From the NCBI GenBank assembly GCA_963766645.1, contig CAVYAY010000003.1:759221-823220 (forward strand): 64,000 nt of DNA, in the 5' to 3' direction. Below, piece by piece: positions 1 to 64,000 of the stretch (its first letter is position 1; each line of letters opens with the position of its first letter). Source of the DNA: an uncultured Chloroflexia bacterium (GTDB lineage Bacteria; Chloroflexota; Dehalococcoidia; DSTF01; WHTK01). The position numbers were made by a program, and so were the translations under genes. Under the pieces are notes generated by a model. That model did no database searches and was not told the origin of the DNA. It was given only the letters and a program-made list of their open reading frames with translations.

Positions 1-414
1 GCGACCGGCTGGGTGAGGGAAGCCGGTTGACGCGGTGCCGGCTGACCCACTGCCCAGGCCGGCACCGCCGATGGGACCGCGCCGCCGTATCGACGCGACA
101 TCTCGGCGAACTCCGGGAAGTCATCCGGCGGACCCGGCCAGGGCTCGGTTTCAGCCGCCTCGAAGCCGGACAGGCGATTCATCATGTAGTTGGTGAAGCT
201 GCCCTTGCTGATCTCCCCGTCCGCGACGACGTCGATGCCGACCTCGACCTGCTTGCTGGACGACAGCGTTGACCTCCTCCTTGACGCGCCGTGCGAGGAG
301 GTCTGTGTCGTAGGGCTGGCCGGCGTCTTTGGCCAGGAGCATCTGGCGGATGTCCGGAGGACGCGGCAGGCTGCCCACGTGGGTTGTGAGAATGCGGTCT
401 GTGCTTCGCTTCAT
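1..414 (-). CDS. MetE-like (cobalamin-independent methionine synthase II family) protein, 5' part only; frame is lost after about 50 aa and the gene runs off the window start
   Basis: N-terminus MKRSTDRILTTHVGSLPRP.. matches the MetE C-terminal-domain family N-terminal motif; the frame degenerates after ..AVVQQ. Confidence 0.45.
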
Positions 415-420
415 TTGGAT

Positions 421-1981
421 TCACCTCTTTCGTCTTGCTCTGGTTCCGGGGTTGGGCCTCCGCCTGATCCTGGAGCTGCAGGCGCCGTTCCGCAGACGGC
501 AGTTGTCCCGGTCCAGGCGGTGCCATGTTCCTGCATAACCCACATCGATGGCCGGCATGTCTCGGTCGAGCGTCGAGAGACGCCGTTCGGTCAACTCGTT
601 GCCGCGGCTCGAACCAGCGCTGCATGCGGTTGCGCCACAACGCCAGGCCGCCGCTGGCGTGCATCTCGAACGCAGATTCCCGGCCGTCCAGGCCGGACGA
701 GACATGGTCCCAGACAAGTTGAGCAGCGCGGCCCGCTGCTCGGCCGTGTAACCGCCTCCGCCAAAGGACTTCTCCAGGTACTCCGCCATCTCCGCATCCG
801 GAAGTCGACGTCTGTCGGCGTGATGACAAGCGAGGAACCCGGAAGGTCACGCAGGATTTCGGCCATGCGCTGGCGGACGCTCAGGGTGTAGATGGTGGAC
901 GAGAGGAGATGCAACGGGTTCGGGATAGAGGTAGCCGGCGGCTGAAGTCTTCGGGTCCAGGGTCGCGGCGGTGAGGCAGGTTCGCATCGTCTGGGCGTTG
1001 ATCATGAGGTCGACGAGCCGTGTGATGACTGCGGGGTTCTCCCGCTGGCCCATGGCGTCGGCCACAGCCAGCGCCAGGCCCAGCGTGAAGTCGGCCCGTG
1101 CCAGGTAAGAGTGCTGGTGGTGCCATATCAGCCAGCAGAAGATGCGGTCCCGCTCCTTGGCCTCCTCCGGCGGTGGCTGGCTCGAAGCGGTAGGCGAAGA
1201 CCTTCTCCCAAGGCACGAGTACGTCTTCCAGCCAGAGGTGTGCATCCAGCTCGTCATAGCGGCTGGAGAGCGGAGACATGAACTGTGACTCGTAGCGCGC
1301 GGCGGGGCGGCGCGCTACAACTCGAGCGCCGGGGCTGTTCACTGCTACGGCGAACATTGCCCGCTGGTTAACGTCTGGCCGCTGCAGCCCGACGTAGACA
1401 TCGTGCGCGAAGGGCGTACTCGTGTGCATGCCGGTGCGGCCCGAGACAACGAGTCCGGCGTCGGTCTCCTTGACGATGCGGAGGGCGGAGTGGTCCGCCG
1501 GGTCACGGAAGCGGTCACCAAGAACCGAGGCACCACCCGTGAGGGTGAGGAAGAAACCATCTTGCTCCAGCGAGTCCCGGTAGGCTTTTGCGACCGCAGG
1601 TCGACCACCGCCCGCATCCCCGATGATCTCCGCGGCATCCAGGATCCCCAGCGCAATCAGCGCGCCGTATGCTGGCGTATGAGTCACATTGCCTGCGCTG
1701 ACGAAGGCCTGTGCGGAGATTGAATGGCTGAGACGGGCCAAATCATCAATGGAGATGGGAACCCGAAGGCCCAACGGCCTTCGAACGCCGTCCTCGTCAG
1801 CGTTAGCGAGGAGATCCTCTGCCCAGTCGGGATCGGAGTGACGGTCGTACCAGAAGCCATATTCTTCCACCAGACCCTTCGTGGCCGGGTGGGTGGTTAG
1901 GTCCGCAACATCACCTTCACCGAGGATCCAGACCTTGCGTCCGTCCTGCAAACTGCGTTTGTACTCCGTGCCAGTCAGCAC
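421..1981 (-). CDS. HpaB-family 4-hydroxyphenylacetate 3-monooxygenase oxygenase component-like (TC-FDM group D), split into at least 3 frames
   Basis: ORF 881..1981 matches the HpaB N-terminal two-thirds and ends in out-of-frame low-complexity tail; ORF 847..1257 and ORF 421..789 (ending ..MAEYLEKSFGGGGYTAEQRAALLNL, a typical HpaB C-terminus) continue the protein in other frames. Confidence 0.7.
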
Positions 1982-1994
1982 GACGCTCTCCTCA

Positions 1995-2441
1995 TTAGTT
2001 CTTGGTGGATCCTGTCAAGGACTTGAGCATCGATTTCACGAGCGATACCGCGGTTCCCTCGTTGAGCATCCAGGTGCACAGCGTGTGAGTACGCCAGCCT
2101 GCGGCCTCGAAGGGCTCGCTCGACGCTATCTCCTCCGCGGCCTCGCGTGACGGAGCCGCGATGAAGTACATCCCGCTGGCATCGATTAGCCTCTCCCCAG
2201 CCGGCGTGCTTGCTCGGAACTTCGCCAGCGTCGAGGCGCGGCCAAAGTCGTCCAGCGGGCCGGCCGCCAGGAGGATGCCCCTGTCCTCCATCTCGAGCTG
2301 GAACTGAAGATGGCGGCGCATAATCTCACGTCCTTCGTCCGACTCGGTGTCGTACTTCTCGGTCGGCCTCATGAAGATGGCGTAGAGCTCCAGCCGCGCC
2401 ATGCGGGCCATGATCTCGTCCATGGACATCTCAGAGGCCAT
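1995..2441 (-). CDS. YciI-like domain protein
   Basis: ..ILLAAGPLDD..GMYFIAAPSREAAEEIASSEPF.. pattern of the YciI-like/Dabb fold; start taken at the internal Met (MASEMSMDEIMARM). Confidence 0.4.
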   Translation of the reverse strand: MASEMSMDEIMARMARLELYAIFMRPTEKYDTESDEGREIMRRHLQFQLEMEDRGILLAAGPLDDFGRASTLAKFRASTPAGERLIDASGMYFIAAPSREAAEEIASSEPFEAAGWRTHTLCTWMLNEGTAVSLVKSMLKSLTGSTKN

Positions 2442-2457
2442 CGGGTGCCTCCTTCCG

Positions 2458-2880
2458 TCACGCAAAGCCGGGCTCATCACGGTCTGCGGATGACTGAACA
2501 AATCCTTCGAAGCCAGCGCCGCGCCTTCCGCTAACGTCTTGAGCTTGGCGTAAGCCAGTTGCTCCGGAACCGTTAAATGTGCCGAAGCCGCAATCGGTGC
2601 TGGCGATCACGCGTTCGGGGCCGACGATACCGGCGAAGTTCTTGATCCTCTCGGCAACTGCCTCCGGATGCTCGCCCTGCTCGCCGTCGCTGACGATGTC
2701 CACGCCGGCCGCGATCTGCTTGTCCACGACCTCCTTGACGGCGCTTGCCACCCTGGCTTCGAAGGCTGCTCGCTGCTCAGCTGTGCCCGTCTGGGCGCCG
2801 GCAAAGATCATGCCCGCCAGGTCCGGCCTGGGCAGGCTGCCGACGTGTGTGGTTAGAATGCGTCCACTGCTGCGCTTCAT
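2458..2880 (-). pseudogene. MetE-like protein remnant with an in-frame internal deletion (N-terminal ILTTHVGSLPRP motif joined directly to C-terminal ..IASTDCGFG zinc-site motif, about 200 aa missing)
   Basis: Both family end-motifs are present in a single 140-aa ORF; compare the full-length copy at 12696..13837. Confidence 0.5.
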
Positions 2881-2925
2881 CGACTGATTCCTCTTTCATG
2901 GTCCGGGCGGAAGCGTCGGCATCAG

Positions 2926-3879
2926 TTACACTGGCGGCGCTACCCAGAGTCCTGGGTCCGCCTGGCGCATACGGGTTGGAGGCAGGTCGCCTGCCTGAGC
3001 CTGCCTGGCAGGTGGGTCCATCTGAGCGGCCGGCGGGCGGCCCGGCATCTGGGCCGTGCCCCACATGTCGGTCGGTGGATGCTCGCGCGGCGTCCAGGCG
3101 TCTTCGTTCGTAATCTGCTCGACTTCGGCTGTGTACTCTGAGACGTTGCCCTGGGGGTCGAAGAAGTAATAGAAGGTATTGTCGCCGGCGGAGTGCCTGC
3201 CCGGGCCCATCATGATCCGGGCACGCCCATCCTTCAGCACACGTCCGGATCCACGCATCATGTCGTCGATGCTGCGCACCTCGAACGCGACGTGGTTCAG
3301 AGTCGCGACCTCGCCATCCGCGATCGCGAGGCTGTGGTGATTGGCGTTGCAGCGGTAGAAGCCCATGAACGGGATCCAGTCGGATAGCTTGAAGCCCAGT
3401 CGTTCCGCATAGAACGCCTCGACTTCCTTCCGGTTCGGCGAGTTCAGCACGACGTGATTCAGGGCAACGGGGATTCCCTCGCGCGGCTCGACCTCACGGA
3501 AAGATCTTTGCTCCACACCGGCGGAGACCTCTACCACACGTCCATCAGGATCGAAGAAGCGAAATCCATAGCCCCCGCCGGGCGTTTGCTGCTGCCCGGG
3601 CTCCGACACGAAACGCACTCCAGCTTGCGCTAGGTCAGCCGCGAGCTGGTCGACATCTTCAGGGGAGTCGGCTCCAAAGGCGATTAGGTCGAGTCGCTTC
3701 TCGTCTGCCTTTCGAATGCGGTAGATGTACTGCTCGGGCGAGCCTTCTGCAGCCATGAAGGCGATGTCCTTGTCGCCATCAACCCGCGTTAGACCCCAAA
3801 CGCGATCGTAGAAGTCGAGCTGTTCGTCGAAGTCCGGAACAGCCACGTCTACGTGCCTGAGACTGGTTACTTGCGCCAT
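2926..3879 (-). CDS. Type I extradiol ring-cleavage dioxygenase (VOC/glyoxalase fold, catechol 2,3-dioxygenase / homoprotocatechuate dioxygenase family)
   Basis: Two VOC modules and conserved His/Glu metal-ligand context (..NHVAFEV.., ..HH..); 317 aa intact ORF; GGAGGGGG RBS upstream. Confidence 0.85.
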   Translation of the reverse strand: MAQVTSLRHVDVAVPDFDEQLDFYDRVWGLTRVDGDKDIAFMAAEGSPEQYIYRIRKADEKRLDLIAFGADSPEDVDQLAADLAQAGVRFVSEPGQQQTPGGGYGFRFFDPDGRVVEVSAGVEQRSFREVEPREGIPVALNHVVLNSPNRKEVEAFYAERLGFKLSDWIPFMGFYRCNANHHSLAIADGEVATLNHVAFEVRSIDDMMRGSGRVLKDGRARIMMGPGRHSAGDNTFYYFFDPQGNVSEYTAEVEQITNEDAWTPREHPPTDMWGTAQMPGRPPAAQMDPPARQAQAGDLPPTRMRQADPGLWVAPPV

Positions 3880-3922
3880 TGGAAGACCCCCTCCGACTTA
3901 TGATTGCTAACGAAACTGATTG

Positions 3923-5083
3923 CTAACGAAACGGGTCGAGAGGCGGCAAGCCAAGCGACGCTCGTCCGTACCCCTCGGCGATCGAGTCCCAGTAGAGTGC
4001 CACCTGATGCGAGCCAGCGTGGATGTCGCGGTGGAAGCGCTGCAGGGCGCTGGAATCGTAAAGGGCGTGGCCGCCGCTGGCCTCGAAGAGCCGGTTCGCG
4101 GCCTGCAGGCAGAGCTTTGCGACATAGCCATAATCGCGGCGAATGCTCGCCTGTTCGGGCTCACTCGGCAGTTCTCCTCTCGAGGCGCGTTCCAGCACCT
4201 CTCGCGGCGTGGTCTTGACGATGCGCTTGGCCGCGTCGATTTCGGCAGACGACTCAGCGATCCGCAGCTGTATAGCTATTGATTCGGCCGTACGACCCGG
4301 TCCCGTCTTGCCGCGAAGCTTCTCGATGAATGCATCGAGCATGCCTTGCGCCATGCCTACGAGAGGAGAGCACAGCGTGAAGGGCAGTAGGCTCATGGTG
4401 GGCAACCGATAGCTCGGCCGGCCGTGGAGCTCAAATCCAGGGCTTTTGTAACCGGGAACCATCAACCCCGCCACACGGTGAGGTGGAACGAAGGCATCCT
4501 TGATTTCAATGTCTTTGCTGCCGGTGCCGCGAAGCCCGGAGACAAACCAGGTGTCCACGATCTCGTAATCCGAACGCGGCACCAAGACCATGCACGGCCC
4601 CATTGGCGCGATCACTCCCAGCATGGCCCACGTGGCGCCATCGCTGCCGCTGGAAAAATCCCAGTGTCCGCTGAGGCGAAAGCCGCCCTCCACGGGTTCG
4701 ATTCTTCCCTGGGGCGCAAAGGCGCTCGATGCAAGGACGTCTGGACCGCCTGCGTAGTACTCCTCCTGGGCCTCCAGCGGCCAGTGCCCGATCATCCAGT
4801 CGTGACTGGACCATACGGAGAAGCACCAAGCGGTAGAGCCACAGGCGTGGCCGATCTCCATGCCCAGCTCGAAGTAGAGGTCCATGTCGGCGTTATCGTA
4901 GCCTCCGAAACGGCGTGGGTTACCGACTCGAAGCAGCCCGGCGGACCTGAGATCGTCGATGGTTGCCTGGGGGATCTGGCGCAGTTTCTCGGTCTCTGCG
5001 GCGCGTTCCTTGAGAACCGGCATGAGGTCTGCGGCTCGCCTCAGCAGTTCCTCCCGGTTAACGGTCTCGGCTTCTGTGGCCAT
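3923..5083 (-). CDS. Acyl-CoA dehydrogenase-fold flavin-dependent monooxygenase, oxygenase component (HpaH/HsaA/C2-like two-component hydroxylase)
   Basis: ACAD-fold length and motifs (..GGYDNADMDLYFELGMEIGHACGSTAWCF.., C-terminal ..ALQRFHRDIHAGSH..); start set at internal ATG 5083 preceded by GGAGGA. Confidence 0.8.
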   Translation of the reverse strand: MATEAETVNREELLRRAADLMPVLKERAAETEKLRQIPQATIDDLRSAGLLRVGNPRRFGGYDNADMDLYFELGMEIGHACGSTAWCFSVWSSHDWMIGHWPLEAQEEYYAGGPDVLASSAFAPQGRIEPVEGGFRLSGHWDFSSGSDGATWAMLGVIAPMGPCMVLVPRSDYEIVDTWFVSGLRGTGSKDIEIKDAFVPPHRVAGLMVPGYKSPGFELHGRPSYRLPTMSLLPFTLCSPLVGMAQGMLDAFIEKLRGKTGPGRTAESIAIQLRIAESSAEIDAAKRIVKTTPREVLERASRGELPSEPEQASIRRDYGYVAKLCLQAANRLFEASGGHALYDSSALQRFHRDIHAGSHQVALYWDSIAEGYGRASLGLPPLDPFR

Positions 5084-5156
5084 ACCGATCCTCCAAGTCG
5101 CACTTGCCTTTTTCGAATAGGGTTGGAGTATATTGGCCGCCATGAGCATCTACAAA

Positions 5157-5171
5157 ATCGATATTTGCGAT
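5157..5171. promoter_or_regulatory. LysR-type T-N11-A box (ATCgatatttgcGAT = ATC-N9-GAT) in the divergent monooxygenase/LysR promoter region
   Basis: Perfect ATC-N9-GAT dyad 34 bp upstream of the LysR start and 74 bp upstream of the monooxygenase start. Confidence 0.4.
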
Positions 5172-5204
5172 GCTTATCATGCACCTGATTCATGGAGGCC
5201 CTAG

Positions 5205-6119
5205 ATGAATCTCGCTTCGATCGATCTGAATCTTCTGGTTGCCCTTGACGCGATTCTGGATGAGCGCCATGTGACGCGAGCAGGCGAACGGCTTGGTCTC
5301 ACTCAGCCAACTATGAGCCATACCTTGGGACGCCTGCGTCGGCTCTTTGATGATGCGCTCCTTATCAGGATCGGCCGCGGATACGAGTTGACATCGCTGG
5401 CCACGGATATAAGGAAGCCAGTCCGCGACATCCTCAAGCAGATAGAGCAGACCATCGAGTACCGTCCGAGTTTCGATCCGACTTCGGACGAGCACGTCTT
5501 CACGATAACGGCTTCGGACTACGCCACGTTCGTGGTATTTCAGCCGGCCTTGCGGCGGATGCAGGAGGAAGCTCCCGCCATACGCCTGGAGGTCCACCCC
5601 TTGTTTACCGGGTGGATTCCCGCAATGGAAGCTGGTGACATCGACCTTGGCATTGGGCCATCTGTGCTGGGGCCAGATCTGCCCTCAGAGGAGCTGTTCT
5701 CGGACAAATGGGTCGCCGTTGCCTGGTCAGGAAATAATGAACTGGGCGAGACGCTTTCCTTGGAACAGTACTTAAGCTTCCCCCATCTCGCTTACGGCTC
5801 CAGCCTTCAAAGTTTCGAAGGCATGGGAATCCTGGACCGCGCGATTCTTACGACACATCCCGAAGCCCACGTTGGAATGCTCATGCAGAGTTTCTTCATG
5901 TTGCCTTTCATGCTGCCCGGGACTCGTTACATCGCGATCGTCCACGAAAGGATGGCACTGCAGGTCGCTCGCCAGGGCGACTTCAAGATCCTTCAGCTCG
6001 AATTCCCCACAGATCGTTTTACCGAGGCGATGTTCTGGCATCCTCGACTCACATCCGATCCGGCCCATCGTTGGTTGCGGACCTTCCTTCAAGAATGTAC
6101 AGCGGCGATTGTCTGTTAA
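5205..6119 (+). CDS. LysR family transcriptional regulator
   Basis: N-terminal HTH IDLNLLVALDAILDERHVTRAGERLGLTQPTMSHTL.. plus a LysR substrate-binding domain; divergent from the catabolic operon. Confidence 0.9.
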   Translation: MNLASIDLNLLVALDAILDERHVTRAGERLGLTQPTMSHTLGRLRRLFDDALLIRIGRGYELTSLATDIRKPVRDILKQIEQTIEYRPSFDPTSDEHVFTITASDYATFVVFQPALRRMQEEAPAIRLEVHPLFTGWIPAMEAGDIDLGIGPSVLGPDLPSEELFSDKWVAVAWSGNNELGETLSLEQYLSFPHLAYGSSLQSFEGMGILDRAILTTHPEAHVGMLMQSFFMLPFMLPGTRYIAIVHERMALQVARQGDFKILQLEFPTDRFTEAMFWHPRLTSDPAHRWLRTFLQECTAAIVC

Positions 6120-6225
6120 GCATGCATCAGATCGATGTTAAACATCCCTATTATCGATTTTCCAAATCGTCCATACGTCAATATACTGCCGCTCATCGCG
6201 AACTAAATCGCAGGAGGCAGGAGGA

Positions 6226-8121
6226 GTGACCATGGATAGCTACTGGAACAAGGCCCTCACGAGAAGAATCAGCCGGCGGCGAGCCCTTCTGGCAACCGGA
6301 GGGGTGGCAGGAGCCGCGGCATTCCTCGCTGCATGCGGCAAGGACAAGTCCAGCAGCGGTGGCACCTCTTCAAGCGGTGGCACCTCGACTGGCGGTGGCA
6401 CTTCCACAAGCGGTGGCACGCCGTCGTCTGGGGGCGCGGGTGGGTCTGGCTCCGCAGCTAGTGGTCTCCTCACGGAGCCCGTGAATGAGACTGCCAGCGC
6501 CAAGCAAGGTGGGGTTCTGAAGAGCCATAACACCTTCGAACCATCAACTCTTGATCCACAGCAGTTCCCCAACAACTTCCATTCCAACGCCACCTATAGC
6601 AATCTCTTCCGCATCGAGGACGGAGTCCTTTCGTATAGCACCGGAAACATCATCGGTGACCTGGTCGAGTCCTGGGAGCTGTCTGGGGACAAACTGACAA
6701 TCACAGCGAAGCTGAACCCAGCAGCCCACTTCGCGCCAACCGCGCCTGTCGACGGAAGGGCCGTCGATGCCAACGACGTCGTTGCTAGCTGGCAGCGGCA
6801 CGCCGAGTCAAGCAATCAGCGATTCGATTTCGCGAATTCTGCAAACCCGGCGGCCCCCATCAAGTCGATCGAGGCCTCGGACGAACGCACTATCATCATT
6901 TCGCTAGCGGCGCCGAATGCGGTGGTCACCGCGCGCCTGGCTCGTGCCACGCCGGGCTCGATGTACATTGTCCCGAAAGAGGCCCTGGACCCAGCAGTGC
7001 TGGACCTCAACCGAACCTCTATCGGCAGCGGTCCCTACTACATGTCGGAGTACGAGCCGTCGACACGCATCGTCCTGACACGCAATCCGGGCTTCCACGA
7101 CAAGAACTTTCCCTTAATCGAGACAATCGAGTACCCGACGGTCCCGGAATACGCGGCCTTCCTGGCCCAGTACAAGGCAGGGAACGTTTACGAGGGCCTC
7201 GGCCTTCTTGCGGAAGACCTGCTCCCGGCGAAGAAGGATAACTCCAAGATGGAGTTAATGGCGACTTACTTCTCCACTCTCGTCCCGAGGATCGGTTTCG
7301 GCATGGCGGAAGGGTCGCCTTTTGTCGACGACCGGCTGCGCCAGGCCTGGGTTCTCGGTATGGACCGAGAGCTGTTCCTCACATCCGTCTTCAACAAGGA
7401 CCGGTTCGCCGATGCAGGGCTCGACGTGGTCCTGGCTTACGAGAGTGCCATCCAGGCCAACACCTTCGCGGGGTGGTTGATCGATCCGCTCAGCGCAGAG
7501 TTTGGCGAGAACTCCAAGTTCTTCACGCAGGACGTAGCCGAAGCGAAAAAGCTGGTCGTGGCTGCCGGCCATGAGGATGGTGTGCTCAAGGACTTTGACC
7601 TCACATATGCTGCGGCTGGTGCCGGTGTGCCGGGCACCTACTCGGTATACATCGACACGATCATTGCGCTCATGCAAGAGAGTGGCCTGTTCGAATGGAA
7701 TCTGAACATCATCCAGAATTTCTTTGCCGAGTTCATCCCGGTTTATCACAATCAGGCGCGCGGGACGTTCAGCGGCGTGAGCATTTCGCTCTCAAGTCTC
7801 GCCGAAGACCCTGCGAACTACCTTTTCAGCTACTACAACTCCCACGGCACCTTGCGAATGGGCACGGACGACACCTTGGATGGGATGACCGCGAAGGCAG
7901 TCCAGGAGTTCGATGACGCAGCCCGCAAAGAAATCTGCCATGAAATCCAGCGCTATGAAGGTGGTAAGAACTTCTACCCGCGCTTCGGCGGTGGGTCCGG
8001 CTTCAGTATCGCCTGGCCTGCGGTGAGAAACCGGGAGGTGTACCAGGGCGGCTCAGGCCGCTCCGGCACGCTCAATTCATCTACGTTGTGGATCGACCCG
8101 GCGAAGGCGCCGCTGGCTTAG
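6226..8121 (+). CDS. ABC transporter substrate-binding protein, family 5 (DppA/OppA-like), Tat/lipoprotein signal with Gly/Ser/Thr linker
   Basis: RRRALLATGGVAGAAAFLAACGKD lipobox signal; SBP_bac_5-like length and motifs; two ATCGAT dyads upstream (6131-6158). Confidence 0.8.
   Translation: MTMDSYWNKALTRRISRRRALLATGGVAGAAAFLAACGKDKSSSGGTSSSGGTSTGGGTSTSGGTPSSGGAGGSGSAASGLLTEPVNETASAKQGGVLKSHNTFEPSTLDPQQFPNNFHSNATYSNLFRIEDGVLSYSTGNIIGDLVESWELSGDKLTITAKLNPAAHFAPTAPVDGRAVDANDVVASWQRHAESSNQRFDFANSANPAAPIKSIEASDERTIIISLAAPNAVVTARLARATPGSMYIVPKEALDPAVLDLNRTSIGSGPYYMSEYEPSTRIVLTRNPGFHDKNFPLIETIEYPTVPEYAAFLAQYKAGNVYEGLGLLAEDLLPAKKDNSKMELMATYFSTLVPRIGFGMAEGSPFVDDRLRQAWVLGMDRELFLTSVFNKDRFADAGLDVVLAYESAIQANTFAGWLIDPLSAEFGENSKFFTQDVAEAKKLVVAAGHEDGVLKDFDLTYAAAGAGVPGTYSVYIDTIIALMQESGLFEWNLNIIQNFFAEFIPVYHNQARGTFSGVSISLSSLAEDPANYLFSYYNSHGTLRMGTDDTLDGMTAKAVQEFDDAARKEICHEIQRYEGGKNFYPRFGGGSGFSIAWPAVRNREVYQGGSGRSGTLNSSTLWIDPAKAPLA
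6352..6423 (+). repeat. Four tandem 18-bp repeats (agcggtggcacctc...) encoding the GGTSxS linker of the SBP
   Basis: Direct inspection: agcggtggcacctcttca / agcggtggcacctcgact / ggcggtggcacttccaca / agcggtggcacgccgtcg. Confidence 0.7.
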
Positions 8122-8201
8122 GAGTAGCAGGAAGGCCTTGATAAGTGGGGTCAGCCCTGACAGGACTGACCCCACTTCGTAACGAAGTGGAAGGATTGGA
8201 C

Positions 8202-9303
8202 ATGAGACTCGTGTCATTCGAAGTCAGCACTGCGTTTGGCCCTGCGCGCCGAATAGGCGCTGTCCTGGGGCCTGCACTGGACGACGCTGCGCGGATCGTC
8301 GACCTCAACGCAGGCTTCGAGCAGCTGCTTATCGAAGGCGGCGATCCTCGCGGCAAGGAGATCGCCGCCGTCGCGCTACCGCCTGACATGCTTGCGTTCC
8401 TCGAAGGGGGCGCACCGGCCATGGATCGCGCGCGACAGGTTCTCGACTTTGCCGGCGAGCGCAGAGATGGTCGGATGGATGGCTCACCACTGGTCTTTAC
8501 TCGCAGCGACATTAAACTCCTTGCACCGGTGCCGCGCCCGCGAACGATGCGTGACTTCTCGGAGTACGAAGAGCACATGTCAACGCGGACCGGCGCTCAG
8601 CACAAACAGCCCGGCTTCTACCACTTTGCTTGCTGTTACAAGGGCAATCCCGACATGGTCTTCGGCCCGGACGATCCGATCATCTGGCCCGACTACACGG
8701 AGAAGCTCGACCCGGAGTTGGAGCTGGCCTGCGTTGTCGGCAAGCGCGGCAAGAATCTGACGCCGGAAGAAGCAGCCGACTATATCGCCGGCTACCTCAT
8801 CTTCTGTGACGGCTCTGCGCGGGACGTGATGGGCAAGGAGTACCTGGGGCCGTACAAGGCGAAGGACTTCGGCACCAACCTGGGCCCGTGTCTCGTGACG
8901 CCGGACGAAGTCGGCGACGAGTTGAACCTGCGCTGCTCGCTGAAGGTCAACGGCGAGACCTGGTACGAAGGCAATACGGGCTGGAAGCGAAACTACACGC
9001 ATGCCCCAGCTCCTAGCCTACGCCTCAGACTCTGAGGAGATACAACCAGGCGACGTCATATCCGCCGGGCACCATCGGCCTGAGCTGCAGCGTTGATTCG
9101 GGCAAATGGCCGCAGCCGGGAGACATGGTCGAGCAGTGGATCGAGAACATCGGGACGATGACGATGCGCTGTGAGCGGCTGGCGCGGGAGACCTCGTACG
9201 TACGTGATGGCCTACCCGGCCTGCTGCCACTGCCGCCGAGTGCGGAGGATTTTCCGCAGCAGCTCAAAGACGGGACAGCTGATCCGCTAGCGTCGAGGCG
9301 CTG
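8202..9303 (+). CDS. Fumarylacetoacetate hydrolase (FAH) family protein (HpaG/2-oxo-hepta-3-ene-1,7-dioate hydratase-like), one frameshift near 9000
   Basis: MRLVSFEVS.. FAH N-terminus after an AAGGA RBS; the C-terminal ..EEIQPGDVISAGTIGLSCSV..GDMVEQWIENIGTMTMRCER motifs continue in the +1 frame after about 9000. Confidence 0.7.
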
Positions 9304-9324
9304 ACGACGCCACGGAGGAAAGCG

Positions 9325-9909
9325 ATGGGCGAAGAGCACTACAAGCTGCCGCCGCCGATGTCGAAGGATCCGGATTACGTGGCGCCAACTCGCGAGGATC
9401 TAGTATCCGCTAGCGCGCCGTTAAGCTCGGCGTCGCAGCATGGCCGCATCACGCCGCACGTGGTTTCCGAAGTCATCCTGCACGAAGGCCAGCTCAAGGA
9501 AGGGCGAGTCCAGGGATTCACGATCCGCTGCGACGAAGGCTCATACATCCCGGGCGGCACCGACACGGCGCCTTCACCTCTGGGATACTTCACTACGGCA
9601 ATCGGGTTTTGAATGGGTACCCATATTGCGGGCGTGACCCGCAGACAGAACCTAAACCTCAAGGTAAAGATAACGATAGACGGCGAGTACTTCTCCGAGG
9701 GCTCCGTTTTGCGAGGCGATCGCAAAGCCGGAGCGGAATCTATCCATGTCGAGGTTTCCGTGGAAGGCGACTACCCACCGGACCTTATATCGCAAATGGT
9801 GGCCGAGGCCGAGGCTGGCTGTTTCACGCTCAACGCGCTTCGCAATCCATCGCCTGTGACTGTTAGCGCGACGCTGAATGGGGCGCCGGTCGAAATCGGA
9901 AGTAGCTAG
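9325..9909 (+). CDS. OsmC/Ohr-family peroxiredoxin-like protein with a single in-frame TGA at 9610-9612 at the peroxidatic-Cys position (candidate selenocysteine)
   Basis: ORFs 9325..9612 and 9613..9909 are in the same frame, separated only by TGA. Flanking ..GTDTAPSPLGYFTTAIGF-[TGA]-MGTHIAG.. aligns with the OsmC ..GTNPEELIGAAHAA-C-FSMAL.. peroxidatic-Cys motif. The resolving-Cys motif AEAGCF is conserved further downstream. Confidence 0.55.
9627..9643 (+). other. Candidate bacterial SECIS-like hairpin (6-bp stem TGCGGG/CCCGCA, 5-nt loop CGUGA containing GU) starting 15 nt 3' of the in-frame UGA
   Basis: Seen directly; the apical loop lies 21-25 nt after the UGA, inside the 16-37 nt bSECIS window; GC-rich context makes chance hairpins common. 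Confidence 0.3.
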
Positions 9910-9924
9910 GAACGCGGAGGATGC

Positions 9925-10824
9925 ATGGCAGTAAGACCAGCACCAGCCTGGAGCACCGGCCTGCAGGAGGTCGGGCCCAACACCTACGCCTACCTACAGC
10001 ACGATGGCAGCTGGGGCATCAGCAACGCCGGTTTTCTCGCAGGCGACGATGGGCTGCTCGTTATCGACGCCACAATGGTTGCCGCCATGGCGGAGGCTTT
10101 CATCCAGGAGATCAGGCGCATCTCCTTCAAGCCATTCCGGCACCTGATCAACACGCATAGCCACCCCGACCACACGGGCGGCAACAGGCTGTTCACGGGC
10201 GCGGAGATCATCAGCCATCGCATCTGCCGCGAGGAGATGGCGGGGACGTGGTCCCGGCCACCAGCGGGTGGGTTGCCGGGAGGTCCGATGAGTCTAATGC
10301 CCAGGACGCCCGCGCTCGAGCGAATGTTCGAGATGGTTGCAAACGACCCAGACCGCCATATTCCCCTTCCCAACGTCACGTATGAAGACAGCCTCACGCT
10401 CCACTACGGTGAGACGGAAGTCCAGCTCCTCTATTACGGTCCCGCGCATACGTTCGGCGACACGCTGGTCTATTTTCCGCAATCGAAGGTACTGTTCGCG
10501 GGAGACGTCGCATTCTTCTACTCGATGCCGCTTGTGGGGGGCAAAGTCGGCGGTTGGCTTGAGGTCATCGACCGGATCAAGGACCTTGACGTCGAGCTGA
10601 TCGTCCCCGGCCATGGGCCTGCTGGAGGCGAGCAAGAGCTAGAGGATGAGCGCGAGTATTTTGAATTCGTGATGGAGCAGTCACGCACGTATTTCGACCG
10701 TGGGATGACGCCCGAGGAGGCGGTCAACGAGATAGACCTGGGACCTTACGCCGAGTGGCCGGAGTCGGAACGCTTCATCGCCAATGTCGCGGTCGCCTAC
10801 CGTGAGCTGCGCGGCGAGCTTTGA
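9925..10824 (+). CDS. MBL-fold metallo-hydrolase
   Basis: HSHPDHTGG (HxHxDH) motif, ..GDTLVYF.., ..VPGHGP.. downstream His; 299 aa intact. Confidence 0.85.
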   Translation: MAVRPAPAWSTGLQEVGPNTYAYLQHDGSWGISNAGFLAGDDGLLVIDATMVAAMAEAFIQEIRRISFKPFRHLINTHSHPDHTGGNRLFTGAEIISHRICREEMAGTWSRPPAGGLPGGPMSLMPRTPALERMFEMVANDPDRHIPLPNVTYEDSLTLHYGETEVQLLYYGPAHTFGDTLVYFPQSKVLFAGDVAFFYSMPLVGGKVGGWLEVIDRIKDLDVELIVPGHGPAGGEQELEDEREYFEFVMEQSRTYFDRGMTPEEAVNEIDLGPYAEWPESERFIANVAVAYRELRGEL

Positions 10825-10899
10825 TGCGGAACCATACGAATAAGGGAGGAATAAGAAAAGCAATGCCGGGTCCATTGGTGAGACGAGTGATAACCGGAC

Positions 10900-11325
10900 A
10901 TGATTGCAGACGGGCTCGCAAATGTCCAGACGGACGAGGTCACGCGGGGTGAGCGCTTCACCCTCATCTGGACAACAGAAGGCTTTCCCGTGGATAACAC
11001 CGATCTCCGCGATGGGGGCAAGCGGGAGATCGGCATTACGTTACCTCGTGGCACGGTGTTTCGTGTGGGCGAGATTGCACCAGGGGTCAGATCACCCATG
11101 CATCGTACGAATTCGGTCGACTACGGCATCGTCCTCGAAGGCGAGCTCGATATGGAGATGGATGGCGGCGATCGGGTCCATCTCGCGGTAGGCGATGTGG
11201 TCGTTCAACGAGGCACGAACCACGCCTGGATTAACGACGGAGACACGCCCGCCAAGATGGCGTGGATCCTGATCGATGCCGAACCAGTCCGCATCGGTGA
11301 CCAGGTATTAGAGCCAACCGTATGA
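10900..11325 (+). CDS. Cupin domain protein
   Basis: ..PMHRTNSVDYGIVLEGELDMEMDGG..VGDVVVQRGTNHAW.. cupin two-motif pattern. Confidence 0.65.
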   Translation: MIADGLANVQTDEVTRGERFTLIWTTEGFPVDNTDLRDGGKREIGITLPRGTVFRVGEIAPGVRSPMHRTNSVDYGIVLEGELDMEMDGGDRVHLAVGDVVVQRGTNHAWINDGDTPAKMAWILIDAEPVRIGDQVLEPTV

Positions 11326-11337
11326 ATCCGAGCCAAG

Positions 11338-12028
11338 ATGGATAAGGTCTTCGATAGCCCAGCTGCAGCCATCCATGACGTTGCCAGATGGCGCGACCAT
11401 CATGTTCGGCGGCTTCGTCTCAGCAGGCAGTCCGACGAACCTGATCCTCGCGCTGCGCGAGAAGGGGACGAAGAACCTCACCGGCATCGCCAACAACATC
11501 GGCCTCGGCGACAAGCTGGACATCCTCTGCGAGAAGAAGCAGCTGCGCAAGATGATCGCGTCCTTCGCTGTCCGCGCCTCGGCCAAGCGCCAGAGCCTGT
11601 TCGAACAGCTCTACGCCAAGGGTGAGGTGGAGCTTGAGCTGGTGCCGCAGGGCACGCTGGCCGAGCGCATCCGCGCCGGCGGCGCAGGCATCCCGGCCTT
11701 CTACACGCCAACCGGCGTCGGTACCGTCGTTGCCGAGGGCAAGCGCGTCGAGAGCTTCGATGGTCGCGAGTACCTCATGGAGCGCGCCCTGATCGCCGAC
11801 TTCGCCTTCATCCGGGCCTACAAGGCCGACCGCCTGGGCAATCTTGTCTACCGCAAGGCATCGCGCAACTTCAACGAGATCATGGCCACAGCGGCCCGCA
11901 TCACCATCGCCGAGGTCGAGGAGATCGTCGAGCCAGGCGAGCTGGATCCCGAAGCCATCGTGACGCCGGCCGTGTTCGTCGACCGCATCGTACAGGCGCC
12001 CGCTCATGACGTCCGCTGGTTTAACTAG
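11338..12028 (+). CDS. 3-oxoacid CoA-transferase subunit A (ScoA/PcaI/AtoD-like), frameshift near codon 13
   Basis: MDKVFDSPAAAIHDV.. then, in another frame, ..PDGATIMFGGF..GIANNIGLGD.. (frames 11338 and 11375 differ). Confidence 0.8.
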
Positions 12029-12673
12029 GGAGCTGATCGCGCTGCGCGTCGCGCGCGAGCTGAAGGATGGCATGGTCGTCAACCTCGGCATCGGCCTGCC
12101 GACGCTGGTCGCGAACTTCCTGCCGGCAGGACGCCGACCATCCTGCTGCACGCCGAGAACGGCATCCTGGGTTACGGCGGCATCGTCGTGGACGAGGCGG
12201 AGTTCGACCAGGACCTGATCAACGCCGGCGGACAGCCGGTGACGCTTGCACCAGGCGCCTCGTTCTTCGACAGCGCAACGTCTTTCGCCATGATCCGCGG
12301 CGGCCACGTCGACATTACGGTGCTGGGCGGGCTGCAGGTCTCCGCGAAGGGCGACCTGGCGAACTGGGCTGTTGCCGGCCGTGGCGGCGGCGCCATCGGC
12401 GGGGCGATGGACCTCGCGGCGGGCGCAGGGCGTGTCATCGTCGCGATGGAGCACACGACGCGCGAAGGCGAGCCGCGCATCCTGGAAGCGTGCACCTATC
12501 CGCTGACGGCCGAGCGCTGCGTCGACCTCATCGTCACGAACCTGGCTGTGATCGAGGTGACTGGCGAGGGGCTCGCGCTGCGTGAGCTTGCGCCCGGAGT
12601 GGATGCCGACGAAGTGCAGACGGCGACCGCGGCGAGGCTTACCAAGAACGACGTAAGAACCATGGACCTTTAA
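12006..12673 (+). CDS. 3-oxoacid CoA-transferase subunit B (ScoB/PcaJ/AtoA-like), frameshift near 12130
   Basis: ..LKDGMVVNLGIGLPTL.. then ..ENGILGYGG..GASFFDSATSFAMIRGGHVDITVLGGLQVS..GDLANW.. in a second frame. Confidence 0.8.
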
Positions 12674-12695
12674 TCCGCCTTTCTGGAGGGGTGAC

Positions 12696-13837
12696 ATGAA
12701 CAGCGAGACCAAAGGCGGAGCCAGACCCTACGAGCGGACCATGTCGGCAGCTTCTTGCGTCCGCCGGAAGTACTGGATGCCCGGCGAAAGTTCGACGCAG
12801 GTGAGCTTTCGGAGCCGCAACTGACGTGAGGCCGAAGATCAGGCAATCCTGAAAGTCCTCAGGTTCAGAGAGACGCCGGTCTGGAAATATTCAGCGATGG
12901 CGAGTACCGCAGAACCATCTACTCCGGCGCGCTCGACGAGTCGCTGGAAGGGTTGGTTATCGGTGAGGAGGACATGGGTCACCAGCGCTGAACGTTGGCA
13001 TGGAGCCGACCCGTCCACGGCGGCAGAGGTGATCAAGAGATCAGGCCGATGAGGCTGGTTGCCGGCGCCCGCCTCAAGCAAGTCGCCGCCTCGCAGGTCA
13101 CGAGGCCGGCTTCCTCAAGCAACACTCACCAGGGCCTTGGAAGATAACGATTACACCGCCGAATGCGGGCCTGCTCTGGAAGCCCGGCGTCAGCGACAAG
13201 CACTACGACTCTAAAGGTGAGCTCAAGTCCCAACTGACGCAGATGTACCGGGACGAGATCGCCGCACTGATTAGGGATGGAGCGTCCTACGTCCAACTCG
13301 ATTCGTTGGGCTATGTCATGCGATTTGCCGGACAGGAGGTAGAGCAGGCAGCCATGAAGGAATGGTGGCCGCCGACAACGCGCTCATCGATGGACTCAAA
13401 CAGGACAGCGTCACGTTTGGGCTCCACATGTGCCGCGGAAACAATCGTGGCAACTGGCTTTCCGAGGCCACCTACGAGCCTGCGGCCGAGGTGGCCTTCC
13501 CGGCCTCCACGTCGACCGCTTTCTGCTGGAGTACGACGAGCGAGCGAGCGGGGGGCTTCGAGCCCTGCGCTTTGTACCGAGCGACAAGATCGTCGCGCTG
13601 GGCTTTATCAGCACCAAGACGCCGAAGCTCGAAACACAGGACCTCTGCTTAGCGCGCATCGATGAGACATCGAAGTACGTCCCTCTGGAGAATCTGGCTT
13701 TGGCACCTCAATGCGGTTTCGCCTCGGTCATGCACGGCAATCCCCTAAGCTGGGACGACCAGCGACGCAAACTCGAGCTGCTGGTGAGTACGGCCAGGAA
13801 AGGTCTGGGGGTAAAGGCGGGACCATGGAGGACGTAG
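12696..13837 (+). CDS. MetE-like (cobalamin-independent methionine synthase II family) protein, at least 4 frameshifts
   Basis: GGAGGGG RBS + ATG 12696; family pieces in several frames: ..PYERTMSAAS (=PYRADHVGSFLRP after a shift), ..GLHMCRGNNRG.., ..LALAPQCGFASVMHGNPL.. C-terminal zinc-site motif. Confidence 0.6.
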
Positions 13838-15005
13838 TACTAGTTAGCGGCGCCCGGACGGCCATCGGCCGCTTCCAGGGCGCCTTCGCCGAGACTCCCG
13901 CGTCGGACCTCGCCGCGGCCGTGATCAAGGCCGCAGTCGAGCGCGGCGGCCTGCAGCGCGGAGCAGGTCGACCAGGTCGTTCTCGGCTGCGTCGGCCAGG
14001 TGATGGAGGACGCCTATATCGCTCGACACGCCGCCGTGAAGGCCGGGCTGCCGATCGAGGTGCCGGCCTACACGGTCAACCGCATCTGCGGCTCCGGCCT
14101 GGAGGCGATCAACACGGCGGCGCGCTGGATCGAGTGCGGCGACGCCGAAGATCGTCGTCGCAGGCGGCGCCGAGAACATGACGCGCTTGCCGCACTACCT
14201 GCGCGGCGCTCGCATCGGGCTACCGGCTGGGCGACGGCTCGCTGGAGGACGGCATCCTGCACGTCCTCAGCGACCCGTTCAACCGCTACCACATGGGCGT
14301 CACGGCCGAGAACCTCGCCGCCGAGTTCGAGATCTCACGCGAGGTGCAGGACGAATTCGCGCTGCGCAGCCAGCAGCGCGCTGCCGCTGCGATCGAGGCC
14401 GGCCGTTTCCGCGACGAGATCGTGCCGGTGGAGGTGAAGCGGGGCCGCGAGACAGTCGTCATCGACCGCGATGAGCACCCGCGCGAGACCTCGGCGGAGG
14501 CGCTGGCCAAGCTGTCGCCGGCGTTCAAGGAGGGCGGCAGCGTCACGGCAGGCAACGCCAGCGGCATCAACGACGGCGCTGCGGCGGTCGTGCTGATGTC
14601 CAGCCGCGAAGGCCCGCGAGCTGGGCCTCAGCCCGAAGCTGCGCCTGGTCGCCCGCGCTGAGGCCGGCGTTCGGCCGGAGATCATGGGATCCGGGCCGAT
14701 TCCTGCGGTGCAGAAGGCGCTCGCGAAGGCAGGCCTCACGGTCGACGACCTCGACGTCGATCGAGCTGAACGAGGCTTTCGGCTCTGTGGCCGCGGCGTG
14801 CAGCCTCACGCTCGGCCTCGACCCGAGAAGGTGAACCCCAACGGCGGCGCCATCGCGCTCGGCCATCCCGGTCGGCGCTTCCGGCGCCATTCTGGCCGTC
14901 AAGCTGATGTACGAACTGGAGCGCCGCAAGGGCCGCTACGGGCTCGTCACGCTCTGCATCGGCGGCGGGCAGGGCATCGCAACGATCTTCGAGCGCATCG
15001 GTTAA
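13825..15005 (+). CDS. Acetyl-CoA C-acyltransferase (thiolase; PcaF/FadA-like), multiple frameshifts
   Basis: [21 protein letters not shown].., ..[11 protein letters not shown].., ..[14 protein letters not shown] thiolase hallmarks distributed over 3 frames. Confidence 0.8.
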
Positions 15006-15015
15006 GGAGAAGACA

Positions 15016-16037
15016 GTGAAGGTAGCCGTTTACGGACCGGAGCGCCGGGTTGGCATTCTTGAAGGCGAGGACGTGGTCGACGCAGAGGGAGCCTACGCCA
15101 AGTTTGCGCAGGAGATCAGAATCATCCGGCGCCTTACAGGACGGCCGCTGCGACTACACCGGCAGACCTCGAGGCTTTTATCCAGCTCGGCGATCAAGCC
15201 TAGAAGGCGCACAGGAAGCGATTGAGATTTAAGGAATCGCGCGGCGGACCAGGCTGGGCCTCATGGCGAGCCGATTGTCTTCCCGCTTTCGGAAACGAGG
15301 CTTCGCGCGCCGCTGGCCCATCGCGGCGTCAAGCTGTGTATGGCGGCGCTAATTATGCCGATCACCTCTTCGACATGATGCGGGCGCAGGACCCCAACGT
15401 GACGATGGAGCAGGTCAAAGAACGATCGCGGGAGCGGGGAATCGGCGGGTTCTGGAAGATGCCTTCATTCGTGGCGGATCCGGAGCAAGACATCGTCTAT
15501 CCAGAGAGGACCCGGTTACCTCGACTATGAAGGCGAGGTCACATGTCATCGGGAAGACGGCAAGACGCCAAGGGCGGGGATTTGCATGGACCATATCTGG
15601 GGCTACACGCTGCAGAACGACTGGTCCGCCCGCGACCAGCGTGACAACGCCGTCGGGCACGCTGTCGTTCGCCGGCATGAAGAATTGGGATGGCTCATCG
15701 TCGATTGGCCCCTGCATCGTCGTCGGGGAGCTCAAGGACCCGCAGAACGTCGACTTTCAGACCAGGGTCAATGGCGGACTCAGGCAGAACGGAAACACTG
15801 GCGGCATGACGTTCAGTTTCGCGGAGTACCTGGAATACGCGACGCGCGACGTCACTTTCGCTGCCGGCGACATGATTGCCGCAGGTACCTGCAAGGGCAC
15901 GGCGATGGACTCAACACCACGGATCGAAGGGGGCAGCTTCGAGAACGACAAGCTGTTCTTGAAGGTCGGCGACGTGGTCGAGGTTTCGTCACCAACAGAT
16001 CGGCGTCCTCCGAAACCGCATCGTGGCGAAGGTTTAA
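15016..16037 (+). CDS. FAH-family hydrolase, second copy (GTG start after AAGGAGA), frameshifted
   Basis: VKVAVYGPERRVGILEGEDVVD.. N-terminus; ..GDMIAAGTCKGTA.., C-terminal ..LKVGDVVEVSSPTIGVLRNRIVAKV* recoverable in an alternate frame ending at 16037. Confidence 0.6.
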
Positions 16038-16112
16038 TGCCCGCGCATTTGATAACGACTGCAAACAAAGCGCCACCAAACCGCCCTGTCGGGAGAAGGT
16101 TACGTCGAGAGC

Positions 16113-16146
16113 GATTTAGCTACCATCGAACAAACATCGGGGTGAT
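16113..16146 (-). repeat. Repeat copy 1: diverged dnaN 3'-terminal fragment (encodes ..PITPMFVRW-TAG on the minus strand); candidate att/integration-site repeat
   Basis: accatCgaacaaacatcgg matches 27297-27315 at 18/19 positions; the extended 34 nt matches the inverted copy at 21797-21829. Confidence 0.6.
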
Positions 16147-16403
16147 TGGCGCCCATGGTGTAGTCTATGGCAAAATTTGGTCGTCTCTCAGGTCAGAGAG
16201 ACCGCCAACTCAAATGGTACACCCGGCTTTTGATCGTCATTGAACGCAGATGCCGATGGTCATCTACTGGTGAGTACTTCGAGACAACCTTGCTGATCGC
16301 ATCCCCCACCTTGGCGGCAACGATCGACAGCCGGAAGGCTTCACTCGGCGCGGCAGCTCCGCCCTTGCCCGGTTGCTAATCTATGCCTAAATCACAGAGC
16401 TAA

Positions 16404-17880
16404 TCACCTGCCTGTCAGCATCGCGATGGCTCGTGACCACTGTTCGTAACCGCTTCGTGCATCGCCGGGCTCGCCGGGGAGAAAACGCGTGGCCTCGCGG
16501 CGGAGCGAAGCGATCGCGTCTTCGTCACGCCATAAACCGACCGACAAGCCGGCAAGATAGGCAGCGCCCAGGGCGGAAGTGTCCACCGACACGGGCCGCG
16601 ACAACGGCTTGCCTGATGTCGGCCTGCAGCAGCATCAGGCGGTTATTAGCAGCCGCGCCGCCATCTATACGCAGGCTCGCAACTCTGTAGACCGCTATCG
16701 GCTCCGATTACCTCCAGAACGTCCTGGGCCTGGTAATCATCGCATCGACCGCAGCACGCACGATGTGGGCGGCCTGGGTGCCACCCGTGAGGCCCGTCAT
16801 CGTGCCTCGGACATCCGGCGCCCAATACGGTGAGCCCAAACCCGCGAAGGCGGGGACAAACACGACGCCGCCGCTGTTCTCCACCGAGTCCGCCAGCCTG
16901 GTACCTTCGGCGTAGTCGTCGAAGAGATGCAGGTTGTCACGGCACTATTGCAGCGCTGCACCTGCAATGAAGACCGAGCCCTCGAGCGCGTAGCCGGGGC
17001 GGCCGTGCTCCGTGTTAGCTGTGAGGGTCGTCAACAGCCCCGCGCTGTGGTCCACGCGATCCTTGCGAGTGGCGGTCAGGATGAAGCAGCCGGTGCCATA
17101 CGTGATTTTTGTAGCGCCCGCTTTGAAGCAGCACTGACCGAAGAGGGCGGCCTGCTGGTGGCCAGCCAGTGCCGCGATAGGGATGCCAACGGGGAGTCCT
17201 TCGGCTGACGTATGACCACGGACGGAGGCAGAGGGGGACACAGTAGGCAAGCAAGCTCGAGTTAGACCCAAGACGGCGAGCAGTTGATCGTCCCAATCCA
17301 GCCCATCGATGTCGTAGTAGAGCGTGCGGCTCGCGTTGGTCGGGTCTGTCGAGAACACGGCACCTTTGCTCAATTGCCAGGCCAGCCAGGTATCCACCGT
17401 GCCGAAGCAGACGTCGCCGGCTGCGACGCGACCCGCGAGGGTCGGAGCGGAGCGCATGAGCCAGAGCGCCTTGGTGCCGCTGAAGTAGGGGTCCAGCCTC
17501 AGTCCCGTCTTCTTACGAACCGTAGATTCCCAACCCTGGGCAATGAGCTCCTGGCAAATCGGCTCGGAACGGCGGCATTGCCAGACGATCGCCCGATGCA
17601 GCGGCGCCCCGGTTGAGCGGTCCCAGACGACGAGCGTCTCACGCTGGTTGGCGATGCCGAGAGCGATGGGTTGGGAATCAGGCGAGTTGGCGAGTGCCTG
17701 CTGGGTCGCCTGCACAACAGCCTTCCAAATTTCCGTGGCGTCTTGCTCGACCCATCCGGGCTGCGGGTAATACTGCGGCACCTCCTGGTAACCGCGTGCC
17801 AGAATCTCGCCGGCCTGGTCGACGAGGAGCGTTGTTCTTCCCGTCGTCCCGGCGTCGATGGCGAGGATCGCTTCTGCCAT
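16404..17880 (-). CDS. glpK: Glycerol kinase, frameshifted in the C-terminal third
   Basis: N-terminal 311 aa intact (..AIDAGTTGRTTL.., ..TYGTGCF..), C-terminal ..DTSALGAAYLAGLSVGLWRD.. in ORF 16404..16604. Confidence 0.85.
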
Positions 17881-17883
17881 AGG

Positions 17884-18669
17884 TCAGGTATGCTTTTCCA
17901 GCCAGGCAGCCATGTCGCCGAGGACCTGCAGGTGCTCCGGCTCGTTGAAGATCTCGTGGAGTAGGTCCGGGTACAGCTTCAGCGTCTTGTCCTCGGAAGC
18001 CACCACCTCATAGAGGGCCTCGCTGCGAGGCCCATCACCGAGTGGTGATGCTGCTCCGGCCATTATCAGGATTGGCAGCTTGATCGTCTTCGCCAGGTCG
18101 GGCAGCGCCTCGCGCATCTGAGCCATCGCGGACTCGCGCCCCGTGGGTAAGGGTCCATGGTAGACCAGCGGGTCATCACGGTATGCTTGTGCGACGGCCG
18201 GGTCTCGGCTCAGGGTTTCCGAAAGATCGAGGCCGGCGGGCCTTAGTGGTGCTCGATCGGTTGCGAGTCCTCCGCCCGACAAAATAGTCCCTGCCAGCGC
18301 CTCCTGGTAGCGAGCGGTAAACGCCGTGCTGATCGAAGCGCCCATGCTATGGCCCACCAAGAAGACGTCCTGGCCGGGCTCGCGACTCATCACCAATTCA
18401 AGGAAGGTCTTCAGGTCGTCAACGTATTCGTTGTAGCTTTCGACCACCACACGCTCACCGTCAGAGCGCCCATGACCCCTGTGGTCAAGGGCGTAAATCG
18501 TGTAGCCCTGGGGTACGAAGTAATCGACGACGTTCTGATAGCGCCCGCTGTGCTCGCCGAAGCCGTGCGCGATTAGCAGGACCGCCTTGGCTTCGCCATC
18601 CGGCTTCCAGGACTGCCAGTAGATGCTGTAGTCCTCGATCCCCTTGAACAACCCTTCTTCATGCTGCAT
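17884..18669 (-). CDS. Alpha/beta hydrolase, monoacylglycerol lipase / lysophospholipase-like
   Basis: ..LIAHGFGEHSGRY.., GHSMG nucleophile elbow, 261 aa intact; GGAAGG RBS upstream. Confidence 0.8.
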   Translation of the reverse strand: MQHEEGLFKGIEDYSIYWQSWKPDGEAKAVLLIAHGFGEHSGRYQNVVDYFVPQGYTIYALDHRGHGRSDGERVVVESYNEYVDDLKTFLELVMSREPGQDVFLVGHSMGASISTAFTARYQEALAGTILSGGGLATDRAPLRPAGLDLSETLSRDPAVAQAYRDDPLVYHGPLPTGRESAMAQMREALPDLAKTIKLPILIMAGAASPLGDGPRSEALYEVVASEDKTLKLYPDLLHEIFNEPEHLQVLGDMAAWLEKHT

Positions 18670-18719
18670 GGAGCGTCAATCCTTCCGTTGCGAAATCTTG
18701 CCGGGCCGAGCCTTAGGAC

Positions 18720-19056
18720 TTACCCAGTGGCGCTTGCGTCGGGTCGACCCATTGAGCTGTAGTTGTGCCAGACGTGACGCACGCCGGCCGAGGTCTGGTG
18801 CGGGTCGAGGCCCAGCGGCACCGGCTGCGCCGACTTGATTACGCCAGGACGCTTCAGCTCCTTGGTTTCGTCGGTAATCGGGCTGATCAGACTCGACGCA
18901 GGTTCTTTTCCGTTACCAGAGTCGCCATCGCTGCCCCCACATGCCCAAGGAACGCCGCTCCGGCGCCAGCCGCCGAGAGACTCATAGCTCGACGGCGGGT
19001 AGTAAGGCTCTTTGCCAGTTGTTATCAGACACGCTCGCCCTCCTTCGCTGTCCGAG
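18720..19056 (-). CDS. Hypothetical small protein upstream of the lipase (112 codons, no in-frame ATG; AAGGAGG + GTG is 1 nt out of frame, a possible indel)
   Basis: Open frame with GC3 about 75% (coding-like) and no ATG start; no recognisable domain. Confidence 0.2.
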
Positions 19057-19113
19057 CATGTTTATGCGCCTGCGCATAGATAGCACAACATCGTCAGACT
19101 GGCAAGCTGTTGA

Positions 19114-20076
19114 CTAATCGTCAGTAAGCAATGCCTCGGCCGTGAATCGGTCCGTTACCAGGACGTTGACGAGGCGCCCGCACAGGGCGGCGGCAATGGC
19201 CGGGAGCTTACGGGCTCCACCAGCGACGGCCACGCAACGCGGCACGCGGGCCAGTTCAGGCAGGCCGATGCCGATAACTCGCTCCATCATGGTATCGCTT
19301 AGAGGTCGCCCTTGAGCGTTGAAGAAACGCAGGCAGATGTCGCCGACGGCACCCGCCGCTTCTAGCCCACTGATCTCGGCGTGAGAGAAGACGTTTCCGC
19401 TGCTCGCGAGCAAACGCGATGGCTCTGGCACGCCGATCCCCACCAGCGCGACCGTAAGGTGGTTGAACGTCGACATCGTTTCGGTGACGAAGCGGTCCTC
19501 GCGCAACGCAGCGGCGCTTTCGGCCGAGCCGGCGATTCCAGGGCTCGGCAGGAATACGGCCTCGCCATGCAGGAGGTCTGCGAGCCGGTTAGTCAGGCGT
19601 GCCGCGTGGACGGGCGCGGAAGGACTGCCGATGCCGCCTAGGATCTGCACTACCTTGATTCCCTTGAGGCCGGCAACCGGGCTCATGGCGTCAACGGTTG
19701 CCAGGAGGGACTGGCTCCAGGACATGATGCCTACCATGTCATCAGAACGCAGCGTCGTTTCGAGGTAGTAGGCAGCAGCGGATCCCAGCCGGGGCAGCAC
19801 GTCTTCGTCCGCGTCCGACGCTGCGTCCGTGACCAGGGCGAGTTTCAGGCCGAAGCGATGGCGCAGCGCGTCCTCAAGCTCAGGGAAGACGTCCGGCGGC
19901 GTCGAGATGCTGATGCGGACGACGTTCTCTTCTTCGGCCTTGCTCAACAAGCGAGAAACGCGGCTCTGCGTCATGCTGAGCCGGAGGGCGATCTCGGGCT
20001 GGCGCAAGTGCTCCAGGTAGTACATGCGAGCCACCCGCGTCATGAGTCGGAGTTCTTCGCGGCTCGAGGGACTCAA
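19114..20076 (-). CDS. SorC/DeoR-family sugar-binding transcriptional regulator
   Basis: N-terminal HTH (..LSMTQSRVSRLL..) plus a sugar-phosphate-binding domain of about 250 aa; divergent from glpD. Confidence 0.85.
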   Translation of the reverse strand: MSPSSREELRLMTRVARMYYLEHLRQPEIALRLSMTQSRVSRLLSKAEEENVVRISISTPPDVFPELEDALRHRFGLKLALVTDAASDADEDVLPRLGSAAAYYLETTLRSDDMVGIMSWSQSLLATVDAMSPVAGLKGIKVVQILGGIGSPSAPVHAARLTNRLADLLHGEAVFLPSPGIAGSAESAAALREDRFVTETMSTFNHLTVALVGIGVPEPSRLLASSGNVFSHAEISGLEAAGAVGDICLRFFNAQGRPLSDTMMERVIGIGLPELARVPRCVAVAGGARKLPAIAAALCGRLVNVLVTDRFTAEALLTDD

Positions 20077-20105
20077 CCGGCGCTCCGTGTCATATTCAGC
20101 CCCCG

Positions 20106-20139
20106 CTGCATGATAATGCAGACCTGCATAGGGTTGCAG
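20106..20139. promoter_or_regulatory. Two adjacent palindromes (CTGCATgataATGCAG and CTGCAtagggtTGCAG) in the sorC/glpD divergent promoter region; candidate operator
   Basis: Seen directly; related half-site CTGCGCATAG near 19063; assignment to the SorC regulator is inference. Confidence 0.3.
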
Positions 20140-20169
20140 CAGACTCCCAATCGCCCGTAGCCTTGAACC

Positions 20170-21711
20170 ATGGAGCCGCAGCTAAGCGACGACCTGGCCG
20201 GCCAAGAGTTCGATGCCGTGATTATAGGCGGCGGCATCAACGGCGCCGGGGTCGCCCGAGATGCAGCGTTGCGTGGCCTGAACGTCTGCCTGTTCGAGAA
20301 GGGCGATTTCGCCAGCGGCACTTCCAGCAAGTCCACAAAAATCGCTCACGGCGGCCTCCGCTACCTGCGCAACCTTGAGTTCGGTCTTGTGCGCGAGGCG
20401 CAGCTCGAACGCCGCTGGTTGCGTGAGGCCTTGCCTCATCTCGTGGAACCGCTGAGCTTCTGCTATCCCGTGTATCGCGACGGGCCCGACCCGTTTTGGA
20501 AGGTGCGGCTCGGCGTTACTGTGTACGACCTGCTGGACGGCAGGCGTCAGCCGCACAAGAGCCTGAGCGCCAGTGACGCTCTTGCTTCCAATCCCGCGCT
20601 GCGATCAGTTGGTCTCATGGGCGCGCTGCGTTATTGGGACGACCGCATGGACGACGCGCGCGTCTGTCTAGAGACAGTCCTTTCCGCAGAGGAGGCTGGG
20701 GCCGAGTGTCTTAATTACACTTCCGTGCTCGGCATCCAAAGGACGGGGCGCGGGTTCGAGGTGACTTTTGGCGACAGCCTAAGTCATGCAGCCAGGTCGA
20801 GGTCCGTGTTTTGCAAGGTGATCGTGAACTGCGCCGGACCGTGGGCCGAGTCGGTTATCGAATCCCTGCGCCAGAGCTCGCGTCCCCTCCTGGCGCCGAC
20901 CAAGGGCGTCCACATCGTCGTCCCCAGAGTAGAGGGCGATGATGCTCTGGTGCTGGAGAACGTGGAGGACAAGCGGACCTTCTTCGCGATCCCCTGGCAC
21001 GATCAGACGCTGATTGGCACTACCGACACGTTTTTTGACGGCCCCGCGGACTCAGTCGCGGTCGAAGACTGCGATGTTGATTACTTACTCGACGCCGCGT
21101 CCTACTACCTGCCGGGAGCGCACTTCAAACGGCGAGATGTCCTCTATTCGTTCGCCGGCTTGCGGGCACTCGTGGCGCCCGGCGGTGACCCGACGTCCGA
21201 GGGCAAGATAAGCCGGCGTCACCTCGTGCTCCGAGACTCACCGGGCGTGATTACGCTGGTGGGTGGCAAGTTTACGACGTTTCGCCAGATGGCCGAGGAC
21301 GCCGTCGATGCCCTGGTAGAGGAAATCGGCCTGGGCAAGCGGCCGGCGAAAACGAAGGCAACGCCATATTTCCAGAGGCGTCCACCGAAAAGCGACGCCA
21401 CGACCGCCCCGGCCCTCTGGCGCTCCCTGCAGCAGCGCTACGGGCCGAGAGCCGGCGCTGTCTTCGACATATGCAACTCTGACGAGATACTTGGACAACG
21501 CATCATCGAATGCAGCCCCGTGCGTGTTGGCGAGTTCGTGTTCGCAGCCCAGAGCGAGAAGATCCGCTCCATCCGCGACTTCATCGAACGACGCACCCAT
21601 CTCGCATGGCATGCTGCCGGAAGGGAATTACACGACCGCCTGCTAGCGCTCAAGCCCTACCTGCGCGGCAGGATGGATGGCGCGTCGCTTCTCGACTCAA
21701 GCGACTGCTAG
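20170..21711 (+). CDS. glpD: FAD-dependent glycerol-3-phosphate dehydrogenase
   Basis: ..FDAVIIGGGINGAGVARDAALRGL.. FAD motif, ..HGGLRYL.., 513 aa intact. Confidence 0.9.
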   Translation: MEPQLSDDLAGQEFDAVIIGGGINGAGVARDAALRGLNVCLFEKGDFASGTSSKSTKIAHGGLRYLRNLEFGLVREAQLERRWLREALPHLVEPLSFCYPVYRDGPDPFWKVRLGVTVYDLLDGRRQPHKSLSASDALASNPALRSVGLMGALRYWDDRMDDARVCLETVLSAEEAGAECLNYTSVLGIQRTGRGFEVTFGDSLSHAARSRSVFCKVIVNCAGPWAESVIESLRQSSRPLLAPTKGVHIVVPRVEGDDALVLENVEDKRTFFAIPWHDQTLIGTTDTFFDGPADSVAVEDCDVDYLLDAASYYLPGAHFKRRDVLYSFAGLRALVAPGGDPTSEGKISRRHLVLRDSPGVITLVGGKFTTFRQMAEDAVDALVEEIGLGKRPAKTKATPYFQRRPPKSDATTAPALWRSLQQRYGPRAGAVFDICNSDEILGQRIIECSPVRVGEFVFAAQSEKIRSIRDFIERRTHLAWHAAGRELHDRLLALKPYLRGRMDGASLLDSSDC

Positions 21712-21736
21712 CCAGGTCTCCGTTACGAGGAACCAT

Positions 21737-22714
21737 TCAGGCCAAACTCAGTTCCAAGGAGAATGGGACGCATGCGATTTGGCGCGCGTTGAACAGTGAT
21801 CCCGATGTTTGTTCAATGGTGACTAAATCCCGAGTCTGAGAAGGCGCGATCAGCAGGATTGAACCACTGATGCGAGATTCGATGTTGGATGCAGTCACTT
21901 GAGCGTCCGTAGCCTTCAAGAGCAGAGCGAGCTTATCGCCCTCCGCTTCATGTCTCCAGGCTCGCACTTGTTCGGCGTAGGCCGGCAAGCAAGAGCTGAG
22001 TGCTGCGACATCAAGTCCTTCTGGGCTGCGCGGCTCCATGCGCCGACTATCCGCTCTGGCCTCCTCATCGCGGTAGGTAGCAAAGATGAGAATTGATGCA
22101 TCCGACGGACGCCGGGACAGGTGCTCCAGCAGTCGGAGCGTGGAGTCATCGGCCCAATGCAGGTCCTCGAGGCAGAGGAGAAGCCCGGCGGGCGCTGATC
22201 TGGCGATCGTCGAGAGGAATTCCGCGGTGGATTCGAAGAGCCGGTACTGGTCGTGGGACGCCCCAGCCGACGAACCCGCGAGGTCGTGAAGACCGGGCCT
22301 CAGCTCCGGCAGCAGGAGGGCCAGATCGGCCGCGAAGGGTCCCAACCCGGTCAGGAGGTCGCCGGACGTAAGATGGATGTGATCTTGGAGCGGCTCGATG
22401 AAGGGCATGTAGGGTGGCAGGCCGTCGGTGTCATAGGCGTGGCCGGTGAGGACTGTCCAGCCAGACGCCCGCGCGATCTTGGCGGCCTCCTCCACAAGGC
22501 GCGTCTTGCCGATGCCGGCCTCCCCGGCGATAAGGACCACACCGACCTTGCGGTCGGGGGGCTTAGCAAGGTAATGACCGAGGGTGGTGAGCTCACGCTC
22601 TCGCCCCACGAGTTTCGGCGCGGTGCGTGTTCCTCCCAAGTCTCTAGTCACGCGGCGATTTTGGCTCGGGGACGATGAGGTGTCAACGGCGTGTGAATGA
22701 CACGATGCCGTCAT
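21737..22714 (-). pseudogene. Truncated large LuxR/MalT-family regulator: N-terminal AAA_16 ATPase domain only; the frame runs through repeat copy 3 and stops
   Basis: ..VVLIAGEAGIGKTRLVEEA.. Walker A, ..LLCLEDLHWADDSTLRLL..; no TPR or HTH part; last codons (..DLVTIEQTSGSLFN..) are encoded by the dnaN-end repeat. Confidence 0.55.
21797..21829 (+). repeat. Repeat copy 3 (inverted): diverged dnaN 3'-terminal fragment reading ..VIPMFVQW-TGA on the plus strand
   Basis: ccgatgtttgttcaatggtgac is identical (22/22) to the reverse complement of 27294-27315; longer similarity with copy 1. Confidence 0.6.
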
Positions 22715-22728
22715 AGTGTCTCTGCCAG

Positions 22729-22926
22729 TTGGATTCCAATGAGTCTAGTAGACTTCGGTATCCAGCCGGCCTCGCTATCGGCTCCTGGAGGGACGAGGAT
22801 GAACTGGGAGCACTGCGGAGCGGAGGACGGTCATTTCAGCCTGGCGACGCATTCCACGCACGGCTCGAATACGACCGCTGGCAAGCCGCTATGCGGGGCC
22901 TTATCGCCACAGAACGTGCGCACTGA
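22729..22926 (+). pseudogene. Glycerol kinase C-terminal fragment (about 65 aa), a remnant of a second, diverged glpK
   Basis: ..AGLAIGSWRDEDELGALRSGGRSFQPGDAFHARLEYDRWQAAM.. aligns with the resident GlpK C-terminus (..AGLSVGLWRDEDAIASLR..GYEQWSRAIAM). Confidence 0.5.
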
Positions 22927-23030
22927 CGTCTGTCGCACCTACTACTGGCTTCCTTCCTCAAGGTGGGGAGATTACATTCGACAGGCGTCGTGAGCACGAT
23001 GCGCCGACAGGCGTCGTAGAGGAGGCCAGG

Positions 23031-23927
23031 ATGGGAGAGACCAGAGCCTTGACGCTGAACGAGGTTCACAGGCTGGTAAGCGCTGCGGGTCCGGGCGCCG
23101 CCAATGTGACACCTCCTGAGGTCACCGCGTACTACGTGGACCAGATCCATGCGAAGTCCCGTGATGACCTGGAAATCTGGCCAGACGTGTCGTATGGCCC
23201 GGATCCTCGCCACGGCCTGGACATCTACTCGCCCAAGAACCACCCGAGTACTGCCCTGCCAGTCGTGATGTTCTTCTTCGGCGGTGGGTTCATCGAAGGC
23301 AGTAAGAACCGTGACGGTCAGTGGATCTCGGGTAATGTCGCGGCCCACTTCGCTCGGCACCAGATGATCGGCATTACGGCAAACTACCGGCTGGCTCCGG
23401 AGTTTCAGTGGCCGGAAGGGTCACGGGATGTGGCGCGGGCTGTCGACTGGGTACGGGAGCACATCGCGGAATATGGTGGCGACCCGAACCGGATCGCGCT
23501 CATGGGCCACTCCTCGGGTGCTAGCCACGTGGCTTCCTATGCGCTTAGGGATGACCTCTGTCCGGCAGGGGGACAGGCCATACGGGCTGCGATCCTGCTG
23601 TCGGGGGCGTACGCACCGAACCCGGCCGTGCCCGACCCGCGACAGGCTGCGTACTACGGCGACGACACATCGAGGTACACGCAGATGGGGAGCCTAGGAA
23701 ACGTCAAGAGAAATGTGCCGGTGTTCATCCTAGTGGCGGAAAACGATGTCTACAACTTCCAGGTTGCGGCCACCAGGCTCATCGAGGAGGTGACGGTGCA
23801 TCAGGGCAAGGCACCGTGGTTTAGGATGCTGCACGGACACAACCACTCAACGTCGCTGCTCAGCATAGACACGGACGACCCCAGTGTCGGCCCTGAATTG
23901 ATCGAGTTCGCGCAGCGGTACGTCTGA
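23031..23927 (+). CDS. Alpha/beta hydrolase-fold esterase/lipase (carboxylesterase type)
   Basis: ..VVMFFFGGGFIEGS.. oxyanion region, GHSSGA nucleophile motif, 298 aa. Confidence 0.8.
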   Translation: MGETRALTLNEVHRLVSAAGPGAANVTPPEVTAYYVDQIHAKSRDDLEIWPDVSYGPDPRHGLDIYSPKNHPSTALPVVMFFFGGGFIEGSKNRDGQWISGNVAAHFARHQMIGITANYRLAPEFQWPEGSRDVARAVDWVREHIAEYGGDPNRIALMGHSSGASHVASYALRDDLCPAGGQAIRAAILLSGAYAPNPAVPDPRQAAYYGDDTSRYTQMGSLGNVKRNVPVFILVAENDVYNFQVAATRLIEEVTVHQGKAPWFRMLHGHNHSTSLLSIDTDDPSVGPELIEFAQRYV

Positions 23928-23956
23928 CGAGAATACTCCATGGACGATAGGGAGTT

Positions 23957-24262
23957 GTGCATGGTGGGTACGATCCTTATGAAGTCTCGCGAACGGTTCT
24001 CAAGCGACTCGACCGCGCCTATCACGATGGGGACGCGCAGGCGTATGCGGCAGCGTTCGCGGAAGATGCCGACTTCGTGAATCGAATTTGGAATGCATCT
24101 GGTGGCACGAATGAAACAGAAGATCGACATGGTGATTTTTTCACGCGGTTAGCCCAAGGAACGACGAGGGAACTCCAGTTGGTTCGGGCTCGGGCTATCA
24201 GCGATTCGTCGTTGTCGCGCGGCCAAATGTCGACTGGCAGTTTGCCTGGCGAGGCAATCTAG
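23957..24262 (+). CDS. SnoaL-like / NTF2-like domain protein (possibly truncated)
   Basis: ..AYHDGDAQAYAAAFAEDADFVN.. typical SnoaL-like N-terminus; lower-GC patch. Confidence 0.3.
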   Translation: MHGGYDPYEVSRTVLKRLDRAYHDGDAQAYAAAFAEDADFVNRIWNASGGTNETEDRHGDFFTRLAQGTTRELQLVRARAISDSSLSRGQMSTGSLPGEAI

Positions 24263-24358
24263 ATCGGGTCCACTTCTGAATGTGATGGCGACGCCGAATC
24301 TACAGCATGAGCAAGGACGACTCGAATCCTCAAAGGGTCACTAAGGACGCCATTTGCA

Positions 24359-25669
24359 GTGAAGTTCTTCAAGCTTCTCCCACTAGTAGGCATGTGGGCA
24401 GTCACCGTCGTGCTCGCCTGTAACTGCAAGTCAGAGGAACCGTTGACGCAGGATGAAATGGCCAACCGGCTGGGAGACATCATCGTCCAACTTGACACTC
24501 AGCAGAGGGATGCGTTCAGCCGGTTCGAGTCGCAATTGAATGCGCCTGGCACGCTGGATCAAACAGCTGAGGCCGCGATGCTCTTCGCCCAGCAATGGGC
24601 AGAAGCCTTTGACGGCGCTCGCGCCGCTTGCTACGACTTGGGCGACATCGACCAGACTGCTTTTGGAAGGCTCCGCTGGGACTTCTGTGCTGGCCTAGCG
24701 GACGAACAGTCCGGTGTTATGTCTGCTCTGAGGATCCGGGCGACACTCGGCCTCGCCGCTTTCGCGAAGACTCTCGATGAGGTCTATAGCCGTGCCGTCT
24801 ATGAAGAAGGCTACTTGGCCGAGATCTGCTCGAGGATGAAGGAGCTGCTGCGTGCGGAGGCTGGTGCTGAGAGCCTGCAGTGCCGCTCCCTGCAAAGCGA
24901 CATAGGACGGGGAGTTGCTGATTTGCTGCGGGCACGGATCGACCCAAAGGTAGAGCTCCTGCCGGCTCTCGATATCGGGGAGGGCGACCGTGAGGTTCGA
25001 GTTCTGCGTGAGGTTTCCTTGGCAGACGCCGGGGTTGCAGAAATACGGGTGCCGAACGGTGACGGACCCTGGCCGATGGTGATCTCGTTGGATGATCCTG
25101 ATCAGGGAACCTTCCTAGCGAGCAATGAGGACTTGGCCTGGGGCACGCTCCTTGCGGCGCAGGGAACGGTTGTAGTCAATCTGCGCCAACTGGGCCCGGC
25201 GGACGAAGGTAGTAGTCTCAAATGTGCTGTTCGCCGAGTGCGCGAACTGGCTGGGGAGTTCGCGGGCGATCCCGACAATGTGACGCTCCTCGGTTGGAAC
25301 AGACAGGCGGAAGTCGCACTTGCGGCAGCATTGTCCGCGAGAGAGCCGATCGAATGCGGAGGCTCGTCTACCTACGTTCCCGACAACTTTGTCGGCCTTT
25401 TTGATACCAACCCGGCCCTGTCGAGTTTGGCTGACAACCTTGCCGAAGGTGACCGCAGCGTTCGCCTTATGCTGGTCTTCCCAAAGAACGGCGGGTCAAT
25501 CTTCAGTCCAGTGGAGAAGAAGGGCCTGCAAGAATTCACGTCCGCTGCTACTGCTGCTGGCTATGACGCTCAGCTCAGGGAACTGGGCTCTTGGTACAGC
25601 GGCTCGCGCGTCTACGCCGATAGAGGCTTGAGGGCTGCGGCTAAGGCAATCTCAGCGTTTCTCTACTGA
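24359..25669 (+). CDS. Hypothetical secreted/lipoprotein with a C-terminal alpha/beta-hydrolase-like domain whose nucleophile position reads GWNRQ (Ser replaced, likely non-catalytic)
   Basis: Signal peptide MKFFKLLPLVGMWAVTVVLAC; ..GPWPMVISLDDPD..NVTLLGWNRQAEVALAAAL.. resembles the esterase oxyanion/nucleophile regions; low-GC patch. Confidence 0.4.
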   Translation: MKFFKLLPLVGMWAVTVVLACNCKSEEPLTQDEMANRLGDIIVQLDTQQRDAFSRFESQLNAPGTLDQTAEAAMLFAQQWAEAFDGARAACYDLGDIDQTAFGRLRWDFCAGLADEQSGVMSALRIRATLGLAAFAKTLDEVYSRAVYEEGYLAEICSRMKELLRAEAGAESLQCRSLQSDIGRGVADLLRARIDPKVELLPALDIGEGDREVRVLREVSLADAGVAEIRVPNGDGPWPMVISLDDPDQGTFLASNEDLAWGTLLAAQGTVVVNLRQLGPADEGSSLKCAVRRVRELAGEFAGDPDNVTLLGWNRQAEVALAAALSAREPIECGGSSTYVPDNFVGLFDTNPALSSLADNLAEGDRSVRLMLVFPKNGGSIFSPVEKKGLQEFTSAATAAGYDAQLRELGSWYSGSRVYADRGLRAAAKAISAFLY

Positions 25670-25707
25670 CAGCAGCGCCCACGATCGGGCGATAGTGTCT
25701 GGCGGGC

Positions 25708-26763
25708 TCACACGATGCCGTGCTGCTGCGCGTAGACGGCGGCCTGGGCGCGGTTGTTGAGGTTGGTCTTGATCAGGATGCTGGAGACGTGGTTCTGGAC
25801 GGTGCTTCGGGTGATGACCAGCTCGTTGGCTATTTCCGGGTTGGATTTGCCCTGGGCGAGCAGGCGCAGGACTTCGAGCTCGCGCTCTGAAAGGCCCTCA
25901 ATCGGCTCGGGACCGAGGCCGCTGGTTTGCTCGGACGCGGGCGGCAGGTCCCACACAAACTCCTCGATGAGGCGGATCCCCAACGACGTTTGCGACCCAT
26001 CTGCATAGAACGCTTCGCCCATCCCCTCCACGGGAACGAGTTGAGCCCCCGGTATGGCCGCTGCGATCTGACGAGCTGACGTAGCCATGCTGAAGTCGTC
26101 AGCCACGCCGGCCGGACGTTCGCTGATGACTAGTGTTGGCACTCGGACGCGAGCTAGCCACGGCCGTGCATCATCCACCATACCAGCGCGAAGCATCTTT
26201 ACGTAATCGTTTTGGGTGACCGCCGCCCTGATCTGGTCGACGGTTATAGAATGCTGGCCACGGACAACGGTGTAACCAGATGCCATGAGGTAGAGGAAGT
26301 CTTCCCATTCTTGGACGGCCAATGATTCGAAGCTGTGAGGCTGGTTTGGTTCCGGCCCGATGGGCGGATCTGGATTGAACAGGATGAGAGCTCGAACCAG
26401 GGCCGGATGCAGGGCGGCATACCGGACGGCAACTCGCCAGAATTCGTAGGACGCCATGAATATGAAGCCATCCAGCGCCAACGCACGCACAACGGCATCC
26501 ATGTCTGGCAGATAACTCTCGATGGAGTGTCCTTCACGCAGGACGCGCGAGGACATGCCGAGTCCCCGCGCGTCAAAGTGGATCAGCTTGAAGCGGCTTG
26601 CCAGTGGTTCGAGCCAGTAATTTAGATTGACGCCAGCCCATTGCTGTCGCTGGTGGTTAAATGGGTGTGGCCAGAGGACGAAAGGCAGGCCGCTACCCGC
26701 TACGCTGTAGGCGATGTCGTAGCCGTCGCTGGTCTTGACGTACTGGACAGGGGGCGCGTCCAT
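25708..26763 (-). CDS. Alpha/beta-hydrolase domain fused to a C-terminal LuxR/GerE-type HTH (transcriptional regulator)
   Basis: N-terminal ..VKTSDGYDIAYSVAGSGLPFVLWPH.. ab-hydrolase core; C-terminal ..LSERELEVLRLLAQGKSNPEIANELVITRSTVQNHVSSILIKT.. GerE HTH; start set at the internal Met (26763). Confidence 0.7.
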   Translation of the reverse strand: MDAPPVQYVKTSDGYDIAYSVAGSGLPFVLWPHPFNHQRQQWAGVNLNYWLEPLASRFKLIHFDARGLGMSSRVLREGHSIESYLPDMDAVVRALALDGFIFMASYEFWRVAVRYAALHPALVRALILFNPDPPIGPEPNQPHSFESLAVQEWEDFLYLMASGYTVVRGQHSITVDQIRAAVTQNDYVKMLRAGMVDDARPWLARVRVPTLVISERPAGVADDFSMATSARQIAAAIPGAQLVPVEGMGEAFYADGSQTSLGIRLIEEFVWDLPPASEQTSGLGPEPIEGLSERELEVLRLLAQGKSNPEIANELVITRSTVQNHVSSILIKTNLNNRAQAAVYAQQHGIV

Positions 26764-26790
26764 CGTGGGCGCAATTCTACCTCGCTTCGA

Positions 26791-27320
26791 CGTTGCACGA
26801 TGAAGCCTGTGCCGGCCGGTCATCTCGAAGATGCGGTCAAGGCAGAGATCGTTCGCGTCCTCAGCCATCCTGACGTCGTGGCTGCGGAACTCGCTGCTGC
26901 CAGTCGACCAAGACGGCGGCGTATCGAAATTCGAAATTGCGAAGGCCGAGAAGGAGCTCTCTGACGGTCGAGCAGCGTGAACGGAAGCTCCTGCAGCTCT
27001 TCATGGTTGAGGACATCAGCGAGGACGCGATACGAGAAGAGGCCGCGAACCTCGGTCGCCAGAAGAAAGCTCTCGAGGAGAAGCTGGCCGGTCTACGATT
27101 GAAGGCAGCACCCGCCTTCGAGTTCGAAGACATGGACCACCTGAAGCGCGTCTGTGCCGCAATCGAGGCTTGGTTAGCGGAGCCAGCTGACGAGCAGTGG
27201 TCGCTTGTCTTCGAGGCGCTTCAGGTCAGCGTCGAGGCGACGCGAGAGCAGGCTACCGTGCACGGAGTCCTGCCTTACGAAGCGCCGAAGTTTGTCACCA
27301 TTGAACAAACATCGGCATGA
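26791..27320 (+). pseudogene. Large serine recombinase C-terminal fragment (post-zinc-ribbon / coiled-coil region), frameshifted near 26950 with no catalytic domain
   Basis: ..LRRCTMKPVPAGHLEDAVKAEIVRVL.. and ..LTVEQRERKLLQLFMVEDISEDAIREEAANLGRQKKALEEKLAGL.. resemble large-serine-recombinase C-terminal regions; the ORF terminates inside repeat copy 2. Confidence 0.4.
27294..27315 (-). repeat. Repeat copy 2: authentic 3' terminus of dnaN (..VIMPMFVQW-TGA) serving as the right boundary repeat
   Basis: In frame with full-length dnaN; identical to the inverted copy at 21802-21823. Confidence 0.6.
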
Positions 27321-28428
27321 TGACATGGACGTAGTTGTCGTCCCCGAGCGTCTTGAACACGCCCTGGCTGGACGGACCCGTCGTCTCCATCGCTAGCTGA
27401 CCTGACTCCAGTGCCTGCAAAACGTCCTGCAGGTACTTGCCGTTGAACGCGATCTTCACGCCCTCGCCCTCGACGGCCGCGTCGATTTCGCCCTCGTTGT
27501 CGCCGACTTCCTCGGCCCGCGCCGAAATCACGATCTTGCCAGGCGTCACGCCCTCGCCCGGGGTGACCACGAGCCGCACGATGCCCGAGCCGTCACGCGC
27601 GAATACCGACGCCGTCCGCGTCTCGCGCAAGAACTCGCCCACCTCCGCGACAGCGCGGCTGGACGAACTGGCCGGGATCAGCTGGTTGAAGTTGGGGAAC
27701 GTGCCCTGGATCAACTGCGCCACCATTTCGGCATTGGCCAGCCGGAACAGCACCTGGGTCTTCGCCCCGTTCGTCCGCAGTGTCAGCGCGTCCTCCTCCT
27801 CGGCCAGCAGACGGCTCAGCTCTGAGAAGGCCCGCGCCGGCACGACGATCTCCGTCGCTTCCACCGAAGTCGCGAGCGGCAGCTTGTAGACCGAGAGCCG
27901 GAATCCGTCCGAGGCTGCCAGCGTCAGCGTGTTGCTCTCGAACTTCGTGTCGACGCCGGTCAGGACGGGGCGAGAATCGTCGGTCGCAGCCGCAAATACC
28001 GTCTGCGCGATCGCCTGCCGCAGGCCCTTCGCCTCCAGCTGCACCTCGATGCCGTCCTGCACCACCGGTGTCGGCGGGAAGTCTTCTGCATCCAGGCCGC
28101 TGATCTGTGCTTCGTTGCGCGCACATTCGACCTTCAGTTGTCGCGACCGCGCCGCCAGCTCCAACGTGATACGTTCGACGGGCAGCGTGTTGACGAAGTC
28201 CGTCAGCAGCCTCGCCGGCACCGCCGCGGCGCCCGGCTCGTCGATTTCGGCGTCGATCCAGTAGTTCATCGTGATCTCGAGATTCGTCGCCGAGAGGCGG
28301 AGCTTTCCGTTGTCCTCCGTTGTGAGCAGGACGTGGGATGTAATCGGCAGTGTGCTGCGCGTGGCGACCGCCCTGCCGACAACGCTGAGTCCGCGCGAAA
28401 AGGCTTCCTGAGTGCAGGTGACTTTCAT
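27295..28428 (-). CDS. dnaN: DNA polymerase III beta sliding clamp
   Basis: 377 aa, three-domain clamp; MKVTCTQEAFSRGLSVVGRAVATRSTLPITSHVLL.. N-terminus. Confidence 0.9.
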   Translation of the reverse strand: MKVTCTQEAFSRGLSVVGRAVATRSTLPITSHVLLTTEDNGKLRLSATNLEITMNYWIDAEIDEPGAAAVPARLLTDFVNTLPVERITLELAARSRQLKVECARNEAQISGLDAEDFPPTPVVQDGIEVQLEAKGLRQAIAQTVFAAATDDSRPVLTGVDTKFESNTLTLAASDGFRLSVYKLPLATSVEATEIVVPARAFSELSRLLAEEEDALTLRTNGAKTQVLFRLANAEMVAQLIQGTFPNFNQLIPASSSSRAVAEVGEFLRETRTASVFARDGSGIVRLVVTPGEGVTPGKIVISARAEEVGDNEGEIDAAVEGEGVKIAFNGKYLQDVLQALESGQLAMETTGPSSQGVFKTLGDDNYVHVIMPMFVQW

Positions 28429-28556
28429 TTATACGCTCACGTAGCTAAGCATTTTAGTAAGGATTGAGGGAAGTATAGACCCGCTCGGAGCCCCGGACAA
28501 GCGAAACCGATCACCCGTCGAACCCCGTCTTCCGAGGCCCTTTCTTACCCTGAACA

Positions 28557-29041
28557 CTATCGACTCTGAAGCTGCCTTAACCCGCTCTCCGGCGTCCAAA
28601 CGCGGATCGCCAGGTGGTCCGGCGGGTCCGCGACCTTCGTCAGCACGACCTCGCTTATGTCTACTCGGAACAAGTGCCCTGAGACCTCGTCGCCGCCGCT
28701 GCCGTCACCCATCGACTTCAGGCGCTCTGGCTCATTGACCTCGACCGCCCTTCCCGATAGCTTCGCGTCGCCGCTCCACAACGTCGGGTCTTCAGGCGGG
28801 TCATCCGACGTGCAGTGCAGCGCCAGGCGAGGGTCTCGGGCGAGGTCGGCCAGCTTCCGCGCCCCGGGCATCGAACCAAACCAGACGTCGCCGTCCGAGA
28901 AGGTCACCTCGATGCCGCTGACGCGGGGCGAGCCGTCCTTGCGCAGAGTCGCCATGACTTTGTGCCGGTACGCATCGAACTTCGCCTGCACCGCCGCTGC
29001 AAACTCCGGCTCCGCCGCTTCGATGTCGGCCCAGCGTGCCA

Positions 29042-29045
<4 letters not shown>
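28557..29045 (-). CDS. Pyridoxamine 5'-phosphate oxidase family protein (PPOX class)
   Basis: ..YRHKVMATLRKDGSPRVSGIEVTF..GDVWFGSMPGARKLADLARDPRLALH.. split-barrel pattern. Confidence 0.65.
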
Positions 29046-30338
<1,293 letters not shown>

Positions 30339-30399
30339 CGCAACTCGAGCGCTTCCAACAAGCCGTCGAGGCGGTTCACCTCGTAGTCGGGCTCCGCTG

Positions 30400-31190
30400 A
30401 GGTCACGCTTCGTGCTGGCCCAGTCGCTGGCGCCCTTGCTGTCGGCGCCGCGATTGATCCACGCCGCGCGCATGCCGGCGTTCTTCGAGCCAGTGACATC
30501 CGCCAGCAGGCTGTCGCCAACGTAGAGGATGTTCTCCGGCGCCACGCCCATGCGCTCGCTCAGCAGCTCGAAGATCGAGCGGTGCGGCTTGTACGCGCGC
30601 GCCTCCTCCGAAGACACGATCACCGGGAACGTCAGCGCGTTCTTGCCCAGCACCGGGAACAGGAAGTCGTCGTCCGCGTTCGACATCAACGCGATCGGCA
30701 GCTTGCGGCCCGATGGTCTCGACCGTCCGGCGCGATTCCTTGAAGGCCGGCGCCTCCGACAGCATGCTGCGCAGATGCTCGTGACCCGCCGCCGCGTCGC
30801 CCTGCACGCCTAGCTCCTCGAAGCAAAGCGCGAAGTGCTCCGTCCACTCCTCGCGGTAGGTGCGGAACTCGCGGTACCGGCCCGTCGACGGGCCGGTCCG
30901 GCTCCTCGCCGCGTGATGCTGCGGATGCGGCGGGAAGACCACCGTCTCACTCAGCGGGCCGGGCGTGTTCGGGCCGGGCACGGCGTCCGTGGTCGCCGCC
31001 AGCGCGCCCGTCACTGGACCAGGCGGCGCCAGATCTCCATCCACTTCTCGTAGAACACCTCGCCGGTCAGCGGCAGGCCCTGCTCGCGGCAGATCGTGCC
31101 GTAAGCCTGGATGTAAGCGTCATCGCCGAAGTTGATCAGCGTGCCGTAGCAGTCGAAGGCGACGGCCTCGATTCTCGCAGCGTCACTCAC
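30400..31190 (-). CDS. HAD-superfamily hydrolase (haloacid dehalogenase type II-like), frameshifted; the 3' end is unresolved
   Basis: GTG start 31190: [19 protein letters not shown].. (DxYGT motif I); C-terminal ..[30 protein letters not shown].. motifs III/IV. Confidence 0.6.
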
Positions 31191-31251
31191 GTCCCTAGCT
31201 TATCGCGAGACGGGCGAAGAGGCCAAGTGCTACTGAGGGACGCTGTTGCAC

Positions 31252-32502
31252 CTAGTCCTCGTCCAGCCCGAAAAGCTCGCGCAGCGCCTCAACGTGGCGC
31301 TCCGAGCCGTGCTGCCGCAGCCGCGTCACGGGCTCGTGCAGCAGGCGCTTGACCAGCGCGTCGCTCATCGCCTCGATGCGCTTTCGGTCTGCGTCGCTGA
31401 GGTGGCCGAGGCGCGCCAGCGTGCGCTCCAGCTCCGCCTTGCCGCGTCGCTTCGGCGCGCTGGCGCAGAGCCGCAATGGTCGGAGTCGTCTTCTGCTGCG
31501 ACAGCCAGACCCGAAACGTCCCGCCTCATTCTCGACGATGCGCTCCACGGCGCCGACTTCGCGGCGGCGCGCCTCCAGGTTGGCTTCCGCCGCCGACTCA
31601 AGGTCGTCGATGTCGAAGAGGTGGACGTTGGCGACCTCACGCGCCGCGCCTTCAACGTCACGCGGCACCGCGATATCGACGATGAGCAGCGGCCGCTCCG
31701 GCCGCGACGCCATCGCTCGCGAGACGTCTTCGGCGCTGATGATCGCCGCCGGGCGCTGCCGTGGCCGTGATCAGTACGTCGGCTTCCGCCAGCGCGGCTG
31801 TCAGCTCCGAGAACGGGAATCGCGACGCCGTTGAGCTCCCGTGCGATCTCCTCGGCCAGCCCGCTGCGGCGCGTCGTCACCAGCAGCCGGCCGACGCCGT
31901 TCTGCACCAGCGCCCCGGCAGCCCGTGCGGCCCGCCTCGCCGGCGCCGACGACGAGGACCGTCTTGCGCCGCAGGTCGCCGACCAAGCTGGCGGCTCAGG
32001 CTCACCGCCAGCGCGCTGATCGAGAGCCCGTGCGCGCCGATCTCCGTCTCGCTGCGCGCCCGGCGTCCGACCCGCATCGCGGTGTGGAACAGGCGCGCCA
32101 GCACGGCGTTGCTGCTCCCGGCAGCCGTCGAGGCGGAAAACGCCTCTCGCACCTGGCCGAGGATCTCGGACTCGCCGATGACCAGCGACTCGATGCCCGC
32201 GGCGACGCGATAGAGGTGCCGCACCGCGTCGGCGCCGTCGTGATGGTAGAAGCCGACGCCCTCCGGCGCCGGCTCGCCGCGCGCCTGTGCCAGCGCGCTG
32301 CCACTGCTTCGCGTTCGCCCGACGAGATCTCGCTGCCAGATAAAGCTCCGTGCGGTTGCAGGTCGAGAGGATGACGCCACCGCCGAGGTCGGACGGCAGG
32401 CGGCGCAGCGCCGGGCGTCAGCTGCTCGGCGCCGAACGCAAAGCGTTCGCGCAGCTCAACCGGCGTCTCGTGATGGCTGACGCCGGTCACGGAGACGAAC
32501 AT
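31252..32502 (-). CDS. hemA: Glutamyl-tRNA reductase, frameshifted
   Basis: MFVSVTGVSHHETPVELRERFAF.. N-terminus, ..VIGESEILGQVREAF.., ..LVVGAGEAG.. NADPH-binding motif, C-terminal dimerisation helix; pieces lie in 3 frames. Confidence 0.8.
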
Positions 32503-32761
32503 CAGATCAGGCCCTCGCGCCTCGTCCGCTCTCTGCGCGATAGCCTGCTGGCGCTCCCAGTCGCTCAGCTCGGAGTCCTCCAGGTCTTCCGAGGGCTCGT
32601 CGCTGATCACGTCGTTGAGGTCCTTCTGCGCGTTGCGCGCGATTTCGTTGACGCGCGCCGCCATGATCGAGTTCGGACGAGAGAGGTCGCTCAGGCCGAC
32701 CTCCGTCCCTGCCGTCAAGGGTTTGGTCCCTGGCCGCGTCGAAGTCTTCGATCAGCCATTC

Positions 32762-33380
32762 TCAGTCACCACTATCCGATAGCATCTCATACGCCGCCGT
32801 CATACCCAACAGCACCTGGTCACCCAGCGCGTGCACCTGCCCGGACGCCGCCAGGGCTTCTTCCAACGGCATCGACTCCCGCAACGCCGCCTGATTCGTC
32901 GTCTCGTCGATCGTCTTGCGGAAGCCGATGTAGGCGCCGACGGCGCTCGGCAGCGGCAGTCCGGCATCGATCAGAACGCGGCCGTACTCGCCGCCGATCT
33001 CCAGCGCCTCGTCCAGCAGGCTGCTGCGACGCGTGCCGTTTGTCCATGTACTCGCCCGCCATCTCGACCAGCCGCCGGCCCAGGTCACGCAGCCGCTGGC
33101 GGTTGTCGTCGGAAAGGTGGCCGTACCAACCGTGATCGTCCTGCCGTGCCCGCTGCAGCTGACGCCGGATCTTGGCGACGGCCAGCCGCTCGACCTCCTC
33201 GGAGCCGCGGTGCCGTCCTTCGCCCGAGACCATGCTTTCGAGGTCGCTCAGCGAGAAGCGCCGGTGGCCGCCCGGCGTGCGGTAGACGCGCAGTCTGCCG
33301 GCGTCGGCCCAGCGCCGCAGCGTCGATTCATCTGCGCCGAGAATCTCGCAGGCGCGGCGCAGGCTGACCCAGCGTGCCAC
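32762..33380 (-). CDS. MerR/excisionase-family HTH DNA-binding protein, frameshifted
   Basis: MARWVSLRRACEILGADESTLRRWADAGRLRVYRTPGGHRRFSLSDLE.. HTH_17/MerR-type N-terminus. Confidence 0.45.
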
Positions 33381-33539
33381 CGCGCCCGCGTGTTGAGCTT
33401 TGCGTAGCTTCCACCAGATTGCTCCCCTAGTAAATCGCGACTTTCCAAGGTCGCCGAGTCAAGGGTCCATTTTACACGTTTACGTTAAGGGAAGCACCCT
33501 CAGTGATCCATCCGCGACGACAACCCGGTACTGCGATCG

Positions 33540-34740
33540 AACACCGCATCGTCGCTCGCGTCGCACCGTCGAAGGCGGTGCGGCCGGTCTGCAGGCTGCG
33601 CGTGCCGTACTTGTAGACGCACCCTGTCGAACGCCGCGCTGAGCGACTCCGACTTCGTCTCGTCGGATCGGCTCCAGGCTGAGCTGCACCACGTCCTCCA
33701 CCAGCCCGCTGGCCCCCACGCCGATCAGCCGCACCGGACGCCGCTCCGCCTGACGGATGCGCGCTCAGCAGCGCGTCCGCTGCTTCGAAGATCGCCTCGT
33801 TGCTGCTGACCGGCCTGCTGCAGCGTCTTGCTGCGCGACAGCGTCGTGAAGTCCTCGTAGCGCAGCTTCAGCGAAACGGTGCGGGCGCGCTTGCCCTGCT
33901 GCCGCAGCTGTGACCCCACGCTCTCGCTGAAGGCGCGCAGCACGGCCCGCAGGTGCTCCGGAGTCGCGGACGTCGGAGCCGAAGGTGCCCTTCGCGGCTG
34001 ATCGAGCGCGACGTGCGGCTCACCGCCCACCGGCGACGTGTCGATGCCGCGGCTGCGCTGCCAGATCACGCCGCCATGCCGTCCAAACAGCCCCTCTAGC
34101 GTCGCGACCGGCAACGCTGCCAGCTGCCCCAGCGTGCGTCAGCCCCATCTGCGCCAGCTTCTTCTCCATCGAAGGTCCCAGCATCGGCAGCGCGCGCAGC
34201 GGCATCGGCGCCAGGAACGCCGCCTCTTCACCCTCCGGCACGCGCTTGACGCCGTCCGGCTTGGCGGCGTCGGAGGCCACTTTGGCGACGAGCCGGCTCG
34301 TCGCGATACCCACCGACGCCGCCATGCTCTAGCTCGTCATGGATGCGTGCCCGAATCGTCGCCGCGGCTTGCTCCGGCGTCCCGACCAGCGCCTCGCAGC
34401 CCGTTATGTCGATATAGGCCTCGTCAAGGCCGCCCGACTCCACGAGAGGGCTGTAGTCGCTGAGGATGGCGTGGAATGCCCGCGAGACGCGCTGGTACTC
34501 CTTGAAATCGCCGCGCAGGAAGATCGCGTGCGGCGCCAGGCGCTTCGCCGTCCGCAGCGGCATCGCCGAGTGCACACCGAAGACGCGCGCCTCGTAAGAC
34601 GCCGTCGCGACGACGCCGCGGCCGTCCGGGTCGCCGCCAACGACGACCGCCTTGCCCTGCAGCGACGGGTCGCGCGCCTGCTCCACCGCCACGAAGAAGG
34701 CGTCGAGGTCTACATGGAGAATTTGCCGCGCCACCGTCAA
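33540..34740 (-). CDS. dinB: DNA polymerase IV (Y-family), frameshifted; the 3' end is approximate
   Basis: MTVARQILHVDLDAFFVAVEQ.. ; ..SLDEAYIDITG..; little-finger ..RTVSLKLRYEDFTTLSRSKTL.. Confidence 0.8.
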
Positions 34741-34822
34741 TCAGGAATAGCAAACATGTTCTAGGAAGTCAAGCGGCTTGCAACACCGCCAAGTACTTGT
34801 AGGTTGGTTTGAAACTAAACAG

Positions 34823-35260
34823 CTAGAGAAATTCGGCGGCAGCCTCACGCCGCCACGCAGTGGCTAGTGGAAGAAGCGGCTTCTTCTCTTCGCTCTTGCC
34901 GTTTTGCTCCGGCTTCTCTGGCTTCTCTTTGCCGGCGTTCTCGATCTCGTCCGGCGTGATCGAGTTGAGGATGTCCTCCGCCGACTCGCCGCGGTTGAGA
35001 CGCCTCGCAACCGCGATACTCGCCAGCACGATCAGCGCCGACGAAACGACGGCGGCGGTGCCGATGAACTTCTGGTAGCGCTTGGTTAGCTCGGGAAACT
35101 TGTTGACGACACGATGCGCCAGTTGGAGTGCCGATAGCGCGCTCGGGTCGGGCGTTTCGCCCTGCCCGTTCTGCCAGTCGCCATCATCCAGCTCCGGCTG
35201 GTCCGTCGGCTCGGTATCGATCAAGAAGGCTCCTCCGGGAATACCTCGGCATGATATCAC
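34823..35260 (-). CDS. Hypothetical membrane-anchored protein with a Lys/Glu-rich C-terminus
   Basis: One predicted TM helix (..AAVVSSALIVLASIAVA..); no recognisable domain. Confidence 0.35.
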   Translation of the reverse strand: MISCRGIPGGAFLIDTEPTDQPELDDGDWQNGQGETPDPSALSALQLAHRVVNKFPELTKRYQKFIGTAAVVSSALIVLASIAVARRLNRGESAEDILNSITPDEIENAGKEKPEKPEQNGKSEEKKPLLPLATAWRREAAAEFL

Positions 35261-35300
35261 ATGCCCATCGGGCGCCCCACGGCGCCTGGTTACGTCCCGG

Positions 35301-35777
35301 TTAACTCTCTGACGCCAGCTCGCGCCGCAGGTTGGCCATGATCACGGCCGTCTGCGCGCCCTCGTAGCCCCAGTTCGACGTGCCTTCGCCCGACCTCGCC
35401 AGCGCTTGCTCCAGCGTGTCCGCCGTGATGATCTTGAAGATCGCTGGTACGCCGGTCTCCCGGCTCACGTCCTGCAGCGCCACCGCCGTCGCCTGGTTGA
35501 TGTACTCGTTGTGGTCCGTCTCGCCCTTGATCACGCAGCCGAGGCAGATCACCGCGTCGTAACGCTCCGTCTCGGCAAGCCGCTGCGCCGCGAACGGCAA
35601 CTCGAAGCTTCCCGGCACCCACGCGACGATACGCCTCTCCGCGCTCACGCCCAGCGCATCCAACCCCTCGAGCGCGCCGGCCAGCAGCCGCTCCGTGATC
35701 AACGTATTGAACCGCGCCACAGCGATCGCAACGCTGACATTCGAGCCGTCGAGGTTTTCAGGGAGCGTCCGGGTCAT
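35301..35777 (-). CDS. ribH: 6,7-dimethyl-8-ribityllumazine synthase
   Basis: ..VAIAVARFNTLITERLLAGA..GSFELPFAAQ.. 158 aa. Confidence 0.9.
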   Translation of the reverse strand: MTRTLPENLDGSNVSVAIAVARFNTLITERLLAGALEGLDALGVSAERRIVAWVPGSFELPFAAQRLAETERYDAVICLGCVIKGETDHNEYINQATAVALQDVSRETGVPAIFKIITADTLEQALARSGEGTSNWGYEGAQTAVIMANLRRELASES

Positions 35778-35780
35778 CCC

Positions 35781-37055
35781 CTAGACGATGTCCATCGGGT
35801 CGTCGTCGAAACGGTGGCCCAGCTTCTCTGCTTTGATCTGCAGGTAGCGAGCGTTGAACTCGTTCGGCTCGACGATGATTGGCACGCGCTCCACCATCTC
35901 CAGGCCGTAGCCTTCCAGGCCGAGTCGCTTGCGCGGGTTGTTGGTCAGGAACCGGATCTTTCGCAGGCCCAGGTCGACCAGTATCTGCATTCCAATGCCG
36001 TAATCGCGGCGGTCCGCCTCGAAGCCCAGCGCCTCGTTGGCCTCAACCGTATCCATGCCGTCGTCCTGCAGGGCGTAGGCACGCAACTTGTTGTGGAAGC
36101 CGATGCCGCGCCCTTCTTGCCGCATGTAAACGATGACGCCGCGGCCTTCGGCGCCAATCAGCTGCATCGCTTTCTCGAGTTGCTCGCCGCAGTCGCAGCG
36201 CATGCTCTGGAACACGTCGCCCGTGACGCATTGGCTGTGCATGCGCACCAACGTCGGTTCGCCGTCGCCGATGTCGCCCATCACCAACGCCACGTGCTCA
36301 TCCGGATCGACGATGCTGCGATACGCGATCGCCTTCCAGGTGCCGTAGAGAGTCGGAATCACCGTCTCCGTAACGCGCTCGACCAGCCGCTCGTGCTGCT
36401 GCCGATAGGCGATCATCTGCTCGACGCTGATGATCTTGAGGTGGTGCTTCTGAGCGAACTTCTTGAGGTCCGGCAGCCGCGCCATAGTGCCGTCTTCGTT
36501 CATGATCTCGCAGACGAGGCCCGCGGGATACATGCCCGCCAGCTTCGCGAGGTCGACCGCCGCTTCGGTCTGCCCGGCGCGTACCAGGACGCCGCCATCA
36601 CGGGCGCGCAGCGGGAACAGGTGCCCCGGCATCGCCAGCTCGCGCTTCGTCGTATTCGGGTCGATCAGAACGCGCACCGTCTCGGCGCGGTCCGCGGCCG
36701 AGATACCGGTCGTCACGTTGCTGCGCGCCTCGACCGACACCGTGAACGCGGTGCCGAAGAGTGATGCGTTGTCCTGGGGACTCACCTGCATCGGGATGCC
36801 AAGTTCGTCCAGCCGCTCGCCGGTCATCGGCATGCAGATCAGGCCGCGGCCGTACTTGGCCATGAAGTTGATGCTCTCGGCAGTTGCGAACTCGGCGGCG
36901 ATCACGAGGTCGCCCTCGTTCTCGCGGCTCTCGTCGTCGGTGATTATTACGAAGCGGCCGGCTCGAAACTCCTCGATAGCCTCCTCGACCGTGGCCATCA
37001 CGCCCTCGCCCTTATAGCTGCGCGAGGTGCCCCGCGTGGCTTCCGCCCTCGTCAT
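35781..37055 (-). CDS. ribBA: Bifunctional 3,4-dihydroxy-2-butanone-4-phosphate synthase / GTP cyclohydrolase II
   Basis: 424 aa; DHBP synthase N-terminal half (..RENEGDL..) and GCHII C-terminal half (..CDCG..). Confidence 0.9.
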   Translation of the reverse strand: MTRAEATRGTSRSYKGEGVMATVEEAIEEFRAGRFVIITDDESRENEGDLVIAAEFATAESINFMAKYGRGLICMPMTGERLDELGIPMQVSPQDNASLFGTAFTVSVEARSNVTTGISAADRAETVRVLIDPNTTKRELAMPGHLFPLRARDGGVLVRAGQTEAAVDLAKLAGMYPAGLVCEIMNEDGTMARLPDLKKFAQKHHLKIISVEQMIAYRQQHERLVERVTETVIPTLYGTWKAIAYRSIVDPDEHVALVMGDIGDGEPTLVRMHSQCVTGDVFQSMRCDCGEQLEKAMQLIGAEGRGVIVYMRQEGRGIGFHNKLRAYALQDDGMDTVEANEALGFEADRRDYGIGMQILVDLGLRKIRFLTNNPRKRLGLEGYGLEMVERVPIIVEPNEFNARYLQIKAEKLGHRFDDDPMDIV

Positions 37056-37057
37056 GA

Positions 37058-37672
37058 TCAGAGCCTTTCTGCCGGGCGAGGATCTCCTTCGCCGTAACGC
37101 TCGTCAAGCAACTGCTCAACGTAGCGGGCGATGATGTCTGACTCCAAGTTTATCCTATCGTTAGGGTTCAGGTTCATCAGGTTGGTGTGCTCCTGCGTGA
37201 ACGGGATCAGCCCTACAGAAAACGTCTCGGCGTCCTTGTCTATTACGGTCAGTGACGCGCCGTTGACCGCTATCGGCCCTTTGACGATGACGTAGCGCAG
37301 GATCTCCGGCGGCGCGTTGAACCGCGCGACGATCGAGTGCTCCTGCGGCTCGAACGAGCGTAGCGTACCGGTGTGCTCGATTACTCCGCGCAGCAGGTGC
37401 CCGCCGATGCGTCCCGCCAGAGTCAGCGCGCGCTCAAGGTTCACCGGATCGCCGACCTTCAGGTCGCCCAGGTTCGTGCGCGCGTACGTTTCTTCGATGA
37501 CGTTGGCGTGGAAGCCGTCCTCGTCGAGGTAAACAGCCGTGAGGTCGCAGCCGTTCACGGCAATGGAGTCACCAAGGTTGGTGCCCCACGTCACCTTCTT
37601 CGCGTTGATCACCAATCGCCCCGGCCCAATCGACCGGACCGTCCCCACTTCTTCGACGATACCCGTGAACAC
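37058..37672 (-). CDS. ribE: Riboflavin synthase (alpha subunit)
   Basis: MFTGIVEEVGTV.. duplicated lumazine-binding halves (..SIAVNGCDLTAV.. / ..PIAVNGASLTVI..). Confidence 0.9.
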   Translation of the reverse strand: MFTGIVEEVGTVRSIGPGRLVINAKKVTWGTNLGDSIAVNGCDLTAVYLDEDGFHANVIEETYARTNLGDLKVGDPVNLERALTLAGRIGGHLLRGVIEHTGTLRSFEPQEHSIVARFNAPPEILRYVIVKGPIAVNGASLTVIDKDAETFSVGLIPFTQEHTNLMNLNPNDRINLESDIIARYVEQLLDERYGEGDPRPAERL

Positions 37673-37813
37673 CTTGCCCCCGACCGCGCTGTCTGCACGC
37701 TATGTCTAGTTGTGCTCGGAGTCTAGCGGTCAATCGGCTCGTCGGGCAATCGCGCCATCTCCCATATCGAGCCATCGGCATCGAGCCGAGACGAAGCAAT
37801 CTCGTTGGCCTAG

Positions 37814-38647
37814 GTGAATGAGATCGCCGATCAATTACAATTTTCCTACGTGAACGAATACATCGACGCCAACCGCAGCAACTGGAACGACCGCGTCCCG
37901 ATCCACATGAACTCAGACTTCTATGAAGTCGCCTCGTTCAAGGAGGGGCGCTCCACCCTGCTGCCCGTCGAGCGCCAGGAACTCGGCGACGTCCGTGGTA
38001 AGACCCTACTGCATTTGCAGTGTCACTTCGGTATGGACACGCTGTCCTGGGCCCGCGAAGGCGCGCTCATCACCGGCATCGACTTCTCGGGCCCGGCGAT
38101 CGCAGCTGCGCGCTCGCTGGCGCGTGAGATGCAAATCGGCGCCACTTTCATTGAGACAGACGTCTACAGGCTCGCCGAGGTCCTGACCGGCAGCTTCGAC
38201 ATCGTCTTCGCGTCTTACGGCGTGCTCTGCTGGCTCCCGGACTTGGCGAGCTGGTTCGAGATCGCAGCTGCTTTCCTCAGACCCGGCGGCGTGCTCTACC
38301 TCATCGATGGACACCCCATCGCAGACATGCTGGACGATGACGAAATCAAGCTGGCTTTTCCCTACCTCGGCGCGCAGCCGCTTCCGTTCGACACCGACCG
38401 CACTTACACCGACCAGGAGACCGGGCTCGAGCACGAACGCTCGTACAACTTCGCTCACGGGCTCGGCGAAATCGTTGGCGCCGCTATCGACGCCGGCCTT
38501 CAGCTCGAGTTCCTGCACGAGTTCACCTACGGATTCTTCCCGAGGTTCGCGGAGATGCAGAAGCGCGACGACGGCTACTACGAGCTGCCGGGCAACCCCT
38601 TCCAGTTGCCGTTCATGTTCTCTCTACGAGCGCGAAAGGCGGAATAG
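37814..38647 (+). CDS. Class I SAM-dependent methyltransferase
   Basis: ..LLHLQCHFGMDT.. (motif I region), 277 aa intact. Confidence 0.75.
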   Translation: MNEIADQLQFSYVNEYIDANRSNWNDRVPIHMNSDFYEVASFKEGRSTLLPVERQELGDVRGKTLLHLQCHFGMDTLSWAREGALITGIDFSGPAIAAARSLAREMQIGATFIETDVYRLAEVLTGSFDIVFASYGVLCWLPDLASWFEIAAAFLRPGGVLYLIDGHPIADMLDDDEIKLAFPYLGAQPLPFDTDRTYTDQETGLEHERSYNFAHGLGEIVGAAIDAGLQLEFLHEFTYGFFPRFAEMQKRDDGYYELPGNPFQLPFMFSLRARKAE

Positions 38648-38862
38648 GGACACGGCGGACGCGCGAGGGAGAAGGTAGCGGCGGGTAGGAGAACACGCCA
38701 GAGTTGCGGGAAGCAGCAAGCTATGTTGTTTGAGATAGCCCTCTGAGCGTGATCTCCTACCGATAACCGCCGTAGGAAATATGGGCCACCGCTATCTCAC
38801 CCTTGTCACACGCCCAGGTCAGGGTGGTCTCGGATCAGTCTCAGTTTCGTAACGACCTCATG

Positions 38863-39624
38863 TCAGGCAGCAATAACGGCCAGCTGGTGGCCCAGCGCCA
38901 TTTGCAGCAATTGCTCCGGCGTCGCTTCGCCGCCCGGCTCCAGACAAGCCACGCCGAACTGCGGCTGCTGGCCGTCGAACTCATTGCGAAGCCTCTCGAT
39001 AACTACTTCGGCGCCCGATCGCGTCGTATGCGGCAAGCAGATCGCGTAGACGTAGCGTCCCAGACGTCCCGCGCTATCCTCCGCCCGCAGATATCTCGCC
39101 GTCACCTCGATCAATTGCGATGTGAGAACTAGTTGCGATGCGAGAACGGCCCTCTCACGGTCTGGCGCCGTTGAGAGCGTCACTAGGCTCAGTGGCAGAT
39201 TGTGCCGCCGGCTGCGATTGAGTTCCTGTGCCAGCCGTGCTTCAAAGTACTGCCGAGAAAGGCGCACCTCGTTTGGTGAGAACTCGTCGAGGCGTCGCAG
39301 CATCTCGCCCTCCAAACGCTTCTGACGCCGCGTCAGGTTTCTTTCGAGACGCTTCAGGGTCACGACCGCGTATCCGGAGTAGAACAACGCTGGCGCCAGT
39401 GTCAAAAGGATCCGAATCGACTGGGAATGGTCTCCCGAAAGCAACCCGGCGGCGAGGAAGACGGGGAGCAGCGCCAGCGGCGCAATCAGCGCCTTGTTCC
39501 GCCCAAGCCAGAATGCCGTAGCGCTTGTTCCGTGCCACATGGCCGTCAGCGAACGCATCGGTTCCAGACCCCGCGGCCCGCTGACTTTCGTTGCCATCGT
39601 GCTCAACTCGCGCTCCACGCCCAT
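38863..39624 (-). CDS. Membrane protein with a degenerate GGDEF-like domain (signature replaced by GRYVYA), embedded in the rib gene cluster
   Basis: Two N-terminal TM helices; ..AGRLGRYVYAICLPHTTRSGAEVVIERLRNEF.. aligns with ..aRyGGEEFaillP.t....A...aerir.. of GGDEF domains. Confidence 0.4.
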   Translation of the reverse strand: MGVERELSTMATKVSGPRGLEPMRSLTAMWHGTSATAFWLGRNKALIAPLALLPVFLAAGLLSGDHSQSIRILLTLAPALFYSGYAVVTLKRLERNLTRRQKRLEGEMLRRLDEFSPNEVRLSRQYFEARLAQELNRSRRHNLPLSLVTLSTAPDRERAVLASQLVLTSQLIEVTARYLRAEDSAGRLGRYVYAICLPHTTRSGAEVVIERLRNEFDGQQPQFGVACLEPGGEATPEQLLQMALGHQLAVIAA

Positions 39625-39706
39625 GATCTCGGTTATTTCTGTTCAGAACATAACGCCGAAAACGGGCCCCGGGGGATCTGTGACGAAACTGAGATGGCAA
39701 CTACTT

Positions 39707-40816
39707 TCAGGCCTGCGACCAGTCGGGGTATCCGGTCAGCAGCACGTCGTCTCCCAGGCGCTCCACCGTCAGGTCGGAAAGGCGGATCGCATCGCGCATG
39801 ACTTGCGCTCCGCGGCCCGCAATCGCCGCCGGTGCGTCCGCTGCACCGATCACCAGCGGCGCGATCACCGCCGTCAGCTTGTCGACCAGCCGCTGGTCGA
39901 AGAACGAGCCAAGCAATACGCCGCCGCCCTCCAGCAGCAACGTCACGATACCGCGCGAACCCAGGTCTCGCAGCAGCTCGGGCAGTGGCACGCGGCCGTC
40001 CAGATCCTCGTCCAGCACCAGCACCTCGGCCCCAGCTTCCTCGATCGTCCGGCGCCACTCGCTGCTGGAGCGCGCCGTCGTCGCGATCAGCGTCTTCGCC
40101 ACGCCGGAGAACACGCCCGCGGTAGGCGATATACGGCCGGTGCTATCCAGCACCACGCGTAGCGGCTGATGCTCCGCCAGCTCACCGCCGGGACGCGCCG
40201 TCAGCTGCGGGTCGTCGACCACGACGGTGCTGGCGCCGACCATGATCGCGTCCAGTTTGGTGCGGCCGTCGTGCGCCCAGCGCAGCGTCATCGGCCCGCT
40301 GACCCAGCGCGAGTCGCCGCTCGCCGCCGCGATTCGCCCATCGACGCTCGCCGCGTACTTGGCGACGACGAAGGGAAGCCCGGTCTGGCGGTGTTTGATG
40401 TACGCCTCCAGCAGCCGCGCGGAGTCCTCGGCCCCGTCTCCCACCTCAACCTCGACGCCGGCTTCCACGAGCTGCTGGTGGCCGTTGCCCGAAACCCGCT
40501 TGTCCGGATCCTCGATTGAGTAAACGACCTTCGTCACGCCTGCCGCGATCAGCGCTCGGGTGCAGGGCGGGGTGCGGCCCTGGTGGCTGCATGGCTCCAG
40601 CGTCACGTAGAGGGTCGCGCCACGCGCCGCCCCGGCAGCTTCTTCCAGCGCCACGATCTCGGCGTGTGGCCCGCCCGGCGGGCGTGTGTAACCCTGCCCG
40701 ACAATGCGCCCGCCGTTGATTAGCAAGGCGCCGACCCACGGGTTTGGGCTGGTCGAGCCGTGGGCCTGTCGCGCCAGATCGAGTGCCTGGCGCATCAGCC
40801 CGGACGGAGGATTCAT
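39707..40816 (-). CDS. ribD: Bifunctional diaminohydroxyphosphoribosylaminopyrimidine deaminase / 5-amino-6-(5-phosphoribosylamino)uracil reductase
   Basis: ..HAEIVALEEAAG..TLYVTLEPCSHQGRTPPC.. deaminase zinc motif plus a C-terminal reductase domain. Confidence 0.9.
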   Translation of the reverse strand: MNPPSGLMRQALDLARQAHGSTSPNPWVGALLINGGRIVGQGYTRPPGGPHAEIVALEEAAGAARGATLYVTLEPCSHQGRTPPCTRALIAAGVTKVVYSIEDPDKRVSGNGHQQLVEAGVEVEVGDGAEDSARLLEAYIKHRQTGLPFVVAKYAASVDGRIAAASGDSRWVSGPMTLRWAHDGRTKLDAIMVGASTVVVDDPQLTARPGGELAEHQPLRVVLDSTGRISPTAGVFSGVAKTLIATTARSSSEWRRTIEEAGAEVLVLDEDLDGRVPLPELLRDLGSRGIVTLLLEGGGVLLGSFFDQRLVDKLTAVIAPLVIGAADAPAAIAGRGAQVMRDAIRLSDLTVERLGDDVLLTGYPDWSQA

Positions 40817-41415
40817 TTCTTGTCGGTGCGGCGTCGCCTGTGGGGGCGAGAGGGCAACGCCCTCCGATAATTGAGGTAGTAGCGGCTGGGTTCCGGCCCC
40901 TCCTGCCCCTGGTACTTCGACCCGGCAGAGCCGTAGGGCTTGTCGGCGGGCGTCGTCAGCCGCGAAAAGGACAGCTGAGACACCGGCATCTTGTAGTACA
41001 GGGTCACCGGCAGGTTGCTGATGTTGTGTAGCTCCAGCGTCAGCCGCCCCTTGAACCCCGGATCGACGAAGCCTGCCGTCGAGTGGACGATAAGCCCCAG
41101 TCGCCCCAGCGAACTCTTCCCATCGAGCCGCCCCACAAGGTCGACCGGTACCTCAACACGCTCCAACGTCACCGCCAGCACGAATTCGCCCGGGTGCAGG
41201 ATGAATGGCGTCTCCTCCGTGATCGAAGTCAGCTCTGTGAGGTCGGTGGCCTCCTGCTTCACGTCGATGTACGGCATGCGGTAGTTCTGAAAGACACGGA
41301 ACTCACGGCCCAGACGCAGGTCAACGCTGGCCGGCTGCAGGAAGCTGTCATCCCACGGGTCGATGATCAGTCGCCCAGCGTCGATCTCTTCGCGAATGCT
41401 GCGGTCGCTTAGGAC
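40813..41415 (-). CDS. dcd: dCTP deaminase; the true start lies upstream of the tracked ATG (41277) but no canonical start codon is visible
   Basis: The in-frame upstream extension reads ..VLSDRSIREEIDAGRLIIDPWDDSFLQPASVDLRLGREFRVF.. (classic Dcd N-terminus) before MPYIDV; the 3' end overlaps the ribD start (ATGA). Confidence 0.75.
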   Translation of the reverse strand, partial: VLSDRSIREEIDAGRLIIDPWDDSFLQPASVDLRLGREFRVFQNYRMPYIDVKQEATDLTELTSITEETPFILHPGEFVLAVTLERVEVPVDLVGRLDGKSSLGRLGLIVHSTAGFVDPGFKGRLTLELHNISNLPVTLYYKMPVSQLSFSRLTTPADKPYGSAGSKYQGQEGPEPSRYYLNYRRALPSRPHRRRRTDKK

Positions 41416-41476
41416 GGACGTGACGTAGCCCTCCGAGTGGTAATTTAGCCGGATTCTACGCGTCGAAGCGCATAGG

Positions 41477-41503
41477 GCATAGAGAAGGGAGCGGCTGAGC
41501 CGC
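41477..41503 (-). terminator. Perfect GC-rich hairpin (GAAGGGAGCGGC-TCA-GCCGCTCCCTTC, 12-bp stem), candidate terminator of the SIMPL gene
   Basis: Seen directly; lies 30 nt 3' of the SIMPL stop on the minus strand; the trailing sequence is only weakly U-rich. Confidence 0.5.
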
Positions 41504-41531
41504 TCCCTTCTATTCGCTTCCCTTGCGCCGG

Positions 41532-42266
41532 CTACTCGATTGCGAAGAGAACGTTTACCGTGACGCTGATCTCGAGCTGCCCGGTCTCGATCGGCGTCTG
41601 GGCCGCAGAGTCCGCAACGCCGCCCGCCGCCGTCGGGAGCCCTCGGTCGTAGAACGGGTAATAGCTGCTCTCGGAGATTGATATCAGCTTGCCGACCTTT
41701 GCACCGGCGTTGCTCGCCAGCTGCTCTGCCTGGGCGCGAGCCTTCTTCACGGCCTCTTCCCGTGCTTTCGCCTGCAGCTCCGTCGGGTCGTCGATGGTAA
41801 ACGAAACGCCCTGCACGACGGCGTCATTGCCCCCCGCCAGGGTCGCCGCGTCGATAGCATCCCCGGCCTTGTCGAGGTCGCGCACCTTCGCCGTCACGAC
41901 GTTGCTGACCACGTATCCCACGATCTCGCCCCGACCGTTGAGCTTGGTGTAGTCGTATTGCGGCGAGACGTTGAACTGGACCGTCTGGATGTCATCGTCC
42001 TTTACGCCGTTGTCTTTCAGCGCCTTGATAACCGCGGTCTGCGCGCTGGCCGCCGCCTCGCGAGCGTCTGCGATGCTCTCGCGCTGCGCCGACACGCCAA
42101 CAGTCAGCACCATGACGTCAGGTTCGCCGACCGCAGTACCGGTGCCGCTGGCGCTGATGCCATTTTGCGCTGTGTTATCAGACGCGACGTACGTGTCGCC
42201 GCTGCAGGCCACTGCCAGGAAGGCCACGCCGGCCACCAGTGGTATCAGAAATATCTTGGGGTTCAT
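41532..42266 (-). CDS. SIMPL-domain (DUF541) lipoprotein
   Basis: Lipobox ..LAVACSG..; SIMPL family length and motifs (..GVSFTIDDPTELQAKAREEAVKKARAQAEQLA..). Confidence 0.75.
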   Translation of the reverse strand: MNPKIFLIPLVAGVAFLAVACSGDTYVASDNTAQNGISASGTGTAVGEPDVMVLTVGVSAQRESIADAREAAASAQTAVIKALKDNGVKDDDIQTVQFNVSPQYDYTKLNGRGEIVGYVVSNVVTAKVRDLDKAGDAIDAATLAGGNDAVVQGVSFTIDDPTELQAKAREEAVKKARAQAEQLASNAGAKVGKLISISESSYYPFYDRGLPTAAGGVADSAAQTPIETGQLEISVTVNVLFAIE

Positions 42267-43049
42267 CTTGTTGAGTTCCCTTTCCTATCTTCCACGATTC
42301 GAGGCAAGAACACGGCCAGCAGGGATGCTGCGAACGCGATTGCTGCTGCGATCTCAAGGATGCGCAACGTCGACAGCCCGCTGGAAGAGTCGTCTGAATC
42401 GGCCACTTGGCTCGTTTGCTGCGGCTCACCCGCGGTCGAATTCGCCGCGGCATCGTTGCCCGAGCTTCCGGCTTCTCTCGCCAGCGGAGCCGGTGTCTCC
42501 TCCGTATCCGCGAACGAGTCCTGCGATGGCGCTGCCGCCGCGCTGGACGCCGCGCCGCCGGAGGCTTCTCCGACTGTCGCCGCCGGTGCCGCAGCAGCGC
42601 CAAGCGTCGGGTTCTCTGCGGTCGCGGCCTTCGACGACTCGATCGCCAGTCCGGCGGCGGCTTCCGGCGCCTGCTGCGACGCCGCTGTGGTGGACGAACC
42701 GTCATTGTTGGAGCCTCCGCTCGAATCGATCGCGTCGACGAACAGCAGTCCGACCAGGACGGTCAGCGCCACCGCCGGCGCGAACGCTAGTGACAAACGG
42801 CGCGGTGCCGAGCGCGACTCGCCTTTCGACGGCGAACTCCGGTCCCAGTGCCAGCGAGCGTCGCAGTTGGACGCTCGGCAGCTCGCTCAGAAGCGATTTC
42901 GTGTCCTGCAGCTCCCGGAACAGCGTCGAGCACGCCTCGCAGCTCGCCAGGTGCGTCTCCACAGCACGGCGCGCACGCTCACCCAGCTCCCCGTCCACGT
43001 AAGCGGACAGGTCATCTTCTGGATGAACGCTGCGTCGGAACCAGGTCAT
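42263..43049 (-). CDS. Anti-sigma factor (zf-HC2 N-terminal domain, TM segment, Ser/Ala-rich periplasmic tail), one frameshift
   Basis: ..HLASCEACSTLFRELQ.. zf-HC2 motif; downstream ORF 42263..42796 carries the TM helix and a low-complexity tail. Confidence 0.6.
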
Positions 43050-43061
43050 GCTCTTGCCTCT

Positions 43062-43646
43062 CTAACCTCCTTGACGAAATCGACTTGGAAGAAGTTCCGG
43101 TTGCCTCAACATCACCTCGCGCATCCGCATCCGCGCCCTCGCGATGCGCGACTTAACCGTACCCAGCGACGTCTTCATCGCGACTGCGATCTCCGCGTAG
43201 TCCAGCCCCTCGACGTCGCACATGACGATCGCGGTGCGCTGATCCGCCGGCAGCTCCGCCAGCGCTGCCTGCAGGCTGCCGCGCAACTCCGCGTTGAGCG
43301 CGCTCTCCTCCGGTAAAGGCTCTTCGTCCGGCGGGTCCGGCATGCCGGCTTCCAGCGCCGTGTCCAGCGATGACGAGGGTCGGCGCCCGCGACGCCTCAG
43401 CTCGTCGCGACACAGGTTCGTTGCGATGCGTAACAGCCACGCCCGGAACGAATCGCCGCGAAAGCTACCAATGCTGCGCCAGGCGTTGATGAACGCCTCT
43501 TGCGCCGCGTCCTCCCCTGCCTGCTGCTGCCCCAGCATCCGGATACACACGTTGCAGACCAGCGACTGGTACTCGACGACCAGCTCGTTGAAGGCCGAGA
43601 GGTTGCCCGCCTGGGCGCGCTCGATCCTGACGTCCTCTACAACCAT
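43062..43646 (-). CDS. ECF-subfamily RNA polymerase sigma-70 factor
   Basis: Region 2 (..FNELVVEYQSLVCNVCIRML..) and region 4 (..YAEIAVAMKTSLGTVKSRIARAR..) motifs; 194 aa intact. Confidence 0.9.
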   Translation of the reverse strand: MVVEDVRIERAQAGNLSAFNELVVEYQSLVCNVCIRMLGQQQAGEDAAQEAFINAWRSIGSFRGDSFRAWLLRIATNLCRDELRRRGRRPSSSLDTALEAGMPDPPDEEPLPEESALNAELRGSLQAALAELPADQRTAIVMCDVEGLDYAEIAVAMKTSLGTVKSRIARARMRMREVMLRQPELLPSRFRQGG

Positions 43647-43755
43647 GGAAAGCTTCCAGGCCTGTTCGCGACGCCGTCTCTTGTCCTTCGCGGGGTCCGG
43701 GGTGTCCCCGGTCTAAGCATATCCACCGTCCCGATTCAATCCGGCGCTTCGGCCG

Positions 43756-46700
43756 GTGTCAATTCTTGTCACAACACAGGAAGCATACTTCATCGTTTTA
43801 CATGAACCCAGATGTAGTCTTTTCGCGTGCGACGATCCCCTATATGCTGCCGCTCAGATGCCCGCCGCGTCAGCCGCCCTTCAGACCATCGCTCGCGCTC
43901 GCCGCGACGATCCCCTCGCGCCTGCGACGGTCATCGCGCCCTCGCACGTCGCCGCGATCCACCTGCGACGCCAGCTCGCCGAGATCGGCCCCTTCGCCGG
44001 CGTCCGCTTCGAGACGCTGCCTCGCATCGCCGAGCTGCTCGGGGCCGGCTCACTGGCTCGACAAGGCCGTTCGCCCCTCGCCCGCCCCATCGGCGACTAC
44101 CTGGCGACCCAGATCGCGCGACAGGCCCGCGCCGACCTTGCCGAGGTCTCCGACCTCACCGGCTTCGCCCGCGTCCTGCGCCAGAGCTTCACGCGTCTAC
44201 GCCGTGGTGGGTTCCGGCCCGAGGATGTGCGTAGCAGACTCGACAGCGGCCTGCTCGGTGAGGTCACGCGTCTCTATGCAGCCTTCTGCGCCGAGACCGC
44301 AGCCTTCTACGACGAAGAAGACCTTTTCGACGCCGCGACCGAAGCCGTCAGCCACGGTGGCTCTCCCGTGCTCGACGACCTTGGCGACATCTACGTCCTG
44401 CCGCCCGGTGCGCTGAGCGCCGACGCCGACGCGCTGGTCAAGGCGCTGCGACGCGCCGCCGGCCCGTCGCGCTTCAAGCAGCTCGATACCCCTGTTACTT
44501 CGCCCGAAACTGCCTTCGTCCTCGCGCCCGATCCCGCCAGCGAGGCACGCGAGGCCGCCCGTGAGGTCTTGCGCTCGCTGGAAGCCGGCATCGGCCTGCA
44601 CGAGGTCGCCGTCTTCCACGGCGCCGACTCCGCGTACCGTGCGCTCCTGGCGCAAGCTCTGGAAAACGCCCGCATCCCATTCTCGTCGATGCCCGGCGCG
44701 CCGCTCAGCGAAACTGCCGCGGGACGTGCCGTCCTTGCGATCGCCGAGCTGCCGCTGAACGACTACTCCCGCACCGCCGTGTTCGACTGCCTCGGCCTGG
44801 CTCCGCTACGGCCCTTCCTGCCGTCGTCCGATGGTAACGTTCCGTCTCAGACGTCCCCCTGGCTAAGGCTGGCCCGCGAAGCCGGCGTCACGAAGGGCAT
44901 CGAACGCTGGAGCCTGGGTCTTGGGACCTTGATTGCCGACCGCGAGGCTTACCTCGCCCGCAAGGATGTCGATGACGAGCGCCGAGGCTTCACTGAGCAA
45001 GAGCTCACTCACACGCGGTCGCTGGAGGGTGTCATACGCGGTCTGTTCTTGCGTCTAGAGCCGCTGCGACAGCACCGGGCCGCCGCCGAGTTCATCGAGG
45101 CCTTCAAGGCGATCGTCAGCGACTACATGGATCCACGCGCCCCGGCGATGGACTCTGTCGTGGCTCAGATCGAGCAGCTCGGCACCATCGACAAAGTCCA
45201 CGGTAACTTCGAGCTAACCGGCTTCGTCGCCTCGCTGCGCGCCAACCTCGACGCCGCCTACTATCGCGAGGGGCGCCTCGGCGAAGGCGTCCTCCTCGCC
45301 GACTATCGCCTGGCTGCGGGCCTCAGCTTCCGCCACGTCGTGCTCTGCGGCGCTTACGAGGGCGTTTTCCCCGCCTCCGTCCCGCAAGAACCGCTGGTCG
45401 AGGACCGCTACTGGGCGGACTTGCGCCACGCCGGCCACCCCTTCCTCGAGGACGCCGCCTTGCGGCAGGAACGCGCCCGCCTCGCCGCCGAGCGCGCTGT
45501 CGCCACGGCAACGGATCGCCTCGTCTGGACCGCGCCCCTGCAGGCCGCCGGCGCCGGGCGCGAGCACTACCCTTCGCAGCCTATGCTGGCGGCCGCCCGT
45601 TTGCATGACGGGGCGCTCGCCTCCGCCACCGAGCTGCGCCGAGCCCCGGTGTCAGCCTGGCTACATCGCCCACCGTCGCCGCTCGCCGCAATGCTCACCC
45701 GTTTGCCCGTCGATCTCCCGGAGGCCCGTCTTCGCGCCGCAGTCGTCGCCCGCCGCGACCATCTCGCGACGCCCGGCTCCCACCCCTTGCGTCGCGCCCT
45801 CGATCTTCTGGCGGCACGTCACGGCGATACTTTCAGCGAATTCGACGGCAACCTCTCGTCCCTCCCCGGCGACGACCTCATACCGCGCCGTGGCGTTTCA
45901 CCGACCTCGCTCGAGTACTACGCGGGTTGCGGCATGCGCTACTACCTGCATTCCGTGCTGCGACTGCGGCCCCCGGAGGAGCCGGAAGACCGCGATACCA
46001 TCGACCCTCGAGACAAGGGAACGCTGGTGCACGAGGTACTGGATGTTTTCTTCAAGCAGCAGCAGGAACGCGGCCGGCCCACCGTCAACGAGCCCTGGAC
46101 CGACGTCGACCGCGACGAGCTGCTCTCGATACTCGACACGGAACTGGAGCGCACCCGTCAGCGCGGCCGCACCGGCCTCGACGTATTCGCCGCGCACGAC
46201 TTCCGCCGACTGCACGCCGAGCTCGCCGCCTTCCTCGACCACGACACTGCGTTCCGAATCGAGACCGGCGCGCGGCCCGTCGCCTTCGAGCAGCCGATCC
46301 CGGAGCAGGACTACGGCGGCATTCACCTGCGCGGTTTCGTCGACCGTATCGACGCCACGCCGGACGGCCGCAAAGCCTGGGTGCTCGACTACAAGACCGG
46401 CAGCGCATATTCGTACCGCGGTATGACGCCGGAGGATCCCCTCGCCGGTGGCTCGAAGTTGCAGCTGCCGGCCTACAGCTTCGCCGTGCCCGATGCCGAG
46501 ACAGTCGAAACCTTCTACTGGTTCATCAGCTCGGCGGGCGAATTTGCCAGGCTGGCCTTCAAACCGACGCCTCAGAACATGGCACGTTTCGACGACACGC
46601 TCGGCGCCATCCTCGCCGGCGTTCGCGCCGGCGCCTTCCCACCCGTCCCCGGCGATGAGGACAGCCGGCGCCCGGGCGGATTCGTCAACTGCACCTACTG

Positions 46701-46818
46701 CGACTTCGCCCACCTCTGCTCTACACGCCGGGCCGATGAGTTCGAATCGAAACGTGGCGACCCCGCCATCGATGCCTGGGCCGCCGTCCAACGCGTCGCC
46801 ACGAGGGAACCTCAATGA
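43756..46818 (+). CDS. adnA: Helicase-nuclease subunit with degenerate helicase motifs and a C-terminal RecB-family PD-(D/E)XK nuclease + Cys cluster (AdnA/AddB-like); start codon uncertain (alternative at 43858)
   Basis: 1020 aa intact; C-terminus ..WVLDYKTGSAYSYRG.. nuclease motif III and ..FVNCTYCDFAHLCS.. Cys cluster. Confidence 0.7.
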   Translation: MSILVTTQEAYFIVLHEPRCSLFACDDPLYAAAQMPAASAALQTIARARRDDPLAPATVIAPSHVAAIHLRRQLAEIGPFAGVRFETLPRIAELLGAGSLARQGRSPLARPIGDYLATQIARQARADLAEVSDLTGFARVLRQSFTRLRRGGFRPEDVRSRLDSGLLGEVTRLYAAFCAETAAFYDEEDLFDAATEAVSHGGSPVLDDLGDIYVLPPGALSADADALVKALRRAAGPSRFKQLDTPVTSPETAFVLAPDPASEAREAAREVLRSLEAGIGLHEVAVFHGADSAYRALLAQALENARIPFSSMPGAPLSETAAGRAVLAIAELPLNDYSRTAVFDCLGLAPLRPFLPSSDGNVPSQTSPWLRLAREAGVTKGIERWSLGLGTLIADREAYLARKDVDDERRGFTEQELTHTRSLEGVIRGLFLRLEPLRQHRAAAEFIEAFKAIVSDYMDPRAPAMDSVVAQIEQLGTIDKVHGNFELTGFVASLRANLDAAYYREGRLGEGVLLADYRLAAGLSFRHVVLCGAYEGVFPASVPQEPLVEDRYWADLRHAGHPFLEDAALRQERARLAAERAVATATDRLVWTAPLQAAGAGREHYPSQPMLAAARLHDGALASATELRRAPVSAWLHRPPSPLAAMLTRLPVDLPEARLRAAVVARRDHLATPGSHPLRRALDLLAARHGDTFSEFDGNLSSLPGDDLIPRRGVSPTSLEYYAGCGMRYYLHSVLRLRPPEEPEDRDTIDPRDKGTLVHEVLDVFFKQQQERGRPTVNEPWTDVDRDELLSILDTELERTRQRGRTGLDVFAAHDFRRLHAELAAFLDHDTAFRIETGARPVAFEQPIPEQDYGGIHLRGFVDRIDATPDGRKAWVLDYKTGSAYSYRGMTPEDPLAGGSKLQLPAYSFAVPDAETVETFYWFISSAGEFARLAFKPTPQNMARFDDTLGAILAGVRAGAFPPVPGDEDSRRPGGFVNCTYCDFAHLCSTRRADEFESKRGDPAIDAWAAVQRVATREPQ

Positions 46819-49800
46819 CCGGCGACGCCCCTCGCACGGACAACTCGGCCCGCGAGCAGATTCGCGCGCTGCTGGACGACACGCTATTCGTCGAGGCCAG
46901 CGCCGGCACCGGCAAGACCGCCGCCCTCGTTGACCGCTACCTCGCCCTCGTCCTCGCCGGACGCACCGTCGATCGCATCGTCGCCATCACCTTCACCGAG
47001 AAGGCCGCTGCTGAGCTACGCGACCGCGTGCGAGCCGAGCTCGACGCCCGGCTCAACATCGAAACGGAGACGGATCGCCGCAGGCGCATCGAAGCCGCGC
47101 TGGCCGGCCTCGACCGGGCCCACATCTCTACGATCCACTCGTTCTGCCAATCCCTGCTGCGCTTCTTCGCTGTGCTCGCCGGTATCGACCCCGCCTTCGA
47201 GATCCAGGACGAGGTCGCGGCCGAGCGCCGCTTCGAGGAGCGCTGGCGCACCTACCTCGACAGCCTAGGCTCAGACCCCGCAGCCGTCGACGTCGTTGGC
47301 CGCCTGCTTGACCTCGGCATGACGCCACGCACGCTGCAGGATCTGGCTCACGAGCTCTGGCGGCGCGGCGAGCTGGCCGAACTGCTGGAGCGCGAGCCGC
47401 TGTCCGCGCCGTCCGCATCCTGGCCGGACCTCGCCGCCATGCGCAACGATCTCGCCGCCATCCCCACCGGAACAGTCGCGGACGACGACCGCTTGCTGCC
47501 CCGTATCGCCGAGACCATATCGCTCCTGGACGATCTCATCGCCGTGGGGGACCAGCGCGAAGCCAGGCTGGTCGCCGCGACGCTCAACCCGAGACTCGGG
47601 AACACAGGCAACGCCGGAAACTGGAAGGGCGCGATACCGGTCGCTCAGGCCCGCGAGATCACCATTACCGCGATCCAGACACTTGAAAGCACGCTCGAGA
47701 CTTTGCGTTCCGCCGCCCTCTCGGACGTTCTGCCGCTCGTAGTGCGCTTCGTCACCACCGAGGCTCGAGATCGCGGCCGCGACGGTGCGCTCATGTTCGA
47801 CGACCTCATCCTCAAAGTGCGCAACGTCCTCCGCGACATTCCGGACGCCAGGGTCCGCTTCCGCAACCAGTACGACGCGCTGCTCATCGACGAGTTCCAG
47901 GACACGGATCCACTGCAGGCCGACATCGCGCTCACCTTCGCTACCGACCCCGCGACAGGCCTGCCCGAGCCGGGCCGCCTCTTCCTCGTCGGCGACCCGA
48001 AGCAGTCGATCTACCGCTTCCGTCGCGCCGACATGGCCATGTACGCCCAGACGCGAAACACACTGCGCGACAGCGGTGCCGTCACCATCGACCTTTCGCT
48101 CAACCGCCGCTCCCAGCCCGCAGTTGTCGACTGGGTTAATGAGGTCTTCAAGGCCGTGATCGGCCCTGGACTAGTCGAGAGCGTTCAGCCCGCCTACCAG
48201 CCCATCGACCGCCAACGCAACGACGCGCTCGCCGGCCCCGGCGTCGCCTGCTTCGGCGGCGAGGTCGACGAGCCCGCTGCGCTGACACGCCACCGCGAGG
48301 CGCAACTCATCGCCGCCTACTGCCGCGACGCCTTGCGCCGGGGCTGGCAGGTCGACGACCGCAGCGAGCAAGCGGTCCGTCCCGCCCGTTATCGCGACAT
48401 CGCCGTGCTCCTCCCGGCTCGCACTATCCTGCAGCCGCTGGAACGCGCCCTTGCCAGTGAAGGCATCCCCTACCGCGTCGAAGGCGGCAGCCTGGTCTAC
48501 GCTACCCAGGAAGTACGCGACCTGATCAACTGCCTCACAGCGATCGACGACCCCAGCGACGACGTCGCCGTGGTCGCGGCCCTGCGCAGCCCCGCTTACG
48601 CCTGCTCAGACCCCGAGATCGCCTCCTACCGCCTGCACCAGGGAGGCAGCTTCAACTACCTTTGGCCTGACCTCCAGACGAAGGAGGGCCGCGTTGCCGA
48701 TTCGCTGCGCGAGCTGCGCGAGTGGCATAACCGCCGCGCCGGTTCCTCGATTGCATCACTCGTAGATGCGTTCATCAGCGCCTGCCGTCTCGTCGAGATC
48801 GGTCTGCTCGACACCGGCAACCGCAACGCCTTCCGTCGCGCGCGCTTCCTCGTCGAGCAGGCGCGCGCCTTCGAGTCCGCCGGCCCCGAAACCCTGCGCG
48901 CTTTTGTCGAGTGGCTGGAGCGCCGCGCCGGCGATGCGATCTACGATCACGAAGGCGCCGCGCTGGACGACGACGAGGACGCCGTTCGCGTCCTGACAAT
49001 CCACGCCGCCAAGGGCCTCGAGTTCCCGATCGTCTTCCTCGCCGGCCTTGGCACCGCGCCGTTCAACCAGCGCCCTATCTTCGGCCAGGACCGAAGCGAC
49101 GGCCGGATCGCGGTGCAGGCAGGGCGCGCCTCCGCCTCGTTCAACCTCGGCGCCGTGGATGAGGTGATGCAAAACGTCGGAGCCCATGAGTCGGCCGAAC
49201 GGGCCCGCCTGCTTTACGTCGGCGCCACGCGCGCCCGCGACCACCTCATCGTCTCGATGTTCCACAAGCAGGGCTCCCGCGAGACCTATGCAGACCGGCT
49301 GATCGCGGGCCGCGCCCACGAATTAGCCGCTGCGTTGCCGCCCGTCGCGGTCGCGACGCAGCGTTCGACCGCCTCGTTCGAGGGCGCGATAGTCGACCCC
49401 TTCGACGAAGCAGGCTTCGAAGAACGCCGCGCCGCACTCATCGACGCCGCGCGTACTCGCAGCTTCACCAGCGCCACCGCCCTCACCCGCGACGCCGAAC
49501 CCGAGGATGAAAAGGACGAGCGTGAGTACGAGACCGAGCCGTGGTCAAAGGGACGCGCCGGCACCCACCTCGGCCGCGCCGTCCACGCCGCGCTGCAGAG
49601 CCTCCCCTGGGACGCGGACGACGAAGAGGTCAAGGCGGTCGCGACCGCGCAGGCGGTCGCCGAAGCGATTCCAGACCGCGCGGACGAAGCCGCGAAGTTG
49701 ATCCGCGTCGCGCTCAGCTCACCCGCCGCTGAACGCGCCCGCACGGCGCGGCGCGCCCTTCGCGAAGTGCCCTTCGCCTTCCTGGACGGATCTGCGTCAC

Positions 49801-50090
49801 CGCCCGTCGTCGTCGAGGGCTTCGCCGATCTCGTGATCGAAACCGACGACGGCCTCGAGATCGTCGACTGGAAGACGGACCACGTGGCCGCGTCCACGGT
49901 TGATGAGCGACTCGCGAAGTATCGCACGCAGGCCGGCCTCTACGTGCTAGGGCTGGAGAAGGCACTCGAGTCCACTGGTAAAAAGGTGACGTCGGTCAGC
50001 TACGTCTTCGTCTCGCCCAACCAGGAGCGATCACCCGGCGAACCCGCCGAGCTCGCCGCCGCCGCTCTGCAGCGCCTGCGCGAGCCCTAA
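46815..50090 (+). CDS. adnB: UvrD/Rep-family helicase with a C-terminal RecB-like nuclease domain (AdnB/AddA-like)
   Basis: ..VEASAGTGKTAALVDRY.. Walker A, ..LLIDEFQDTDPLQ.. motif II, ..RVLTIHAAKGLEFPIVFL.. motif V/VI, C-terminal ..DLVIETDDGLEIVDWKTDHV.. nuclease; 4-nt overlap with adnA. Confidence 0.8.
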   Translation: MTGDAPRTDNSAREQIRALLDDTLFVEASAGTGKTAALVDRYLALVLAGRTVDRIVAITFTEKAAAELRDRVRAELDARLNIETETDRRRRIEAALAGLDRAHISTIHSFCQSLLRFFAVLAGIDPAFEIQDEVAAERRFEERWRTYLDSLGSDPAAVDVVGRLLDLGMTPRTLQDLAHELWRRGELAELLEREPLSAPSASWPDLAAMRNDLAAIPTGTVADDDRLLPRIAETISLLDDLIAVGDQREARLVAATLNPRLGNTGNAGNWKGAIPVAQAREITITAIQTLESTLETLRSAALSDVLPLVVRFVTTEARDRGRDGALMFDDLILKVRNVLRDIPDARVRFRNQYDALLIDEFQDTDPLQADIALTFATDPATGLPEPGRLFLVGDPKQSIYRFRRADMAMYAQTRNTLRDSGAVTIDLSLNRRSQPAVVDWVNEVFKAVIGPGLVESVQPAYQPIDRQRNDALAGPGVACFGGEVDEPAALTRHREAQLIAAYCRDALRRGWQVDDRSEQAVRPARYRDIAVLLPARTILQPLERALASEGIPYRVEGGSLVYATQEVRDLINCLTAIDDPSDDVAVVAALRSPAYACSDPEIASYRLHQGGSFNYLWPDLQTKEGRVADSLRELREWHNRRAGSSIASLVDAFISACRLVEIGLLDTGNRNAFRRARFLVEQARAFESAGPETLRAFVEWLERRAGDAIYDHEGAALDDDEDAVRVLTIHAAKGLEFPIVFLAGLGTAPFNQRPIFGQDRSDGRIAVQAGRASASFNLGAVDEVMQNVGAHESAERARLLYVGATRARDHLIVSMFHKQGSRETYADRLIAGRAHELAAALPPVAVATQRSTASFEGAIVDPFDEAGFEERRAALIDAARTRSFTSATALTRDAEPEDEKDEREYETEPWSKGRAGTHLGRAVHAALQSLPWDADDEEVKAVATAQAVAEAIPDRADEAAKLIRVALSSPAAERARTARRALREVPFAFLDGSASPPVVVEGFADLVIETDDGLEIVDWKTDHVAASTVDERLAKYRTQAGLYVLGLEKALESTGKKVTSVSYVFVSPNQERSPGEPAELAAAALQRLREP

Positions 50091-50094
50091 CCCG

Positions 50095-51129
50095 CTACTT
50101 CGTTGCGGCCGCGCACGCCTCCACCGCCGCCCGAGCCGACTCCATTCCCGGCCGGGCGCCCACAACGCGCACGATCGCGATATCCAGGCCCTGCGCCACC
50201 TGCTTGAGGGCCTCGGCAGCGCCGGCAGCATTGCCGTAATACCCCACCTTGCGCATCATCGCCTCCGGGAACGCGTCGATGATCTCGTCCGCGGGAGCCT
50301 TTGCTCGTCGCATGTCGTCGATGCGCCGCAGATCGTCCGTAAAGCCCATGCGCTCGAAGTGGGCGCGGTAGCTGCGCGGAGGTACGTCCAGCTGGCCCAA
50401 TGCGTAGAACTGCATCGCCCGTGCATAAGCCCGGCGTGCCGCCCTCTCGTCCTCGTCGACGCAGACCCGGATGTACATCGCCAGCTTGACCTCGGATGGG
50501 TCGCGGCCGGCGCGCTCGGCGCCTTCTTTGACACGCGATCGCGCCAGAGCGATCGTCTCCGGGTCGCACCAGTTGAGGCTGACGCCGTCGGCCACCTCGC
50601 CCGCCAGCATCGTCATGTTGGGCCCCAACGCTGCCAGGTAGACCGGCGTTTGCGGCGGTGGGTCGATCGTCAGCTTCGCCCCGTGCAGCTCCACCGAGGT
50701 GCCTTCGTAGTCCACCGTCTCGCCGCGCACCAGGGCCCGAATCGTCGTCACGTAGTCGCGCATCAGGCCAATCGTCGACGTGCCGCGCATATTCCACGTC
50801 CGGCGGTACTTCGGCACGTCCGCCTGCCCGCTGCCGACACCGAGAATGAAACGACCCTCCGTCATCCGGCTCAACGTCCCGGCGCTCATCGCGAAGCCCA
50901 TCGGCGTGCGCAGCGGTACCGGCGACACACCGATCCCTGTCGTAACGCCGCCGGGGATCACGTCCCGCGTCGCTGCCCAGCGCATGGCGCAGAGCTGAAA
51001 CGAGTCCTCGCCGCTCCCCTCCGGCGTCCACACCTGCGTGTAACCCAGCTTCGCCGCTTCCGCCGAAAGCTCTGCCTGCTCCGCGTAGCTCAGCTGCAGC
51101 GTGCCATCGAGTCCAACTCCGAATTCCAC
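50095..51129 (-). CDS. LLM-class (luciferase-like) F420-dependent oxidoreductase
   Basis: TIM-barrel LLM family pattern (..GFTQVWTPEG.., ..ILGVGSGQ..), 344 aa. Confidence 0.75.
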   Translation of the reverse strand: MEFGVGLDGTLQLSYAEQAELSAEAAKLGYTQVWTPEGSGEDSFQLCAMRWAATRDVIPGGVTTGIGVSPVPLRTPMGFAMSAGTLSRMTEGRFILGVGSGQADVPKYRRTWNMRGTSTIGLMRDYVTTIRALVRGETVDYEGTSVELHGAKLTIDPPPQTPVYLAALGPNMTMLAGEVADGVSLNWCDPETIALARSRVKEGAERAGRDPSEVKLAMYIRVCVDEDERAARRAYARAMQFYALGQLDVPPRSYRAHFERMGFTDDLRRIDDMRRAKAPADEIIDAFPEAMMRKVGYYGNAAGAAEALKQVAQGLDIAIVRVVGARPGMESARAAVEACAAATK

Positions 51130-51171
51130 GTCAATCTCCTCTAGCGGGCCCGGCCCGTATCCAGCGCTATC

Positions 51172-52029
51172 TTAGAGCGAAGCCAGCCAGCCCGCCGCGA
51201 AGAGCACCCCGACCAGCGCCACCAGTCGGAACCCCCAAACTTCGTCGTCCCGCTCCTCCGCAACGAGGTAGCGATGGGCCGTGATCAGACAGAGGACGAT
51301 GTACGTCATCACCACCCAGACGATGAGATAAGACTCCGTCCCGGCGACCACGGTTCCGTAGTTGACGCTGCCCAGCGTCACAACGAGCATGACCAACGGC
51401 GCCACCAGGCACGCACCTAGCAACAACAACGACCCCGTATGCCCTAGTGCCACTACGAGGCCCCTTCGTCCTGCGTCTCGGTCGACCGCGAGGTCCGGCA
51501 ATGTGTTCGCGACGTGCGCCGCGAGCGCCAGCGGCAATGCCAGCGCGTAAAGCCAGAGAAAGGCGTCACGATACACGTCCAGGGCCGTCCAGACGAACAG
51601 CGGAAGGATCGCCAGCGCCGCGACGAACGGCGCCGCGCTCAACCGCGAGTCCTTGAGACCCAGGTTGTACGCCAGTCCGCACGTCGTCCCCGCGATGAGG
51701 AGAAGCAGCGGCGTCACTCCCAGCGCCACGCCACAGGCTGTCGATACCGCAACGGCTGCCACGACGGCGTAAGGCAACAACCTCGCGTTCACGAGACCGG
51801 ACGGCAGCGGCTTCCACGGCTGGTGCTGCGCGTCGCTTTCGCGGTCGAGATAGTCGTTGCTCCAGCCGATGGCCAGCTGCGACCCGAACATGGCGACCAG
51901 AAGCAGGGCCAACCGTTCTCCATCGGGTTGCCATTCAGCCGAAGTCAAGGCGACGAGCGCCGTCAGCCCCATTACGGCTGTCAATGGGAAGGGGTGGGCG
52001 GCCGCCGCCAGACCCTTCAGCCAAGTCAT
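51172..52029 (-). CDS. UbiA-family prenyltransferase (integral membrane)
   Basis: NDYLDRESD Asp-rich motif, second motif ..DLAVDRDAG.., about 8 TM helices. Confidence 0.85.
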   Translation of the reverse strand: MTWLKGLAAAAHPFPLTAVMGLTALVALTSAEWQPDGERLALLLVAMFGSQLAIGWSNDYLDRESDAQHQPWKPLPSGLVNARLLPYAVVAAVAVSTACGVALGVTPLLLLIAGTTCGLAYNLGLKDSRLSAAPFVAALAILPLFVWTALDVYRDAFLWLYALALPLALAAHVANTLPDLAVDRDAGRRGLVVALGHTGSLLLLGACLVAPLVMLVVTLGSVNYGTVVAGTESYLIVWVVMTYIVLCLITAHRYLVAEERDDEVWGFRLVALVGVLFAAGWLASL

Positions 52030-52033
52030 TCGC

Positions 52034-52739
52034 TTATCCCGGGTCGGACGGATAGACGTCCTGCGGTTCGCTTACCTCAGGCCAGTAGTACTTGTCCTCC
52101 CTTGGCCGCAGGCGTGGCGCCAGCAGTGCTCGGTGCAGGAAGAGCAGCGCCAGCAACGCCGCTCCCGTTGCCAGCTGAATTACGCAGCCCCAGCCACGCC
52201 CGTCGCGCAGTATCAGCACAATCTCCTTGTCGACAGCGCTGTCGAACATCGAATCGAAGATCCTGGCGCTCAGCCATGCCAGGAACGACACCACAACGGC
52301 AATCCCGGCCCCCGCTGCCAGCGGCCCCAGCGGTGATCGCCTGCCCACGGCGAAGCTACCCGCGAATACGGCCGTCAACAAGCCCCGATACGATCAGTGC
52401 CAGGCGCCACGTGCCATGCGTATCGGCGCTGAGCATCGAAACCGCCCAACGCACTGGGTCCGTCACGCTGAGATGCGTACCACCCTCATCGTCCTGCAGG
52501 ACGCCGCGCCCTTCGGCGTAGAGGCGCCGGCCCATCGCATCGCGCAGCAGGTCGCTCAACGCCCGGTCATTCTCACCGGCCGCTAGCACCGCGTCTGACG
52601 GCAACAGCACAGCGACCGGCAGATCGTCGACCAGCACGCTTTCGTCCGGACGGTCGCGCGCCAACAGCTGGATATCGTCACGGTGCGCCGGCGCCCAGCG
52701 GTCCAGCTCGACCAGTGAAGACGCCAGCCGACCCAGCAA
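52034..52739 (-). CDS. Hypothetical protein (soluble N-domain + C-terminal TM segments), frameshift near 52370
   Basis: Two ORFs (52356..52739 and 52034..52381) overlap in adjacent frames; no recognisable domain. Confidence 0.3.
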
Positions 52740-52755
52740 ACGTGGCGCCGCCGTC

Positions 52756-53460
52756 TCACCCGTGACCTGGTAAGCCGGAGAAGGAGAACAGCAGCAGCGC
52801 CATCATCACGGCGACGAGCAGGCCTGTTAGCGGGTTGTTCACTGCAGGCGCTGCATGCGGCATCCCCGCGAGGCGGTCGTGGATGGTGCGTCGCTCCGCA
52901 TCGCTGAGCATGTAAACGAGTCCGACCAGCGGCGCTACCAGACTAAGCAGCCCCATGGCATACGCCCAGCGACGAACAGCACGTCGCTCTCCGCCAGCGA
53001 GATTCCTACGTAGGCGACCAGGAGCCAGATACCGCAGAACAGCGGGTGGAACAGCAGCGGATGCAGCGCCAGCCAGTACAGCAGCAGCCGTCGAGCCTCC
53101 GGAGCAGACGCCGTCTTCGTTCCGCACGCGAAGGCCCGTGACATATTGACCCACGGTCTGCCCCCGCTTCAGGTGCATGAGCACGCCGGTGACCAGCCAT
53201 GCCAGCACCGTGGCAGCCGATATCGCGGTAAACGCCCAGGCTTCGGCGTCCGTGATATCGTTGCGACCCTGGTCGCTATCCAGGAACAGCACCAGCGCTG
53301 CCGCGACCGCAAAGACCATCGAGAAGCAAAAAAGAACGACGCTATCGATGAGGTAGGCAAGAACCCTTGCGCTTGCCCCGGCGTGTGTTTGCTCGCTGGC
53401 GCCAGCGGTCGTCGCGTCATTTCTCATAGCGACTCCCGGCGCCGCCGCCCTCTCCGCCAT
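52756..53460 (-). CDS. RDD-family membrane protein
   Basis: ..RVLAYLIDSVVLFCF.. with conserved R-D-D spacing and 3-4 TM helices. Confidence 0.65.
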   Translation of the reverse strand: MAERAAAPGVAMRNDATTAGASEQTHAGASARVLAYLIDSVVLFCFSMVFAVAAALVLFLDSDQGRNDITDAEAWAFTAISAATVLAWLVTGVLMHLKRGQTVGQYVTGLRVRNEDGVCSGGSTAAAVLAGAASAAVPPAVLRYLAPGRLRRNLAGGERRAVRRWAYAMGLLSLVAPLVGLVYMLSDAERRTIHDRLAGMPHAAPAVNNPLTGLLVAVMMALLLFSFSGLPGHG

Positions 53461-53495
53461 CGTCCGCGATTATAGCATCGGGTCCGCCTAGCGCC

Positions 53496-54830
53496 TTGCG
53501 AGCGCTGAGGCGTGGGCCGTACGGTTGCAGTATGAACTTGAGCGCCATCCATCGACCCATGCTGCTCTCGCGGCGGGCCTGGGCAGGCGTTCTTGTCGTA
53601 CTCCTCGTGGCCGCGGCGCTCATCGGTAGCTTCCGCCTCAATCGCGAGCTTAGCCTCAAGCCCGGCCCCAATGAATACAACCTCGGCGCCTGGGAGATCA
53701 GGAACGTCCCGCAGAAGTGGCTCTTCCTGCCTGGGCGAGTTCTTTCGCGGCGAACCGCCGCTCGAAAGCCAGGAGGCTCACCTGCGGCGCTTCTTCCAGC
53801 TCACGCGCGAGATCGCCGCTGCAGAGTCGCAGATCAGCGACACCGAACAGCGGGGCGAAGCGGTACCCGCCGAGTCGTTGGCGCTCCTGCAATCGCAGGT
53901 GCGAGGAGCGCAACCGCATCGAGAACCAGGTCGAGGCCACGCTGGAGGCGCGCATCACGAACGCCGCAAGCGATCTCGGCCTCACACGCTCTTTCCTCAA
54001 CATCGTCTGGCCGCCGGTCGACTTCGAGTTCACCGACGCGCCGCGTACGCTCGTCACTTCGCCTCGCGACCGTATAGAGCTGCGCAGCGCGGATCTGCTG
54101 CGCGCCGACCTCTCGCTTCCGGAACTGGAGGCGATTGAGAATGAGACGGAGGCACTCAGGGACGTTTCGGCACTGGCATTTCCGATCGGGGGCGTCGGCG
54201 CCTATCCAGCGATCATCGACTACCCCTCCGATTACCGCCGCGCCTTGATCATCGCTGCCCACGAATGGACGCACCACTATCTCTTCTTCCGCCCTCTGGG
54301 CCTTCACTACTACTCCAGCAACGACCTGCGCACGATCAATGAGACCGTCGCCAACCTCGTCGGTAACGAGATGGCAAATCGCTGTCCTGCAGCGATGGCC
54401 TCTGACTGAAGCCCTTGACGCAGCCCAACCGCCGCCAACCAGAAACAACCCTGCGATCAGACATCGGCGCCGAGCTGCGCAGCTCTCCGCGTAGACGTCG
54501 ACACGCTGCTTGCCGCCGGCGAAATCGACGCCGCGGAGAGCGCTAATGGAGGCGAAACGCCAGGAGTTGGCCGACGCTGGCTACAACATCCGCAAGCTAA
54601 ACCAGGCTTACTTCGCCTTCACCAACCTCTACGCCGGTGAATCTGGCAAGCCCAGCAGCCGTAAACCCCATCGGCCCCAAGGTCGATCAGCTGCGGCGCC
54701 AGAGCGCATCCCTCAGCGAGTTCGTCGAAAGAATCGGCAGCGTGACCAGCGTGGCGGACCTCGATCGCCTGCTCACTGGAGACCGACCGCGCCTAGTTCA
54801 GGACGCTAGTTGTCTAGAGGTTTGCCGATA
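53496..54830 (+). CDS. Membrane-anchored putative zinc metallopeptidase with a HExxH..E (gluzincin-like) motif, multiple frameshifts
   Basis: N-terminal TM (..AGVLVVLLVAAALIGSF..); ..IIAAHEWTHHYLFF..(25 aa)..NETVANLVGNEMA.. in ORF 53717..54409; continuation pieces to about 54830. Confidence 0.35.
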
Positions 54831-57602
54831 ACCTGCACTGTCACTTTGGCCTGAAGCTCGCCCAACTTCTCGTCCAGCACCGTGAGCCGAAGCGTGTACT
54901 TGCCATCTGGTAGGCCTTGACGTATTCCAGGCGCCGATCGTGCCGGTCTGCACGTCGTTCGGGATTGGTGACGATGGTGATCCAACTATCGGGGTTCTCG
55001 CCGATGCCCCATTCGAGAGGTAGCCCTGGAAGTCAGGCGACGTCGCGCGGCCCAGGATCTGCACCACGCCGGAGACCTGCTGATTCTTCCGCGGCAGGAG
55101 AATCGCAGCGTTTTGGTTATCCGCGTCGCCACTGTCTACCCGGCGCCAACGCCATCACCTACGAGCACGATGTTCAGCGCTTGGCCCATTCCTCCGCCGC
55201 CTTCTTGTCTTCGTCGTGCTTGAGCCATTCTTCCGGCGGCACGAGCGCGACTTGTGTGCGGCGATACTGCGACGGCGTGCTCGAGGTTGCGACCAGGCCT
55301 GTCCGCGTATCGATTGTCACGCGGCGCCACCAGTCGTCTTCCTTGTCCGGTAGCTTTTCCTTGACGAATAGGTCCTTAGTCGTTCGGCCGCAGAGGGCGG
55401 AGGGCAGCAGACCGGACGGCACGCAGACCTCCGCCTCCACGACGCCTTCCGGGCGCTCCATCTGGCGTCACCGATAGGTCCTTATGGGCTGCGATGAACC
55501 CGTCCTTCGCGGCGCTGTAGAGAGATCGACGTGCTGTAGAGGTGCTGAACGCAGTCGTTATCGGCGTTGCCGGCCCAGATGCCCACGACAACGTCCGGCG
55601 AGTAGGCAAAACCCCAGGTCTCACCGATGAGGCCGGCGCAGCTGTCGCCCTCGTTGAACGGCTCGCTGGTGCCCGTCTTCACGCCGGCCTGGTAGTCGTA
55701 AATCGTGATCCCACCGCAGCCGAACACCAGACACTCGGACGTTCGGGTCGACGAGGATGTCCCAGATCAGATAGGTGTACTCCGGCTCGATGACCTGCTG
55801 TTCCTTGCGGTGGTCGTTGACGTCGTAGAGCACCTCGCCCTGTTCGTTCTCGATTTTCAGGATCGAGATCGGGTCGATCTGCCGCTCGTCCGCCGGCGTG
55901 CGGGATGATCGGCTCGGCGCCGCGCATGATGCCGCCGTTGGCCATGACGCTGTAGCCGATCATCATCTCTTCCAGCGTTACGCCGATACCGCCAGTCGCG
56001 ATCGCCGGGCCGTAGCCGCCGGTGCCGCATCCGTCCCGTCCCCTCCCAGTAGGGTTCGAACGTCTGCGCGAACCCGAAGCGCTTCGCCATGTCTTCGATC
56101 TTGTCGGCACCAACCGCGGCCGCCGCCTTGTTAGCCGGGATGTTCATCGAGTTGCCTAGCGCATTCCGGATCGTCATCGGCGCGTTGGTGCTGGGAATCG
56201 GATCCTTCGGCACGAATGGCTTGCCGCCCGCCGGGTCCGGATATTCCACCGGCGTATCCAGCAGGATGGTGCCGGGCCCCCAGCCCAGGTCTCGAACGTC
56301 GTGATGTAGGCAAAGGGCTTGAAGGACGACCCCGGCGAGTTGCAGGCCGTGGCGTTGTTGTTCTTGCCCTCGATCTCCTCGTTCCAGTAGTCACGGCTGC
56401 CTAGCATGACGAGAATCTCGCCCGTCTTGGGGTCGATGTCCATCATCGCGCCGTTGTGGCTGTTTGAAGATCTCTCGTAGGTCTGGTCGGACCCACCGGC
56501 TTGGCCGTGATCGCGTCTTCCATGATCTGCTGGAACTCGTCCTGCATGTCGATGTCTAGCGACGTCGTGACGGTCAAGCCCGCCGCGAACCAGGTGTCCC
56601 TGCTGCCAAGGATCTGCTCTAGTTCGGCTGCACGTACTGCAGCACGAAGTGCGGCGCCCGGATCGGGAAGCGCTTCTCGGAGATGTTGATGTCCTCCGCC
56701 TTCGCCGCAGCAACCTCCGCCGCCGTCGGCGTGTAGTACGTGTCCTCGCCGATCTGGATGCGGCCTCTGGCGCACCATGAGGTCGAGAATCTCGTTACGC
56801 CGGGCCTTAGCCGACTCCGGGTGGTTAACCGGGTCGTACTCGGCCGGCGACTGGGGAATGCCCGCCAGCATCGCGGCTTCGGCCAGCGTCAGGTCCTTCG
56901 CCGCCTTGCCGAAGTAACCCTGAGCTGCCGCCTCGACGCCGTTGTAGACGCCGCCGTAGCTGATCTGGTTGACGTACCACTCCAGCACCTGCTCCTTGTC
57001 GTAGCGGTTCGTTAGCTCGATGGCGTAAATCGTCTCCTTGAGCTTGCGGTTGATGACCTTCGGAGCTGAAGCGCTCGCTGCGCTCCTCCGGTGGGATGTA
57101 GACGTTCTTCACCAGCTGCTGCGTGATCGAGCTACCGCCGGAGCCCTCGAAGACGCTGCCGCCGAGCGGCGAGTTTTCCCAGGCTGCGCGGAGCAGACCC
57201 TTGATGTTGACGCCCGGGTTGGTGAAGAAGCTGTTGTCCTCGGTCGAGATCGTCGCGGCCAGGAACGCCGGCGAGACGTTCTCCGATTGGACCGGCCGCC
57301 TCAGGCCGGAGCGGTCATCGACGTACTCGTAGAGCAGATTGCCGTTGCGGTCCAGGATCTTCGCGCCGGATGATGCTTCGTTGATCGCCAGTTCGTCCGG
57401 CGCCACGAGGTCGTCGGCGTAGCTGTTGTAGACGATGATGCCGGCGATCGCGACGCCGATGGACGCCACTGACGCCAACAAGGCCCAGCGCCAGCGCCAG
57501 CTTGAGCCAGATCGAGAAGCCTTTGCCACCGCCGCCTTTGCGGCGGCTGCGCCGGCGCGTGCGTCTCATCCAGGGGTCGTAGTTGCTCTTTCGGCTCGCC
57601 AT
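54806..57602 (-). CDS. Class A penicillin-binding protein (bifunctional transglycosylase/transpeptidase, PBP1A-like), heavily frameshifted
   Basis: N-terminal TM, GT51 motifs (..EDNSFFTNPGVN.., ..GGSSITQQLVKN..), transpeptidase KTGT motif, C-terminal extension ending ..VTVQVIGKPLDN*; the fragments lie in all three minus frames. Confidence 0.8.
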
Positions 57603-57605
57603 GTC

Positions 57606-58386
57606 TTATTGGTCTACGTGCGCTCCAGCACCAGCAGATGCGACAGGCCAAGCCGCTGCAGCCAGGTGTGCTCCAGCGTGTACGTCACGCTGCGCAGCAC
57701 CCGGCCCAGCTTCGGCCGGCGCGCCAGGACGTTGTCGAAGCCGGGGAAGATGACACGCCAGTCCGCCCAGCGCCCGTCCAGCCCCTGCGTAATCTTCTCC
57801 AGTCGTGCCCTTCGTGTAGGCGCGCGCGTGCGGCACCAGGCGATTGCGTATCGGGTCCGGCAGGTAGTTCACCAGCGGGATGTTGCCGAAGACGTAGCGC
57901 TTGCCCAGGTACACGCCGTGCGTCTCGAAGGGATAGAAGCGGTTCGGCGCGAAGATGATCACCTTGCCGCCGGGCTTGGTTACGCGGAGCGCCTCGCGCA
58001 GCGTGTCGCGGTCGTTGCCCACGTGCTCGATGACCTCGTTGAGCAGGACGCCGTCGAAGACTCGCGTCGGCGTAGGGCAGATGCTCGCTCAGCGCGATGC
58101 CGAGCCGCGCGACGCCGTTCTCGGCGCCCTCGACGACCCGCGGCGCGTCGATGTCGATGCCATAGGCCTGGTCTGTGAACTCGCTGATGCGCCGCACGTA
58201 AGCGCCGAGGCCGCACCCGATGTCGAGGACGCGCGCGCCTTCCAGGTTCAGGTAGCGCCGAACCATATCCAGGCGCCGTTCCTGGCCAAAACGCCAGACG
58301 TAGCTTGGGTTTCCGAGGACTACCTGGTCGAGGCTGCTGGCGTGATCCGGCGTCTGGCCTTCGGCCGTCGCCGACGTGTTGGTCAA
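57606..58386 (-). CDS. Class I SAM-dependent methyltransferase, frameshifted
   Basis: ..RVLDIGCGLGAYV.. motif I; ..LKPGGKVIIFAPN.. in a second frame. Confidence 0.6.
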
Positions 58387-58489
58387 TCCGTTCTCCTAAC
58401 CCCGCCAGCAATCATCCTAGCATGCCCGCGAGCACCCGATTTGTTAAGGCGGCGCCCGCTTCCAGATTGCCCGATTGGCAGAATGCCCG

Positions 58490-58799
58490 ATACACTCGCC
58501 TCAAGATGCCACTCTCCCGAGACGAAGTTCTGCACGTCGCGCGCCTGGCCCGTATTGGTCTGACGGACGCCGACGTCGAAAAGTTCCAGCGACAGCTCTC
58601 CACCATCCTCGATAACTTCGAGGCGCTGCGCCAGATCGACACCACCGAGCGTCGAGCCAACGACTCATACGCTGCCGCTCGAGAGCGTCATGGCCGCGGA
58701 CGAGCCGACTCGACTCGCTTACCGCCGATGAGGTGCTCGCCAACGCGCCGCTGCATCACGACGGCTACCTGCGCGTCCGCGCCGTTCTGGACGAGTAGG
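58490..58799 (+). CDS. gatC: Asp-tRNA(Asn)/Glu-tRNA(Gln) amidotransferase subunit C, frameshift in the 3' half
   Basis: [47 protein letters not shown]..; C-terminal ..[16 protein letters not shown] in another frame. Confidence 0.7.
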
Positions 58800-58803
58800 C
58801 GCC

Positions 58804-60283
58804 TTGCCTGAGCTCTACGACCTCACAATCACCGAGGCGCACGACCTTCTGGCGAAGCGTGAAGTCAGCTCCCGCGAGCTGACCCGCGCCGTGCTCGACC
58901 GCATCGCCGCTGTGGACGATCGGGTGCGCGCCTACGTCACCGTCACCGAGGACGTCGCGCTGCGAGCAAGCCGACGCCGCCGACAGCCGCATCGGCCGCC
59001 GGCGAATGCCGAGCCCGCTGACCGGCATCCCGGTCTGCATCAAAGACGTGCTCTGCACCCGCGGCGTCCGCACCACCTGCTCCTCGCGCATGCTGGAGAA
59101 CTTCGTCCCGCCCTACGACGCCCACGTCGTCGAACGGCTGCAGGCGCAGGGCTCCGTCATGGTCGGCAAGTCCAACATGGACGAGTTCGCCATGGGCTCC
59201 TCCAACGAAAACTCCGCCTTCTTCCCGACCCACAACCCCTGGGACCTGGACCGCGTGCCCGGCGGCTCCTCCGGCGGCTCCGCTTCGGCCGTCGCCGCCG
59301 GCGAGTGCACCTACGCCCTCGGCTCCGACACCGGCGGCAGCATCCGCCAGCCCGCGGCGCTCAGCGGCGTCGTCGGCGTCAAGCCTACCTACGGGCGCGT
59401 CAGCCGCTACGGCCTCGTCGCCTTCGCCAGCTCGCTCGACCAGATCGGCCCGCTGACCCGCAGCGTCGAGGACGCCGCGCTCGTCCTCAACGCCATCGCC
59501 GGCCACGACACCCGTGACTCCACCTCGGCGCCGCTCGACGTGCCCGACTTCACCGCCAACCTCGACGGCGACCTGCAGCGGCGTCCGCCTCGGCGTCCCG
59601 CAGGAGTACGTCACCGACGACCTCGACCCCGGCGTGCGTGACGCCTTCATGGCGTCGGTCGAAGTGCTCAGGGGCCTCGGCGCCGACGGTCGACTTCGAC
59701 CTCTCGCTGCCGAGCACGCCCGCCGCGCTCGCCGTCTACTACGTCATCGCCCCGTCCGAGGCCTCCGCCAACCTGGCGCGCTACGACGGCGTCAAATACG
59801 GCTACTCGTTTCAGGACGGCGCCAGCATGTGGGAGAACATGGAAACGACGCGCGGCGACGGCTTCGGCGACGAGGTCAAGCGCCGCATCATGCTCGGCAC
59901 CTACGCGCTCTCCGCCGGCTACTACGACGCCTACTACCTCAAGGCGCAGCAGGTTCGCACCCTGATTCGCCGCGAGTTCGACGCCGCCTTCGAGCGCTAC
60001 GACGCCATCGTCGCGCCGGTCACGCCGACGCCCGCCTTCAAGATCGGCGAGAAGGTCGACGACCCGCATGGCGATGTACCTCAACGACGTCTTCACGCTA
60101 CCGGTCAACATCGCCGGACTCCCCGGCGCCTCCGTGCCCGGTGGCTTCGTCGAGACCGACGGTAAGCAGCTGCCCGTCGGCCTGCAGGTCATAGCCAGGC
60201 CCTTCGACGAGGCGTCGATGCTCCGAGTCGCTCACGCCTACGAGCAGGCCACCGACTGGCACACCCAGCGGCCTCAGCTCTAG
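58804..60283 (+). CDS. gatA: Glu-tRNA(Gln) amidotransferase subunit A, 2-3 frameshifts
   Basis: [27 protein letters not shown].., amidase signature ..[36 protein letters not shown].., C-terminal ..[14 protein letters not shown].. Confidence 0.85.
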
Positions 60284-60352
60284 GAAGCTTAACTCGCGGA
60301 CGAATATTTCTCTGTTCCTAAGCTCGATTGCTGCCCTATACTTCACCAATGC

Positions 60353-61547
60353 TTGCCGGCCATAGGTCCGCGAGGCGTGGAGCCGTATCCTCCAAGCTGG
60401 ATCTCATCTCAGCCTCTGGCATCACGACGGTTCTTCGAACTCATCGCTACCACAGATGGGGTCATCTCGCTCGGCGTCGGCGAGCCAGACTTCACCACGC
60501 CAAACCACATCAGCCAGGCTGCAATCCGCTCCGTCGAGGCAGGGCACACTGCCTATACTTCCAACTCCGGCCTCCCGGAGCTGCGCGAGCTGATCGCCGC
60601 CGCACCTCGAGCGACTCTACGGCGTCTCCTACGACCCCCACACGGAGATCATCGCCACGACAGGTGTCAGTGAGGGTCTCAACCTCGCGATGCAGGCCAT
60701 TCTGGACGACGGCGACGAGGTGCTATCGAGCGATCCTGCCTACGTCGCCTACCCGCCTAACGTCGTCTTCGCCGGCGGCAAGTTCGTCACCGTACCGACC
60801 ACCGCCGCCGAGGGATTCCAGCTGCAGGGCGACCAACTCGAGAAGTACATCACGCCGGCTTCTAAGGCGGTGCTGCTCGGCTACCCGGCAAACCCGACCG
60901 GCGCCGTCATGGACCGCTCAACCCTCGAAGGCGTGGCCGAGGTCGTAGAGCGCAACGACCTCTTCGTCATCTCGGACGAAATCTACGACCGCCTCACCTA
61001 CGGCGTCGACCACGTCTGCGTCGCATCTCTGCCTGGCATGAAAGAGCGCACCATCCTGCTTGGCGGCTTCTCGAAGTCCTACGCCATGACGGGCTGGCGC
61101 TTGGGCTGGGTCTGCGCCCCGGCCCACATTACCGACGCGATGATGCGCGTGCACCAGTACGTCATGATGTCCGCCCCCACTGCCGCGCAGTACGCCGCCA
61201 TCGAGGCGCTGCAGCACGGCGAAGAAGACGTGCAGGGCATGCTGGGCGAGTACGCCCGTCGCCGCGCGCTGGTGATCAAAGCCTGTTGGGACATGGGCCT
61301 CGACCTCGTCGAGCCCCGCGGCGCCTTCTACGCCTTCCCTTCGATTCGCAGCACCGGACTCGAAGACGAGGAGTTCGCCGGGCGCCTGCTGCTGGAAGAG
61401 AAAGTCGCCGTCATCCCTGGCAGCGCTTTCGGCCCGGGCGGCAACGGACACATCCGCATCTGCTACGCCCAGGAGTACTCACAGCTCGAAGAAGCCCTCG
61501 TGCGCATGGGCCGATTCGTACAGCGCTACCGTACCGTTACAAAATAG
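60353..61547 (+). CDS. Class I/II pyridoxal-phosphate-dependent aminotransferase (aspartate aminotransferase family), frameshift near the 5' end
   Basis: ..VISLGVGEPDFTTPNHI.., ..SFSKSYAMTGWRLGW.. (PLP-Lys region). Confidence 0.75.
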
Positions 61548-61620
61548 GATTCCTGCCCCTAGTTCAGGTTCTACGAGGCCCTTTAGGGGAGCTTGGGGTG
61601 TCCCCTGCTTTCAACTCTAA

Positions 61621-62361
61621 CTATGGAGTTCCGGTCGCCTCCGGCGTTCCGCCGGCTGCCGGCGCTGACGTTGGCGTCGGCTCCGGGTCCGTTGTCGAGT
61701 CCGGGTAGCGCAGGTATTCCGCCGCCACCCAGCCGTCCCGGCCCTCAACGCGCCACCATACGCGGTTGTTAGCCTCCTCCGGCCCCGCCGATAGCGCGAT
61801 GGCGCTGCCTTCCGTGATGCAGTCGACAGCATCGCCCGCCGGCTCCGTCCGTACGTTCAGGCACGACCCGGTCCCGATCACCACCACTTCGGCGCCAACC
61901 TTGAGCGGCCACGGGATGCCCGGAACGGCCGCGCTCTCGGGCGTGATAGGCGTCGATTCCACGACGCGCCAGGCGCCGCCCTGCATCTCGACGAAGACCC
62001 ATTCGGTCCCCTCGGCGAAGGCCTGGCCCAGTACGAAGGCATGCACTCCCTGCCGTTCTCCGCGGTAGACGGAGCAGACCTTGCCGACGTCGGCCGTCGC
62101 GTCGGCGTCGGCGCAGCCACCCGCGTACTCGGCCCCTTGCGTGCCCTGCACGTACTGCACGACGGCCGATTCTTGCTGCGAACCAGTTGGAACCGTCGGC
62201 GTGACTGCGGGCGTCGCCGTCGCGACGGGCGGACCGTCTCCAGAGTCGCCGCCCGTACATACGACGGCGACCAGGGCGATGATCACGACCAGAACGGCCA
62301 TGCCTGCGATTGGCAGTAGGAGATTGCCGCCAAGTCCTCGGCGGCCTTCAGGTTCCATCAT
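61621..62361 (-). CDS. Membrane-anchored bacterial SH3 (SH3b) domain protein
   Basis: N-terminal TM, Pro/Thr-rich linker, C-terminal ..CLNVRTEPAGDAVDCITEGSAIAL..RVWWRVEGRDGWVAAEYL.. SH3b pattern. Confidence 0.55.
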   Translation of the reverse strand: MMEPEGRRGLGGNLLLPIAGMAVLVVIIALVAVVCTGGDSGDGPPVATATPAVTPTVPTGSQQESAVVQYVQGTQGAEYAGGCADADATADVGKVCSVYRGERQGVHAFVLGQAFAEGTEWVFVEMQGGAWRVVESTPITPESAAVPGIPWPLKVGAEVVVIGTGSCLNVRTEPAGDAVDCITEGSAIALSAGPEEANNRVWWRVEGRDGWVAAEYLRYPDSTTDPEPTPTSAPAAGGTPEATGTP

Positions 62362-62428
62362 GCGGGGCTAACCTCGGCGGATAAGGTCACTTCTCCTATC
62401 CTAACCCGCGAAGCCGCTCTTCGGGGCG

Positions 62429-63127
62429 TCAGACCAGCGACAGCAGCAGCTTCGCCAACTCGTCTGGCTTCGTGACCATCGAGTCGTGACCGGCGGGAAG
62501 CTCGCGATACTGCCACGTTGGCCTGTCCTTCACCCGCGATGCAGCCTCCAGGAAGAAGGGCGATTTGGACGTCCGTACGTAGGTCCGCTTGAAAGCTTGC
62601 ACTTCCAGCGGCTTTGGCATCTGCACGCGTTCTGTCATCGTGCCGCGCGGATGCGGCGTCATCTTGGCTTTGATCCATGCCAGGTCGGCCGTATCCGTCA
62701 CGTCAAAGTCGCCGATCGGAGCGTCCGGTACTCCCACGCGCCAGTCCGGCCCCGAGACCATGGCCTCGGCGATAGGTCCCACGTTCTGCACGAAGGTTTC
62801 GCCGTCCTCCTTCGGGACGAAGGCGTCCAGAAAGACAAGGTGGCTGATCTGGTCCGCGCGCTCCGCGGCGACGCCTGTAATCACGAAGCCGCTGTAGCTG
62901 TGACCGACCAGCACAATGTCGCTCAGGTCCTCATAGTCAATTAGGTTGACGACGTCCGTGACGTGCGTCGTGAGGTTCACGTCGTCCGACGCGAGATGTC
63001 GGCGGTCCGCCAGCCCCGTCAGCGTCGGAGTGAACACCGTGTGGCCCTTCTCCCTCAGCAGCGGGGCCACACGATTCCATGCCCAGCTCCCATGCCAGGC
63101 GCCAATTACCAACACGTAGGTTGCCAT
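62429..63127 (-). CDS. Alpha/beta hydrolase (methylesterase / SABP2-like)
   Basis: MATYVLVIGAWHGSWAW.. N-terminus after GGGAG, GHSYSG nucleophile motif. Confidence 0.75.
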   Translation of the reverse strand: MATYVLVIGAWHGSWAWNRVAPLLREKGHTVFTPTLTGLADRRHLASDDVNLTTHVTDVVNLIDYEDLSDIVLVGHSYSGFVITGVAAERADQISHLVFLDAFVPKEDGETFVQNVGPIAEAMVSGPDWRVGVPDAPIGDFDVTDTADLAWIKAKMTPHPRGTMTERVQMPKPLEVQAFKRTYVRTSKSPFFLEAASRVKDRPTWQYRELPAGHDSMVTKPDELAKLLLSLV

Positions 63128-63129
63128 GC

Positions 63130-63471
63130 TTACTCCCGCAGATTGCTCATCGTGCGCCGTATCAGCTCGGCCTCGTCCAGCCGCCCCAGCAGCGCCTGGC
63201 ACAGCTTGACCTCTGCCACTAAGGTCGAGAGCAGCGGCGGCGCCTCCGGAGAAACGTTGCCGTCGTCATCCGCCGCTAACAGCGCCGCGCCGAGGTCGTA
63301 CGCCACGTAATCCAGCGGGTCTTCGAGGAACGAGATGTCGACCTGTTCTGCGATGACGCCGTCGACGCCGAGCACACGACAGGCCGTTTCGTCACGCGCC
63401 AACTCAAGGAGCTGACCGACCAGCTTCTCGACGCGACTGCGGCTCTCCCAGCTATCGCCCGATTCGTTCAA
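63130..63471 (-). CDS. Hypothetical protein downstream of the SPFH gene
   Basis: 113-aa ORF, acidic, no recognisable domain. Confidence 0.3.
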   Translation of the reverse strand: MNESGDSWESRSRVEKLVGQLLELARDETACRVLGVDGVIAEQVDISFLEDPLDYVAYDLGAALLAADDDGNVSPEAPPLLSTLVAEVKLCQALLGRLDEAELIRRTMSNLRE

Positions 63472-63476
63472 CGCAC

Positions 63477-64000
63477 TTAGGTATTGTTACCGCCGTGGCC
63501 AGACGACCCGCCGTTGTTGATGCCCGCGGCGCTCGACATGTTGCGTGCGAAGCCCTGCACGAAGCTGGTCAGCTCCATCGGTACGACCCACTTCGTCGAA
63601 TCGCTGCCGGCCAGCGACTTCATCATCTCCAGGTACTGCAGCGCCATGGTGTTCTGGTCAACCAGGCTGGCCGACTGGAAGATGCGGTCCAGCGCCATCG
63701 AGAAGCCCTCTGCGTTAAGGATCGCTGCCTGCCGGTTACCCTCGGCGCTCAGGATCGCAGCCTGCTTCTGACCCTCGGCGTTGAGAATCGCAGCCTCGCG
63801 GTTGCCGTCGGCGATCTTGACCGCAGCCTCGCGCGTGCCGTCGGCCTCGGTAACCGTAGCGCGGCGGAAGCGCTCAGCCGACATCTGGCGGCTCATCGCC
63901 TCCTGGATGTCGCGCGGCGGCAGGATCTCGCGGATCTCGACCGCGTTGACCTTGACGCCCCAGCGGTCCGTCACCTCGTCCATGCGCGACTGCATCAGCG
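63477..64000 (-). CDS. SPFH/band-7 (stomatin/prohibitin) domain protein, 3' part (the gene continues beyond the window end)
   Basis: ..ILNAEGQKQAAILSAEGNRQAAILNAEGF.. tandem 11-aa repeats (33-nt DNA repeats at about 63700-63850) typical of SPFH C-terminal regions. Confidence 0.8.
   Translation of the reverse strand, partial: LMQSRMDEVTDRWGVKVNAVEIREILPPRDIQEAMSRQMSAERFRRATVTEADGTREAAVKIADGNREAAILNAEGQKQAAILSAEGNRQAAILNAEGFSMALDRIFQSASLVDQNTMALQYLEMMKSLAGSDSTKWVVPMELTSFVQGFARNMSSAAGINNGGSSGHGGNNT

Follow-up and report, generated by a model that had tools for sequence, protein, structure and literature searches.

An in-frame UGA at the peroxidatic position of an OsmC-like gene from a Dehalococcoidia-like genome, very probably a selenocysteine codon

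Does the UGA that interrupts an OsmC-like gene at positions 9610-9612 of the 64,000-nucleotide stretch of DNA analysed here (hereafter the window) end a protein, or is it read through, and if so as which amino acid? Two open reading frames, 9325..9612 and 9613..9909, lie on the plus strand in one frame, and translation together with an ORF search showed that the TGA at 9610-9612 is the sole interruption of the frame 9325-9909. The initial annotation, which had described this arrangement and proposed a candidate selenocysteine-containing OsmC, was correct in all the coordinates and residues it quoted. Taken as one coding sequence (9325..9909, plus strand), the gene has 194 codons, including a predicted selenocysteine (Sec) at position 96, and ends at a TAG stop at 9907-9909. 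A Shine-Dalgarno-like GGAGGA, read from the sequence, lies at 9314..9319 (plus strand), 5 nt 5' of the ATG at 9325; by inspection of the sequence, no such motif precedes the ATG at 9613. The peptide around the UGA reads ...GTDTAPSPLGYFTTAIGF*MGTHIAGV..., and the UGA (9610..9612, plus strand) opens the motif U-M-G-T, which is of the UxxT type. As argued below from comparison of sequences, this UGA very probably encodes Sec, with a working SECIS element behind it, and 9325-9909 would then encode an OsmC-like selenoprotein; the proposal draws its strength from the conservation of the TGA in 85/85 relatives, its alternation with Cys, a covarying hairpin and the match to a curated family.

For the profile searches, a Cys was put in at the UGA. 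The resulting protein matches the Pfam OsmC profile PF02566 with E = 1.8e-11 (44.8 bits against a gathering threshold of 27.5), its residues 78-180 falling on profile positions 1-99 of 100, and the NCBIfam model NF041052, 'OsmC-related (seleno)protein', whose curated cutoff is 95 bits, with a score of 119.4 bits over profile positions 7-144 of 144; membership of the OsmC/Ohr family, as first suggested, is thus backed by two profiles above their cutoffs. In the AlphaFold2 model the core (residues 85-190) has a pLDDT of about 90 and the N-terminal 39 residues are disordered. When this model was compared with the PDB using Foldseek, the best 32 matches were all OsmC/Ohr proteins, with TM-scores of 0.43-0.61, which are moderate because an AlphaFold2 monomer stands in for a domain-swapped dimer fold; the modelled fold of the product is that of OsmC/Ohr. 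The nearest solved relative by sequence is PDB 3cje (OsmC-like Jann_2040 from Jannaschia sp. CCS1), a structural-genomics entry that differs in being a Cys form without UGA. To our knowledge 3cje has no assigned function, and we know of no characterised member of the COG1765/YhfA-like branch. In front of the OsmC domain, the UGA-type members conserve an N-terminal motif, LPPPMPKDPxYV (residues 1-44, 9325-9456), which is absent from the Cys-type relatives (these start MTDLVANQGK...) and is modelled with a pLDDT below 50.

In 13 full-length Cys-type homologues, at about 35% identity, a Cys stands exactly in the UGA column (...GIALCLISHI...), and the profile match to 3cje (E = 2e-13) aligns LTGCVMTQ and GCF with U96 and C166, the Cys-x-x-T-Q of that protein facing U96-x-x-T99. 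E. coli OsmC has diverged too far to be aligned directly over its full length, and hhalign paired the C-terminal region only, with C166 on Cys125. Both proteins were instead measured against the Pfam profile as a shared ruler, on which residues 43-139 of E. coli OsmC occupy positions 3-99 and residues 78-180 of the window protein positions 1-99. On this ruler, U96 and Cys59 both lie at about position 19, and C166 and Cys125 both at about position 85. Lesniak et al. are said to have identified, in 2003, Cys59 of OsmC as the peroxidatic and Cys125 as the resolving residue. The two proposals made at the outset, that the stop falls on the peroxidatic Cys and that the resolving Cys is kept downstream, are both upheld: the first by the Cys-type homologues, by 3cje and by profile position ~19, the second by the putative resolving Cys166 in AEAGCF (TGT codon, 9820..9822, plus strand), aligned with E. 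coli Cys125 and the GCF of 3cje. The alignment with Cys-type homologues and known OsmC-like selenoproteins that had been recommended thus gave a Cys in the column and an NF041052 score above the cutoff. An hmmsearch alignment to E. coli OsmC, which set the Cys59 helix on the helix of the second Cys, was spurious and was dropped.

Compared with the E. coli OsmC/Ohr proteins, which are two-Cys organic hydroperoxide reductases that depend on thiols or lipoyl groups, the window protein has the same fold and its two redox residues on equal Pfam positions, but a predicted Sec as the peroxidatic residue. It also differs by an identity of only ~13-21%, by an N-terminal extension of ~45 residues modelled with low confidence, and by an extra Cys, Cys69.

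Scanning genomes brought up relatives at 82%, 36% and 31% identity in Dehalococcoidia metagenome-assembled genomes (MAGs) and a further one, at 59%, whose MAG bears the label 'Patescibacteria group'; a metagenome contig from ENA contains another at 48%. All of them carry TGA at the equivalent codon. Scanning metagenomes yielded 229 relatives, and the best 80 of these were retained. The loci with the flanking motif make up a set of 85 relatives (31-82% identity, mostly from soil metagenomes and Dehalococcoidia MAGs), whose metagenome part comes from the best 80 of 229; in this set the Sec codon is TGA in 85/85 and TGC, TGT, TAA or TAG in 0/85, and a T at +3 of the UGA (the T of UxxT) is found in 85/85. 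Among complete family members, C166 is conserved in 80/80 (the metagenome part again being the best 80 of 229), and protein conservation continues on both sides of the UGA. With 229 relatives, and UGA in all of the best 80 of these 229, the OsmC-like selenoprotein is common in soil and sediment metagenomes.

Some members of this set call for a remark of their own. The 59%-identical UGA-type homologue (L003, DATLSU010000051.1, and L008) lies on a 51-kb contig of the MAG 'Patescibacteria group bacterium', a label that may stem from faulty binning or classification, or may point to a lineage with a different meaning of UGA. In one metagenomic relative (L037:1223-1276) another in-frame TGA follows nine codons past the Sec codon (..QIVQVA*VFHI), at a site that is Arg in its relatives; an error of sequencing or decay of this copy is the probable cause. 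Public gene calls cut UGA-type members in two, L001:70-705 appearing as 83 aa + 114 aa and P0014 being one half, and as a result the databases hold half-proteins and full-length queries return mostly the distant Cys-type clade.

The stretch behind the UGA behaves as coding sequence. Against the 82%-identical orthologue (L002), the Nei-Gojobori dN/dS is 0.04 over the 57 codons 5' of the UGA and 0.06 over the 94 codons 3' of it, where 48.5 synonymous and 21.5 non-synonymous differences were counted; these ratios are approximate because dS is near saturation, and pN/pS is still ~0.15. The low ratio after the UGA therefore points to protein-level selection on the 3' half. Between the two orthologues the OsmC-like frame shows no frameshift, its length differing by a net +3 in the variable N-terminal part.

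The candidate signal for Sec insertion is a bSECIS-like hairpin at 9626..9644 (plus strand), 14-32 nt 3' of the UGA and inside the coding sequence. It consists of UGCGGG (9627-9632), the loop CGUGA (9633-9637) and CCCGCA (9638-9643), with a U9626.G9644 pair that extends the stem. The hairpin, described at the outset as a 6-bp stem with a 5-nt loop starting 15 nt past the UGA, belongs to the minimum-free-energy fold; folded alone it reaches -10.4 kcal/mol (z = -2.9, with 2/200 shuffles as good). In the published bSECIS model the apical loop measures 3-9 nt and has G as its first or second nucleotide, the upper stem has 4-16 bp, the distance from the UGA to the loop is 16-37 nt and the MFE is <= -7.5 kcal/mol (PMC13188914). 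Here the loop has 5 nt, the stem 6-7 bp, G9634 is loop position 2, the spacing is 20 nt (9613-9632) and the energy is below the limit, so that the pattern check recommended by the initial annotation, and its view that a GU loop 21-25 nt downstream is suitably spaced, both came out in favour of a SECIS element. An Rfam search of the whole window at the gathering score, and of 9500-9760 at E <= 10, gave no match; the bSECIS elements of different selenoprotein families have little sequence in common (PMC13188914). The SelB-binding SECIS elements of E. coli fdhF and fdnG, just 3' of their UGA, likewise lie inside the reading frame and have a small apical loop with G-U, but share no primary-sequence similarity with the window hairpin, for which SelB binding is predicted.

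Taken from a single sequence, such a hairpin is weak evidence, because in GC-rich DNA the background is high: in this window of 64% GC, a hairpin within the bSECIS limits follows 148/1608 TGA trinucleotides (9.2%). A plain list of same-frame ORFs split by TGA was too noisy at this GC content, and a combined filter for coding flanks and bSECIS was used instead. Open, coding-like flanks surround 14 TGAs, and of these that at 9610-9612 alone is also followed by a qualifying hairpin; the same filter gave no second candidate selenoprotein gene in the 64-kb window.

It is the comparative data that we consider decisive, at the level of sequence, for the hairpin. For them, 65 distinct segments of 54 nt, each beginning with the UGA, were aligned without gaps (window 9610-9663 and its homologues, the metagenome part being the best 80 of 229). 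In every clade a hairpin stands in the equal place, with stems as different as GCGGG/CCCGC, GUGCA/UGCAC, GCCCG/CGGGC and GAGCG/CGCUC, and the peptides encoded across it vary from clade to clade (HIAGV, QLVQVAR, QIARYGH, QLERYAQ). In the window the loop G9634 is followed by U9635, and the loops of the 65 distinct relatives likewise contain G-U (metagenome part from the best 80 of 229). Within the 59 sequences that share a common register, 88.6% of the cells are paired versus 22-45% after sliding the partner 1-3 nt along, and 48 cells are changed on both sides versus 13.1 +/- 2.8 in shuffles, of which 0/500 reach 48. The window clade (the window, L001, L002, L003, L009 and L061) has 97.6% of its cells paired versus 40-50% when slid. 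As controls, four TGC-type genes form 1-3/7 pairs at the hairpin position, with energies of -0.3 to -2.5 kcal/mol, against 5-7/7 pairs and a mean of -10.7 kcal/mol for the UGA-type genes. Since stems and peptides both vary and the TGC-type genes are without the hairpin, the hairpin goes with the UGA rather than with the protein sequence. Two pairing registers also emerged from the alignment, i+j=50 around a 3-nt GGU or GUA loop in most clades and i+j=52 around a loop of 3-5 nt in the window clade, its 3' arm having moved by 2 nt and the distance of the G-U from the UGA being about unchanged.

Would the codon then be decoded, but as something other than Sec? Either UGA could be reassigned throughout the genome (code 4 or 25), or a SelB/SECIS-dependent alternative tRNA could insert Cys. 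Some Patescibacteria lineages do reassign UGA, and the 'Patescibacteria group' label of the relative L003 might be held in favour of the first version; for the second, recoding of Sec sites to Cys by variant tRNAs is reported in some bacteria. Reassignment is, however, excluded by the use of UGA as the commonest ordinary terminator of the 64-kb window, where it ends ~31/53 likely genes, including the adjacent MBL-fold gene, whose UGA stop falls at the same residue as in its orthologue; the genetic code is thus standard and the UGA at 9610-9612 a site-specific exception. Nothing was found in support of a Cys-inserting variant tRNA, and a SECIS-type hairpin combined with a redox site that is either UGA or Cys and nothing else is the signature of Sec, in a family (NF041052) that is curated as a selenoprotein family. 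Taken together, decoding as an amino acid other than Sec is very unlikely.

An even slimmer chance is left for a split gene, in which translation would stop at the UGA and restart at the ATG at 9613, two half-size chains assembling into an OsmC-like fold. ORF finders and public gene callers do give two halves, and an ATG directly follows the TGA in the window and in L002; yet the codon after the UGA is Leu (CUG or CUN) in 79/85 relatives (metagenome part from the best 80 of 229) and Glu or Phe in others, so no start codon is conserved, the lack of a Shine-Dalgarno motif noted above speaks against initiation at 9613, the break would take out the catalytic residue, and the Cys-type homologues are single chains.

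The neighbouring genes bear on the remaining explanation, that of a damaged gene or a faulty sequence. Compared with the syntenic L002, coding DNA around the locus contains +1 insertions at 8999, 9067, 11386, 12127 and 12134. The first two divide an FAA-hydrolase (FAH) gene into 8145..9035 and 9125..9304, that at 11386 lies in CoA-transferase subunit A and those at 12127 and 12134 in subunit B; the earlier remark that lesions elsewhere in the window are mostly indels agrees with these five insertions. Frameshifts in several neighbours are a sign of imperfect sequence quality or of a degree of gene decay. The displaced FAH segments retain 88-100% protein identity to L002, with pN/pS of 0-0.12. 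Since the neighbouring lesions are +1 only and the segments are under purifying selection, they point to indel errors and not to gene decay, and these frameshifts look like indels introduced in sequencing or assembly, or else like events of very recent date, not like old pseudogenes.

An origin of the TGA by nonsense mutation, or by a substitution error of sequencing, in a Cys-type OsmC gene (a pseudogene or an artefact) might be argued from these frameshifted neighbours and from the lack of Sec machinery within the 64-kb window, but this idea is effectively refuted by the conservation data, and keeps a negligible probability, given the TGA in 85 independent relatives of 85 down to 31% identity (metagenome part from the best 80 of 229), the dN/dS of 0.06 downstream, a covarying hairpin that accompanies the TGA and is missing from TGC-type genes, and neighbouring lesions none of which is a substitution.

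With Sec as the preferred reading of the codon, the following scheme can be proposed. The UGA at 9610-9612 would not be read as a stop, giving one product of 194 residues. By the known bacterial mechanism, the hairpin at 9626-9644 would act as a bacterial SECIS and recruit SelB.GTP.Sec-tRNA(Sec), so that Sec is inserted at position 96. There it would replace the peroxidatic Cys and, going by OsmC/Ohr homology, likely attack a hydroperoxide or another oxidised substrate, itself becoming a selenenic acid. Following the same homology, Cys166 would resolve the selenenic acid into a selenenylsulfide, to be reduced by a thiol or lipoyl donor. We infer the peroxidase chemistry of the window protein purely by homology.

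Such a scheme requires a Sec-decoding organism. Neither selA, selB, selD nor tRNA-Sec was found within the 64-kb window, where a search for tRNA genes of any kind was also negative, and E. coli SelA, SelB and SelD, used as tblastn queries on the window and on all the loci, returned chance-level matches only. The locus is syntenic with a contig of a Dehalococcoidia MAG at 84% DNA identity, and the host genome is Dehalococcoidia-like (Chloroflexota). Chloroflexi are listed among the phyla that contain selenoproteins (PMC1794560). From the purifying selection on the gene and from this lineage we infer a capacity for Sec decoding; the gene itself makes it probable that the Dehalococcoidia-like organism has the trait.

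How new is this protein? An OsmC-like protein (COG1765/PF02566, with a UxxT motif) was among the new selenoprotein families that Zhang & Gladyshev described from Sargasso Sea data in 2005, together with its predicted bSECIS (PMC1088965), and an OsmC-like selenoprotein is listed in reviews of 2022 and 2026 (PMC9312934, PMC13188914). The window protein shares with this family (NF041052) the Sec/Cys column, the UxxT motif as U-M-G-T and a bSECIS-type hairpin directly downstream. It differs in nothing essential, the copy in the window belonging to a GC-rich, Dehalococcoidia-like, soil-type lineage and not to marine plankton. Because the family was described in 2005 and reviewed since, and because NF041052 scores above its cutoff, 9325-9909 is a correct rediscovery of a catalogued selenoprotein family, and current understanding is unchanged. 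Three points go unmentioned in the portions of the published family accounts consulted: how abundant the UGA form is in soil-type metagenomes, the shift of the hairpin register by 2 nt in the window clade, and an invariant Cys69. For annotation, the consequence is practical: standard gene callers split the gene, and the correct call is one selenoprotein CDS.

The invariant Cys69 (TGC codon at 9529..9531, plus strand, in an xCDE motif) is Cys in 84/84 UGA-type sequences, the metagenome part being the best 80 of 229, and Ser in 4/4 Cys-type sequences, these four being relatives from a single Cys-type clade. It is conceivable, though rather unlikely, that Cys69 serves as a third redox residue in the UGA-type branch, in a Sec/Cys/Cys relay working for example by selenenylsulfide exchange. 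If true, such a relay would be distinct from the classical two-Cys cycle of OsmC/Ohr and would possibly go with another reductant or substrate. Still less likely than this three-residue relay is a reading in which Cys rather than Sec would enter at the SECIS-marked UGA.

Finally, the region 2926-14181 around the selenoprotein gene looks like a catabolic cluster. Upstream are a glyoxalase/dioxygenase-family gene (2926-3879, minus strand), an acyl-CoA dehydrogenase (3923-5149, minus strand), a LysR regulator (5205-6119, plus strand) and a family-5 solute-binding protein (6226-8121); an MBL-fold protein (9925-10824) and a cupin (10900-11325) follow the gene, the order near it being LysR, solute-binding protein, FAH, OsmC-Sec, MBL-fold, cupin, CoA-transferase A/B and a thiolase fragment. 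The operon context was considered as a clue to function and set aside, the FAH/MBL-fold/cupin/CoA-transferase order being common only to the closest relative (L002/L007). The thiolase fragment, a 156-aa ORF at 13711-14181 that matches only the first 41 positions of Thiolase_N, is probably another indel-broken gene.

Follow-up and report, generated by a model that had tools for sequence, protein, structure and literature searches.

Remnants of integrative elements, very probably inserted by large serine recombinases, behind dnaN in an uncultured Dehalococcoidia bacterium

The variable DNA that follows dnaN in the window (the whole stretch of DNA that was analysed, 64,000 nucleotides from an uncultured Dehalococcoidia bacterium) is very probably an immobilised and decayed array of integrative elements, inserted by large serine recombinase (LSR) recombination at the end of this gene and now occupying positions 16033-27294. 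The evidence comprises repeats of the dnaN end, recombinase remnants, a clade-wide association of LSR genes with dnaN, breaks of synteny and junction polymorphisms; the order of events, as well as catalysis by these LSRs, is what we infer from it.

The target gene is uninterrupted, encodes all three beta-clamp Pfam domains (DNA_pol3_beta, _2 and _3) and is 95, 94 and 93% identical to its counterparts in L001, L002 and L003, respectively. Its PMFVQW-stop ending is the native dnaN C-terminus, conserved across about 60 Dehalococcoidia dnaN loci. When the 21-mer CCGATGTTTGTTCAATGGTGA, which represents the closing bases of dnaN (27295-27315, minus strand, no mismatches), was searched for with up to 3 mismatches, exactly three matches were obtained in the 64-kb window (27295-27315, 21802-21822 and 16120-16140) and none in 100 dinucleotide-preserving shuffles of it, so that none is expected by chance. 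The recurrence of the dnaN 3' end in two direct copies and one inverted copy, from which the sequence-only reading started, is thereby confirmed. The gene, the three copies and the outer limit of the variable DNA are located as follows:

27295..28428, minus strand: dnaN, DNA polymerase III beta clamp, 377 aa; uninterrupted; target gene
27295..27315, minus strand: copy c3, att core, the last 7 codons of dnaN
21802..21822, plus strand: copy c2, att core, an exact match to the dnaN end in inverted orientation
16120..16140, minus strand: copy c1, att core, direct relative to dnaN, 3 mismatches; outermost junction of the island
16032..16033, no strand: outer limit of the variable DNA, with a conserved catabolic gene cluster to its left

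Copies c1 (which reads PMFVRW-TAG) and c3 are direct repeats with 18/21 identical positions, and the cores of c2 and c3 are identical at 22/22. Inverted similarity extends over 47 nt at 77% identity between 21799-21845 and 27272-27318, and over 36 nt at 83% between 16113-16148 and 21794-21829, in line with the roughly 34 nt previously noticed for the latter pair. Synteny with relatives is kept from dnaN up to about 37.7 kb, and against L001, L004, L005, L007, L008, L010 and L071 it stops at 27295, exactly at the dnaN stop; at the far side, 364-16032 aligns to L084, L085 and L086 at 80-84% nucleotide identity, all three alignments ending at 16031/16032. The limits of the variable DNA, 27295 and 16032, coincide with c3 and c1. 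Relatives have different DNA behind dnaN, with the catabolic cluster left of 16032 not near that gene, and no empty attB with both flanks of the window was found among them.

Three recombinase remnants are present, of which one had been recognised before, and each of the three copies adjoins an LSR 3' tail, as judged from translations and tail alignment:

26749..27320, plus strand: LSR3 remnant, the C-terminal third of an LSR, split over two frames
about 21797-21990: LSR2 tail, about 60 C-terminal codons of a second recombinase, reading ..DKLALLLKATDAQVTASNIESRISGS..RDLVTIEQTSG
16056..16145, plus strand: LSR1 tail, about 30 C-terminal codons of a third recombinase gene (..GEGYVESDLATIEQTSG*) that is otherwise deleted

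The fragment next to dnaN was correctly assigned to the serine recombinases by the sequence-only reading: in tblastn comparisons with the LSRs of L003, L006 and L048, combined with translations, 26749-27317 (plus strand) matches intact LSRs from about residue 328 to the end in two frames, with a combined E value of 1.6e-24 against the L003 protein, and a Pfam search alone does not detect it. This remnant retains part of the zinc ribbon, the coiled coil and the tail ..KFVTIEQTSA*, with its TGA stop (27318-27320) in dnaN antisense; the catalytic and recombinase domains are absent, and a GerE regulator (25708..26868) sits where the 5' two thirds would be expected. LSR3 and the old LSR tail that follows the distal copy in L010 are 74% identical across 121 nt, the LSR2 tail is 72% identical over 191 nt to a degraded LSR directly behind dnaN in L001, and the LSR tails of both L006 and L087 match the DLATIEQTS motif of LSR1. 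No intact LSR (Resolvase, Recombinase and zinc ribbon) occurs in the island and, because only C-terminal remnants are left, the window is a relic of LSR-driven integrative elements and not a functional member. As all three copies adjoin an LSR tail, they are element-borne arms that mimic the dnaN end, and probably not, as had been supposed, pseudo-3'-ends displaced from the gene. The inner arm of c1 has no resemblance to the dnaN interior and no clear one to any P arm.

Related genomes supply the intact counterparts. An LSR gene or remnant adjoins the dnaN stop in 14 of about 60 related Dehalococcoidia loci, always convergently, and five of these 14 LSRs are intact. The overlap with dnaN amounts to 26 nt in L006, L032 and L050, to 29 nt in L048 and, in another frame, to 54 nt in L003; a Resolvase, Recombinase and Zn_ribbon_recom domain architecture is found in the LSRs of L003, L006, L032, L048, L050 and L087. 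The L006 element, because it carries Replic_Relax, TraG-type and VirB4-type ATPases and a primase behind dnaN, looks like an integrative conjugative element, and that of L032 is a 6.3-kb unit with a second copy at its boundary. Second direct copies of the dnaN end occur in L004, L005, L010, L018, L032, L075 and L078; displaced dnaN ends in these other genomes lie 0.9-7.6 kb downstream, and their flanks match the dnaN-proximal flank of another (sister) genome. For example, the distal copy in L078 and its flank share 90% identity across 73 nt with the end of dnaN and its flank in L040, synonymous changes being present in the proximal L078 copy, and the pairs L078 vs L040, L075 vs L044/L045 and L032 vs L078 behave as occupied vs unoccupied sites. 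In L106, two intact LSR genes face each other across a perfect core, and for some 81 of 120 LSR homologues the C-terminal tail agrees with a translation of a dnaN-end-like core, a count made with rough regular expressions over four frame/orientation combinations. The core of the earlier proposal, LSR integration at the 3' end of dnaN by an element that brings a substitute end, is well supported by these other genomes, its analogy with SCC standing in logic only and its view of the window copies as displaced ends needing correction. No description of dnaN as an LSR integration target was found in the literature searched.

The middle copy is accompanied by two further features:

21753..21801, plus strand: P arm of c2, gggacgcatgcgatttggcgcgcgttgaacagtgatc, mirroring the core imperfectly
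21737..22714, minus strand: chimeric ORF, the AAA_16 N-terminus of a LuxR-type (LAL) regulator joined in frame with the LSR2 tail

The P arm and core of c2 share the symmetry TTGAACA-N14-TGTTCAA; P arms of the same type stand beside the distal copies of L005 and L010, and the arm beside the intact LSR of L087 agrees at 24/38 positions (counted by hand). A dyad centred between C1 and C2 of the core scores 13/23 in c2, 16/23 in L075, 12/23 in L032 and 11/23 in L033, with its axis at the same position in these four independent sites, and from this symmetry CC (27314-27315 at c3) is predicted as the crossover dinucleotide. Copy c3 is of the junction type (dnaN arm / element arm P'3), and c2 is flanked by the two arms expected of an attP site; the same two arms surround an intact LSR in L087. 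The metagenome contig L083 is 97.2% identical to 19950-21822 and diverges exactly at the last base of the c2 core. Ordinary integration at dnaN with a non-palindromic CC crossover cannot produce an inverted c2. In the chimeric ORF, the regulator breaks off near residue 245 (Pfam AAA_16 covers residues 34-210), and the frame extends past the LSR2 tail through the core into the P arm. A LuxR/AAA regulator truncated at the inverted copy had indeed been described; the GlpK C-terminal fragment said to abut it was not found, glpD ending at 21711 and the junction consisting of the in-frame LSR tail instead.

The proposed mechanism places the end of attB in the last 7 codons of dnaN and would have attP cross the 3' end of the element's recombinase gene. 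Such an attP would be a near-palindrome, one half-site of which copies the dnaN end (PMFVQW-stop) and encodes, on the opposite strand, the recombinase tail ..TIEQTS. With strand exchange predicted at the CC of the Pro codon, integration would leave the element supplying the last codons of dnaN, so that dnaN and the recombinase gene converge and overlap, and would move the old dnaN end to the far side of the insert. The regenerated site could then be reused, elements stacking upon one another, and the survivors in the window would be the tails LSR3 (at dnaN), LSR2 (at the middle copy) and LSR1 (at the outer copy), together with cargo. For the inverted c2 with both attP arms, a further rearrangement, or the capture of a second element with an unused attP, must presumably have occurred.

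The cargo and its surroundings consist of the following:

about 16180-16207: terminator-like hairpin after glpK
16404..17880 (about), minus strand: glpK (glycerol kinase), Pfam FGGY_N plus the beginning of FGGY_C at 16945-17880, the remainder in other frames
17884..18669, minus strand: Hydrolase_4 / lysophospholipase-like alpha-beta hydrolase (Pfam Hydrolase_4, 3.6e-62)
19114..20181, minus strand: SorC-type regulator (Pfam Sugar-bind, 6.6e-61)
20170..21711, plus strand: glpD (glycerol-3-phosphate dehydrogenase; Pfam DAO, DAO_C), 97% amino acid identity to P0121 on L083
22803..23927, plus strand: carboxylesterase / alpha-beta hydrolase (Pfam BD-FAE, COesterase, Abhydrolase_3)
24359..25669, plus strand: 436-aa ORF without a family match in Pfam or NCBIfam
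25708..26868, minus strand: regulator with an alpha/beta-hydrolase N-terminus and a LuxR (GerE) HTH (GerE 1.1e-17, weak Abhydrolase_1; NCBIfam)

The glycerol module reported as complete is present as glpK, hydrolase, SorC-type regulator and glpD, but its completeness is compromised by glpK, which in the assembly contains one in-frame stop and shifts frame at least twice. The conserved housekeeping genes adjoining dnaN are equally broken, being split into 2-4 frames relative to intact orthologues (80-97% identity), which indicates a high indel error rate in the assembly. Frameshifts, including those of glpK, therefore do not show decay, and the pseudogene status of glpK is uncertain. The visibly lower GC described for 21.8-25.7 kb was not confirmed as such, the dip being modest (0.575-0.63 vs a window mean of 0.642). 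Searches with Pfam and NCBIfam revealed no relaxase, coupling protein, type IV secretion gene or transposase in the island, and there is no tmRNA, tRNA or any other Rfam match in the window.

How c2 came to be inverted can be explained in more than one way. Under one tentative account, which we consider rather unlikely, the inversion and the combinations of arms stem from a recombinase-catalysed intramolecular event (an inversion, or excision then recapture) and not from composite capture: a site of the L001 type (dnaN arm / P'2) recombining with one of the L010 type (P2-type arm / P'3) would yield c3 (dnaN arm / P'3) and c2 (P2 / P'2). In the closest relative, L001, a remnant of the LSR2 type lies directly at dnaN, and in L010 a group-1 P arm meets an LSR3-type tail at the distal junction; the window has the reciprocal combinations; and the c2 and c3 cores are identical, vs 3 mismatches in c1. 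Direct sites would nevertheless give excision and not inversion, an inverted pre-state requires a previous inversion that is itself unexplained, the other orientation is seen in no reads or alternative assemblies, and no active recombinase is now present. It is also conceivable, albeit doubtful, that the 11.2 kb arrived once as a composite or cointegrate, with c3 and c1 as its junctions and c2 as an unused second attP, derived from another family member, which travelled within it alongside the glycerol genes. Consistent with such an entry are the direct repeats c1 and c3 at both limits of the variable DNA, the two attP arms of c2 (like L087), the glpD-P arm unit joined to other DNA in L083, and natural sites with two recombinase genes (L106); yet the inner arm of c1 matches no known P arm, its core is more diverged than c2 and c3 and better fits an older junction, and with tandem co-excision the internal site should be direct rather than inverted.

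Explanations outside site-specific recombination fare worse. We regard it as highly improbable that the orientation of c2 (or of its segment) is an artefact, produced when long metagenome reads were assembled with many errors, or represents one state of a polymorphic population: the indel errors that leave conserved dnaN neighbours in 2-4 frames speak for an artefact, but the shared repeats (22-47 nt) are too short to mislead long-read assemblers, and an independent contig, L083, bears out the linkage of glpD, P arm and core as far as the core. A dispersed short repeat (REP or MITE-like), or plain partial duplication of the 3' end of dnaN, can hardly be credited as the origin of the copies, even though they are short (21-47 nt), one copy is inverted like terminal inverted repeats and 36-nt inverted repeats flank the glycerol genes. 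There are just three copies in 64 kb, a recombinase tail adjoins every one, similarity stops short of the dnaN interior, the same layout recurs with intact LSRs at dnaN in many genomes, and the island is devoid of transposases.

As a very probable array of LSR-inserted elements at the dnaN end, the island can be compared with several known systems. In the Dehalococcoides ssrA islands, the serine integrase DsiB (~540 aa) lies at the island edge beside a single-copy essential target gene, and a direct repeat of ~20 bp duplicates the 3' end of that gene; multiple islands occur in tandem, many without an integration module and with variable metabolic cargo (PMC3146451, McMurdie et al., 2011). Bacterial class, edge LSR (DsiB being compared by description), duplicated essential-gene 3' end, tandem islands and metabolic cargo are alike, whereas the target here is the protein-coding dnaN and not a tmRNA gene, the recombinase ORF crosses attP and reaches into the coding end of its target, neither a small partner recombinase like DsiA nor a six-gene integration module is seen, and the hosts are soil/sediment Dehalococcoidia with larger, GC-rich genomes. 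SCC elements employ LSRs (CcrAB, CcrC) to insert cargo at the 3' end of rlmH (orfX), which the element restores; direct repeats of ~15-20 bp mark the junctions, and tandem or composite arrays and recombinase-less remnants are common (summarised in PMC3146451). Cargo islands in a conserved gene's 3' end, the restored end, junction repeats, arrays and remnants are thus common to both, while the target gene and host phylum differ and the recombinase gene, internal in SCC, stands here at the junction and overlaps att. Membership of the SCC family was rejected, the clade LSRs scoring 44-105 bits against the NCBIfam CcrA, CcrB and CcrC models (cut-offs 700-900; 80-113 bits, with cut-offs of 375-900, in the comparison that takes in XisF) and the target being dnaN, not rlmH. 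With phage and ICE large serine integrases (phiC31, Bxb1, A118, TP901-1, SPbeta SprA; Firmicutes ICEs), the clade LSRs share the Resolvase/Recombinase/zinc ribbon architecture, imperfectly palindromic att sites around a central dinucleotide, attP beside int and an apparently conjugative representative (L006), the sequence relation being a distant one (35 bits to SPbeta YokA; 46 bits to the TP901-1 catalytic domain). The identity shared by attP and attB, in contrast, is unusually long here (~20 nt), because its bases must encode two protein ends at once.

Intact versions of these elements are carried by related uncultured Dehalococcoidia at the same spot behind dnaN, and those of the window have been worn down to remains over the 11 kb that follow the dnaN stop (16033-27294).

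Copies of the end of dnaN occur at three places in the window, the 21-mer CCGATGTTTGTTCAATGGTGA giving three matches at up to three mismatches and none in shuffled controls:

27295-27315, minus strand: copy c3, no mismatches, closing dnaN
21802-21822, plus strand: copy c2, no mismatches, inverted relative to dnaN
16120-16140, minus strand: copy c1, three mismatches, encoding PMFVRW-TAG

The two direct copies and one inverted copy described in the sequence-only reading are thereby borne out. Copies c1 and c2 are 83% identical over 36 nt, and c2 and c3 77% over 47 nt. The dnaN gene that ends in c3 (27295-28428, minus strand) is complete, with all three beta-clamp domains, and because PMFVQW-stop is the native C-terminus of DnaN, conserved at about 60 Dehalococcoidia loci (protein identity down to 52%), the dnaN end is the original, to which the other copies are related.

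The variable DNA can be delimited by comparison with relatives, the nearest dnaN loci being those of metagenome-assembled Dehalococcoidia (Chloroflexota), namely L001 (95%), L002 (94%), and L003 (93%), the last with its dnaN on a 3.2-Mb chromosome. In a comparison of 11 relatives, nucleotide synteny on the dnaN side extends from about position 37.7 kb as far as the dnaN stop, breaking off exactly at 27295 in seven relatives and about 80 nt past the stop, within a homologous recombinase tail, in L002 and L003. On the other side lies a conserved catabolic cluster of aromatic or homoprotocatechuate type (364-16032; HpaB, glyoxalases, acyl-CoA dehydrogenase, LysR, SBP_bac_5 solute-binding protein, FAA hydrolases, a metallo-beta-lactamase-fold protein, CoA-transferase A and B, and thiolase), which is 80-84% identical to three relatives (L084-L086); all three alignments terminate at 16031/16032, and the DNA to the right differs in each genome. 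Given these two limits, the variable DNA comprises 16033-27294, with c3 at its inner edge and c1 88 nt inside its outer edge. In the relatives the catabolic cluster does not adjoin dnaN and the DNA behind dnaN is different in every genome; tblastx of the island or the left flank against the 10 kb downstream of dnaN in relatives returned high-GC noise, from which no real synteny emerged. The check on base composition and codon usage put forward from the sequence alone, run as GC3, does not set the island cleanly apart from its flank (0.71-0.75 for island genes, 0.72-0.87 for the conserved left cluster, and 0.75-0.89 for dnaN and the genes upstream). As separate observations, a segment of about 1.1 kb separating the genes for CoA-transferase B and thiolase (12640-13824), holding a 140-aa ORF with no Pfam match (13243-13665), is present in L084 and has no counterpart in L085 and L086, where the gap is about 78 nt, and an ORF scan shows two long same-strand ORFs (about 1034 and 1117 aa; GC3 0.80-0.84) at 43717-50090.

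Sequence quality bears on how gene remnants in the window are read. The conserved genes upstream of dnaN (28557-35341; PNPOx-like, class-III aminotransferase, HAD hydrolase, and others) each fall into two to four reading frames, and since their L001 and L003 orthologues are intact (80-97% identical within segments), the assembly is rich in indel errors, apparently at about one per few hundred bases. Frameshifts, including those in glpK and the recombinase remnant, are therefore no sign of decay; the evidence of gene decay consists instead of missing domains and truncations.

Other genomes provide evidence that second copies of the dnaN end are probably displaced former ends, in that the flank of the distal copy in one genome matches the flank of dnaN in another. 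In the clearest case, L078, a 73-nt stretch of the distal copy and its flank shares 90% identity with the L040 dnaN end and the flank beside it, and the copy closing dnaN in L078 carries synonymous differences (CCG, CAA, TAA), as expected if the element supplied that copy; L075 behaves likewise against L044 and L045, as does L032 against L078. Behind the distal copy of L010 lies an old recombinase tail, itself 74% identical over 121 nt to the flank of window c3, an arrangement that is the signature of elements stacked in succession. Site-specific integration at the dnaN 3' end, the central proposal made from the window alone, is thus supported by comparative evidence, with its details corrected.

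The enzymes presumed responsible are large serine recombinases (LSRs). An LSR gene or remnant adjoins the dnaN stop at 14 of the approximately 60 loci with a recognised dnaN end, on the opposite strand in all 14, and five are intact (505-531 aa; Resolvase, Recombinase, and zinc-ribbon domains). The last codons of LSR and dnaN overlap by 26 nt in L006, L032, and L050 and by 29 nt in L048, with the LSR tails ..TTERTSA, ..TTGQTWA, ..TTEQTWA, and ..TTGQTSAL, respectively, each followed by a stop; the L003 pair overlaps by 54 nt and does so in another frame. The L006 element looks like an integrative conjugative element, as it further holds a Replic_Relax protein, a TraG/TraD-type protein, a DnaG-type primase, and a VirB4-like ATPase. 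The L032 element (11109-17402), a 6.3-kb unit with an intact recombinase and a second dnaN-end copy closing its far side, looks like a small defence island, with low-GC3 cargo encoding a CAP12/Pycsar-type TIR-domain protein and a HEPN-domain protein, and the 7-kb inserts of L005, L010, and L018, which extend from dnaN to a second direct copy, hold metabolic genes only. Four short-read metagenome contigs (L021, L023, L037, and L044) stop inside the recombinase gene just behind dnaN, which suggests that such elements commonly break assemblies.

In the window, each of the three copies bears a recombinase tail on the side away from the dnaN-like reading direction. The remnant at c3 (LSR3, 26749-27320) matches LSR residues from about 328 to the end, so that the C-terminal recombinase fragment reported there from sequence alone (26791-27320) is confirmed by tblastn against intact LSRs of relatives (E 1.6e-24), the only search to reveal the homology, as the plus-strand ORF at 26937-27320 had no Pfam match; the 5' two thirds of LSR3 have been replaced by an opposite-strand hydrolase-LuxR gene. 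At c2, the last 60 or so codons of LSR2 are fused in frame to a truncated AAA_16 domain of a LuxR-type regulator (ORF 21737-22714), with no pseudo-att site seen at the fusion point (about 21990), and this tail shares 72% nucleotide identity with the degraded recombinase directly behind dnaN in L001. About 30 codons of LSR1 are left at c1, ending in ..GYVESDLATIEQTSG and a stop. The island cargo comprises glpK, a Hydrolase_4 protein, a SorC regulator, glpD, an esterase, a 436-aa ORF without a family match, and the hydrolase-LuxR regulator; no intact recombinase, transposase, tRNA, tmRNA, or known RNA was found in the island, and a metagenome DNA scan with a wobble-masked glpK C-terminal pattern gave no matches. 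The locus is a fossil array of elements with no intact recombinase.

Conserved arms of two types lie directly 5' of the distal copies, at window c2, L005, L010, and L087 (type 1) and at L032, L075, and L033 (type 2). They are imperfect mirrors of the core (e.g., TTGAACA-N14-TGTTCAA), with a dyad axis between core bases 1 and 2 (13/23 positions at window c2, 16/23 in L075, 12/23 in L032, and 11/23 in L033). Position -1 is always G at dnaN and C at most distal junctions, and CC at +1/+2 is nearly universal; strand exchange is therefore inferred to take place at this CC, within the Pro codon. One half-site of att would then be the 21-mer, which encodes PMFVQW-stop in one direction and TIEQTS from the complementary strand, and in the integrated state the final Ala and stop of the recombinase (..TCG GCA TGA) would be completed by dnaN antisense, an ending directly readable for the LSR3 remnant at 27312-27320. 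The inner arm of c1 was also considered as a piece of the dnaN interior, that is, a true duplicated gene fragment, and this was rejected because neither local nor anchored alignments outscored shuffled sequences; alignment with the type 1 P arm (the attP half beside the core) matched the core only, leaving an 8-nt deletion variant not demonstrable, and a metagenome DNA scan for the arm gave no matches.

Homologues of the L003 LSR number at least 475 at E <= 1e-20. When the tails of the 120 closest are sorted by rough regular expressions, about 81 are compatible with a translated dnaN-end-like core.

C-terminal tails of the 120 closest homologues of the L003 LSR (rough regular expressions)
..TIEQTSA: 20/120, dnaN-end core read antisense
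..SPLNKHRH..: 16/120, dnaN-end core antisense, another frame
..RCLFNGD and stop: 31/120, dnaN-end core sense, +1 frame
..HAD(V/A)..: 14/120, dnaN-end core sense, +2 frame
..ILQRASA: 15/120, unassigned
No recognisable class: 24/120

Family members with tails ..FFILQRASA-stop and ..N(D/N)HADARG.. (P0018, P0041, P0046-P0048, P0088, P0091, and others) may mirror other targets, such as the DnaN ends of other clades (..MPMR..) or other genes. At the DNA level, the RCLFNGD-class gene of L081 is co-directional with the core, so the recombinase gene can sit on either side of the near-palindromic attP. In the attP form, the LSR ORF does not stop at the core but continues into the P arm, which adds 20-34 C-terminal residues (..TIERTSA-SPFRNDQ... 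in L087; ..TIEQTSG-SLFNARQ... at window c2), and in the integrated form dnaN antisense gives an immediate stop after ..TIEQTSA. That an att site shared by two protein ends serves as the recombinase's built-in sensor of integration state, with the LSR gene on either side and the dnaN end a clade-wide hot spot, is a speculative proposal that we consider improbable as a whole; if true, the tail switch could bias integration versus excision without a separate directionality factor, and the dnaN end would rank, across its clade, with the ssrA hot spot of Dehalococcoides.

The inverted copy c2 has the architecture of attP, with a P-type arm (21753-21801) on one side and a recombinase-tail arm on the other. 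The same two arm types surround an intact 552-aa LSR in L087, whose ORF runs through ..RDLVTIERTSA and the core into the P arm, as does that of c2. The contig on which this intact gene lies in attP configuration (L087 5995-7653) is listed as viral (IMG/VR UViG 3300020193_000218); an NmrA-like gene and a transposase of the IS3 family are found next to the recombinase, and no evident phage genes were seen with Pfam. Derivation of the c2 P arm from a co-directional recombinase tail was rejected, its +1 and +2 frames both being vaguely LSR-like, which left the idea undemonstrable, and the L087 arm lacking a second recombinase. An intact counterpart of two recombinase genes facing across one core is shown by L106 (8001-11038), in which two intact LSR genes converge with a 118-nt overlap across a perfect 21-mer copy (9511-9531); two tyrosine recombinase genes adjoin the pair.

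Ordinary integration at dnaN cannot produce an inverted c2, because the inferred CC crossover is non-palindromic. An assembly artefact is the less likely explanation; the metagenome contig L083 shares 97.2% identity with window 19950-21822 (end of sorC, glpD, P arm, and core) and is unrelated exactly after the last core base, so that c2 is a real recombination junction differing between two close strains. The arm pairs suggest a recombinase-mediated exchange: c3 joins a dnaN arm to the LSR3-side arm (P'3) and c2 its P arm (P2) to the LSR2-side arm (P'2), and the reciprocal pairs occur elsewhere, dnaN arm with P'2 in L001 and P2-type with P'3-type at the distal junction of L010. Exchange between L001-type and L010-type junctions, with the DNA kept in inverted orientation, would thus yield the window's combinations, the alternative being that a composite element with an unused attP inside it was captured.

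The closest described system is that of the ssrA-specific genomic islands of Dehalococcoides, which carry the serine integrase DsiB at the island edge, are bounded by 20-bp direct repeats of the target 3' end, and often lack integration genes when in tandem (PMC3146451). The SCC-like character first proposed holds insofar as SCCmec at rlmH follows the same logic; it does not extend to the target, which is dnaN, or to the enzymes, which are not Ccr or XisF orthologues and are only distantly related to solved integrases. The dnaN-end elements differ from both systems in their target, their hosts, and an att site placed inside two overlapping coding ends. A full-text search found no paper on dnaN as a natural attachment site within the literature searched. 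On the sequence comparisons, the putative dnaN-end hot spot of Dehalococcoidia, with its large LSR family, is a new example of a well-known kind of system.

Several uses follow. The dnaN end offers a simple marker to delimit islands in metagenome-assembled Dehalococcoidia genomes, with the caution that contigs from this group are prone to stop at dnaN, and natural LSR/attP/attB triplets with an unusually long shared core are candidates as genome-engineering tools. The inverted c2 and the state-dependent recombinase C-terminus are the parts most worthy of experiment. For the organisms themselves, the 3' end of an essential replication gene appears to be a recurrent landing site of serine-recombinase elements across uncultured Dehalococcoidia. 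Genes for conjugation, defence-like genes (TIR, HEPN), and modules for metabolism (glycerol, sugars, and transporters) travel on these elements, which would explain the break in gene order that is always seen at the dnaN stop in these genomes.
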